Assembly (NCBI RefSeq): GCF_030684315.1
Contig: NC_081383.1
Coordinates: forward strand, 19,947,942 to 20,011,941
DNA: 64,000 nucleotides
Source: Stegostoma tigrinum
Lineage: Eukaryota
Direction of reading: 5' to 3'
Shown here: piece by piece, positions 1 to 64,000 of the stretch
Layout of the letters: each line of letters begins with the position of its first letter
Numbering within the stretch: the first letter of the stretch is position 1
Translations under genes and position numbers: made by a program
Notes under the pieces: model-generated
Database searches by the model: none
The model's input: the letters and a program-made list of their open reading frames with translations, nothing else
What the model was told of the DNA's origin: nothing

Positions 1-690
1 GGTGTTGTTATGCCTTTCTTCCCAGCAGGTTTGCAGGACCTGTTGCACGGGCAACATTGGTGCTACTGCTCCAGTGCCTTGAAGTCTCTGCTGTCGACAG
101 CCCATGTCTTAGAGCCATATAGGAGGGTGGAAACCAACACAGCTCTGTAAACATCGATCTTAGTGTTAGATCTGACACTGTTGTTCTCAAACACCCTTTT
201 CCTCGAGTGACCGAAGGCTGTACCAGCACACTGGAGGCGATGCTGGATCTCTTCTACAATAGTTGCTTTGGTCCACACAACACTTGAGGTATTGGAATGT
301 TCTCTGAGGCATCCCCACGGACCTCGATTGTTGAGTGTTTACTCCACAATGCCAGGCCATTGGCATGGAGGACCTCTGTCTTACGGATGGTCAGGGTGAT
401 ATGCACGGTTTCATGTGCCTCAATAAAAAGGTGCTAACAACAGTCTGGAGTACGACCTCAGAGTGCACATACACAAACATCATGCATGTGCTGTGGCTCA
501 ATGACACTAATTGGGATGACTAGTTGCCTCCTAGTTCAGAGGGAGGGACACTATCAACATACCATAGGACTCCTCTTGCAGAATATCCGGCATCTGTTCA
601 GAGATATATTTTTACCCTTGCACCAGATAGGAAACCATCATTCACAACTCACAACTGTGGTCATAGAACCTGTGAATCTCCTATAGAAAA
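1..690 (-). mobile_element. Degenerate RTE-clade LINE fragment (RT C-terminal region)
   Basis: Minus-strand translation EIQHRLQCAGTAFGHSRKRVF..TKIDVYRAVLVSTLLYGSKTW, plus LTIRKTEVL upstream, match the RTE/BovB-like post-RT region. Frameshifts and stops are present. Confidence 0.7.
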
Positions 691-1749
691 AGAAGTTCTC
701 TAGCTTCTTGTAAACCCTGGGCAGCTGAGTTTCTTAAGGTGCCATGATTTGGTTTTACTTAAAAAAAAAGGAAAAAAGCCATCTTTCTCTCTTCCCATGT
801 TTTGGTCCCTTCTCAGGCTGACAGCATAACAGGAAATTCAATTTTAAACAAATAATAAAGTATTCAACCTGCTCAAGATAAATTACTGGGAGGGCAAGAG
901 GGATCTGAAACATCTACACAATAAAGCAAGTACATTTCAAAGCAGTTTTGTTAAACTTGGAAACTTTCAGCCATTACTACCTCATTGTTCTCCAGAATTC
1001 TTTCCCTTCGTATTTTCAAGAGTCTCAAATGTTGAGCTATTCATAAACTTAAGTGTTTTGAACAACTTCCACATTGTGAAAATTCAAATTTAGCGCAGCA
1101 GTGACATCTAGTGGCAGTACCTCAAACATACATCTTTAAAAGTTCTGAACATAATAAATTTAACACAAGAAATCTGAAACATTCTCACAGTCAAATTTTG
1201 ACAGCGCAAGCTGGCTGAGAGGCAAGTCAATTGAATACTTTTATCTTGATTACTTGTCAATGCTGGCGCTGATCAGCTCTCAGACCAAAAAAAGCCAATA
1301 AATTGCCATCTCCCAAAATCAGGACTTTGCTAGTTCACACTCAATATTGAGACAACTACAATTTATAAAAAATATTGATGTGTGTTATTTTAAATTGAAT
1401 TGGTTCAGATCTATCCCTATTTTGTTAAAATTATTTAGTACTGTCACATTCGTCCAAGCGACAAAATTTCAAGTAAAGTGGAGCAGGCTCCAAGCTGTTA
1501 CAAAGTAGTCACTGTATGCAGTTGTCTAATATTACTACAGTGTGGTAGCTACAGTTAGAAGTAGCTGTGAGAAATTTGCTTTCCTTTTAGTATTCGGAGT
1601 AGTGAGGGGGCTGAAATACTTTTCAACTTCAAAACTAGCATACTGGAAACAAAATTTTGCTATTTCTCTTATAAATCCTCAAGGAGCACATGCATCACTG
1701 GCAACATCGACGTCTATTAGTCATTCGTAGCTGCCGGTGGTGAATCAAC

Positions 1750-2020
1750 AAGTGAGCAACCTAAACTAGAACCTTAGTGGGAACACCACCACCTGCATGC
1801 ATCCCTCCAAATCACTCGCGACCTTGACTTGGAAATATATTGCCATTCCTTCACTGTTGCTGGGTCAAAATCCTGAAATTCCCTCCCTATGGGCACTGTG
1901 GGTCAACCTACAGCACATGGACTGCAGTGGTTCAGGTCAGCACCTTCAAGGACAACTGAGAATGAGCAATAAACGCTGGGCATCCAGTGATGCCAACATT
2001 CCGTGAGTGAATTTAAAAAA
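1750..2020 (+). mobile_element. LINE 3' end / LINE-tailed SINE fragment
   Basis: Ends in gcaataaacgctgggcatccagtgatgccaacattccgtgagtgaat(A)n. The same tail family recurs at about 23500, 28020 and 56240 (reverse). Confidence 0.55.
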
Positions 2021-2084
2021 GAAGGATTTTTAATAAGATAATCTTAAGATATCCTCATCTTTGGTAATATGAAATGGTACATAC

Positions 2085-2247
2085 CCTTATATCTTCGAGA
2101 AGATCTTCCAAGTCTGATGCAGTCAGCCCATTTAGAAACGTGTAAGGTTCGTGCATTTCTACAGCTAGATCATCATCTTCTGCACTGATGTATTTTGCAA
2201 GAAGGTCAATTGGCTTGGCTCTGCCTCCTAAAATACGAATCTTTGAC
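2085..2247 (-). CDS. CACTIN: Cactin coding exon 4
   Basis: tag|G TCA AAG... encodes (R)SKIRILGGRAKPIDLLAKYISAEDDDLAVEMHEPYTFLNGLTASDLEDLLEDIR|gtatgt, the Cactin mid domain. Phase 2 in (matches exon 3), phase 0 out. Confidence 0.97.
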
Positions 2248-2811
2248 CTACAACAAGAACAAATTGACAGCTTTCTTCTCACTAACATAAATACATCAAC
2301 ACGAAGTACACTACTACTCCAACTTACTATTCTTCCATATTGCACACCATGTAAAAGTTGGATAGAATTATCAGATGAAATAAATGAACAGATTGCAGGA
2401 ACAAAGCATACATTACACAAACAAACTTCTTTCCCAGCCTCCCCAGAGGAATTCATTCAGGTCTGTATAAAATTAACACTCACATTTTATACAGGATAAA
2501 CATTTAAAATGAATTTTGAGTTTCAGTTGAACATCTTTACTAATTATTCAAGGTGACTAGTTTAAAAAATGTAAATCTCATCTGTTCCAAGAAAAATTCA
2601 AAATTAAAGTTTTCAAAAATTCCTTCGGGTAATAAATACTGTCCCAGTTAATGAAACCCACATTCCACGAATAATATCTTTTCAAAAGAGTAGTTTATGG
2701 CTTGTGCACACATGCAATCAGCAGAAGTCACATAGCTGCCAATGGGAGCAGGTACTTAAGTTTATTTTATTTATATTTTCTGCAGGGTCAACAAGGGTTG
2801 AATATCACAGC

Positions 2812-3042
2812 AAAAAGAAAGGCATTCAGAATGCTGGAAATTTGAAATAGAAAGCACTGGAAACGCTGAAAATATCAGGCAGCATCTTTGGAAACAGAAA
2901 CAGAGTTAACACTTCAGGTTGATCTTCCATCAGAATTCAGTCCTGACAAAAGACCACTGACCTGAAAAGTTTGTCACATTTTTCTCTCCTCAGCAAATGC
3001 TGCCCATCTAGCTGAGTATTTTCAGCATGTTCTGTTTTTATT
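2812..3042. mobile_element. Old fold-back element of two inverted Penelope termini
   Basis: Left arm gctggaaat..caggcagcatc..cagagttaac; right arm ..aaatgctgcc..gctgagtattttcagc, with decayed hammerhead cores in the centre. Confidence 0.55.
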
Positions 3043-3439
3043 GAATTCTTCAGCTGAGAGAGATTCAGTAGCAGATCAAACAGCAAACTTACCATTAAGC
3101 ATCAGAATTGATTAATAAAATAAATGAGCCAAACAAAAATAAAACATCACTTAGGTTTAATTTTGAATAATTCAGCAAATTCGCTTCAAGTTGTAGTATT
3201 TTAAAAAACAAACGTACATGTGTGCAAATGTTTGGACTTACTGCAAGTATTTTTTTTAAATAACACACTGTAACTCACTAGGAACAATGTCACTTTCCTC
3301 TCTGGAAATAGAGGTTACAATGCCCAATACAGAACAAGTGATATTCCAATAGAGGCAGAACCACATTCTTTTCAATCTAGAGAATACGGAACAGTTTGTC
3401 TTAATACACCTTGCCAAATATGAAACTTGTTTTGTTTAC

Positions 3440-3585
3440 CTCAATTTAGCTTGCTGTAAATGGAAATAATCCTCTTGTTCTGCCCAGGTCTTAAAGTGCT
3501 CAGCTTCCTTCTCACGCTGTAACATCTCCAGCTCCTGTTCCCGTAGGCACTTTTCCCGCTCTCGTTCCAGACGCAGTTGTTTCAC
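3440..3585 (-). CDS. CACTIN: Cactin coding exon 3
   Basis: tag|GTG..: VKQLRLEREREKCLREQELEMLQREKEAEHFKTWAEQEDYFHLQQAKL(R)|gtaaac; 146 nt, phase 0 to 2. Confidence 0.97.
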
Positions 3586-4064
3586 CTACAGCCATAAACA
3601 GAATGTGTAAGAACTCTTTGCCAAAAAACACATTGTTTCACTTGGCCAAAAGATTTTGCTGTACAACCAAAGGCTTGTAAAATTAATGATCCAAATTATG
3701 GCTCATAAATTAGCTCTTTTCTTTAATTCACTGAAGGAAGGTTTATTGAATGTGTGTTAGTCATTTACAGAGCAGGGTTTTATCAGTTTTATGTTCGTTT
3801 ACATTAGAAGTGTAAATTTGTTCCCTTTAATATTTCTCACTGAAACTGTTTCTACAAAATTGATACTAGTTTGTCAACAAGTTTCATTTTGTTGATTTAA
3901 AAAAAAGTTAACAAATTTTTAAACATAAAATAATGCTGACAAGCCTGAATTCCAGGAAATAGGATTGACAAAGCAAGGGATTTTCTAAGGTTTTGGAGTA
4001 GATTTGTAGCGCGGGTTGTGGGTGTTGAGGTTGGTTAGCTCACCAAGCTGGTTTGTAATTCTGC

Positions 4065-4100
4065 AAACATTTCATTACCACACTGGGTAACATCATCACT
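4065..4100 (-). ncRNA. Degenerate minimal hammerhead ribozyme motif (Poseidon terminus)
   Basis: Minus strand gTGATGA-tgttacc-cagtgt-ggtaat-GAAA-tgtt. Core boxes flank a stem II hairpin; C3 is mutated. Confidence 0.5.
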
Positions 4101-4134
4101 GCAGCCGCCAATAAAGCATCAGAGTGTTTTCCTG

Positions 4135-6142
4135 TGATAATGGGAACTGCAGATGCTGGAGAATCCAAGATAATAAAATGTGAGGCTGGATGAACACAGC
4201 AGGCCCAGCAGCATCTCAGGAGCACAAAAGCTGATGTTTCGGGCCTGGACCCTTCATCAGAGAGGGGGATGGGGTGAGGGTTCTGGAATAAATAGGGAGA
4301 GGGGGGAGGCGGACCAAAGATGGAGAGAAAAGAAGATAGGTGGAGAGGAGAGTATAGGTGGGGAGGTAGGGAGGGGATAGGTCAGTCCAGGGAAGGTGGA
4401 CAGGTCAAGGAGGTGGGATGAGGTTAGTAGGTAGGAGATGGAGGTGTGGCTTGGGGTGGGAGGAAGGGATGGGTGAGAGGAAGAACAGGTTAGGGAGGCA
4501 GAGACAGGTTGGACTGGTGTTGGGATGCAGTGGGTGGAGGGGACGAACTGGGCTGGTTTTGGGATGCGGTGGAGGAAGGGGAGATTTTGAAGCTGGTGAA
4601 GTCCACATTGATACCATTGGGCTGCAGGGTTCCCAAGCGGAATATGAGTTGCTGTTCCTGCAACCTTCGGGTGGCATCATTGTGGCACTGCAGGAGGCCC
4701 ATGATCGACATGTCATCTAAAGAATGGGGGGGAGCAGTGGAAATGGTTTGCGACTGGGAGGTGTAGTTGTTTATTGCGAACCGAGCGGAGGTGTTCTGCA
4801 AAGCGGTCCCCAAGCCTCCGCTTGGTTTCCCCAATGTTGAGGAAGCCACACCGGGTACAGTGGATGCAGTATACCACATTGGCAGATGTGCAGGTGAACC
4901 TCTGCTTAATATGGAAAGTCATCTTGGGGCCTGGGATAGGGGTGAGGGAGGATGTTTGGGGGCAAGTGTAGCATTTCCTGCGGTTGCAGGGGAAGGTGCT
5001 GGGTGTGGTGGGTTTGGAGGGCAGTGTGGAGCGAACAAGGGAGTCACGGAGAGAGTGGTCTCTCCGGAAAGCAGACAAGGGTGGGATCGGATTGTAGATG
5101 GCGGAAGTGTCGGAGGATGATACGTTGTATCCGGAGGTTGGTGGGGTGGTGTGTGAGAACGAGGGGGATCCTCTTTGGACGGTTGTGGCGGGGGCGGGGT
5201 GTGAGGGATGTGTTGCGGGAGACGCGGTCAAGGCGTTCTCGACCACTGTGGGGGGAAGTTGCGGTCCTTGAAGAACTTGGACATCTGGGATGTGCGGGAG
5301 TGGAATGCCTCATCGTGGGAGCAGATGCGGCGGAGGCGGAGGAATTGGGAATAGGGGATGGAGTTTTTGCAGGAGGGTGGGTGGGAGGTGGTGTATTCTA
5401 GGTAGCTGTAGGAGTCGGTGGGCTTGAAATGGACATCAGTTACAAGCTGGTTGCCTGAGATGGAGACTGAGAGGTCCGGGAAGGTGAGGGATGTGCTGGA
5501 GATGGCCCAGGTGAACTGAAGGTTGGGGTGGAAGGTGTTGGTGAAGTGGATGAACTGTTTGAGCTCCTCTGGGGAGCAAGAGGCGGCGCCGATACAGTCA
5601 TCAATGTACCGGAGGAAGAGGTGTGGTTTGGGGCCTGTGTAGGTGCGGAAGAGGGACTGTTCCATGTAACCTACAAAGAGGCAGGCATAGCTGGGGCCCA
5701 TGCGGGTGCCCATGGTCACCCCCTTAGTCTGTAGGAAGTGGGAGGAATCGAAAGAGAAGTTGTTGAGGGTGAGGACGAGTTCAGCTAGGCGGATGAGGGT
5801 GTTGGAGGAGGGGGACTGGTCGGGCCTGCGGGACAGGAAGAAGCGGAGGGCCTTGAGGCCATCTGCATGCGGAATGCAGGTGTATAGGGACTGGACGTCC
5901 ATGGTGAATATGAGGTGTTGGGGGCCAGGGAATTGTAAGTCCTGGAGGAGGTGGAGGGCGTGGGTGGTGTTACGGACGTAGGTAGGGAGTTCCTGGACCA
6001 AAGGGGAGAAAATGGAGTCCAGATAGGTGGAGATGAGTTCGGTGGGGCAGGAACAGGCTGAGACAATGGGTCGACCAGGCCAGGCAGGTTTGTGGATTTT
6101 GGGAAGGAGATAGAAACGGGCCGTGCGGGGTTGGGGAACAAT
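4135..6142 (-). mobile_element. Neptune-type Penelope-like retroelement, 5'-truncated, frameshifted
   Basis: RT motifs MDVQSLYTCIP, QTKGVTMGTRMGPSYACLF and RYIDD (5228-6001). Cys-rich linker PCNRRKCYTC and GIY-YIG NVVYCIHCTRCGFLNIGETKRRLGDRFAEH (4713-5246). Flanked by a 13-bp TSD, gagt(g/a)ttttcctg, at 4122-4134 and 6143-6155. Confidence 0.93.
4231..4260 (-). ncRNA. Minimal hammerhead ribozyme motif in Neptune pLTR
   Basis: Minus strand CTGATGA-a-gggt-ccag-gccc-GAAA-catc-ag. Core and stem II are intact; GAAACATC probably reflects CpG decay of GAAACGTC. Confidence 0.65.
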
Positions 6143-6934
6143 GAGTATTTTCCTGCCTGGTTTTTAAACTCTGGGGTCCGTTGAGCTGGATTGCCTCACT
6201 TCCAGTTTTCCTTTGTAGTGGAGCATATATGGGGTCAAGTTCTATTTATAAATAAATGACTTCCTTCGTGGCTTGCCAGGCTTTAGGAATTCCCATGCCA
6301 GTCTCTGCTTAGCTTGTCCCAGTCGAATTGGTCGTTCTGCTTGTCCACGTGGAATGAGCTGAGTGAGTATTGGTCGTGTCTTTTTGTGGCCAGTTGGTTT
6401 TCATGTACTCTTGTTGTTTCTTTTCTGTTTGTCCGATGTAGTGTTTCTCAAAGTCACTGCAGGGGATCTTGTAGATGACATTGGTCCTGTCCATGGCGCG
6501 GAGTGGGTCTTTCGTTCGGGTGATCAGTTGTTGTAGGGTTGATGTGGGCTTGTGTGCCACTCTGATGCCCATCAGTCATAGGAGTCTTGTGGCTAGTTCC
6601 GATGTGTTCCTGACATAGGGTAGTGTGATGAGCATGTCAGGGCGTGTGGTATCTTCCTGATGTTGTTAGTGTAGACATCTTCTGACCCAGTTTTTTGGAT
6701 ATCCATTATCCTTGAAAACCTGGAAGAGGTATTCTTCTTCCTCTTGGCATAGTTCTGTATTGCTGCAGTGTATTGTCACCTGTTTAAATAGTGTTCACAC
6801 ACAACTTTGTTTGGGTGTGTTGGGATGGTTACTGTTGAAGTTCAGTACCTGGTCGATGTGTGTGGCTTTTTCAATACTTTTCTGACCTTGGAATGATACG
6901 AAATTGGAAAGATGGTGAGTAACTTGAGAATCAC

Positions 6935-7228
6935 AGCATCACACTGCCTCACAGTGACAGGGACCCAGGTTCAATTTCACCCTCGGGCTACTGTCTGTGT
7001 GAGGTTTACACGTTCTCCCTGCATCTGCATGGGTTTCCTCCTGGTGCTCCGGTTTCCTCCCACAGTCCAAAATGTGCAGGCTAGGTGGATTGGTTTTACT
7101 AAATGACCCATAGTGTTGAGGGATTTGTAGATTAGGTGGGTTATAGGGGGATGGGTCATGGGTGGGATGCTCTGAGTGTCTGTGGGGACTTGCTGGGCCA
7201 AACGGCCACACTGCAGGGATTCTATGAA
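6935..7228 (+). mobile_element. HE1-like V-SINE (elasmobranch tRNA-derived SINE)
   Basis: tRNA-like head (ctgcctcacagtgacagggacccaggttcaat), V-domain gtttcctcctggtgctccggtttcctcccacagtccaaa, and a LINE-derived tail ending gggattctatga. Confidence 0.8.
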
Positions 7229-7589
7229 CTTTCATTTTCTACTTTATAACTGGTCCTCACGTTTACAAACAAGATATATTCTAAACCAAACTTTAATTAG
7301 CTGTGTCCAATATCCAACATTTACCAACGGCACAGTTTTGATATCTTTCAGTGTAGCTCATGGCTAACTAAGAAGAAATTTTTCCACATTTCTCCTGTTG
7401 ATGGCAATTAAATAACCTTATAATATTATCTTAAGCAAATAAAAGAAACATGTAGAAAAAGACAGTCAACAAATGTGTTAAATATTTATGGAATCAAAGA
7501 AAAGCCGCATTGCAGAAGGGGCCATATTGGGCCATCATGACTGCACCAGTTCTCCAACAATCTCCTGCTTTCATTTGTAGTGTATGTGG

Positions 7590-7850
7590 AATCTCAGAAG
7601 ATGCTGGATAACATGTCACACAACCAATTTGAAGGAAATTATAAACATGGAGTAAGAAGATACAAATATTGTGGATATAAAGCTGGCCGAGTGATAAGAA
7701 ACAGAGATTAATGGTTCATAGATATTTTCCAGCTGCAGTAACGTTCGCAGTGGAGTTCCCAAGGGGTTGGTATTAGGATCTTTGCTTTTTCTGCAGTATA
7801 TTAATCATGATGTGCAGGATGCAATTTCAGACTTTGCAGATGACAAAACA
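7590..7850 (+). mobile_element. Old CR1 LINE RT fragment
   Basis: SGVPQG/VLGSLLFLQYIN..DFADD-like remnants. Confidence 0.6.
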
Positions 7851-8171
7851 AGAACTACTAAACTGCAGAAAAAAAAAAATTTGGAGCAGTCATTTAATGA
7901 GAAATGGTGTTTCGTGCGAGTGGAGTCTCCAGCAAGCAATGTTCTCATTTCAGGTAACAAAATTAAATCAATTTTATTTTAAGAAACATACTACAGACTA
8001 TATACTAAATTAGTTACTCTTCTCAATAAAAATATCCCACGAACTAACTCTCAAACATTCAGCAGTCAGTTACAACTATTATGAGAAAATGGCTGAGAAA
8101 TGCATTTAGCTCATATTTGCAAAACACAAGGTACAGTTGCAACAGAAGTTTGACAGATATTAAACCCATAC

Positions 8172-8267
8172 CTTTTGCAATTCCAAGCGGTTGTCCTCTT
8201 GAATTTGCTTGTTTCTGTCCTTTAAATCCTTCTCAGCCAGGTGACTAATTCCTTTCTTTTCCAAAGC
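8172..8267 (-). CDS. CACTIN: Cactin coding exon 2
   Basis: tag|GCT..: ALEKKGISHLAEKDLKDRNKQIQEDNRLELQK|gtatgg; 96 nt, phase 0-0. Confidence 0.97.
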
Positions 8268-8804
8268 CTATAATGAAAGAAATGATAAGTTAATTTTAAT
8301 AAAGCAATAAAAAATTTACTGAACCACAATCTATTCTCAACGAGAAAAATCTATAAAATCAAAAATACGAACACAAAGCAGCAACAGGCAATTGACCCTT
8401 TCAAGCCTGCTCTGCCATTTGATATAATTATGGCGGATTGCAACCTCAACCCCACTTTCCTGCCTGTTCTCCATAACCCTCCAACACATTTCTACTTAAA
8501 AATCCATCCAACTCCTTAAAATGTACTTAAAAGTCCCTTTATCCACTACATTCTGGGGTTCATGAATCTTCAAGAGAAGTAATTTCTCATTTCCATTTTA
8601 AATCTGGTCCACCTTAATATAAAAGTATGATTTCACATTCTAGATTGGATCGAGGAAATATGGTTTCTGAGATTCATTTTGTCAATCTCCACTTTAGCAC
8701 CTTATATCTCAATTCAAGGAGATTTTAGCCAATTAGAGCTCAAAGAAGAATTATTTTCAATCAAAGCTCCTTCAGATCTGTTACAATGCAATGTTATCTG
8801 AGGA

Positions 8805-8915
8805 CTGCTTGTGGTACAGTGGTAGAGTCCCTCCCTCTGAAAGAGAAGACCCAGGCTCAAGTGCCACCTGCACCAGGCGTGCATCACAACTTCACTGAAC
8901 AGGTTGATTAGAAAG
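8805..8915 (+). mobile_element. Short tRNA-derived SINE (related copies about 11645-11725, 17225-17285, 33715-33825)
   Basis: A-box-like gtggtacagtggtag, B-box-like ggctcaagtgcc, and shared tail ctgaacaggttgattagaaa. Confidence 0.55.
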
Positions 8916-10687
8916 TACCTACAATGTTATTGATCACAGTTCTAAAAAGGCAAGTGCCGCTCCTGCGATGATTTGCAAATATTAAAAAAAAACACCTTAA
9001 ATGAACAATATCTCAGAACATTTCACAGGAGAACAATCTGACACTGACCCACACAGAAATATTAGGGTAGGATACCTAAATCTTGGTTGTAGATTTTAAT
9101 GAAAGACTATAAAAGAGGACAGCTGAGTATAAAGATTTAAGGATGGAATTCTACCCTGAGGAACTAGACAGCTGAAGGCATAACCACAAATGGAGGAGTG
9201 AAGGAATTCACAAATATCCACAAGGCCAGAGTTCAGGAGAGCAAGATCTTAAAACATTCTATGGTTGAAGTTAGAGTTAGGAAGAGTCGATACCAATTCA
9301 ATCACAAAGGTTGGGAATTTTAATAAAAGTAAAACATCCAACATCATAAAATCACTAGCAATAATTTTGGTGCAGGCCACTCTCAGTGGTACTATTAAAC
9401 CTAGGTTCCACCTACCTCTTCAAATGGATGCATGAGATCTCATAGAAGACTGGTTATCCAGGGCAACTTTCATCACTTAACTATCAAAGCAAATTAACTG
9501 ACATAGGGTAGATCGACTTCTGAGAGAGTATAGCAATTAGAAGTAAATATATGTATATAAATGCTAAGGAAGAAATTGCAGAGGTTGGGCAGTGTAGAAT
9601 TTGGTATACATTAACATAAAGCCATAAGAAAAGTAAGGCAAAACAACACTTGGACAAAATTCCAAAACCTTTTTCTCAACAATCACAAGCTATATTAACA
9701 AGACTTTAAATAAAGGTCTCAACTCTTGCAAGGTGCAAGTAAAAGATACTGTACCACTTCTCAAAGAGGAAGAGAAGAATTCTCCTGGTATCCTGGCCTA
9801 TGCATCAATCTCAACATCAATACAAATTAACTGCTCATTGTCACATTGCTGCTTGCAGGACTTATACACGCAGCTTCAGTGCTGTTACTTCCTACAGTAC
9901 AACCATAAACAACCCTTAGAAGTGCTTCATTGGGTGAAAAACATTTTCTAGCAGCCGAATTGTAAAAATTAGGGCAATAAATGCAAGTTCCTTCATACCA
10001 GGGGCAGAGTCTTGATGCAGAGGCAAGGTTCTCCTCAGCTGGCTGGAGAGCTGGTAATACACCTGTACTGACTCTTTAAGATCAGGCTCAAGGGGCATGC
10101 CTCAGTGAGGGCTGCTGCCTGGGGGGCGGCAGTGCCACAGAGGTGGTAATGGCTGCTCCGAGGACAACAACCAGGACAAAGCTACCACAAAAGTAATTTT
10201 TGTTTGTATGCGTGTGTACGTGTCAGGTGGAGTACTCTCAGTGGCAATCCCTGCTCCATGTCCAACTTCATGGCAAACACCGAACACTTTTGATCACAAG
10301 CCCCAGCTTAATAAACTGCTTGAATAGGTTAACTTGTTGGGTACACCACGTAGTGACAGGCCTGCTTGCAGCTTGGTTCATCATTGGGGCAGTGGACTAC
10401 AGCCTATGCCTAAATCTTAAATGGTCACTGAACAGCCTCAAATGGGGGCAGGGCAGGAAGGTCGTCCTTCTCACTAAATTTAATTCTGGTGGAGTCAGAA
10501 AATTCTCCTCCTGCCCCCCCCTGTCTAAGTGGCCATCTAAAGTTGCTAATTCTGGGAGTACAAGATATGTCCCATGAATCCTGAGCATCACCAAAACGAT
10601 GAGCAAGTCAGCTTTAAGATTAGAAACAAAAACAGAAATTGCTGGAGAAGCGCAGCACGTCTGGCAGCATCTGTGGAAAGGCACCAG

Positions 10688-10725
10688 AGTTAACGTTTCG
10701 GATCGAGTGACCCTTCCTCATAACT
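10688..10725 (-). ncRNA. Hammerhead ribozyme motif in a solo Penelope terminus (element about 10620-10725)
   Basis: Minus strand agtt-aTGAGGA-a-gggtc-actc-gatcc-GAAA-cgtt-aact. Stem I is agtt/aact, stem II is present, and the stem III ACGT is palindromic; C3 is changed to A. Confidence 0.55.
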
Positions 10726-10779
10726 TTTTAAGATTAGTACCAAGCCTGAACGAAGGGCGACTAGAGTTTAGAACCTGAC

Positions 10780-11700
10780 ATTCAGCAGCAAAACGAGTGC
10801 GAGACAATTTTCGGTAACCTTATGCCAGATAAAGGTGCCGAGCAGATTGTTGTCTCCGAATGGATTGTCAGCGTTCGTGTAGCCCATGTACTCCTCGCTC
10901 CAGCCCATTTTCTCCCTCTTCTTCCTTTCTTTGGCCTCTTTCCTAGCCAGGCGGCGGGCCCGCTTCTCCTCCGGAGTCTCGATGGCCTTGGCCAGTTCTC
11001 GCTGCTGCTTCTTCTCGGCTTTCTGCCTCAGCTTCTCCTGGAGGCTCAGCAAGCGGCTGACACTGCTCGGGCTGCGGGAGGGGGAAGGGGAAGAGGAAGA
11101 GGAAGAGGAGGTCGAACGGGGAGAAGGCGGCGGTGAACGAGACCGGCTCCGGGATCGGGCGGGGGAGGAGCGCGATTTCAACCGTCGGTCGCCTTTGGGA
11201 GACGGGCTCCGGTTCCGGCTGCCCTCCCTCCTCCATCTCCCGTCCCGGGAAGCTGACCGGGAGCGGCGCCGCTTCTCCTTCCTCTTGTGGTGGCTGTGGC
11301 TGTGGCTCCGGCTCCGGCTCCGGTCCCGACTCCGCTTCGAACTCATCGTTCACTCAACCGTCAACACCAGAACTAAGGTCCTCTCACCCGCCGGCGCAGC
11401 TCTGACCATAACCCGCCTGACCCACTCCATCGATCGTTTCACTAATCACCAAACAGAAATAATGTCTCGCGTTTCTTTTGCGATAAGAAAGCACAAAAGA
11501 AAAAACAAATATGGGGAAGTATCACTGGATTATATTATAAACAGACGAATCAGGCGCCTGTGACCATTTGGGTCCTTTTCCTGGTTGTGGTCTCGTAGTA
11601 AATGCGACACAGGCGGCTGGAGGAAGTCGGTCGTTGTCAGTGTCTGAGGTTGTGCGGTGGTAGCGTTTGCAGACCTGAGCTAAGGTCCGTGGGTTCAGGT
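10780..11700 (-). promoter_or_regulatory. CpG island / CACTIN promoter and first exon
   Basis: High GC and dense CpG around and upstream of the cactin start codon, in an otherwise CpG-depleted window. Confidence 0.75.
10819..11346 (-). CDS. CACTIN: Cactin coding exon 1 (RS-rich N-terminus)
   Basis: ATG at 11346. RS/His-rich N-terminus followed by the conserved ETPEEKRARRLARKEAKERKKREKMGWSEEYMGYTNADNPFGDNNLLGTFIWHK|gttacc; 528 nt, phase 0. Confidence 0.97.
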
Positions 11701-13130
11701 TCCATCTGCTCCAGAGGTGTGTTATGATATTAATAATTTATGATGCAAATAATCAGGTATTTGAAAGTTGTGTATAAGGACTGTTCGGAGTGACCGTATG
11801 CTGAAGAAGAATGATTGTTTCAGAATTATATAACAGTGAATAAACATGGTTGTAAATATTTAAAGATTTTATTTTTCTTCTGGGTTGATGCTAAATTTAT
11901 CACAGGGAGTCCTGGGGGACAGGAAGGAAAGTTAAGTTCACAAGTATGTCAGCTTTGATCTTGTTGAATGGTGGAGCAGTTTTGAGGGCCCAGTGGCCTA
12001 CTTGAGCTCCTATTTCTGGTAAGATATAAAGAAAACTTAAGCCAAAGCTACGCTTTACCCTCCCAATCCAAACAAACTACTCTCCCAAACATCCCACTGA
12101 CCTGATTACAAATTCACCTAACCCAACTGGGCTATCCACTTGGCTACTTCACCCTGTATGACCCAAACTTGCCTCCCTATTTCATCCAGCAATCCCCGAT
12201 CTACTAACGCAGCCAACCCCCATCCAAATACCTGCTTCATTTACCTATCTGTTCACTCATCTATTCAATAACATCAAAGTATACTTTCAAACAAGTGTTT
12301 ATTGAGTTAGTCTCTGTATTTCAAGGCAATAATATGCACAATAGCTCCACTTGACAAATTTCTTTGTACTTAAGATTCACAGTATATTTATTCTGTAAGG
12401 TACCTTGTACAAGTATAGTGGAAGAAAATTGTTCTTCATTTTTATAAAGTCTTGAGTTAAGTACTATGCCACTTTATGATGCAATCTTTCATACATAGTT
12501 TTTGGTGAACAAAAATGGTACAGATTATGTATTCTCTTACACACTTTTTTTGAACAACTTTAAGCTAGATATTATTAAGTCATTGGTAGTACAGTGATGA
12601 ACATATTTTCAACAGGGAATTGACCATAATACAAGATCTGTTTTCTACCTCTACAATCAGATAACCAGAGTTATCTTTTAGACTGTCCATCAGAGTGGCA
12701 ACTACAGGTCCAAGTGCTAAACAGCCTTTCAATAAAGGAAAACTGAATGGGCTATTATTGAGTAATGTTCTGAGGGGCATTTACAAATGTGGAGTAAAAT
12801 TATTCAACTGCATTAATACCTGTGTGCTGAAATCATGTTGATGGATTCAATAATGAATTTGATAACTTAGATTATTTGAAAATATGGATCCAAATATTTT
12901 AAAAATTATTAAAAGCAAATCTCAGCTGCACTAATTATATTGGCTCAATTTTCAAAGTGATAAAGTATTGATTCACTTCAACATTTTCCTTCAATCTTCT
13001 GTGGGATGGCATGAATAAAATGACAGCTGACCACTTTGTTTTGCCTCGTTTTTACTTACATTTAATATTTTCCTCACAATCTTGCGCAGAATATATATCT
13101 CATTATTTTATACAACTTTTCATACATTCA

Positions 13131-13498
13131 TTACAAGTGCCACACTTTCTTCATATATGCCTCTTTAAAACCATAGTCACTGATGTAGTACCCCACATCT
13201 GGATGACTTTTCAGGCTACAAGCAATAGAAGTTGTTTTAAAATATTCCAGAAACTGATGTGTTATATTCTGAATACTAATAATTGTGTCCTCTAATGCAG
13301 GCAACACCCTATTGACATACTGCGTCCAATCTGGAAGATTTATTTTCCACCATTCCTGGTCAGGATCAGGCAGAACTGTTCCATTTGATTCCAGGACATG
13401 GACAGAATTCTTGTATAATTCCTCCGAGAGCTCCAGAACATCTTTGCAGAACATTTCCAAACAGACTAGTGATTCTGGAAACACGCAGAATAAGGACT
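13131..13498 (-). CDS. Uncharacterised gene, terminal coding exon (exon 4)
   Basis: Acceptor ctctcttttcttttcaag|AG TCC.. (phase 1). Encodes SLFCVFPESLVCLEMFCKDVLELSEELY..DQEWWKINLPDWTQYVNRVLP..YMKKVWHL-stop. Candidate minus-strand AATAAA signals lie near 12300-12390. Confidence 0.8.
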
Positions 13499-14589
13499 CT
13501 TGAAAAGAAAAGAGAGATATTTTTCACATGCATTTATTCTATGCTAGTACTGTAGGGTAGGTTCAAGATTCTAAATAAACATTTTTAAAAATCTGTATGG
13601 CAGTGTCTTATCAGTGGCTTTCTCTTCTTCTTGAGGTCTCTGCCGAAAGGCGAGACTAAGTCACTGTTCCATAATCTCCACCATGGATAGAGCAAGAAGA
13701 CTGGTGCTGACTCCACTGCAGCTGGAATGGGAATCATGCCCCATGGTATATGGTACCAATCTGATTGAGGTAACTGGACTAACCAAGACCATAAGCTGTT
13801 AGTTTCCTGGGTGTACCACTTCTGAACAGTATTCTGGGTAATGACACAGCGCCTTCCACCAGCTCCAGTTGAAAGACATAAGCCACCTTGTTCCTACAAA
13901 CCAAACTTCCAGACTCCCCAAACCCCCTACTGATCAGCAGAACTGATTTTTCTCTACCTGTTAGCACTCGACTCCTCATAGTTCTCAGTCCTTTCTTACC
14001 CCTACTGCTCGATTACCCACCTCCTGCTCTGTTCTCTTTCTTTTCCATTCCAAACCCCACATCCCTTTCTACATCCTCCCCCATCTCCCTATCTTCCAAC
14101 CCACGATTTCTATCCCTACTCCCTTCCCCATCTCTCTTGTTGCTACAAATTAAAGTCACCATGCGACCTTCTGGATGAATCTAGGGTGCTTCTCACAATT
14201 TGAAAAACCAGATCACTGTTCAACTTACGTGCAGATAGTAGACTTTAGTAAGAAGGTAATCTGACACTCATTCTATCACACGTCAGAATCTTTCATCTGT
14301 CTAAACTTTCAAAAGTTTAAGAAAACTGATTTTAAAGAAGAGAACCGCAAGCATGTAGTCAAGCAAATCGTGCAAGGACCAATGATTTAAACTCAGTCAG
14401 GAATAAGCATGTTTGATGTGGTCATACACCACTATTACTTTGTATTCTGGCTGTGAGGATGCTGCCTCTGAGTGTCTGCCTCTCTGGCAGCTTTGACCGA
14501 CGTGCCTGGGTGGCCACGGAGCAGGAGTTAGCATGTTAGCATACACTTGAAGCCTTCTGTAACTCACAGACATCCCTGGAAGTCAAGTA

Positions 14590-14880
14590 TTTATTTTTCA
14601 TTCGCTCATGAAATGTAGGCGTCATTGATAAGGCTAGCATTTATTGTCCATCCCTAATTGCCCTTGAACTGACTGGCTTGCTTGACTGTTTTGAAGGCCA
14701 CTTAACCACATTGCAATGGGTCTGGAGTCATATGTGGGCCAGACCAGGTAAGGACAGCAGTTCCCTTCCCAAGGGGAAATTTAAAAAATCATATGGAATT
14801 TTACGACAATCACCAAACCTAAATGCCAAGAGTGTTACTCTGGAATTCTGGATTACTAGTTCAGTGACGTTACCTCAACT
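14590..14880 (-). mobile_element. tRNA-derived SINE with LINE-type tail
   Basis: Reverse complement of the family seen at 23220-23545 (ctggagtcatatgtgggccagacc; gcatttattgtccatccctaattgccc). Confidence 0.65.
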
Positions 14881-15003
14881 ACATTAGTTGTAGCACTCTA
14901 AACAGGGTCACCTTAGGTTTTCTATTTGTTTCATGGCTCTGCGGAGACTCAGCGCCTTCTTAATTTATTTAAACAAAGGACATAGTGTTATAAAAGAACA
15001 TAC

Positions 15004-15070
15004 CAGCACTGGACTCAGAAATACAGCTCCCCACAGTCCGGCTTTCTTTGTTATGCATGTGTATCAACTC
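15004..15070 (-). CDS. Uncharacterised gene, coding exon 3
   Basis: Strong acceptor tttgcatctttccttctttatttactacag|GAG; encodes ELIHMHNKESRTVGSCISESSA G|gtatgt. It is 67 nt, phase 0 to 1, and exactly bridges exons 2 and 4. Confidence 0.75.
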
Positions 15071-16264
15071 CTGTAGTAAATAAAGAAGGAAAGATGCAAA
15101 TTGTTTGCTGAAATCCTATTTCTTTATTTGTCAGACTGCTTAGTTTACAGCACAAAGGATTTGTCTTTTTCTACTGAGTTATATAGTTGCACAGGGACTT
15201 CCTATAATGGGATGTGAGTCAGTCTCAGTCTTGCCATTTAAAAGGAGATAGAGTTGTATTAGGTTTCGTTAATCACCCTGATGGAATTGGGTAATATGAG
15301 GCATTAAAATCACTGAGGCAAGATGCTACTTATACTCTGCAATTTCAACTGTGACTTAGGACCTCATTCCAGGCAACGATGGAGCTGATGGAAATACAAA
15401 ATGGTGGGGTCTGAGGATAACAATTACTTTAGCATATTTTCTGTGAGGTCAACACCTAGTGCTCACCTCCAGTAGTCACAGATGCCAAAACACAAGATGG
15501 AAAAGATAAATTGTAAACCTTTTCTAGACTCCACAAGGAAATCTAGGGCCTTCTATACCTCAGACTTTCCTTCGATTGCCTGTGATTTGCTTTAGAGACC
15601 TTCAACCCCCATTTAGATGTATTTTTACTGGTGCATTTTTTCTAACCCTGTTGCACATGCTTGCTATCTGCTGGGGCCTCATTTCTGCCAGGTTATAGAG
15701 AGAATTGGGGCTAATTTATATAAATAAAGGAACAGGGGTCTTGACTTCATGCCAGTAACTAGGTGAACTTGGTGCTTGGCTACCATTACATTTGGGCTAT
15801 TGAAATTGTACACAAGTTTATTATGGAAAGTAAACAGCTTCAGCAAAATATAGTGATTAATGGCCATTTGGAGAGTGAGAGGAAAAGGATTTAACATCAC
15901 ATAACTCCTGAACAATTTATTTTACAATGGCTTTTGTTGTGAATGGAAGCAGTCTGCCGCTGCAGAATAGATGTGACAGGACAAAGCTATAGACAATAAC
16001 ATCACTAATAAATCAGAAGGACCAAACTACTTAAAACGTGACTTAACTAATGCCGAGAGTTACTTGGAAACTGTAAGCATGTATACAATGGGGGAATGCG
16101 GCCAAAAGTCTCTCAAGCTTCTGGGTGGTACCATCCTTTGTTGATCATTTTATTTTTCTTAATTGTAGTCATTCTTTCACAAGGAGGGCTATGGTATGAT
16201 ACAGTTGTTGCAAGTTCTCATGAGCCCTTACTGCAAAGTTTCAAGTCCACCAAGTCTATTCCAT

Positions 16265-17020
16265 ATTTCTAAATGGTGAGAAAATTCGTAAAGCAGAAGT
16301 ACAAAGGGATCTGGGAGTGTTGGTCCAGGATTCTCTAAAAGTTAACTTGCAGGTAGAGTCCGTGATTACGAAAGCGAATGTAATGTTGTCGTTTATCTCA
16401 AGATGGTTGGTATATAAAAGCAGCGATGTGCTTCTGAGACTTTATAAAGCTCTAGTTAGGCCCCATTTAGAATACTGTGTCCAATTTTGGGCCCCACATC
16501 TTAGGAAGGACATACTAACCCTGGAGCATGTCCAGTGGAGATAGCCACGGATGATCCCTGGAATGGTAGGTTTAACGTATGATGAACGGCTAAGGATCCT
16601 GGGATTGTACTCATTAGAGTTTAGAAGGTTGAGGGGAGATCTAATAGAAACTTACAAGATAATGTATGGCTTAGAAGGGGTAGACGCTGGGAAGTTGTTT
16701 CCATTAGGTGGGGAGACTAGGACCCATGGGCACAGCCTTAAAATTAGAGGGGGTAAATTTAAAACTGAAATGAGACGACATTTCTTCAGCCAGAGAGTGG
16801 TGGGCTTGTGGAATTCATTGCCACGGAGTGCAGTGGAGGCCGGGACGTTAGATGCCTTCAAGGCAGAGATCGACAAATTCTTGATCTCACAAGGAATCAA
16901 GGGCTCCGGGGAGAGTGCAGGGAAGTGGAGTTGAAATGCCCATCAGCCATGATTTAAATGGCGGAGTGGATTTAATGGGCTAAATGACCTTTTTTCCACT
17001 CCTATGTCTTATGGTCTTAT
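16265..17020 (+). mobile_element. CR1-clade LINE 3' fragment
   Basis: LYKALVRPHLEYCVQFWAP, RRLRGDLIETYKIM and HFFSQRVVGLWNSLP; 3' tail cttatggtcttat. Confidence 0.9.
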
Positions 17021-17609
17021 ACAGCTGTGACGCCTTTGCACTCAGGTCAATAGCCACCAGTTTCATTTCTCTGTTAATGTGAACAGCATGAGTCAGGTGG
17101 GGCAAAAACTATTGGTATTCAAGAAGCCACTACCTGTAGTGCTCAGGCCATTATTGTAACTAAGGTTTTGCCTGTATGGCTTTGAATCCCACTCTCATTG
17201 CCTTTTAGAGAGTTCGTGTGACCTAATGGTAGTGTTTGTACCTTCGAACCAGGAAGCTGGGTTCATGTCCCACATGTTCAGGAGGTGGCAGTTAATAGTT
17301 ACAAGCAGAAGAAATCTTGGTGATGGGGAAAAAAGTCAGTTGTGTGTGATAGCACTTCCAGATATAAAAAGGAAAAAAGAAAGCTGGGTGCTTCACTCAT
17401 TCCTAAGTATTGGACTTGCATTTGATGGTGGTCTTAATGCAAATTAATAACTCAGCATCAGTAGTTAATGCAGTCATTTGAGTGTGTAGAAGCATTTACT
17501 TATGAAGGGGTTTACAGCCTACATCAGGGTGTCAACAGATTGCTACTTTATACATAGTCAGGGAGAAGGTAGCTGCTCTTGGGTCCTCTGTTGTGATGAG
17601 TCTGCAATT

Positions 17610-18325
17610 AGACATAGCAGGAAATTTGAAGCACAAAGGGACTTAGAAGTTATGCTTGCTCAGGATCCACCTAAGGTTAACATGTGAACTCAGTTGGCAG
17701 TTGGGAAAACAAAAGCATTGTTCACATTTGGAGAGGGCTAGAATGCAAGTGCAGGGATATACTACTGAGGCTGTGTAAGGCTCTGTTCAGAATGAATTTG
17801 GAATACTGAGAGTAATTTTAGGCCCCATATCTAAGGAAGAACGTACTGGCCTTGGAGAGGGTCCAGAGGAGGTTTACTAAAATGATTCCAGGAATTAAGA
17901 GCTTGCTGTATGAGAAGTGGTTGAGTTGAGGACTCTGGGCCTTTACTCAATGGAGTTTAGAAGGATGAACAACAGGGATCTCACAGAATGCTGAGAGGTA
18001 TAGACATGGAGAAGATGTTTCAACCAGTAGGAGAGACTAGGAACCAAGGCCACAGACTCAGTGAAGCAATGACCTTTAGAACTGAAATGAGAAGGAATTG
18101 CTTCATCCAGAGGGTGGTTAAACAGTGAAACTCATTGCCACAGAAGACTATGAAGGTCAAGCCATTTAGTGTATCTAAGACAGAGATAGATAGGTTTTTG
18201 ATTAGTAAAGGCATCAAAGGTTATAGGAAGAATGGAGGAGCTTGGAGTTGAGTAATATAACAGAGACTAATTGGCTGACTGGCATAATTCTCTTCCTTTA
18301 TCTTATGGTTTTATGGTCTTTATGA
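17610..18325 (+). mobile_element. Older CR1 LINE 3' fragment
   Basis: Degenerate parallel of 16265-17020, ending tcttatggttttatggtc. Confidence 0.75.
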
Positions 18326-18506
18326 ATAAAAGTGATCAGGACATTGAACTTCAATCTAGATTGAGTTGTCTCTTCTGCATTCACCATGTTGGATAACAGA
18401 TGTTAATATAATTCTTCTGGCTCCTGTTTGTCAGCATATAGATGGCAAAATGTTTACATTGCAAACAAATTTAATGCAAAAGGTTTTGACAGTGATAGTT
18501 GCCTAC

Positions 18507-18708
18507 CTCAGTGGTCACCGCTGCATGGCGTAAATTTTTTTTCTGTAAATATATAAATTCTGAGATAAATTTCACATGTTGCTGCTCAATAGAATTCAGT
18601 TCTATATCAGTAACACCTTTTCGATGGAGCTCATATACTTTTCCACTCCAGTTGCGGCGAAGACTGGTGATGCTATAGGTTGCCTCTGTGGACTCTGTAC
18701 CATTCCAC
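18507..18708 (-). CDS. Uncharacterised gene, coding exon 2
   Basis: attgcag|G TGG..: (R)WNGTESTEATYSITSLRRNWSGKVYELHRKGVTDIELNSIEQQHVKFISEFIYLQKKNLRHAAVTTE|gtaggc; 202 nt, phase 2 to 0. Confidence 0.78.
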
Positions 18709-18854
18709 CTGCAATATAATAACAGACAAAGGTTTTCAATTTTAGAATACTTCATGATTTATCTAGTGAATTTCAGTGCTGAGGTGTTGACAGGCCCGTT
18801 GGCCATATGTCCCAAAGACTGTCCAATAGTTTAAAATAGCATATCCTTTCAGCT

Positions 18855-19094
18855 AAAAACTGAAAGAACTGCGGATGCTGTAAATGAAATAAAAATAGAA
18901 ATTGTTGGAAAAGCTCAAAAGGTCTGGCAGCATCTGTGGAGAGAAATCAGAGTTAACTTTTTGAGTCCAGTGACCCTTCCTTGGAATTGAGGATATTAAC
19001 TCTGATTTCTTTCCACAGATGCTGCCAGACCTTTTGAGCTTTTCCAACAATTTCTATTCTACTTTTTGAGTTTTTCCAGCAGTTTTTGTTTTTG
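18855..19094. mobile_element. Fold-back Penelope-terminus mini-element with TSD
   Basis: Near-perfect inverted arms aatagaaattgttggaaaagctcaaaaggtctggcagcatctgtgga..gttaa and their reverse complement. Flanks are tatcctttcagct (18842-18854) and tatcccttcaact (19095-19107). Confidence 0.8.
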
Positions 19095-19111
19095 TATCCC
19101 TTCAACTGTTT

Positions 19112-19315
19112 GTTTAGCTCATTTGGCTGATTTGCAATGTACAATGATACCAACAGCATGGGTTCAGTTCTTGTTGTGGCTGAGGTTACCATGAAGGACT
19201 TACCTTCTCAATTGCTCCCCTCTCCTGAAATGTCACGACCCTCAGATTAAATCACCACCAGTTGTCTCTAAGGAGAGAGCAGCACTATGGTCTGTTGGGA
19301 CTATGACAACTTTAT
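19112..19315 (+). mobile_element. tRNA-derived SINE (second copy reversed at about 51665-51860)
   Basis: ttagctcatttggc A-box, gggttcagttc B-box, and shared body accctcagattaaatcaccaccag..gagagcagc. Confidence 0.6.
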
Positions 19316-20599
19316 TTTTGCCTTTTACCTTCTGTAACAAGCAAGGTATCGACCATAGCCAACTATACCCAAACAGCTGGTGCTTGCAAAATCCCGTAAC
19401 CCAGTGTACAACATTAGATGTAATTCTACAATTGGACAGCATTTGGTGAATGATTCCAAATGTTTGTAGAATTGTGCTGACAATGAGTATTGTCAGTCAA
19501 GCTAGCAGTGTAGTGTACATATGTGTACTAGAAGCGTTATATATTAATACACAGGGCTTTTTCTTTGCAGACAGAGAGAATTTGTACATCAATTCTACCT
19601 GTTTCAACTCAACAGAATAGATGACAGCATTTGATGGCAAAGTCCTGACCAATCAGAGTCAGAGTTTAGAATTTCGGCAAAGCTTGATATTTAAGTGTCA
19701 TTCAGCATTAATCAGTGCATTTTCTCTGGCCATGCCTCTGTCAGAGTCCACTTGCTGACCTATCAGTATTATCACCTCATGCAGAATAAATGTTGGTTTT
19801 CCATTTGAATTGTCCAGATGAATGAAATGTGAAAAGCTTCAACTAAGTAAGTCTTTCTTCAATGTGCTGATTTAAATGAAGAATTTTCAATGCATGATCA
19901 AACAAAATTTTCGGTATATATGCTCTGTAATAGAATTTTCAGACTATATTCTCTCTAAATTACATGTCAAAAATGTCTACAGAGGTATCTTGTAATATAT
20001 GAAAGTGATGGATAGAAAAGATCCACTCTTCCACACCTCAAATTAAATGGGACTTTCCTAAAATGTTGAGCTTTCTTTACTTTCCACAGATGCTGACTAA
20101 CTTTCTGTATACTTCGTTTCAGGTTTCCAAATAATAGGCTGGAAATTGGCAGACAGATCCACACGAGGCTCGGAAGAGGACTCCTGCTTACTTCCACATC
20201 CATTCTCTCTTGGATAAGGCTTTCAAGAGTTGAGTTAATAGCTGATGTCTGCTTAGGCTTTACAATGTCTAGAAACAGGAGACTTGGATGCTCTACCCAT
20301 TTCTGGAATGTTGCAGTTGTGATTCCGTTCCAGACATTGCCAAAACTTTGTACAGAATTTTTGGGTTCAGATATTTTGTAATTTAGCTTTTCTGAGATGT
20401 TGTTATAAACTTTGGTGGAGGATGAAATTTGTTCCTACCACTACAGCATTTCCCTGTTCAGGGATGTTGTGACACTTCTTTGGAACAGGCGAGACCTTAA
20501 CCTGGGCCCCCTAGCTCAAAGTTGTGGATGCTACCACTGCTCCACAACAGCCCAGGTCTATATAAAGACGAAACTGAAACTTAATAAAAGTGGACAAAT

Positions 20600-22610
20600 A
20601 ACACCCTGAGTCGCTGACCTCCTATTCTTCAAGCAAGACACATGCATGGCAGAGAAACTCTGGTACTTTCATCCAGAGTTGAGGGATAGGATCTTGTTGG
20701 AATGCTATAAGCCTTCCTGGTTACAGGCTATTCAAATGAGGTAGATGGGGGAATAGAGGAGGAGGGAATCCTAATATTGATCAAGGAATCAATTATAGCA
20801 GTGAGGAGGGATCCTATCTTTGAACGATCATAAAAGTAGAGCACATTGATGAGTGAAATAAAACACAAAAAGGCAAACATGCTAGACACGCGAAACAGTC
20901 ACAAAGAGATAATCAAAATTTCAGAGAATTGTATGAATAATAAGGTATTAATAGTAGTGGATTTTAACTACACAAATATTAACTGGGATTGTTTCAGAGC
21001 GCAATCTAGGGAGGGCACAAAATATTTAAATTGCATCCAGAACCGTTTTAGCCGCAGAGAGGAGCCTGGGCAGATGGCAGGGAACATTTTGTACATAATC
21101 ACCATAATTTCATTAGATTTTGGATAGTGAAGGAAAAGGATAAGGATGGGCTGGGAATAAAAGTTCTAAATTGGGAACGGCTTTGTCTTACTAAGATAAG
21201 ATACAATCTGGTCCAGGTGGACTGGGGGCAGCTAGTTGCACATGAAACTGGGCAGTGGAGGCATTCAAAAAGGAACTAGTGAGACTACAGAGCAAATATG
21301 TTCCCATTAAAACAAAGGATGGGGCCAAAACCACAGAAGTCTAGATGGGACATAAAGTTTAGGTCTAAGAAAAAAAAGAAGTCAAAGCAGAAATCAAAAG
21401 CTCAATATGGTGAAATGCAGATGGTAATTTAGGAAAGCTAAGGGAGTGCATGAGAGCATTTGTGGGTAGAATAAAGAAAAACCCAAAAGGGTTCCGTAAT
21501 ATATAAACAGCAAGTGAATGACTAGGGAAAGAGTAGGGCCTATTGTGGACCTTAGAGCCAATATGTCTGTGGACTTAGAAGTTAGAGGCATAATCCTCAA
21601 CGAATACTTTGTGTTCAGGTTCACAATAGAAAATGATGCAAGTATAAATTTCAGAGGTGGAGGACTTTGAAATTTTGGAGGCAATTAACAAAAAGTACTA
21701 GCTGGTTTTAGCAGCCATATAAATGGATAGCTCTGCAGACCTGTATAAGATGTATCTCTGTAGAGTAAGTCAAGACAGGAGATAACAAGGGCAGTAATTT
21801 TCAAATGTCCTTTGGCCATAGGTGAGGATCTGGAAGACTGGAAGGCTAATGTTGTCACATGATTTTTAAAAATGAAGAAAACTGGAGATATATCAAGAAA
21901 TTACAGGCCAGTCAGTCTAACTTCAGTGGTAGGGATGTTATTAGAAAGTACTCAAAGTGTCAGAGTATATCTGCAAATTAAAATGCACGGATTGATCAGA
22001 GATAATCAACCTGGATTTGTTAAGGTAAGGTCACGTTTGACAAATTTGATCAAACCTTTTGAGGAATGCTGATGAAGTAATACGATTAATGAGCACTATA
22101 TTGACTTCACCAAGGCTTTCGATAAGGTTCCTCATGGCAGACTTATCAACAAAATAAGAAACCCATGGGAAAGTAACATGTTGGATCTAAAATTGACTGA
22201 GAGGCAGAAACATGAGCTTGATGTTACAGGAATGTGATTGGAGGTGGGATTCTGCTAGGCTCAGTGCTGATGCCCTTACTGTTTGTAGTGTGTGTAATTT
22301 ATTTGGATTTAAATATATGGGACATGATCAAGAAGTTCATGGATGGCACAACATTTGGTGGCAAAAAGTAAAGAGGACAGCTGTAAACTGCAAGAGGAAA
22401 TCAATAAACTAATCAGCTGGGCAGAGCAGAGGCAAATGAAATTCAACATGGAAAAGTGTGAGATCATGTACTTGGGGAGGGCCAGCAAAGCAAAAGATTA
22501 CATGATGATTCATAGAAACCTGAAAAATATTGAAAATCAGAGGTACCTTAGTATGCCTGTTAACAAATCCCTGAAGATAGCAGAGCAGATACATCAGATG
22601 TTAAAGTGAT
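20600..22610 (+). mobile_element. Long decayed CR1 LINE ORF2 (endonuclease to RT)
   Basis: IVVDFNYTNINWD, NYRPVSLTSVVG, QPGFVKVRS, DFTKAFDKVPH and MKFNMEKCEIM remnants with many indels. Confidence 0.85.
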
Positions 22611-23219
22611 ACAAATGTTGTCAGATGAATATAAGTCACTTCTTTCTAAAAACATAAAGCATGAGACACGCTATAAATTCAAACAAGGCAAGTTCTACCC
22701 TTATTTTAAATGTAATCTAAATAAGAACAATTTTATGGGAAATTAGTAAATGTTTACTTTTTATTAGTTTGTTTAAATTGGACTTTTATAAAGACGCAGA
22801 CACTAAGTGAGGAATCTACTATTTTAACATTATTTATCTTTCTATGGCAGTACCTTCGTATGCTACACTACCTTCTATTGTATTACATGTTACAACTGAT
22901 ATTATTGAAGTATTAATTTTTGATATGTTCTATCAAGATGACTTGATTTTACAGAAAATATGAGCAGGAATGGCCCATTTGGTTTCTTGAGCCCGTTTCT
23001 TTATTCAATAAGGTAATATATTATCACCAAACACCACTTTTCTGCTTGATCCCTACATTCTCAAAGGTTGGCTGATTTCATTGGACATTAGCAAATGTCA
23101 TGTACTTGGTTAATTCAGAAATTAACATCTTATCCTGTAATGAAACTGTTCCAATTCTTGTTTTGCAATTTTATAAAGTTATACCTGGGTATGATTTACT
23201 GTAACAAACTGCATCAGGG

Positions 23220-23547
23220 GAAGCAATACCTTAGTGGTACTATCGCTGGACTGTTAATCCAGATAACCAAATAAGGCTCTGGTCACCTGGGTTTGAATCC
23301 CACCATAACAGATGGTGGAATTTGAAATCAATTTGAATTAAGAGTCTAATGATTTCCATGAATGCACTGCTGATTGTCTTGGAAAAAAAACATTTGGTTC
23401 ACAAACGTCCTTTAGGGAAGGAAGCTGCCATCCTTGTCTGGCCTACATGTGACTCCAGACCCACAGCAACATTGTTGACTCAGTCCTCTGTGCAATAAAT
23501 GCTGCCTAGCCAGTAATGCCCACATCCCATGAATGAATAAACAAAAA
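23220..23547 (+). mobile_element. Full-length tRNA-derived SINE
   Basis: tRNA head (tagtggt..ctgggtttgaatccc), body ctttagggaaggaagctgccatcct, and tail gcaataaatgctgcctagccagtaatgcccacatcccatgaatgaataaa. Confidence 0.75.
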
Positions 23548-24299
23548 TGCTAAATATAAATGTAACTGCATAAAATGCTTAAGATATTTAATCAAATTCT
23601 GGAAAAGCAATGAATGTTAGCTCTTGAGAATTAAAATAGTTTAATTCCAATGTACAGTAATGGATAGCTTGTATTTTGTTGAAATATGATATAGATCAAA
23701 ATGGGGAAAAATGGCTACAATGATACACTGTGTTAATAACAAATAGGATGGCATCAGGTGGGTGGAGGTGACTATTCAATTGCGGCTAATGCTCATGTTA
23801 CAATACAGGAATTGTATCTAGGCCATTGCCTTGGGGACACTGAATTAGTTTGAATAGATAAGAAAGGTGTGAGTATATTGGTGGTTAAAATGGAGAAATG
23901 ACTTATCAGCAAGGAAAAAAGTGATCAGGATATTGTTAGGCCCAATGAATGTCGAAAGGTTCAGCATGATTTGTTTAAATCATTCATCCTTTAATCTGGA
24001 GGAAAAAGTGCCAGATAAGATGAAAAAAAATTTCAAGCTTGAAAGCTAGGTTTCACTACGTACCCAAAGAATGTCTGGAATTACTTTGTTATTCTAAGGT
24101 AAGTGTAGAATGCCTTCAGATGAACAATTGCATTTTTGATGTCCAATGTAAAAAAAAATTCTGACACGAAAAAATTTAAAAATCAAAAGATAAGGTCACA
24201 CTAATTCTAATTCAAATTGAAATACCATGGCAAGAGGTCTAAGACAAAAAGGTTTCTATCACACAAGTATTAAGAGGGAAGGAATGAATATGCTCATGT

Positions 24300-25276
24300 C
24301 GGTGGTCAGTGTTGGGTCCACTGCTGTTTGTCATTTTTATGAATGACCTGGATGAGGGCGTAGAAGGATGGGTTAGTGAATTTGCAGACGACACTAATGT
24401 CGGTGGAGTTGTGGATAGTGACGAAAGATGCTGTAGGTTGCAGAGAGACATAGATAAGCTGCAGAGCTGGTCTGAGAGGTGGCAAATGGAGTTTAATGCA
24501 GACAAGTGTGAGGTGATGCACTTTGGTAGGCGTAATCGGAAGGCAAAGTACTGGGCTAATGGTAAGATTCTTGGTAGTGTAGATGAGCAGAGAGATCTCG
24601 GTGTCCAAGTACACAGATCCTTGAAAGTTTCCACCCAGGTTGACAGGGCTGTTAAGAAGGCATACAGTGTTTTAACTTTCATTAATAGAGGGATCGAGTT
24701 CCGGAACCGAGAGGTTATGGTGAAGCTGTACAAAACTCTGGTGCGGCCGCACTTGGAGTATTGTGTACAGTTCTGGTCACCGCATTATAAGAAGGATGTG
24801 GAAGCTTTGGAAAGGGTGCAGAGGAGATTTACTAGGATGTTGCCTGGTATTGAGGGAAGGTCTTACGAGGAAAGGCTGAGGGACTTGAGGCTGTTTTCAT
24901 TAGAGAGAAGGTTGAGAGGTGACTTAATTGAAACATATAAAATAATCAGAGGGTTAGATAGGGTGGATAGGGAGAGCCTTTTTCCTAGGATGGTGACGGC
25001 GAGCACGAGGGGGCATAGCTTTAAATTGAGGGGTGAAAGATATAGGACAGATATCAGAGGGAGTTTCTTTACTCAGAGAGTAGTAAGGGAATGGAACGCT
25101 TTGCCTGCAACGGCAATAGATTCGCCAACTTTAGGTACATTTAAGTCGTCATTGGATAAGCATATGGACATACATGGAATAGTGTAGGTTAGATGGACTT
25201 GAGATCGGTATGAAAGGTCGGCACAACATCGAGGGCCGAAGGGTCTGTACTGCGCTGTAATGTTCTATCTTCTATG
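24300..25276 (+). mobile_element. Young 5'-truncated CR1 LINE with intact 292-aa RT C-terminus
   Basis: SVLGPLLFVIF, FADD, LVRPHLEYCVQFWSP and FFTQRVVREWNALP; 3' UTR and gttctat-type tail. Confidence 0.95.
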
Positions 25277-28200
25277 AGTGATTTTATTGTCATGTATATT
25301 TCACAGTGAGAAGAACAATAAAATACATTGAAGAGCTTTTCCCCTGTTGCCATGATCCATGAATTGATAGTATTAAAATTGGAAGAGTTCATTCAGAACC
25401 TAGATGAGAATGTTATATGTAGTTTACTGCACAGTATTCACTTACTTCAGTGCATGAAAAAAGTTAAATATGACAAAACACCCTCACATTGTTTTCTCTG
25501 TTAAAACAAGTGTTAATATGAAAATCATTCAAGTGAATGACTTCTGCCTCTTTGGTAATTAATGCTAGCTATAAGCAAAAAGTACTTAACAACTGCAATG
25601 CTATTGCTCTGAATCTTATTTTGATACTTAATAGTTGATGCAGTACGCATGTAGTTTGATAAAATGATTAACATTGCATTGAGAGCCTTCTTAAACTCCA
25701 TTTTAATTTGCCAAAATATAATTTAAATGAATGATAGGTCAAGTGATTTCCTGACATGCATTCACTATGAATGCTGTCCATTACTGGAGGAGTGTTATCA
25801 GGGATTCATCTCTTATCTGTGAAAACTAGGGTCCACTTTTATGCTGAAGAATATTTAGAGAATGCTTGATATGGTTAAGAATGTCATAATGTTACCTTAC
25901 CATCTACAACCAGTAGATGAAGTAGGTGGTGAATGGTACTACAAAAGGGCTGGATTTTATCAGTGGTGGGTGGTTGAACAGACGAATATCTATTGTTGAA
26001 TGAAGCAGCGAAAGGTTTTCAGTGATTTACAAAGGTTTAATTGTAAATCTAAAGTTTAACACAAATACCAGTTTCCACCTTTTTCTTCTGGACACTTTCC
26101 TTGTCCAGAGGCTAATTCCCCACTGGCAATGAAACCAAATTAGTTTCATATTAAGAAGTGCTCTTACACACAACTGAATTTTTTTTATACCACCACATCA
26201 TCAGTGGTAATTTTTCCAACTGTTGACCACACCAATAAATGATCCCACCTTTTAATCACAAAGTCCAATGAACAGCTCACCAGTCTCAATTATCTCTGAA
26301 GATGTGCTGGTTTAATTTAGAATCATGTTTAAGAATTAAGGTTTTATTGTTACATATACTCAAGTACAAAAGTACAGGAGTACAATGAAAAGTGCACAAA
26401 GTTCTCATTCTCCAGCGCCAACTTAGGTATTAAAACCTAAGTAAGAAGAAAGCAAACATCTCAGATACAAAACCAAACCAACCATTTGAGGTACAAAACC
26501 TAAAAAGGACCCGTATTTTTAACATGGGTGTCCTAATGCCAAGCTGGAAAGTCAATACAACCGAGTGTTTAGTTGACCTCTGACAAGATCTTTTTAGAAC
26601 TGTGTCCCAACCGCTTAAAAGACAGGAGCCTATCTCCAAGAACTACCATCTATTTGAAGGATTGATAACTCTTAACTTGTAGAAGTGCCACTGAGTGTGA
26701 TATTTACTGCTGGGACTGCAAGTGTCAAAACTGGATATTAACTTCCCCACAAGAGGTTGGAGTGCTAATGGAAAGGATAATGAGGTTTTCCACGGGATAA
26801 CCTTTGTCACTTGGGACCCCTGGACCACAGATTACCAAAACAGGCAGCCTGCCCTAGCCAACAGCATAATTGCCAGGTTTCACTGGGAGGTGTCCTCACA
26901 TAGTGGGAAGGCCACCAGCATAAATTTCCAGTTGGTATCTCCAACAAGAATACAACAAATATACAACATTATGCAACAGGTAAATTGCCGGTGATTGTAA
27001 AAATAAATTGTTAGTCCCTGTTGCAAATAAAATTCTATTGCATTGGAAAGGTAACAGGTAGTCTATGACCTCACCTTCTCAAACAATTTTCTAACAAACA
27101 TCCATCTCCCTGTCTTTAGAGGGTTCTTAAATTGAGCCCATTAGTGTGGAAAGCTCAACTCCTTGGGAGGCTAAATCATTAATGCTAAAATGCAGGTGGG
27201 AGTTTCACTTTGTGGTCTAGTTTTGCACAGTGCTGGAATTCTTCAATGAACAGCCTCAAGCATGAAGGGAGATGGAAATTTGCTGGCATGTCACATATCT
27301 CTTAGCTTTGTAACATTACAGAGTCAGATTGGAATCTCATTCCAAAGTATTTCCCAACCCTTTGCAATTTGATGGTAGTTTGTACAAGGATCAAAGTAAT
27401 TGCAATTACTCCACATTCCCATATGTGTCTTCATGCTTCTCGGAACCAGACCACACCTAGTCCCAAGATTATGTTCAGCTGAGAGCTGAGCTTTAAACCC
27501 TACATTCTGCTAATTTACCTTTGTAAGATCTCACGCACTGACCTCTATCAGGATGCACCATCATTTACATTGTTTCCAATTTATTATCCTTTCTAAATTA
27601 TTTCAATTTTTCTTCGCTAGTTTTTCCATTATGTACCCTCAATCAATTCTACTTTTTCAAAATTGAAATATATCCATTTCAAACCAAGCCCCATTTATCA
27701 TTCACTTCACCCTTTTTAAAATAACAGCTTCTTTGATTCTTGATTCCATAAAGTATAAAGTTTAAATTCCTCATCTTTATGTTTCAAATCCCTCCACTGC
27801 TGCTTTGACATTTCCTGCAATGAGGGAATGTCACTGCCTGCCATTTCGTATTTAAGTCACATGCCACCCTGACTTGGAACTGTACTGCCATCCCTTCACT
27901 GTCCTGCCATCACTTCACTGTCAAAATCCTGAAACTCACTCCCTAACAGTGTTGCTACACCATAAATATTGTGGAGGTTCAAGAAGGCGGCTCATCACAA
28001 TCATCCTAAAGGCAATTGAGAGGAGGTAATAAATGCTGGTTTTCCTACATCCATGAACATTAAAAGAAAACTGCCTTCAGCTTTATGTCTGTGAATTGCA
28101 TCTTATGGTCTGAGACAATGGCCCTTTTCCAAAGGACACAGATATATGGAGGTTGGCAAAGAAACCAAGGTAACATGAGGAAATTGTTTTTGGAAAATAA

Positions 28201-29574
28201 AGATTTTGTGATCTGGAATGCCATGCCTGAAAAGTGGTGGAAGCAGATTCCATTGATACTTTCAAAAGGGAATTGGATAAAAAGAGAAGAAAAATATATG
28301 ACAGTGGGAAAAACATAGGGAGAGGAACTAATTGTGAGTTCTTTCAACAAACCAGTGCAGGAAAATAGCTCCACTAACCTCCTTTTGTGCTGTACCACTC
28401 TACTATTAGTAATGCAGAATAAATGGTAACAATGCTGAACTGGTCAATCAATAATCCAAACTTAAAGGGCAAAAAAACCAATAGATTTTACAATATATTG
28501 GAAAAAAATAAATGGAAAGCATTTGGAATCTTTGGAAATGTGGTAAAGGAAATAAAATTTGAATCTGGAAATATACAAGACTGCAAACAATAGACAGTAA
28601 AATGTCCTCCCAGTAATTTAATAATCAGGGAAAATGCTTAATGGCTGGATGTGCAAACCCTGTACATAACAGCTCAATAATAAATTACCCTATCCACAAT
28701 GTGTCAGAATTTGCTGGAGTTGAGCATCTTTATTACATTTCAAAATCAAAAATGATCTTAAGAATATTTATTGCTGTAATTTGCTGGTAATTTGTACTGA
28801 TTACAGCACAATAAGGGCAAGAGGGCATATGAATGGCAGGAGCAACGATATATTCCCTCTACCAATTCTACTTAGGCAAGGCTGGATTTCACAACCTTAT
28901 CAAATACATGTGAAGAATTAAAGACAAAAAGATATATTGAATTAAGAAGGATGAGAGACAGAAAGGAAGTACAGAAAAGAAAATTAAAATCTAAAATTAA
29001 AAAAAAACTCCCATGTTAATTAAATATCTAGAGGATACCTTTATAATTGTTCACTTTCTGGGCCAGTGACTTTGATTAGCAGTTATCAGTAATGATCATG
29101 TAGTTGAACGGGTGCTAATGTTATTAATTATGAGACATCTTTCTTAGTGGCTGTATAATGTGCAACAGCAGTAACTTCACAGAAGTCAGGAGGAGATGGA
29201 GGGTGAAGTGCCATTCCTTTGATGGTAATGAGTGGTGAAAATTAGTCAATAAATTTGGGGATTTACAATTCAGAGGGAACCTACTCTTTGCCTCAAGTTG
29301 TTGACCAATTACCACATCAATGAAATACATCTTGTTCATATGCTGTTATTATATTAGCAAATTTTGGCATAATAAAACAAGAAATTCTCCACATGAAAAG
29401 CCTAACCCACCTTTTGTTTGCAATTGTTTTTGCACTTGTCTACTCCTTCACTGTCTCCTTCGCCTTCATAATCTACCCAATGCTAGTTAGTTAGATCTTC
29501 CTTTCTCTCTCAGCTGTGAATCAGTTTGCATCACTATGATCCAAAATTCACTCCATCAAATTAAAACACAAAAA

Positions 29575-29718
29575 ATCTAGGCTGACCCTCCAGTATAAAA
29601 CCAAGGGTATGCTGCATTGCTGGAGGTGCTATCTTTCAGAAGATATGATAAACTGAGGAACTGTTTGCTTTCTCAGGTGGATTAAAAAAACCCATGACAC
29701 TGTTCTGACGAAGAACAG
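29575..29718 (+). mobile_element. Deu-domain SINE (SacSINE1/AmnSINE-like) fragment
   Basis: aggctgaccctccagt..gctgcattgctggaggtgctatctttcaga..taaactgagg..ctcaggtgga matches the Deu core. Similar copies occur at about 9400-9990, 44050-44780 and 49255-49570. Confidence 0.6.
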
Positions 29719-29922
29719 AGATAATGGGATCTGCAGGTGCTGGAGAATCTGAGATCACAAAGTGTGGAGCTGGATGAACACAGCAGGCCAAGCAGCATCT
29801 TAGGAGCACAAAAACTGACGTTTCGGACTTAGATCTGATGAAGGGTCTCGAAACGTCAGCTTTTGTGCTCCTAAGATGCTGCTAGGCCTGCTGTGTTCAT
29901 CCAGCTCCACACTTTGTTATCT
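29719..29922. mobile_element. Fold-back Neptune-terminus mini-element with TSD and central hammerhead
   Basis: Arms of about 75 bp, 29751-29825 and 29849-29923. Flanks are ctgacgaagaacag (29705-29718) and ctgaagaagagcag (29923-29936). CTGATGA-agggtctc-GAAACGTC lies at 29835-29857. Confidence 0.85.
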
Positions 29923-30812
29923 CTGAAGAAGAGCAGTTTGGCAAACTCACCCTGAATTGCGTGTAGTCTAACTTTACTAATTAGTCTACCATGCAAAACT
30001 TTGTGGAAGGCTTTACTGAAGTTCATGTAAACAACATTTACCATTGTACCCTCATCAATTTTTTTTCGGTTACTTCCTCAAAAAAATCAAGTTTGAGAGA
30101 CACCATGACTGGAAAATATCAAAGTGAAGGCAACTGTCTGTAATAAAGCAATTTATACTTATGATGAAAAGATTGAAGCACTGATTAGTTCCCAATAAAC
30201 GAGGTCATTTCACACATACTTGGTCCAACTCACAGTGTACCCCACAACCGGGGCACTTTGTCATCACTCAAACGTTCAGAACTCTGAACCCTGAATTACT
30301 TTACAATCGGAAGATTCCATATTTTGTGGAGTTTGTAGCCCCAAGCCCATCAAATTTTTTAGATGCGTTATTAATGCAAAGATCACAGTTTTCTTCGCTG
30401 TTTTGAGTTATCACTTCCCGATGCCCGAGCAATTTTACACAAGCCATTCTCTGCGGATCAGAAGCGGTGAGAATTCATGAAGAGAGAATTATTTTGGGGA
30501 CAGAATGCAAGATTAGAAACTTTCCCACGCATTAATGTTAATAAATGCAGCACATTATTGTGGTCACACATCTGTTGGAGCCGAAAGGAGCTACTTCACA
30601 AATGCAAGTGAGAGAATCTGTCACTATTTCCAAATGTCCAATCCCTCCCAAACTCCTGATTGCGGATTTAATTTATTCTCTTCTCTGACCTAGATTAAGA
30701 AAAGCATCCGCAGTGCACTTTTTAAAAATACGGTAAACTACGACATTATCCATCATGAGTTGCAGATGCCTTGTAAATACAAATTTAACAAAACAAACAT
30801 GTAACGGTCTAC

Positions 30813-31063
30813 CTTCGATACAGATTGACAATGTCATTAAGAGCATCAGCCCACTTCCAGCGGTAGTACAGCAGCAGGATATTAGAAGGTCTGCTGATCC
30901 ACTGTTTGGATGCATTTCCGATTGATTTGAGCAAGATTACTGCATCTCTCCGGGCTGCGTTTAACAAAGCTTCGTGACTTTTGATTAAATCCACTGACCA
31001 GAGCGCCCGGTATCGCTTGTTGGAAATGTCACACTGCTGCAACATGTCTGGATGGACTGTCAT
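30813..31063 (-). CDS. Uncharacterised gene, first coding exon (start uncertain: ATG 31063, 31045, or ORF extends to 31426)
   Basis: MTVHPDMLQQCDISNKRYRALWSVDLIKSHEALLNAARRDAVILLKSIG..YYRWKWADALNDIVNLYR(R)|gtagac. Its phase 2 end matches the phase-2 acceptor at 18708. Confidence 0.65.
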
Positions 31064-31159
31064 CTGGTGGAGCTGCTGGTGTTTGCAGTCATAGCGCTCA
31101 GCCACTGCAGATAGCCATCTCTCTCTACCTATGTATCTCACCGAGATTGCAACAAATTT

Positions 31160-31305
31160 CACTGACGTCACAGTGATGGACTTGCTGTGAAATGATTTTA
31201 AACTCAGCCCCCGCCAAGTTACAAATATAGAAACGGTATCATAGCAACAACTGGCAGCAAGTCCCACGAGTGTCGAACGGGTGTCAGGCCAATCAGTGAT
31301 AAGAG
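31160..31305 (-). promoter_or_regulatory. Putative promoter of the uncharacterised gene
   Basis: CRE TGACGTCA 31163-31170, CHR-like TTTAAA 31197-31202, E2F TTGGCGGG 31210-31217, X-box-like GTATCATAGCAAC 31236-31248 and CCAAT 31289-31293. All lie inside a CpG-retaining segment of about 30180-31500. Confidence 0.55.
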
Positions 31306-33119
31306 AATTGTAACGGATTACATGTCCTTCCTGGCTCAGGGATGAGCAAAATTTGGAGCTAAGGTGCAGAACGTTGCAAATACGCAAGATGCTAATTTCC
31401 AACACCTTTGGAATATCAATTGCCATCTGGAGATAGCAATTGCAATGACTACAACAAGTTTGTCACTCTGTGAATACCCAAGTGCGTGTAATATTGCCAG
31501 CTAGATGATTGGTGAAGGAAGAGAATTTTAAGTAGTGCAAAAGTCAGTATGAGCTTACATTCCCCCCTACCTCCCCAATACTGTTGGCTGAGAAGATTTA
31601 TTTAGCTCAGAAACCTTATTATTGAGGTGGTACCTGTTTCTGTTCCATTTTCACAGTGGCAACTGCAGATGATAGATGCCACCTGTAATCGAATGCATTT
31701 TGGGATGGAGCTCCTGCAGTAAAGAATAAATTGTGACTATCAGCTCATTGTGGTCAATGTAATGATAAGTGAGAAACAGTGATTCCTTGTTTCACTTTAT
31801 TAGTTAACAACTGAGACCATTATGAGAGAAATATTAAAGTTTCCGTTTTAAAGTTGGCAAACGTTTGAGACAGTGTGTCAACGTATGAAAACCTTCTGCT
31901 TGGGAAGAGTGGGAATAAAAAAAACACAAGTTGTGATGTTAAGCAGAAAGATGTAAAAACATAGATACACCTTTCATTTGGTGCTCCATTTCCACGAACA
32001 CTCTCCAATAGGGCTGCAGCAGTGAAACTCTCGAATCATGAAATATCTTAAGGCTTTTCATTGTTATATTAAATTGTGAGTATTGGGTCATAATTGAGGC
32101 TAATAAACTTAATGGCTTCCAGTCAATCCAGCAGAAAAGCTCAAAATTCCCATGTTGAACAAATATGAAATAATTTTTAGTTTTGCAAGATAAAGAGCAA
32201 CAGATCTGAAACACACCAAAACAGAATTTGCTGGTGAAACTCAGCTGGCCTGGCAGTATCTGTGGAGGGAAACGAGTTAACTTTTTGAGTTATTATTAGC
32301 CTGAAAAATTAACAATCAAGACTAATTCAAATGTAAACATGCACAAAGAAATTAAGGTAAAGGCGCGACGTACTTCATACTGAGTGTTTACATTGGCAGC
32401 TTTCCTGAACTATGACATTCTAAAGGATATGCATTAACATTTAATGGTAAGATTTAATCATATAATGTTTTAAAGATTTAATTACTTACCGTGCTTTACT
32501 GATAGAAATAATCTATTCTCTGAAGGATGCCATCTGTTTGACTGTTCAGATTGTATTTTGAGAAAGAACCTAACTGAAGCCAGGTTTAAAAAGAAATGGA
32601 ATAACCTGGATGTTTGACTGCGTGGTTATATAATATTTTATTATTCTAACAATTTCTGCTTAAGATTTTATCCATCCTGTAATTCTTGTTGTATTTGCTA
32701 CACATTTTTGAGATCCAAATTGAAAATGATAACATTTTTGTTTTTGGTCGTGGTTCATTGGGATATTTTGTAAATGAGACTTTTGGATGAAAGACAAAAG
32801 TTCATAGTACAGAATACTTCTAAGGATAAGAAGAAAGGATGTTCAGGTAATTTGAATTATCTTTGGACAATGAATCATAAAATACTTCATGTGGAATATG
32901 TGCAGTCAGTGTACAGGCAAAAGCCAGAGCGGAGGATAGCTGACTCTCTTCTCAGTTAGCTAATAAAGTGGGTGTACAAGCCTATGTGAGAGGGTAAGGG
33001 AGTGTACATCAGATAAACTCTGCTAATCAACCAAACAAGATAAAAAAATTGTTCGCACAAGTCATTAGTTATTTTTTATATTCCATGATGCAATTTGGCA
33101 ATGAGTGAATCTTAAATCC

Positions 33120-33560
33120 TCATAAAATTTATATCATCCTACAGAATTAGTCTTGTGGCAATTGTGGGAAGGGCTGAAGTGAAAATTCTTATGGTAGATA
33201 AACTTGTCTCTTGCATCTTCTTTGAAGTTACACGTTTTACCTTAAACATATGGCCCCATGTAACTGACATTTCTAACCTGGAAAAAGACTCAGTCTTCCT
33301 ATTCTACCTATGCCTTGCATTATTTTGTAACCATCTATCAGGTTGGCTGTCATCCTTCGACATTCAAGTGAAAACAAACCAAAGTTGTCCCATCTCCCCT
33401 CATAGCCAATACCCTCCAAAACAGGCAACATCCTGGTAAATCATTTCTGTACCCTCTCCAAAACCTTGACGTCCTTCAGGTAGTTTGGCAACCAGAACTA
33501 TATACAGTATTCTAGATGTGGCCTAACTAAAGTTTTGTACAGCCATTATTCTAGAATACA
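33120..33560 (-). mobile_element. Old CR1 3' fragment
   Basis: caggcaacatcctggtaaa..accagaact..cagtattctagatgtggcctaac is the reverse of the LVRPHLEYC/RFTRMLP region. Confidence 0.7.
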
Positions 33561-33959
33561 CAATTAAATACCCCTATAGCCAATTTCTATGTCCCAGTTA
33601 ATCTCCAAATCCTGCTGTGTTATTTCTCACATGTTTGTATTCCTTTAAGAGATCTGCATGCATTATCACTATGTCATAGCATATGATTGGGGATAAAAAG
33701 GTCTCGCTAGTGCCTCTTGAAGTGCAGTGGTAATGTCCTTACTACTATGCCAGAAGGTCCAGATTCAAGTCCTACTTGTCTCAGAGGTTGTGCCTAAACA
33801 ATTCTGAACAGGTTGGTTAAAATAAATAACAACATCAGAATTGTTTGAAGCATGACATGCTACTGGAAGCATGTTACTCAATTTTAATCTATTGTTTGTA
33901 TATAATAATTGTAATAAATCTGTAATAATCTGTTGGAGTTTGCAAAACCACAAAATTGC

Positions 33960-34545
33960 ATGAAACTAGTATGCAGTTACAGCAGGTAATAAGAAAAGCA
34001 AGTGGAATTTTGGAATTTATTGCTAAAGGAATAGGGTATACAACTAGGGAAGTGTTGCTGCAATTGTATAATGCATTAATGAAACTGTCTCTGCAATATT
34101 GCATACACTTTTGATCCCCTTACTAAAAGAGAGCTGTAGTTGTATTGGAGGCAGTTCAAAGGAGGTGCTCTGGTTAAATTCCAGAGATGAAGGTTTATCT
34201 CATGAAGATAAAATGAACAGTTTAGGCATTACTTTCTGGAGTTTAAAAGAATGAGAGGAGATCTAATTGAGGTATACAAAATGCTAAAGGAGATTGACAA
34301 AGTAGATGTAGAAAGAATGTTTCCTGATATGGGGCAATCCAGAATGAGAGGTCATTGTTTTAGGACATGGGAAAGCAGATTTATATCTAGTAGATTTTTA
34401 ATTAGTCATAGGCTGAAGGGTTATGGACAGCAGGCAGGAAATGGGAATTGAGGCCAAGATGTAATCAGCCATGATCATACCAAGTGTCAGAGCAGGCTCG
34501 AGAGGCTGAGTTTCCCACTTCTACTCCTAGTGCTTATATTCATGC
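33960..34545 (+). mobile_element. Old CR1 3' fragment
   Basis: MRGDLIEVYKMLKEIDKVDVERMFP..RMRGH. Confidence 0.75.
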
Positions 34546-35461
34546 AAAATGGGGAAATACTGCAAGCATTGCCATACCAAGGAAAGTACCTTGCTGGAGG
34601 CAAAATCACATCAAGGTTAGCAGCAGCGGCTGTCCGTAAAAAGACTCCACTGTCTTCACAGTAGATATTTGGAAAATGAATTGAAGATTAACTGGACAAT
34701 AGCTCTGGCTAACAGAGAATTTTGAGAACCAGCAGTATAAGTTCCTATGCGCATAGATATCTGTACAGATCTGTAGATAGGGTGAGATAACAGAGCTGAT
34801 TTATTATGATTAGAATATAAATTTTGTCTAGATAAAGGAAATGTGTCCAGTGTGCTTTTCTTAAAAATAGATCAAGATAATCAATCAAGACCAAAAGCTA
34901 CAGACCTGTAGTGAAGCACAGTGAGTACGCTACCTCTCTCTCTGTAAAAATATACACAAAAAACAGACTACTGATCTGATTTTAAAACAACAGAAGTTAA
35001 ATAGTCCTGAAAGCACAAACGCCAACTGAAAGCAAATACAGTTTTAAAACACCAATAAGGTATTTTTCTACATGAAAGAGGCTGACCCGTGTCAAGATAT
35101 CATTCAGTTCCACTATTTTCATTCTCCAAATTGGTATGAGTTTTTTTAACATGACTGTGTGAAATCATCACTCCTTTTTGGCATGAATACTATCTAGATG
35201 CAAGAATGCAAAAAAAACCCAACAAGGAATGTCAAAATCAATAAAACCATTATGGTTATATTAGGAAGAAAGAAGGCTCTTGAGAATATTATAAGGCTGT
35301 AAAAATTGACAATGATGATAATATAATTAAAAGTAAGGAGATCATGGACATGTCAAATAGTTTATTTGCATTAATATGTATAATAGAGGAAGAGCATAAA
35401 ATTCCAAGGAAACTGGTACTGAATCAGGGATGGGAATTCACAAAAAAATTAATCAACAATC

Positions 35462-36927
35462 AGAGATAGTAAGAACTGCTGATGCTGGAGTCAGAGATAA
35501 CATAGTGTGGAGCTGGAGGAACACAGCAGGCCAGGCAGCATCAGAGGAGCAGGAAAGGTGGCGTTTCAGGTCGAGACTGTTCTTCCAAAATGGGGGAGGG
35601 AGAAGGGAGCTGTGAAATAAATAGAGAGAGGAGGGGTGGAGCTGGGGAATGCAGGAGGGACAGTGATAGGTGAGTGCAGGTAGGCAGTGGTGGGGATGGG
35701 TCAGTGAGGTGGGAGGAATGGATAGGTGGGAGAGAAGATGGACAGGTCAAGGAGGCGGGGATGAGAGGGAGAGATGGTCATGGGATGAGGCTGGGGGTGG
35801 GGAAGTTTTGAAACTAGTGAAGTCCACATTGAAACTATTGGGTTGTAGGTTCCCAAGGCAGAATATGAGGTGCAGCTCCTCTAGTTTCTGGGCGGTGTCG
35901 TTGTGACACTGGAGGAGGCCCAGGATGTACATGTCGTCTAGGGAGTGGGAGGAGGAGTTGAAGTGGTTCGCAACTGTAAGGTGTTGTCGTTTGATGCGAA
36001 CAGAGCGCAGATGCTCTACAAAGCAGTCTCCGAGCCTCTGCTTGGCCTCACTGATGTAGAGGATGCCACGTCAGGAGCAGTGGATGCAATAGACCACATT
36101 AGCAGATGTGCAGGTGAACAGCTGTCTGATGTAGAAGGTTTTGTTTGGATTCTTAGATAGAGATGAGGGACAGTGTAAGGGCAGGTGTAGCACCTCCTGT
36201 GGTTGCAGGGTAAGGTGCAGGGGCTGGTGGAGCTAGTGGGGAGTGTGGAGCCGACGAAGGAGTCGCAGAGACAGCGGTCCTTACGGAAGGCAGATAGGTG
36301 TGGGGAGGGAAATATATCCTTGGCTGTGGGGTCAGATTGCAGGTGTCGGAAGTGGCGGAGAATTATACGTTGAACCTGGAGGTTAGTGGGGTGATACATG
36401 AGGACAAGGGAGATACTGCCTTTTCTTTGTTGTGTAGATGGGATGTGAGGGCGGAGGTGTGGAAAATGCAAGAGATGTGGTTGAGAGCATTTTCGACCAC
36501 TAAAAGGGGTAAGTTGCTGTCCTTGAAATAAAAGGACATTTGGGATGTTTGGGAGTGGAATGCCCCATATTGGGAGCAGATGTGGCAGAGGTGGAGGAGT
36601 TTGGAGTAGGGGATCACATTCTTGCAGGAAAGTGGGTGAAGAGGAGGTATAGCCTAAGCTGTGGAAATCGTTGGGCTTGAAATAGATATCAGTTTTGAGG
36701 TGGTCACCAGAGATGGAGACAGAGAAGTCCAGGAAGGAGAGACAGGTATCAGAGATGTTCCAGGTGAAGTTGAGGTTGGACTGAAAGGCGTTAGTAAAAT
36801 GGATGAACTGTTCAAGCTCCTCGTGGGAGCGCGAGGCGGCACCGATACAGTCATCGATGTAACAGAGGAAGAGGTGTAGGATTGTGCCAGTGTAGCTGTG
36901 GAAGAGGGAGTGTTCCATGTATACTAC
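35462..36927 (-). mobile_element. Neptune-type Penelope element, truncated and decayed
   Basis: MEHSLFHSY..CYIDDCIG RT remnant, PCNHRRCYTC linker and a pLTR terminus similar to 4135-4600. Confidence 0.9.
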
Positions 36928-37954
36928 AATGGTAGAAAAGGGTTGGCAGTTAAATGGCCTTCACTTGTGCCTATGCCAGGACACAATGCATGTTAACATG
37001 CAGAAAAGAAGATAAAGGTTAATATGAAACAACTTATCTGCTTGTCACATAATGTGAAATGTACTATGTCAAAACAGAAATAGGTTGAACACTTAAACAA
37101 TGTATCTCATTGCATATAACAGGAATAATGTACAAATAATTCTGTTTCTGGTACCAGGATACCAAATGCTTTCGGGATTAGGGGAATTATATTTTTATCA
37201 TATTTTTAAAAATCCTTTAAGTTCATGTTGTAGATAAATATTTTGGTTTATTCTTTGTCATCTTCATTTCTATTGCACAAGAAACTTCTATTTATTGTTA
37301 TAGCAAAATCTATAACCTTGCGGTTTATATTTTGGTGAGAGACCATCTCATTAAAATCAAAAATACATGATGTGATCTAACATTGTAGACTTCAATCTGG
37401 AGTCTGATTGTTAAGCAATCACCTCAGCTGGGATCATAAGGCTACTGTTAACAGATTTTGAAAGCTTTACAAGATCTGCTGTTCCCACATTCAAAAGTGG
37501 TGAAATCATCTGTCTGGATGGGCTTTGGGGAAAAATTAACACTCGTTCAAGCTGTATTCTAACACTGCATGGCACTAAGGAAATATTAACTTTCATGATC
37601 GTGCATCTGAAATTTGTATCTTGAGTTCTGCTATGGTCTTCATCAGTTTGACAGGCATCCTGATGCAGACCTTTTCTCACCCACCTATCCTTGTTCACCC
37701 CTCAGCATTTGCAATTTTGTATAGGCTGCTAAATGAGCATGCAATGCTTAACTTTACTCCAAGTTACAGAGTTTGTGCTTGAAACCTTTTTTTTCCACTG
37801 GAACATTGTGCTATGAGGCAGTGTTGGATGTTAATGGAACATTGGGTATCACCCATCCCTAAATGAGATCATGCTCCCTTGTAAAACACAGAGCTAGAAT
37901 GAACCATTGCTCTGAGTCAAATATACTCATGAATAGACATTCAATCAAAATCAA

Positions 37955-38910
37955 ATAGTCATACAGCATTGAAACAGGTCCTTTGGCTCACCATGCCTAT
38001 CCTGATCAACAACACCAAACTGCACTAATCTCATATCTCATGTATCTGCATTTGGTCCATAGCCTACAATGCACTGGCATTTTAAGTGCTCATCCAGATG
38101 CTTCTTAAATGTTGTGAGAGTACCTGCCTCCACCACCTTCTCAGACAGCATGTTCCATATTTCCACCATTCTCTGAGTAAAGAATGTTTCCTCAGATCTC
38201 CATTAAATCACTTACTCCTCACCTTAAACATATACCTTGTGGTCTTATGCACATCTGCTATGTGGAAAAGATTCTCATGACTGCTCTGTCTATGCTTCTG
38301 AAAGTTTTGTACTCATCAGTAAGATGTCCCCTCAGGGTCCTTTACTCCAAGGATAACAAATCTAGCCTACCCTGTCTGTCCAAGTAACTGAGACTTTTTA
38401 TTCCAGGCAACATCCTAGGAACCTCCTCAGTAACCTCTCTGGTGCAATCACATCCTTCTGATAGTGTGGCAAACAGAACTGCTCACGGTATTCCATTTGT
38501 GGCCTGACTAATGTTGTATAAAATTGTAACAAGGCTTCCTTGTTCCTATATCTAAACCCTGGCTAATGAAGGCATGTACCCTGTGTGCCTTCTTTACTAC
38601 CCTGTCTATCTGTGCTGACACCTTCAGGTACTTGTACATTAAAGTTCCTTTGTTGCTCAGTACTCCCTAGGGACCTACCATTCATTATGCGTGACCTTAC
38701 CCTACTAGCTCTCCCAAATACATCACCTCACACTTATCTGGACTAAATTCCATCTGCCGTTGCTTTGCCTAGTTTACCAGCTGATCAATTTTAGCCTGAG
38801 ACTAACCGCCTCACAATCAACAACACAAGCAATTTTCGTGCCATCTGTAATAACTAATAATATCTTTTGCCTTTACATCCAAGTTGTTAATATACAGAAC
38901 AAACAGCAAG
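37955..38910 (-). mobile_element. Old CR1 3' fragment
   Basis: Reverse CR1 3' UTR and RT C-terminal remnants (ccaggcaacatcc, aaattccatctgcc). Confidence 0.75.
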
Positions 38911-38937
38911 GATGTAGTTGCAGTCATGTGCAACATT

Positions 38938-41286
38938 AGGGTGGAACATAAAAATACCTGTTTTAAGGAATTCACGTTAACTTTGCAATCTGTAATTTAC
39001 TCACCAAAGTACTAAATATTGGTTTCTCTCATGAATGTTAGGGTCGAAGGATCTCTGAACTCTGTTGATATCCAGAATGCTTCCCAGAGACGAGCAATGT
39101 TTCATCAATATAACTTGCATCCACCTTGTGAAGAGGCTGCTTAAATCTGACCTAGTAGTCGCATAACTTGGCCCTGTGGCTAAACTAACAGTTGATCAGA
39201 CAGGGGATGATGTAAAGTATACATACAGATGTGAGATTCTATTTACAATAAATTATAATCCATGCCACCAATGTGCCTTCTGAATCTTTTCTTTGTGCTT
39301 GTCCCCTGGGTATTCCGAGGGCCCGCAGTTAAAGCGAAGAGGGCCCGACCTGTAGTGAAGCTGATTGACCTGAACGATTTGGGCAGATGAGTCCAGGTAC
39401 ATTTTAGAGCTAAAGGGCTCAAACATGCTAACAGTGTCCTGCCCAAAGGCAGGCTCACCATCCTTAAATACAGCTCCCACTGTGGTGGGGATCACAGACA
39501 GGACGGGGTTTAGCATATCTGGAATGTCCTGACTGGAGAGTTCTGCAGCGCCTGTATGTGGTTCCTCCTCTGATTCTGTGCCTGATGGCAGCAGCCTATC
39601 TCCTTGAGATGAAGGGGCACTTGGAGTAAAGTCTGTCTGTTGCCTTGCCACTGATGCTGAGCACCAATGGCTAAATGACGGAGTGCGGGTTTATGTCTGT
39701 GTCAGGCACCCACTGAGGTATTCTTCTAGATTTGGCTTTGAATGGCAACTCCCAACCTATCCATGAAGGCAGCCAAATGCAGGACTATGCTGATAACAGT
39801 GGCTCACACAAACTTGCCTGGTGTTCCAATGTCTGTGAATTTGCACAGAGTTAGTAATTACTGACACCAAGGTATCATATTCTGCCTGAGGCTGAGCATG
39901 TGCTTGGTCTCAAGCAGTCCTCTGAATGCCAGTGACCTGGGTCATTTCTTTCTTGGCCCACTGCAGGGACATGCAAATAATATTTTCACCAGATTGTGCT
40001 CCCAAGTTTAATCTAGATAAAGTCCAATCAAAGTGAATGTATCTGAGTTGTGGAGGTTCCAGGAGAAAACCCGACCAGTATCTCCTCTGAGGAGTTTGCT
40101 GGCAGTTTGGTCCCTTGTGGAAAAGGGTGTATGAGTAGTGCTAGTGCCTGAATAAGAGAAGAGAGTAAATTAGTTGCACAATAGGGGTAGAAGCTTAAAT
40201 AATCACTGTGGTGGTAAAGGAGACAGGTGTAGGACAGCACAATGAAACTTACATGGTTGTCTTGACATAGAAGTCTTGGCATTCACTCGTGAGCAGATTC
40301 TATCCTCTCCTGCAAGTTCAAGGATTTTCTCCTTACAGTGGGTGAAAAGAGAAATGTCAACCACGCATCTTTGCCTTTTCTGAACTTTTCAGGTTATTTT
40401 CCCCTGTAGTAATGTGAACTGAGGGACTGAGAGAGATGAAAGTGCCTGGGAGGTCTGTTAGTTGTGGTGGAGGAGCATGGAAGGCTGTGAGGTGTCCCTA
40501 AAGAATGAGTAGGAAGTGCAAGGGAGGCCTAGTAGTTTAGGAAGATTCAGTGCATGACAGTCATTGAGGAAAAGTTGCTGCAAGCAATGAAACACATGAA
40601 TATGCAAGGAATGGAGAGATATGGACCAAGGACAGGCAGAAAGGATTAGTTTATTTTGCCATCATGTTCGGCACAACATTGTGGGCTGAAGGATGAATTT
40701 CTGCACTGTACTGTTTGATGTTCAATAGTGAGGCAGGCAGACCATTAGCTTTTGTGGGACGTTTATGAAATGGCAGAGTTAGAGTCAGTATGAGGTAGCA
40801 GAGAGAAGAGGGCGGCACTTATTAAATTGCTACCTGTTTCTAATGATTATGGAAATTCACTGACCTGAGTGGCTATCTTAGTTCAGTCTGGCAGTGTCTG
40901 GTACTGCACTCTCCATTGGCAGCCCTGAAGAAAGAGGATGGCCCTCCTATCCACCAGAACCTTCAGCTGTCCAATAATGAACCAAAAAACCAACCTCCTT
41001 TCCTCAACCATCTCCTTTCGAACTGCAGTAGAACAATGCACTTGGAATGGTACTTTCTGGCTTGCAGCATTGAACTGAGTTTAAACATGGCAGCCACATT
41101 CTCACTGCTGGAAGATGCTGGCAACTGTGAACAATTCTGCCTTTAAGTCTGCACGATTTAATGAGAAGGGCACTGTGGAGTCCAGATGCATTATTAATGA
41201 GAGCATTGCCATGGACCATGAATGGGAACCCTCCATGAAAGTCCCTGAAAATGTCACTAAGTCAAAAGATGGGAAAACTCAGCCCA
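38938..41286 (-). mobile_element. Decayed PIF/Harbinger element carrying intron-containing Myb/SANT-like gene
   Basis: Exon about 41010-40820: MVEERRLVFWFIIGQLKVLVDRRAILFLQG..QTLPD*TKIATQVS. Exon about 40403-40253: ..LFTHCKEKILELAGEDRICS|gtaag. Low-complexity C-terminus at 39253-39651. Ends are approximate. Confidence 0.6.
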
Positions 41287-41898
41287 TTGTTTTTAATCAA
41301 ACCAGGATGTTCATTGTTATTCACTTTAATGTTTTAGTTATACCAAACATTTATTTACTTTTCTGAAATCACTACAATTGTATTCCAACCTAATTTCATA
41401 ATCTATACTCATAGGTAAAATGATTTTATGGCAAGTGAGGAAGCTCACAAAACTACCATTAGTATCAGCCTCGAAGATAGTGGAGAATGTGAACAGCAAA
41501 TGATACGTGTGTCCTCTCCTTCTGGTGGTGCTCACTCCTGTACAGTAGTGATAGTAAACTTGCTACCAATTTCATATTCTTGTTTAAAAGCAATGTTAAA
41601 ACTTTCTTTCTTAGGCAGGATTCCTTGTTTCACAAACTTGGCTCTGGGATGGTTAAGATTCTTCACATTGGCATACAGGAAAAACAGGGCAAATGACTGG
41701 CAACTATCACAGAGTTAATCTTGTGAAAATCCTCATTAGTGTTACTGTTGCTCTAGCTACACTGTTTTGTTCGAGAAAGAACAAACAAACCTTGATTAAT
41801 GAATAATATGGTTGGGTAATATGCCATCTATCACTTTATAATTTCTTCAAATGTGAATAATGTAATAGTAACATTCAATGCATTAGATTGAATGCATC

Positions 41899-44043
41899 TA
41901 GAACATAGAACATAGAACAGTACAGCACAGAACAGGCCCTTCAGCACACAATGTTGTGCCGACCATTGATCCTCATGTATGCACCCTCAAATTTCTGTGA
42001 CCATATGCACGTCCAGCAGTCTTTTAAATGACCCCAATGACCTTGCTTCCACAACTGCTGCTGGCAACGCATTCCATGCTCTCACAACTCTCTGTGTAAA
42101 GAACCCGCCTCTGACATCCCCTCTATACTTTCCTCCAACCAGCTTAAAACTATGACCCCTCGTGTTAGCCATTTCTGCCCTGGGAAATAGTCTCTGGCTA
42201 TCAACTCTGTCTATGCCTCTCATTATCTTGTATACCTCAATTAGGTCCCCTCTCCTCCTCCTTTTCTCCAATGAAAAAAGTCCGAGCTCAGTCAACCTCT
42301 CTTCATAAGATAAGCCCTCCAGTCCAGGCAGCATCCTGGTAAACCTCCTCTGAACCCTCTCCAAAGCATCCACATCTTTCCTATAATAGGGCGACCAGAA
42401 CTGGACGCAGTATTCCAAGTGCGGTCTAACCAAAGTCGTATAGAGCTGCAACAAGATCTCATGACTCTTAAACTCAATCCCCCTGTTAATGAAAGCCAAA
42501 ACACCATATGCTTTCTTAACAACCCTGTCCACTTGGGTGGCCATTTTAAGGGATCTATGTATCTGCACACCAAGATCCCTCTGTTCCTCCACACTGCCAA
42601 GAATCCTATCCTTAATCCTGTACTCAGCTTTCAAATTCGACCTTCCAAAATGCATCACCTCGCATTTATCCAGGTTAAACTCCATCTGCCACCTCTCAGC
42701 CATTCTCTGCATCCTGTCAATGTCCCGCAGCAGCCTACAACAGCCCTCTATACTGTCAACGACACCTCCGACCTTTGTGTCGTCTGCAAACTTGCTGACC
42801 CATCCTTCAATCCCCTCATCCAGATCATTAATAAAAATTACAAACAGTAGAGGGCCAAGGACAGAGCCCGGTGGAACACCACTCATCACTGACTTCCAGG
42901 CAGAATATTTTCCTTCTACTACCACTCGCTGTCTTCTGTTGGCCAGCCAATTCTGTATCCAGACAGCCAAGTTCTCCTGTATCCCATTCCTCCTGACCTT
43001 CTGAATGAGCCTACCATGGGAAACCTTATCAAATGCCTTGCTGAAGTCCATATACACCACATCCACAGCTCGACCCTCATCAACTTTTCTAGTCACATCC
43101 TCAAAGAACTTGATAAGGTTTGAGAGGCATGACCTGCCCCTCACAAAGCGGTGTTGACTGCATTTAATCAAGCCATGCTCTTCCAGGTGGTCATAAATCC
43201 TATCCCTCAGAATCCTTTCTAACACCTTGCAGACGACAGACGTGAGACTTACTGGTCTGTAATTGCCGGGGATTTCCCTATTTCCTTTCTTGAAGAGAGG
43301 AATTACATTTGCCTCTCTCCAGTCCTCAGGTACGACTCCAGTGGAGAGCGAGGATGCAAAGATCTTCGCAAGTGGCGAAGCAATTGCATTTCTCGTTTCC
43401 CAAAGCAGCCGAGGACAAATCTGGTCCGGGCCTGGCGATTTGTCAATCTTAATGTTTGACAAAATTTTCAGCACATCAGCTTCCTCTATCTCTATCCATT
43501 CCAGCATGCATACCTGCTCTTCAAAGGTTTCATTCACTACAAAGTTCGTTTCTTTCATAAAGACAGAAGCAAAAAACTCATTTAGGGCTTCCCCTACCAC
43601 CTCGGACTCCACACACAAGTTCCCTATACTATCCCTGATTGGCCCTACTCTTTCTTTGACCATTCTCTTATTCCTCACATAAGTGTAAAATGCCTTTGTG
43701 TTGTCCCTAATCCGTTCTGCCAAGCCTTTCTCGTGCCCCCTCCTGGCTCTCTTCAGACCATTTTTGAGCTCCTTCCTTGCCTGCGTGTAATCCTCACTAG
43801 CTGAACTTGACCCTAGCTTCCTCCACCTTATGTAAGCTACCTTCTTCCTTTTCACAAGAAGCTCCACCGCTCTCGTCATCCAAGGTTCCTTTATCTTACC
43901 CCTTCTTGCCTGTCTCAGAGGGACATATTTACTCATCACTCGCAACAACTGTTCCTTAAACAGTCTCCACATGTCTATAGTGCCTTTACCATGGAACAAT
44001 TGCTCCCAGTCCATGCTTCCTAACTCACGTCTAATCGCATTAC
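41899..44043 (-). mobile_element. Young 5'-truncated CR1 LINE with uninterrupted RT reading frame
   Basis: ORF 41987-44155 (LINE homology from about 44043): KSPGPD, NYRPVSLTSVVCK, DFSKAFDKV, GSVLGPLLF, FADD and LVRPHLEYC. The tail is (tagaaca)n. Confidence 0.97.
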
Positions 44044-45739
44044 CTGAGTGTGAAACGTAAGGCTGAATGAGAGCAGTAATGGGGCAGATACCAACTTTTA
44101 AATGAGATGTTAAACTAAGGTAGCATCTGACTTGATTGATTTTTTTTGTTGTCACATACTAAGATACAGTGAAAAATGTTTTTTGTATGTTACAAAGGGA
44201 GATTGTACCATACAAAACGCATCAGGGTAGCAAGACAGAGTGCAGAATGCAGTGTTACAGCTGCAGAGAGGGCGCAGACAGAGATCAGAAATAACATCTG
44301 AGAGGTCTGTTCCAAAGTCTGATAACAGCGAGGAAGGAGCTGTTCTTTGATCTGTTTGTGCGCATATTCAAACTTTTATATCTTTTGCCCAATGAAAGAG
44401 GCCAGAAAAGAGCATGTCTGGGGTGAAAGGGTCTTTGATTACGTTGGTTGCTTTCCTGAGGGCAGTGGCTGCAAGTTTGGTTTGCATAATGGACTGGGCT
44501 GTGTTCATAACTCTCTGTTTGCTCAAGTAAATGTAAAAGGTCTCCTCACCAGGAAATTCATCCTAGTGTTCTGGCATTGTCTATCCAACAATCAACATCA
44601 CAAAAATAGATTATCTGGTGACTAAACATAATTATTTGCATAAATTTGTTTTGTACAAATCAGCTACCACGTTTCCTACATTATAACCATGTGAAAAGTA
44701 CAGAAGTATTTCATTGGTTATACATTTTTCTGGGAAAATTCAGTAATCGTGAAAAGCCAATATGAAGAGAAGTCTTTCTTTCTTTGTGGTTGTTGCCTGG
44801 AGCTTGTGTTCTGTGACTGTTTCCTGCCACTTATCAGGCCACATCTGAATGTGGTCTATGCCTTGCTGCATTCAGGCTTCAGATTGCTTCATTATCTGAT
44901 GAGTTACGAATGGAACTGTACATTAAACAATCATAATTGAACATGGTAACTTCTGGCCTTACGATGGAAGGAAGATTATTGATGATTATTGGTCTCAGGA
45001 TACTGCCTCTGAAGACCTCTTGCAGTGCTGTCCTGGGGATGAGACACTATAACCACCTTCTTTTCTGCTGGGTATGACTCCAAGCAGTAGAAAGTTTCAC
45101 CCCTCTCCTGTCAATTCACATGGATAACAATTTTACCAGGACTCCTTGATGTCACATTTAGTCAAATTCCACCTGATGCCAAGGGCAGCCACTCTCATCT
45201 CACTTCTGGATTTCAACTTGTGCATCCATATTTGAACAAAGGCTGAAAAGAGATCCTGAGCAAAGTCATCCTGATAGAACTCAAACGGAACAGCATTGAG
45301 CAGGCTATTGGTGAGTAAACTACTTGATAGCACTGTTGGCAATACCATCCATGATTTTGCTGATAGTCAATACACTGTGGATTTTAAATGGTAAATATGA
45401 ACACACAACGGATGAGGATTCCTTATTTAACAGAATGCAAATGAGAGAAATGTGTTGCAAGGCAGTTATACTTTCAGGGAGTAAAGTGATACCAGAATCC
45501 ATGAAAGCAAAATACAAGCGATAAAACAAAAGAGCCCAATGTAGCCATGGAATCCTCAAACATACTGGGTCTGCTTATATAGCAGGGTTGATTTCTGATG
45601 ATTAGAATGCAAAGAATCTGGGTGAGTGATACACTTGCATGGTGGGCCATGGAGACATTTAAATTTCTAGGCACATTTCAAAATCTATACTCAGCTCTCA
45701 GATGAACCTGGCAGAAATCACTGCTTGTACAGCAGAACC

Positions 45740-45836
45740 TTTCTGAAGAAGGGTCGAGGCTCGAAACATCAGCCTTCCTGCTCCTCTGATGCTGCTTGGC
45801 CTGCTGTGTTCATCCAGCTCTACACCTTGTTATCTC
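45740..45836 (+). mobile_element. Solo Neptune terminus with hammerhead motif
   Basis: CTGAAGA-agggtcgaggctc-GAAA-catcag followed by the pLTR end ..ctgctgtgttcatccagctctacaccttgttatctc. Confidence 0.7.
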
Positions 45837-47133
45837 AACAGAGAGAGCAGATCTGCAGGCAGCAGGAAGCTTCCAGCATGACCCAAAGAAGCTGTCATTG
45901 ACAGGCAGGTGGTGTGGGGAGCAGGGGGAGACAATGCATTGTAACATCACAAGCGCTTGAACATAATGTACAGAGTGACACTTCATAACGTGGTTGCACC
46001 CTTGCCCACTGTGGCCCTTGCACATGTGCGCATGCACACACACACAAACACCACATACTATAAAACCTTATGCATTTTGATTGTATGCACACAGTAACAG
46101 GATAAGTATTCTCTAAATATCTGAAATTTTGTGATTGATTGGTATGTTCTAAACTGGCAATTCCTTCTGTGTTCTGGATACGAAGCTGGTTTACTTCAAA
46201 GTAAGCAAAACTGATCTCAAACTCTTGGCAGGCACTACTAAATATGTAATTAGTCCCAAATTATGAAACAATCTAATTACAGAAGATTCTAAGGCTCCGC
46301 GTAATTGGATCTTCTGGCACAGGTTTCTCCTACTGCAATTTATGTGATGTACCAATGGAACGGTGATCAAGATTTTGCTGTCCCATTCATTCACACACAC
46401 AAACGCACACACACAAAATTAAAAGTAAAGTGCAGTACAAAAGGACAATAATAGAATATACATTTTGGGGCCCTTCCAGTGTCCTTGAGGCATAAGATTT
46501 TAGTCTGAAACCACAGTTGGCTATTGGGTTTAGGTACTGTCAATAGTAGTGAAGGTTGCTTTTATTGATTAAGTTCAAAGCTCCTGATGCTTTTCTCTGT
46601 TGTTTCTGTGGGAACTGGCTGCTTTTCTTCATATTGGGCAAAGGGAAAGAGTTTTCAGCCCAAGTTCAGGTCTGTATGCTTAATTTCATCTTCCTTGCTC
46701 TGATAAAGAAGCCCCTTGGAATAACAACTTGTTGTATATTCTGTGTCTGCTGAAGATTTTGTCTTCAGGATTGATTATTGTAAGGAAGGTTCCATTGTGT
46801 GAAGATTTTTGACATGGTGCAATTTGAAATTGGTGATGATGACTTTTTCACACCTCCCAGGGGTATCTGACACACTTAGTTGCTTTTGGGGAAAGATGTT
46901 CATTTTGGCTCAGGATATCTCTTGACTAACCTACATTGGTTACAATGAAACGCAGTGAACCTGTGTGGATCAGGGATGCCCATGCCCATTTTAAGTCTGA
47001 TTTTTGGTCCCTTTTTAAAACCATTTCAGTCCATGAAACCCTTAGGTATTTAAGTAGAATATTCAAAGATCACCAGCCCATAGTTTATATCATTTTGACA
47101 ATGTTCTGACCATTTTGATAGTTCTATGACTTG

Positions 47134-49082
47134 GGGCAGGATTTAAATGGGCCAACAAAGTGTGCTATGCAGGGAAATATGGGATAATCATGTGAAAAGT
47201 CAGGTGAGGCCTTTCTTGATATCAGAATTAAATAGTTGTATTTTCAAAAAAGATTTCTGGGTGCTGAGATGTAGGGCTGGCTTACAAATGGTGATGTACC
47301 AACTGAGGGGGTTACTGTTGTTAACAGTTAACCTTACGCCATTACTATACTACCTATCACAAGGAAGGTAAACACTGACAATTCTTACATAAAAGTCAGT
47401 GCTGGTAGCTAGCAACTTCAGTTCACTCCTTGACCTCTGGACCATCTCTGACGTCAGACAGTAACCCTTGAGTATGCATCAAGGCACAATCCAGGGCACA
47501 AACCTACATCCACTGACTTATCCATCCATACAATCATATGCTCGGGGCAGCTAAATCTCCAGAGCAGAGCTGCAGTCATGCACTTCGGCCATTGCCTCTC
47601 ATATACCTTTTTGATACTCCTGTGTCTGTTTGTGCATTTGCTTGAAGTCCTTGATTGCCAATACTATGGGGTCTTCATCTGGCTGAGGCTGAACTGATGC
47701 CTGGTCTCCAGCAGTCCTTTGAGTGTCAGTGACCTTCCTCAATCAGTTACGGGATGTGCGGCCCTGATGTGCGCACTAATTTGTGTAGCTGATTAAAATT
47801 TAACTACAGTTCCAAGCAAGGTGTTAATTTTTGATCTTGTGAGGGGTGTAGCCTCGTCTATGCATCTTCTGACCAATGAAATCTCCTCCTCAGGACGGCT
47901 TTTCTTGTGGGTCAGCCTGCTGAAGCATCCAGGCAATGGCCACCCCTCTTGAACCTGGAAGACACAGGATTAAGGTCAAGGGCTATAGGTTGTGAACAAT
48001 GAAAGACATTGACAATGGGATTAATTTGAGATTTGCATTAGAATGAAGAATGGTAATCACTCAGTTTGCCGGAGTTGGATATCTTAGCATCCCTGCAGGA
48101 GTGGTCTCAGTCTCCTCCCACTAGGGCTGTGATTCGCTCCTTGTGGTGGGTGAAGAGCCTACTGTCAGGCACCTCACCACATGTGCCAGCCCTTTCCACC
48201 ATATTGTGGCCTCTCTTCTGTAATGAGTGAAATTTACACATGGAGTTAGCTGAAAGTGGAAGCACAACTGTAGTGCCTCTGCAGGTCAAAAAAAGGAGGA
48301 GAGGTTCGCCAAGTGAGAGAGTACGCAGGGCAGAGGACATCCAGGATAATTCAGATGGGAGGTTGGGGGGACGGTGGGTTGAAGCGGGGAGGGTGGTTTA
48401 GAGCGAATGAGGCATGATAATAGATGCAACAGTGAAAATGGTAGACCATTAGCTATGGTGGGAGGTAAGCATCGTCATAGGGATAGAGAAAGTGTCAGAT
48501 AGCAGAGAGAAGATGGTGCCACTTACTCTGATGGAGCAGAGAAATTTATTGATCTTCTTGTGGCATTGTTATGCGTTCTTCCACGCCGGGGGCACCGGTG
48601 ACTGCACTGAGCCTGGTGTGAACATTGGCAGGATTGGCACGGTCTGATAGTGTAGCCTCCTCTGCCTATCCTGGGGGGAGAGAACTTCCCTTCTGTGCAC
48701 CACCCCATTAAACAGATTATCCAAGATGCCGTTTGCAAAGCAGGGTTCCAATTTTCCCTTGTCTGCCAATTCTGGGGAAAAAAATGACGAACTATGCAGT
48801 GCAGCTTCAGAGTGCCAGTCTCTGATTGCATGTCAGTAGTGTTTTAAAGGTGGTGTAGGTACAAGGGAATCTGATCCATTCTAGGATACCTGGTGTGATG
48901 TGTTTACTCACCTTTAGTGAGCTGATAGAATCACACTAACATTGGGGATGAGGTGCCCCATAAGAATAAATAGCTGAGTTTGGGAGTGATACAGCAAGAA
49001 ATCTCACTCCACCTCACGGAGAGAAATTCTTTGTGAAACTTGACAAAATTGACATTGAATCAAATATTGTAAGATTCAGCCT
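47134..49082 (-). mobile_element. Second decayed Harbinger Myb/SANT-gene element
   Basis: Exon 1 about 48769-48527: KGKLEPCFANGILDNLFNGVVHRREVLSPQDRQRRLHYQT..KNA*QCHKKINKFLCSIR|gtaagt. Exon 2 about 48217-48060: KRGHNMVERAGTCGEVPDSRLFTHHKERITALVG. Ends are approximate. Confidence 0.7.
48866..49026 (+). repeat. 161-bp direct repeat, copy 1 (copy 2 at 50232-50392)
   Basis: The two copies are identical except for one substitution (ttgggg/ttggag); offset 1366 bp. Confidence 0.95.
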
Positions 49083-50038
49083 TTGGATGTGAATGTGAAT
49101 GCACACCATGCTTTGTTTGTTAGGCCAATCTGAATGGTTTTGAAAGATATGCCGCAGAATGACCTCAACAAAGGCTGAACAATGTCAAACAGGGAAACCA
49201 TTTTTACTAGTGGCTGAGAACTGATTTCCATTGAAATCAGCTTGAAAGGGAAGCTACAAGGTCCAGATCCACTCCCAACACTTGAGTGAATAATCTTGGC
49301 TGACACTTCATTGTAGCTCAGAAGGAGTGCTTTGATGACATGGGTGACTTCTTTTGACTCGCCGTCAAATGAAGACTCCATCTTCCTTCTCAGGTCAGCA
49401 TAAAGATCCTTTGTCACTTTCTGAAAACTGCTCTTATTGATCTTGCCAAAAAAGCTCAGATAAAATCAATAAAACAGGTTTATTGCTATTTGGAACTGTG
49501 ACAACATCTCACCTTTTTCCTTTCAGCACTTCAAAAAGGCTGTGAAGTGCATTGAGATATTCTTAGGTCCTGAAATGTTCTGTGTAAGTGCAGGCCTTGG
49601 CAAGAGCCAGGGCTCCTTGTAGACAAACCTACATCTTTGATTCAATCCTCTCTTTTTCCTATTCCTATTTGGAATCCATTCTTCACTGAGAAGTGTTTTA
49701 GAATGTTTTACTCAGTTATAGATGCTAAGGTTAATGTTGTTGAGCTGGTTTTGAAATGTTCCGTTTTAATCATCTGGGTTAGGTTTCAGCGATTGGGTGC
49801 TATCGTCATTAACTGTTCACAAGCTAACTCCAAAGACTCTGTGGACACTACATTAGCATATGCTTTAAGCCACCTAGATATGTTTTTAATTCTTTGAAGG
49901 GATGTGGCAAGGTCAACATTTGTTGCCCATTCCTAACTGTCCTCGAGAAGTTCTTCTGAGCAGTATTATTCAGTTTGGATTCCGGTGATCTTATAAAATG
50001 TTGCAAATATAAGATTAGAAACAAATATTATGAATATT

Positions 50039-50175
50039 AGATAACAAAGTGTGAAGCTGGATGAACACAGCAGGCCGAGCAGCATCTCAGGAGCACAAAT
50101 TGCTCGGCCTGCTGTGTTCATCCAGCTTCACACTTTGTTATCTTGGATTCTCCAGCATCTGCAGTCCCCCTTATA
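50039..50175. mobile_element. Fold-back Neptune-terminus mini-element
   Basis: agataacaaagtgtgaagctggatgaacacagcaggccgagca and its exact reverse complement, around a short spacer. Confidence 0.85.
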
Positions 50176-50231
50176 TCTTCCGAATATTGGAAACGTAATT
50201 AGTTCGTTAAGACTAACACTTTCAAGTGTTA

Positions 50232-50392
50232 GGAATCTGATCCATTCTAGGATACCTGGTGTGATGTGTTTACTCACCTTTAGTGAGCTGATAGAATCAC
50301 ACTAACATTGGAGATGAGGTGCCCCATAAGAATAAATAGCTGAGTTTGGGAGTGATACAGCAAGAAATCTCACTCCACCTCACGGAGAGAAA
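50232..50392 (+). repeat. 161-bp direct repeat, copy 2
   Basis: See 48866-49026. Confidence 0.95.
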
Positions 50393-51085
50393 CTCTGGAA
50401 CAAGGAAATAAGAGGACCATATTTAACACTACACATTAATACTGCCGGCAGTAATTTCTCGCCATTACTCCTACTAAATGAAATGAAGGGCCAGATTATA
50501 AAATTGACATTTGGCAGCTTTGTTAAAATCTACCTTAATTTATTTAAAATACTTAACACTTGAATTTATGCAGAGTTTAATTTAGGAAAACAATCTTCAC
50601 AGATTGAAATGTTTGAGATATTTCGTGATCAATTCCTTGATAGATTTGACCCAGAGAGGAATTATTCTGTCCATCAGGTGCATTCTCAGTTCTAGCAGCT
50701 GTCCTTAAGGCACACGTACTGATGACACTTTCCAATCAAATCAAACATTGGTTTACTGAACTTCCTCGCGACCGATGATACTCAGAGTAAAATTTACAGT
50801 CTATTGAGACAGCGCCCTTCCCTACATTAAGCAACCCAGAGAATGTATAAAACAAGCTGTTCCTCAAATGAAATTAGATTCGAGTGCGTCATGTGATGCA
50901 ATTTCCTCCCTGCAGTCTATATGAAATATTCACTGCAAAGGACTGTACTTTAGTCCTAAATAGAAAACTTAGTCTCGTCCCGAGTTCAGACTTGACGGCA
51001 GTGGAGAAAGCGACATAGTAATATTTACCTTACTCGTTAGACTTCATGGTATCCAGCCCGACGGCAGTCTGATTGCTCTTCAATG

Positions 51086-51194
51086 TATAAAAATAGCTGC
51101 TTTAAAGGCAAAGCCGTCCGACCTACATAGTGTGCCACTGGGAGAACTCTGCGCTAAGTAGATAGCTGAGAGAAGAAAGATTGCTCGGGTAAGT
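51086..51194 (+). promoter_or_regulatory. Putative TATA promoter and non-coding first exon of an unidentified plus-strand gene
   Basis: TATAAAAA at 51086-51093 and donor CGG|GTAAGT at 51188/51189, within a CpG-retaining unique segment of about 50750-51420. Confidence 0.45.
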
Positions 51195-53730
51195 TTGTTT
51201 TAATATTTTGAAACGGTAAACGTATCAGCTCCGACACCGAGCTGTATTCAGACACCACTTACCCAGTAACACCAGCAGTTAGTCAACATGCCGTTTCTCA
51301 AACCCTCAATGAGTGTGGGCTAACACTCGGCTGGAAACGTCAGCTCTCGGCTACGTTCTTGTCAAAGTGGATTACTTAGTCTGCATTCTGACAACTCACG
51401 ATCACGTACGGTTTATGTGCTTCTTTAAAACTATTGCGCAACCACCAACAACATACAATTCATTTGCAAGTAACAAAAATGGGCTTGTTTCGAAAGACAG
51501 ACATCCCAGATCATGCTGAGGGGGAGCAAGAGAACGCTGGGCCCATTTTATCCATCGGTATTTGACAGAACAGTGAGTGTTCTCAAGATGCTGCCATCTC
51601 TGCACCTAGAAAGGTTAGCAGTGCAGCTTCGAAGTAACACTTATCAAAAGAGAGAATTTCCATGCTACCGAATCCTAGGGCTGCTGTCTCATTAAAGGGA
51701 GAAGACTGGTGGTGGTCTGATCCTGAGGGTCACCACACCTCAGGTGAGGGGAGAGGTTAAGAAGGAGAATCCTTCATAGTAACCTTACCCATTGTAAGAA
51801 TTGAACCCGTGCTGTTAGTATCACTCTGCATCACAAACCAGCAGTCTGAGCAAACCGACCCCCCGCCTTTCCTCATACTTAGTAATATAGAAGCTGAATT
51901 AATGATCTGTCCCGATTGTAAAAGAATAGAACTTCTGAAAATAATTACACATTAAAGCTGTGCTGTTATGTTATTGGTTTCGATAACAAAACTCATACTA
52001 TATTCCAGCCAGTGAGCATTACTTCCCATCATATTTACATTGATATTTGTTAGTGTTATGATATGGCATGGATATAATGTTTTTGACTTGTTGGAGCTTT
52101 TATGTTCTCAATGTTTCAACCTCACCACATCCAATCCAGGAAAGAATGCAGGTTATAAATGTTAGCATTTGTGGTTTTCTCTTAAAAATGTCACGCTATT
52201 GCCCAAACATGTGTTACAGACAACACAGGGTAGAGGATCTATAGACGAAGCTGGCATTCCTTGTGTGCAGCTAATTGTTGGACTGCTGACACAGCAGTAT
52301 TTCTTTTATTGCCTATGTCTCAGGGCCTGAGTTTGGCTTGGAAAGGTTGGACACTGTGATAGTATCTATTATCTATTGTCTCACTGACGCTGACATTTAG
52401 ATGTGTTATTTTGTGGGTTCCTGGTTGCTTCACTTCATTTATTTCAAACAATGTCTCTTTATCGTTCAGCACCAGCATTGATATTATTTACACTCATTGT
52501 GCATTGCTTTGCAAAGTCCTCTAGAAATGTTTATACTTTTTACAGTTTTATACTTTAAGTTTTTACACTTTAAGCATATGGCCACATTGAAACTTTGGAT
52601 AAACTCTTTTTTGTGCAAATGGTCAATGCGGGATTAAAATGCAAGTATTTATTTCAGTGAATGTACTCCATGACCTTGTCACCTTTGAAATGAGACCCAA
52701 GATATGCCTTTTATTTGTATTTCCACGACAATATTTATTGATGGTTCTGGTTTCCTTTTATTCTTGTTTCTTTTATTTGCTTGTTTGTAGTTTTCAGTGA
52801 AAAGGTGATCACATTTTCCAAAACAGACTGATCACATGGCATTGCTCTTAATAAGCTTATGGCTAAGGATCAGTAATGTTAAAGTGACTGAGTCGCTACG
52901 GTTATAAGAAAAGACAAGTGCAGAGATTCACAGGTCAGGAGAGGAGGAAGAAAGTAGAAAAGAAAAAAAGCTGGAAATTAGAGCATATTAAAACAGAACA
53001 TCTGTGGAGAGAAAGCAGAGTTAATATTTTGGCGTCTGGTGACTCTTCTTCAGGTGAAAGTAGAGATCATTTGAATTTGTGTTTTCTGTCCTTACTGCTG
53101 TTATCTTCTCAACTTTTCTTTTGCTACTTCCTGACACATTGAGTATATTTTCTTTCAGCTTTGACATGGTAATTAGGAAGAAACTGTTTACTCAGGCAGG
53201 AGGGATGATAATTTGAGGATACAGATTCAGGAAAGGAACTAGGGTGTGGCAAATTTGGAAAATTGTTTATAAGCATTTAATTGCTGTAATCTCAAATAAA
53301 ACTGATGAAAAAAGTAATAGTTTAGAAGTGGTATCGGATGTATATGATGATAAGGATATAAAGATACATGGCCATAAGTAACAAACATGAAAAGTGGAAC
53401 AATATCAGCTTTCCAAAAGATGACAAAAGCATAATTACCTGAATAATTTTATTCTTTGATTTTGTTATTAGTTGAGCTTCAAGTCTGTAATCTCATAAGA
53501 TTATTTTTAGTACTGAAATGATAACACAAGCATTGAACTAATTAGGAAAGTGAAATATTTCGCTTTGGGGTTTGTAATTAAAATTGCCAAGGTGCTGAAC
53601 TGCTAAGCAAACCAATGGGAAATGTCTTTAGCATTAGTTCCATCTCAATTGACTTTTGAGTTCAGGTGCATAATTCTTTGAAGCTTGCGTCACATTCAGA
53701 TAGGATGGTCAAGGAGGCGTTTAGCATAGG

Positions 53731-54745
53731 TAACAGAGTGTGGAGCTGGATGAACACAGCAGGCCAAGCAGCATCTTAGGAGCTCAAAAGCTGATGTTTC
53801 GGCCCTAGGCCCTTCATCAGAAAAGGGGATGGGGAGAGGGTTCTGAAATAAATAGGGAGAGAGGAGGAGGCGGATTGAAGGTGGATAGAGGAGAAGATAG
53901 GTGGAGAGGAGACAGACAAGTTAAAGGGGCGGGAATGTAGGGGTGAGGATAGGTGGGGAGGTAGGGAGGGGATAGGTCAGTCTGGGGAGGATGAACAGGT
54001 CAAGGGGGCCGGATGAGGTTAGGAGGTAGGAAATGGTGATGCGGCTTGAGGGGGGAGGAGGGGATAAGTGAGAGGAAGAACAGGTTAGGGAGGTGGGGAT
54101 GAGTTGGGCTGGTTTGGGGATACAGTGCGGGGAGGGGAGATTTTGAGGGTGGTGAAGTCCACATTGATACCATTGGGCTGCAGGGTTTCCAAGCGAAATA
54201 TGAGTTGCTGTTCCTGCAACCTTCGGGTGGCATTGCTTTGGCACTGCAGGAGGCCCAGGATGGACATGTCGTCTACGGAATGGGAGGGGGAGTTGAAATG
54301 GTTCATGACTGGGAGGTGCAGTTGTTTATTGCGAACCGAGCATAGGTGTTCTGCAAAGCGGTCCCCAAGCCTCTGCTTGGTTCCCCTAATGTAGAGGAAA
54401 CCACAATGGGTACACTGGATGCAGTATACCACATTGGCAGATGTGCAGGTGAACATCTGCTTGATGTGGAAAGTCATCTTGGGGCCTGGGATGTGGGTGA
54501 GGGAGGGGGGCAAGTGTAGGTTGCAGGAGAAAGTTCTGGGTGTGGTGGGCTTGGAGGGGAGTGTGGAGCGGATAAGGGAGTCCCGGAGAGAGTGGTCTCT
54601 CCGGAAGGCAGACAAGGGTGGGGATGGAAAAATGTCTTTGGTGGTGGGGTTGGATTGTAGATGGAGGAAGTGTCAGAGGATGATGCATTGTATCCGGAGG
54701 TTGGTGGGGTGGTATGTGAGGATGAGGGGGATCCTTCTGGAGGTT
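53731..54745 (-). mobile_element. Neptune-type Penelope 3' fragment nested in a CR1
   Basis: GIY-YIG NVVYCIQCTHCGFLYIRGTKQRLGDRFAEH; hammerhead motif CTGATGA-agggcctagggcc-GAAA-catc on the minus strand at 53791-53820. Confidence 0.9.
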
Positions 54746-54774
54746 GGTGGGGTGGTTTTTTTTTGCTTAGACGT

Positions 54775-55362
54775 TTGTAAATAGGAATTGGGGATGTCAT
54801 GTTTAGTTTGTGTAGGATGTTGGTGAGGCCTCTTTTGGAGTACTGTGTCCAGTTCTGGTTGTCCTGTTATTGAAAGTATATTATTAAACTGCAGAGGGTT
54901 GAGAAAAGATTTACCAGCATGTTGTCGAGAATGGAAGGTTTGAGTTATAAGGAGAGGCTAGATAGGCTAGGGTGTAGGAGCTTGAGGGTGATCTTATAGA
55001 GATTTACAAAATCATGATGGGCATTGATAAGGTGAATAGCAAGGGTCTTTTCCCAAGGGTGGGGGAATTCAAAACTAGGGGCCATATTTTTAAGGTGGGA
55101 GGAGAAAAATTTAAAAATACATGAGGGGCAACGTTTGTACACAGAATAGTTTGTGTGTGGTGTGAACTTCCAGAGGAAGTGGTGGATGCAGGTGCAGTTA
55201 CAATGTTTAAAAAACATTTGGGCAAGTACGTGAATAAGAAATGTTTGGAATGATATTGGCCAAATACTGTTAGGTGGGAGTAGTTTAGTTTGGGATTATG
55301 ATCAGCCTGGACTGGTTGAACCAAAGGGTCTGTTTCTGTGCTGTGTGACTTCATGATTCTAT
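54775..55362 (+). mobile_element. CR1 3' fragment (5' piece at about 53655-53728)
   Basis: ttggtgaggcctcttttggagtactgtgtccagttctgg (LVRP.LEYCVQFW), with a 3' UTR ending atgattctatg. Confidence 0.8.
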
Positions 55363-56234
55363 GCAGTCTGAAATAATATAAAAAAATCAAGAAAAAGCAA
55401 ATGAAAATGTGTTAACCATTGTAAAAATTGTCCTTTCAAAAAGATTTTTACTAAAACGTGCAAATATTTGCTCAATGGGAGAATCAAAAATCAAGAAGTT
55501 GAACACTCTTGCACAGTAAGAGTTGTGAATATGAAGGAAGTACAGTATTTCGGGTTTGCTTGTATAAAATACCAAGATTGAATCTTACCATTTTCAGTCA
55601 TGCAGAAGATGTAGCCATTATTCTTGAAAATGTTATAATGCACTGAGTTTTACACACCCGGCCATTGAGACAACAGCAGAAGCAGGTGGAGTTTTACGTA
55701 TTTCACTTTTCCGCTCAGACAACGTCTATGCAGAAATTTGTGCACAGAACATCAACTATCTCAGTGGGAAGTACAAACATTATCAGAGAACTTTGCAAAG
55801 TGATGACATACCGCTGAGAAGAACACATCATACTAACACTTCATTGTAATATGATATTGTTAAATTTTTGTTAAGCAAAATATTAACTGATATGGGCCAA
55901 AGGCAGGTCTATGGAATTAGGCCACAGATCAACCATGACCTCATTGAATGGTGGAACAAGTTTGAGGGCCTTAATGTACTACTCCTGTTGTTGTGTACCT
56001 AATCAAATTTGCTAAATATCTTTGATGGAGAGAATAGGTGGAATGGTGACTCTTCATAGATGTGACTAAATTGTTGCAACTACACCTAGTGGCCTTTCTG
56101 CAAAAAACCCACAGACACCACATTCTTAAAATCTGGGTTGTGGGTTATAACAAATAAGTCTAATTTGAGATGTAAAAATCCAGCCCCACATTAATGTAAA
56201 TAAACCGAATTTGAAGAAGTATAGCGAAGTTTTC

Positions 56235-56870
56235 TTTAAGTTCAGTTATGGGACATAAATGTTGTTGTCTAGGCCAGCATTTATTGTCCATCTTTACTGC
56301 TCTTGAAATGGTGGTGATGAGCTGCCTCCTTGAACCACTGCAGTCGTTGAGGTGTAGGGACTCCCACAGTGCTGTTAGAAAGGGCATTCTGGATTGTGAT
56401 CAAGCAACATTTGAAGGAATGGTGATTGTAGTTCGAAATCAGGATGATGTGTGGCTTGAAAGGGAACTTGCAGGTGGGGGTGTTCCCTTGCCTTAACTGC
56501 TCTTGTCCTTCTGGATTGTAAAGGGTGTGTTTTGGAAGATGCTGTCGGAAGAGGCTTGGGGGATTTACTGCAGTAAATCTAGCAGAGCACACAATGCTTC
56601 CACTGTGCATCTGTATGAAGGCACTGAATGTTGAAAGTGGCAGGTGGGGAGCCGATCAAGCAGCTGCTTTGTCCAGCTTGTTAAGCTTTTTGAGTGTTAT
56701 TGAAGTTGCACTCGCCTAGGCAAGTGGAGATTGCTCTTGATCTGTGATTTGTAGGTAGTGGACAGATACTGGGGAGGTGAGGTACTAGCCATCAGACTCT
56801 GATCTAGCCTTGTATCTGTAGTATTTAAATGGCTGGGCCAGCTAAGTTTCTAGTCAATTGTAAACCCTAA
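56235..56870 (-). mobile_element. LINE 3' fragment
   Basis: Reverse of the tail family seen at 1750-2020 (ccagcatttattgtccat..ttgaaccactgcagtc). Confidence 0.65.
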
Positions 56871-58619
56871 ACTTCTTTAAATTCGGCTTCTTCATTGTAA
56901 TCTAAAAGGCCAGATTTTTTGATATCTCATTCGACAGGCAACACCTGTGAGCTTTTATCTCTGGAGTACCAGACTTGATTTTGAACTAACAGCAATCCTG
57001 GCAACAATTCCAAGACCAGGTAAATTCAGGCATCCAAAAAAAATGCATACCCCACAGGATATTGAAAGTGGGGGATATAGTGATGGTAATTGAACATCAA
57101 GTGGTGATGGTTTTGTTATTTCTTGTTGAACATGATCCAAGACCTTTGATGCCAAACAAGCAATGTATGACATAAATGGCAAACTTAGTGTACAGTGGAA
57201 AAAAGGTTAAATAAAGTGGGGCAAAACAAAAAGGGAATAAGATTTCATAATCAGAATGCTTACATATGAAAAATATTGGTAATCTTATCTTGTGCTTAAT
57301 AATTATTTTTAGTGCAAGCTTCTATTTGAAACTATTCTGAAAGTAGGCAGATAAGCAATGACAATCCAATTCACCCGCTTTTATTGTGACAACAAATTTA
57401 GTTAAGATGATACATAAACCGAAGACTTTTATTTATCACTATACATCCTATTGGTTCAAAATCCAAAGACACCTTTTTAGTGTTGAAGTGGTCACAGTTA
57501 AGCTTACTCGGCATTTTGTTGGTTGTTATGAGAAACACACTGTGAACATATGTGCTGTGTTTAAAGTTTATACGACATTTGTGCATTGGTAACATTTCAG
57601 CGGAAAATTAATGAAAGAAGAATTAACTTAGCACATTGAATAATTAAAAATAACAACATGGATGGATTGCAGAGCATGCATAGCATATACAGTTGTATAA
57701 AGCTTTTGCTCGTCGTGCCCAGTCTACCTTTGGACAAACTTGCATTGTAAAATCATGCTTCCAACATTTATGTTCTTGAAATAAGCAGACTTCCCCTAAC
57801 TAATTTTAACAAAATCTGCAAGTCTTCATTTTCATTACTTTGAAATAGGACGGCAAATACGCTTAGATCAACGAGCGTGGTTGTTTCTGTCTGCTAATGT
57901 TTATGATTACTGTAGTAACCTAATTAATTTTCAGCAAATTGAGCATCTTCACCATATGGGCAAGAAACTAGCAGAGTGAATCTCTCAGCCATTATAAAGC
58001 CTGTTTGAATTTCATTGCAGGGATATTGACAGAATGAAAATAAGATGGGATATATACAGTCCGTGCGGTGAAGATGAATATTTACTCTGAAGATAAAACT
58101 AAATGCAGTTTTCAGGTAAAGTAGGTCCAGATGGTTGCTTTGAGCTCAGGTGAATGGGTGAAATGTGATACACACTTAGAAATCACACGTTTACTTCAAA
58201 TGGAGTTAAATGTGAAATGGTACATTTTGGATTGAGAGACTGAATTCTAATAGTACTTAGCATGAAAGCTGAAAGAAGTGGAAGAGCAGAGAGATTTGGG
58301 GATTCAGGTTCACAAGACATTTAAAAATACATAAGCCATAGAAAACAAAATCAAAACTGATCTTTGACCTGAAATATTAACTCTTTTCCTCTCTCCACAC
58401 ATGCTGCCAGGCCTGCTGACTATTTCTAGCATTTTCTACTTTTAATACCGTATATATATTGACCTAGCCAACCCCACCTTTCCTTTGCAAAAAAGCTTGT
58501 TTAGCTGTAGGCTTTACATATGGGATCAAACAGCATGCATCAGCTGTGTTGCCTGGAAGATGTGTGGAAGTTTAAGAAATGCTCAGACAAAGCAGATTGC
58601 CACACATGGTGAGTGATGA

Positions 58620-59760
58620 TAAGAAATTGATCCATCCACAAAAAAAATGAAGTATGAAGCTGGTTTCAAACTAAAAGTCACAGCAGCTATTCATGGAAAA
58701 CTGGTGCAAAAATGGAAGATGTACCAATCCAGCCTGAAGATGATGCCACATGATTCATAAAAATAGGGGATAGCCATTGGTTTGATCTTGAGAAGCTTGT
58801 ATCAGAATAGGTTCTTGAAAACTATCAGAATAATCAAATAATTGAATCATATGATCTCAAGTGGATCAAATTAAACCCATGCCAGCCAAGCAACAACTCA
58901 TTGGAGTAGCTAATTAATGGAATAAAAATGTCAAATATTGCAGAAGACGACTTTGATTGCTCAGAAACTAAAAGGTCTGAATACAAAAAGACTCTTTTCA
59001 GCAAATCATCATTGGCCTGAAAATACACAAATATCCAGCATGTCACAGTAGCAACCTGAATGAAACACCACGAATTTTGAGACGCTAAGCAGCCAAACTG
59101 TACAGTAAAAAAAGCTTAAAAGCTGTTCTAATGGAAACCAAGGGACAAGAAAACATAATAAAGTACCTGGGGTTGTGGGGATAGTTAACAAATGCAGAAG
59201 AAGGTGTTCACGTTCTTAAATTGCCAAACTCAGTGTTGAGACCTGAGGCTGTAAGGTAACTAGGCAGAAGATAAGATATTGTTCCTCCAGCTTGTTTGAG
59301 CTTTGCCGGAACACTGCAGCAGGCTGGAGGTAGAAATGTTAGCATGGGAACACTGGGTGTGCTAAAGTGGCAAGAAACTGGTTATAACACCCTCATTGCA
59401 TTATACCAGAGATGTAATGTTTGTAGTTCAACCTTTGAATGTGTGTCTCAACAAAACATTCAAGAATCTTTTTTGCACTGAATGGGCTGGACAGGCAGTT
59501 GATAGGAAAAAATCTTTAGAAACAACGAAAGCATGTCTCTCTTTTTCTAAATCTGTCATCAAATCCTGAGATGTTATTCGTGTATGAACTATCTGCATAT
59601 CGTTTGAACTGTGGAATATCTGCAGACAATTTGTTGTGGATAAACTATCCTGAAAATGAAAAAACAATCTGATCCAGATTGGGATCCTTATGATGATCCT
59701 ATGACCGAATTGATACAGAATGACTGATGAACTCTTACATCAGATGTAGAAGGATGTAGA
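58620..59760 (+). mobile_element. Decayed pogo-like (Tc1/mariner) DNA transposon
   Basis: Brinker-type DBD start MKYEAGFKLKV, CENPB-HTH remnant HWFDLEKLVSE*VLEN, TTLIAQKL, and DDE tail NVCLNKTFKN..TEW. It is interrupted by a Penelope scrap at about 59190-59370. Confidence 0.65.
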
Positions 59761-60479
59761 ATAGTTTTAAAATTTTTTGTTTGTAGTTAAAGATACGCTT
59801 ATAAAATTAATTCCTTCAGTAAAAGATATTGTAATGATTTAATTTGAATTTTCATGTTTCAGAATGACAATCACCTACATAAGCACTAGGGTTTAAGAAT
59901 TGTTCTGATGCTTCAAAGCTTGACTTCTCTGTTGTACAACACAGTATATACTAAAATACTGGCTTCAATAGCAGGACATGTAGGGTGGAATATTATATGG
60001 GTTTGAGCATGTTGACCAAGGCCAGACTTGTGACAGTATTGGAGGAAAGCCCAGTGAGGCCTATCTTGACATCGGAAGTGTCTCACTGCATCATTTATGC
60101 ATTTGCTGAGCAGTGAGGTGAGTTTCTTGTTGGAAGTGGCAAGTTGCCATTGAAGGGAGATTATAAGTTTGCTAACATTTTATTAACCCCATAACTCACC
60201 TCATTAATTTTCAACTTCTTGTCTTACCAAATGTGAGGAATTACACAGGGCAGCTCTGCACTGAGATGTGCACTCCACGTGGACATGGGCTTTTAAAGAT
60301 GACAGGGTTCGGGGGTGTGGTCTTTCAGTACAAATTTGCTGAGTGGAGAGTTGTACTGGAAACAGAATTGGAAGTGAGGAATGACAGGAATTAGGTACTA
60401 GCTAATAAGGAACGTTTGGTTGGATGTGGTGAGGAATTTCACTCATCTGCATGGCAAAAGTCCAAAAACTCTACACTGC

Positions 60480-61000
60480 CTATACTTAGCCAAAGAATTA
60501 CACAAGTGAAACTTTGTTGCCCCAACTTCACTCGTCTGCTGCTGAAACCTTTATTGATTCTTTTGCAACGTCTAGACTCAACTATTTCAATGCTCTCCTG
60601 TGTGCTCCTTCGCATTCTACCTAAAATAATTTGACGTCATCCAAAACTCTGCCATTTATGTCTCCTGTCTCAGTAATCATTCACTTTGCTTGCTGACCTC
60701 TACTGGCCCCTGACCAAACAATGTTCTGATTTTTAAAAAATCTTGTTTCAAAATCCATTGCTTTACTCTTACTGGTATCTGTAATCTTCTCCAGCCCCAC
60801 ATGCTCTGGGCTGTCAACACACATCTAGTTCTAACCTCTTATGCATTCTAGGTTTTAATCAATCTATCACTGTGGACATACCTTCAGTTGCCTAGAGTTG
60901 CAAGGTCTGGACATCTCCCAAAACACCTCTCTGCCTGTCCACCTCACTTCTACATTTAAGGCACGCCTTGGAACCCATTTCTTGATCAAAACTATGGTTG
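60480..61000 (+). mobile_element. L2 LINE 3' fragment
   Basis: cgtctagactcaactatttcaatgctctcctg..catccaaaactctgcc..gctgacctctactggccc resembles the L2 RLDY.NALL / QNSA / L.WLP region. Confidence 0.6.
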
Positions 61001-61842
61001 TTTTATCTAATATGTCATTACATGGTGCAGTATCATGCTTTATAATTCTTTGAGGTATTGTGGGAAGTTTTATTGCATTAAAAGCATGATATAACTGACG
61101 GGTGAATGAATAGAGTACAGAAGGAAATGAGAACATTATGGGCACATTGGATTAGAATTATTTTTATTAGGGGCATAAACACTCTTTCAGACAATCTGGG
61201 TTTCTAGGGACGGACAATAAATACTGGCTGAGCCAACAATGTTCTCGTCCCTTGATTGAAAAGAAGAGAATATCTGTTTCAGTGCTGCAGCTTATTTGTG
61301 TGGAAATTCTCCTGCTGTACAGCAGCTGAGCACATGTTTCACTTTGAAAATAGTTTTGAAAAATGCATGATAATTGATACTACCCATTATAAATGTGGAA
61401 TTTGGAATTTATAATAGAAAGAGTCAACGAAAAGTGTGCCAACAGGAAGTAATATTTTGTAACCAGGACGTGCTTGCAGATGTCAGCGTTGTGAAATATC
61501 GTGAATGTGTAATCACTCTGTGGTTAGTTTTTTTACTCACTAACCTTTTATACATCATAACAAACAGTCTGCTCACAACACATCTACAATAAAGGCTTTA
61601 ATTTTCAGCTGTTACCTGTAACTTTCCCGACCAATTCATCAGCCAAGACTTTGTTTCACTTTGGTGTCGAGGTCACTTCCTTTGACCTCATGAAAAACAT
61701 GTTATTTCAATTTCAGCTAATCCCAAGAGCTCGGCTGTCCAATTAAGTAATAGTGTGCCAGAACCCTAGAGAGAGACCTGCCACAACTTTCCTGGTCCAA
61801 CCGACACCCAGCAGAGAGGCCATCTCAAACCGGGGTAAAGAA

Positions 61843-61940
61843 AGAGTTCTGATGAAGAGCTAAATAATACTCAATGTTAACTCTGTTTCTGTCGCCACGG
61901 ATGCTGCTAGACATGCTGAGCTTCCCCAGCATGTTTTCTC
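61843..61940 (+). mobile_element. Solo Penelope terminus with decayed hammerhead
   Basis: Stem I agagtt (61843-61848) / aactct (61879-61884) encloses CTGATGA; the GAAA box has decayed. Confidence 0.5.
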
Positions 61941-62309
61941 AGCGTCAGCGATATTTTGCTCTAATTATAGCAGTTGGAAGGGCCTTGCAACAACATGGTG
62001 AGAGACTGCAACAGCAGAGAACATCTTTAAAGGTGAAGTTTAGTTTTGGTCACTGTTGTTATGATCTGTGATTATTAGTGTGTCCCTTTATTGCAAATTA
62101 TCATTGCCATTATCATTTGTACTTGTTATATTGCCCGGAGAATAACATATATGTTTACCCAGCTTTTTAAAACAGAATGAGTTTGCAGAAACGGGATTAA
62201 GCAATGCTGTGATTGAATTTAAACTTCTAGAAATTCTGGGATGAGGGCATGTGATTACAGTGACAGTGGACTGGCTAATTAAAACTGCTGTGAACAAAAG
62301 CAATAACAG

Positions 62310-62570
62310 TTAGAAGGGATATGTTAGATCAACTAGAATGAAAATTGAAATGGATAGGATCACATTTGAACAAGTAGCTAAATTTGTCCATTTAAGACAA
62401 ATGAGAAGAGAAGATGTTGGATATAATACTGAAGTTACAAGGATAAAGATGGCCAGAAATAATTTTGTGAAGATGAAGGATGTATTAGCGATAAAGAAAT
62501 TCACTGAATTTAACATGGCGTACTGTGTTCCAAAGATTGTAGCACACTTAAACTTTTGATGGATACAGAA
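62310..62570 (+). mobile_element. RTE LINE fragment
   Basis: ITFEQVAKFVHL..EDVGYNTEVTRIKMARNNFVKMKDVL resembles the RTE EQV..F.YLG..EI..RI..A..AF motif. Confidence 0.6.
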
Positions 62571-62942
62571 TGACAATTTTCAGATTTTTGATTTAACAAA
62601 ACTCAAAGTTAGCGTGTACTATCAGCTGGCCCAAATGTCTTGCTTCTTTAGCATTCAGTTTTTCTCTGTATGCAATCATGTTTTTGCAAAAGTTATGACA
62701 AGCCAGTTCAGTTTGGTTATTAATGGCATGTGCAGAGGAACATGGGGAGCTACTATAGTTCCCACAGTTATTTTACTCTGTTTTATTGATACAATGTGTT
62801 CCCTGAGGGGTGTGTTTTGTATGAATGATATATGAAACAATCATTTTACTCTTAAAGGCATGTTCAGCAGATTGAAAGCCCTCTATTTTCAATTCCTTCT
62901 GCACTCCTTGCTTCTTTGTTCTTTGCTTCTTAGTTCATAGCT

Positions 62943-63073
62943 ACATAAAAAAACGAAAGAACTGCAGATGCTGTAAACCAGGAAACAAAACAGAAATTGC
63001 TGGAAAAGCTCAGTAAGAATGCTTCACAGGTGCTGCCAGACCTGCTGAGCTTTTCCAGCAATTTCTGTATTGT
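62943..63073. mobile_element. Fold-back Penelope-terminus mini-element with 16-bp TSD
   Basis: Arms cagaaattgctggaaaagctcag / ctgagcttttccagcaatttctg. Flanks are ttct(t/c)agttcatagct at 62927-62942 and 63074-63089. Confidence 0.8.
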
Positions 63074-64000
63074 TTCTCAGTTCATAGCTTTTTGGGAGTT
63101 TGGTCACTGCAGATGGATGAGATTAAGATCATCATAGAAGGAAGACAGGAGAGGTTAGGGGAAAAGTTTTACTTTATTTTAGAACAAGTATTGAGCTTTG
63201 AGGAATAGAAGTGGAAAATGAATCAGCGTTTCTTTTTGATGGGAATTGGATTAATATTCAAAAGCCAATTTTTTTAAAAAAATGCAGTGAATGGGACTGG
63301 AAAGTGAAATTTTTCACAGTAGGGACAGCAGTGCTGGAAAAATGTATGATTAAATTGGGATGTCCCACATTTTTATTTGATTATTAAAGCTGCTTAACTA
63401 CTTTCAGTTTCATTTCAGTTTGATGTATCCTTGTCTTGACAAGCACAAAATTGTCTTTTCACGGTACTGATAGAAATAGTTCCTCCAAAATCAAGTAGGA
63501 CAAGTTTCATCATTTGAAACCTGGGTGAATTATGTTTTTGATTTGGAAATGCCAGCCCATTATCATTGCAGATTTTGTCTTCCAGTTCACTGTGTTTGAA
63601 TAGTGCAAAGTCTGCTAAGGAAATGTCAGACAAGAAATGAGACACTAACGATTTGGGGGAAGCTGATTCGAGAGTGATGCAGTACTGTGGCTCCCATAGT
63701 AATTTTACTCTGTTTTATCGATGCAGTCTGCTCACTGTAGGGTGTGTATTGTAGGAATAAGATACAAAACCATCATTTTACTTTTAAAGGCATGTTCAGC
63801 TGATTGAAAACCCTCCCTTTATTTTAAAATCATTCTGCACTCCTTGCTTCTCAGTTCCTTGATGTATCCGTCTCAGCTGGTAGTTTGCTGGTGGAATTTA
63901 AACACCATGATCGACTTGATAAATCACGTGGTTTATTTTTGTGTAATTAATACAAACTTTTTAGGAGCTTATAAAGCGAATTAGAGTGGCACAAATGGCT

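Follow-up and report, generated by a model that had tools for sequence, protein, structure and literature searches.

A conserved four-exon gene beside cactin of cartilaginous fishes encodes a predicted four-helix bundle with a tentative link to the CINP/C1orf109 adaptors

Introduction

CINP and C1orf109 are described as adaptors of five helices each; as a T-shaped dimer they sit on the N-domains of the ATPase SPATA5-SPATA5L1 and dock it on pre-60S particles via GTPBP4 and ES27A (PMC12019325). They have also been linked to replisome turnover (PMC11055677). Structures of CINP are available (pdb entries 8cih, 9lgo and 9gwj). The parts of the SPATA5-SPATA5L1-C1orf109-CINP complex (55LCC) are described as essential (bioRxiv 2025.11.07.687187). 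CINP-like proteins are reported from Asgard archaea (PMC12962969), and for plants three adaptors are described that share the fold without sequence similarity (PMC12332008).

In this report a gene of the zebra shark Stegostoma tigrinum is analyzed within a window of 64,000 nucleotides, the whole stretch of DNA considered. A preliminary description had called the gene unrecognised. This holds for the family, as none was found by sequence, but not for the gene model. The product is identical in 295 of 295 residues to RefSeq entry XP_048415441.1 (Stegostoma tigrinum LOC125465724, isoform X1, uncharacterized). RefSeq also holds orthologues from sharks, rays and Callorhinchus, and it assigns no family, fold or function. 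The model as such is therefore not novel. In the open-licence literature, no publication on the gene was found under its LOC identifiers or under shark cactin synteny. To the uncharacterized RefSeq model, the present analysis adds evidence for splicing, the taxonomic range, a fold prediction that can be used and a link to CINP/C1orf109 that is specific and testable but unproven.

Results

Gene structure and splicing

The coding region consists of four minus-strand exons with GT donors and AG acceptors (Table 1). Intron phases of 2, 0 and 1 join them into 888 nt, which encode 295 residues, 10 of them Trp, and a stop codon. The exons, splice sites, phases and lengths agree with the preliminary description. 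Exon 3 had been introduced there to repair the phase between exons 2 and 4; the frame indeed chains through it, and its residues are present in all 17 aligned orthologues.

Table 1. Features of the gene and its surroundings (positions in the window)
Feature	Position	Strand	Remarks
cactin, first coding frame (RS-rich, assigned)	10768..11349	-	inside CpG island
3' UTR	12298..13130	-	second X9 contig and AATAAA sites
Exon 4, coding part and stop codon	13131..13498	-	368 nt
Exon 3	15004..15070	-	67 nt; 66-letter contig gap, matching depth, orthologues
Exon 2	18507..18708	-	202 nt; splice sites and spliced contig
Exon 1, coding part	30813..31063	-	251 nt; first ATG at 31063, conserved start Met at 31045
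Candidate alternative donor within exon 1	30997..30998	-	suggested by RefSeq isoform X2
Exon 1, 5' part	31064..31367	-	present in spliced contig
Promoter-like motifs	31163..31293	-	CCAAT box 31293, GC-box-like element 31215, full CRE palindrome 31170; putative function

Run X9 contains a minus-strand contig of 1024 nt that matches positions 31367-30811, 18706-18506 and 13498-13299 without a mismatch. Letters 1-557 of the contig correspond to the exon 1 region, letters 558-758 to exon 2 and letters 825-1024 to exon 4. The gap of 66 letters equals the length of exon 3 minus one ambiguous base, and the depth of X9 over positions 15013-15035 of exon 3 is 22.2, equal to that of the rest of the contig. 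In this run, exon 3 is deduced from the contig gap, the equal depth and its presence in the orthologues; a piece of exon 3 is not among the matches listed, and the three exon joints are not among the 15 joints listed (552 further ones exist). The record of X9 carries no RNA label, and the same is true for all 12 runs compared. Since the contig skips three introns at their boundaries, a spliced transcript is its most plausible source. Contigs of runs X1, X4 and X5 represent sequence of relatives and include intron sequence. It is practically certain that the gene is real and functional.

The second Met is invariant in all 17 sequences and the first residue in 13 of them. Thus, the second Met is the conserved start and the conserved protein comprises 289 residues. 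At the other end, a second X9 contig spans positions 13328 to 12500 and continues for 189 letters, presumably to about 12311. Two AATAAA sites, at 12392 and 12303, lie some 1 kb upstream of the start of cactin. As the contig runs through the 3' UTR toward the latter, the end of the gene is probably separated from cactin by about 1 kb. A Cactin_mid match at 2058-2456 confirms the identity of this neighbor.

The preliminary description had given PIP5K1C as the gene upstream of CACTIN in human. On the upstream side, beyond 31.5 kb, 143 of 193 frames of at least 55 residues were scanned and yielded only one reverse transcriptase; small exons would escape such a scan, and the other 50 frames, which lie inside retroelement stretches, were dropped. 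Retroelement reverse-transcriptase frames (Pfam RVT_1) are present at 41990-44158, 24291-25187 and 5231-6163, one of them open over 723 codons. Further retroelement-like fragments were noticed by eye near 16.2-16.9, 35.7-37.0 and 53.9-54.9 kb.

The 5' end and isoforms

The 5' part of exon 1 contains four short out-of-frame upstream ORFs with ATG codons at 31323, 31242, 31118 and 31092. The stop codon of the last one overlaps the ATG at 31063. The spliced contig extends across the CCAAT box, the GC-box-like element and the CRE, and there may therefore be several start sites. No CpG island was found at this promoter-like region. CRE elements have a weak link to testis expression. The CpG-poor promoter and the CRE together form the sole basis for a hint of tissue-restricted, perhaps germ-line, expression. 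In the supplementary expression data of PMC13188829 the gene was not found.

No stop codon interrupts the reading frame over the 133 codons that precede the first ATG (31462-31064, minus strand); the chance of this is about 2e-4 at the local composition, without correction for hindsight. An in-frame ATG at 31426 immediately follows an AG. The open frame shows weak similarity to the N-terminal extension in the model of S. canicula (5 of 500 shuffles score as high) and none to that of S. torazame (116 of 500). A longer isoform may exist.

RefSeq isoform X2 lacks residues 23-84 in frame, which suggests an internal donor in exon 1. RefSeq isoforms of two other sharks join different first exons to exon 2. 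A catshark isoform carries an insertion of 23 residues at the exon 3/4 junction. At the same junction a single Gln is inserted or deleted across species, which suggests tandem acceptors.

Taxonomic range and conservation

A search with exon 4 found 8 proteins and a profile search found 9, and all named ones belong to a shark, ray or chimaera. One Logan protein among the matches is skate-like over exon 4, as judged by eye. Member sequences were taken from 7 of the 9 clusters of the profile search. The 17 aligned sequences represent 16 taxa and share 81-99% identity with the protein of the window, and 186 of 275 columns of the core alignment are invariant. Shark and chimaera proteins share 81% identity. 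In the tree, carpet sharks, lamniforms, catsharks, skates and stingrays fall into the expected clades, with three weak forks. Evolution of the gene is single-copy, slow and vertical. Furthermore, exon 4 shows far fewer differences from the contigs of relatives than nearby non-coding DNA does (among the matches listed).

HMMER searches over 1.84 billion representatives, a library that conceals relatives of more than 50% identity, retrieved only the cluster of the gene's own family. In a 90% library, no relative from outside the chondrichthyans was found at lengths of 30-156, 157-622 or 213-2000 residues. Viral contigs and prokaryote genomes were scanned and contained no relative. Pfam scans of each exon and each orthologue gave only NigD_C and CFAP58_CC, both below threshold, in line with the earlier statement that the product is not transposon-like and belongs to no known family by sequence. 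PHROGs and NCBIfam had best E-values of 0.07 or worse, and the BFVD viral structure collection had a best E-value of 0.14. The sole match of the PDB sequence searches, the VLDL receptor (E = 1.2), is due to chance. A domesticated viral or transposon gene was considered and rejected, as no viral, phage or transposon protein matched.

No orthologue was found in the protein collections of bony fish, jawless fish or invertebrates. Within the protein collections searched, the gene is thus supported as restricted to cartilaginous fishes. Of the two origins proposed previously, the lineage-restricted gene agrees with these results. An ancient gene lost in mammals does not, since the absence is far wider than mammals; an ancient origin may apply to the fold only. 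A related explanation is that the gene is older among vertebrates and that bony fishes or lampreys still have orthologues next to cactin, either as pseudogenes or without annotation. Its single-copy, slow and vertical descent would fit such an age, and the animal searches covered protein collections. At this rate of evolution, however, an intact bony-fish orthologue would be easily detectable, and the protein searches found none. We consider this explanation improbable; it is compatible with a descent from CINP/C1orf109.

Predicted fold

The usable structure model covers residues 60-263, with the C-terminal 32 residues outside of it. It consists of four long helices, the first of which is broken twice. 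The full-length model has a pLDDT of 42 and fold searches with it were uninformative. Neither a signal peptide nor a membrane segment is predicted, and the best 19-residue hydropathy is 1.32-1.35 in all 17 sequences. Overall, the predictions indicate a soluble four-helix bundle. A secreted glycoprotein was considered as well; there are five sequons, two of which are kept in all 17 sequences. This candidate was rejected because none of the sequence models has a signal peptide.

The best structural matches of the model are idealised designed bundles. In a second fold search, YaxA had the highest Z-score of the natural chains (12.2, r.m.s. deviation of 3.5, 182 aligned residues), followed by XaxA (11.7) and AhlC (11.1). 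This ranking would fit a horizontally acquired and tamed, membrane-acting relative of the ClyA/YaxA-type α-helical pore formers. However, the match spans chain residues 92-401 with more than 100 residues skipped, the identity is only 9-10%, and a hydrophobic membrane-inserting segment was not found in the shark protein. Prokaryote or viral relatives were not detected either, and such families are not among the Atlas matches listed. A pore-former origin is therefore very improbable.

Relationship to CINP and C1orf109

The CINP/C1orf109 family is indicated by a language-model search as well as by the fold search. Both human members align to the model over nearly their whole length. The structure-based identity to C1orf109 (AIRIM; CA109-like, PF15011) and to the plant adaptors OPNR, OAP1 and OAP2 is 7-9%. 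No significant sequence match to CINP exists, and no match to PF15011 was reported at E-values up to 10 with 8 and then 17 members, in searches where the HMMER filters drop most weak matches.

Asgard PF15011 proteins were gathered as a bridge, with matches in 98 of 301 genomes (33 above the cut-off). Profiles were built from 32 proteins and then from 72 proteins reduced to 17. As a positive control, they detect human CINP with 35-36 bits (E = 2e-8 to 8e-8), and the broader profile detects human C1orf109 with 18-19.5 bits (E = 0.005). These matches, of which that to C1orf109 is the weaker one, provide sequence-level support for a common ancestor of the two human adaptors and the Asgard protein. 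The highest scores of the shark proteins are 1.3 and 3.0 bits, and the profile-profile scores of Asgard against shark lie inside the block-shuffled nulls. For this reason the shark protein is not filed as a member of the CINP/C1orf109 family. If it descends from that family, it is farther from it than the human members are from the Asgard proteins.

Inspection by eye revealed CINP-type motifs in the shark protein, D-P-D and then Trp, in the order of CINP. The C-terminal W-x-x-[EQ]-P-Y motif of CINP is not present, as the proline is absent. Most of the CINP residues given as C1orf109 contacts in section 9 of bioRxiv 2025.11.07.687187 (D177, S181, Y182, S184, M185, H188, P190 and Y191) have no shark counterpart by eye. 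In contrast to CINP, the shark protein has a long fourth helix and conserved extensions of ~40 and ~30 residues. The five-helix layout of both adaptors compares with four long helices, the first broken twice, in a model that ends before the C-terminal 32 residues.

The top language-model neighbor of the shark protein is the dynein tail DHC_N1 (PF08385). Clusters of this family account for 24 of 30 ESM Atlas matches (best 0.95 with 180/256 features), and WASH-4_N clusters are also found. The protein could thus be a relic of a dynein heavy-chain tail or of the N-terminal helical bundle of WASHC4 that stands alone and acts as a cytoskeletal or ciliary adaptor. The direct comparisons argue against dynein. 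The shark profile scored 3.1 bits at best against 35 dynein N-terminal halves, whereas reversed controls reached 6.0. Profile-profile comparison with 13 tails gave 19.9, compared with 23.6 and 22.7 for reversed controls. The dyneins used were metagenomic ones rather than known vertebrate ones (of 118 loci, 35 had 1000 or more open codons upstream; the 13 tails are those with a complete DHC_N1). Dynein and WASH chains are not among the 50 fold-search matches listed. On the sequence comparisons, dynein-tail identity was rejected as first lead, and a relic of either kind has a low probability. CA109-like, WASH-4_N, DUF7795 and DHC_N1 labels occur side by side in the Atlas clusters, a hint at common features or a common ancestry of these helical families.

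Discussion

Our preferred reading is that the product branched off from the CINP/C1orf109 adaptors and diverged heavily, with a probability of roughly 0.4. Nearly as likely is a true orphan. In this case a four-helix bundle would have originated in the chondrichthyan stem, either de novo or out of an unrecognisable source, and would act as a binding scaffold without relation to CINP, the similarity in fold reflecting a common arrangement of helices. The lack of relatives among the 1.84 billion representatives, the negative profile tests alongside a working positive control and the designed bundles among the best structural matches speak for the orphan. On the other hand, language-model and fold searches converge on one small family, both members of which align almost over their full length, and the motifs noted by eye follow the order of CINP.

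If the protein does descend from the CINP/C1orf109 family, a duplicate of such an adaptor would have diverged fast in the chondrichthyan stem, before strong constraint set in. The canonical C1orf109-contact motif would have been lost. The conserved extensions (residues 21-59 and 264-295) would have been gained and may provide a new partner surface. In its present role it could be an alternative adaptor, probably tissue-restricted, that docks an AAA+ ATPase, for example SPATA5-SPATA5L1. That it still acts on the SPATA5 complex is doubtful. A further difference from CINP is that the 55LCC parts are described as essential, whereas the shark gene is lineage-restricted. The most far-reaching version, which we regard as unlikely to a similar degree, is a third CINP/C1orf109-type adaptor of cartilaginous fishes. 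Such an adaptor would be invisible to sequence search and under strong constraint since before the shark-chimaera split. It would be exchanged into the SPATA5-SPATA5L1 lid, possibly in germ-line cells, and would give this lineage its own form of the machine that completes 60S ribosomal subunits and clears replisome proteins, parallel to the three-adaptor OPENER complex of plants.

Strongly conserved genes confined to an old vertebrate class are rare candidates for the biology peculiar to that class. If the CINP/C1orf109 link is true, an essential ribosome-assembly machine acquired a lineage-specific adaptor in vertebrates, and the gene would illustrate how a housekeeping duplicate can turn into an apparent orphan that freezes thereafter. 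If the link is false, the gene is still a clean case of an orphan that is old and constrained and whose fold can be tested.
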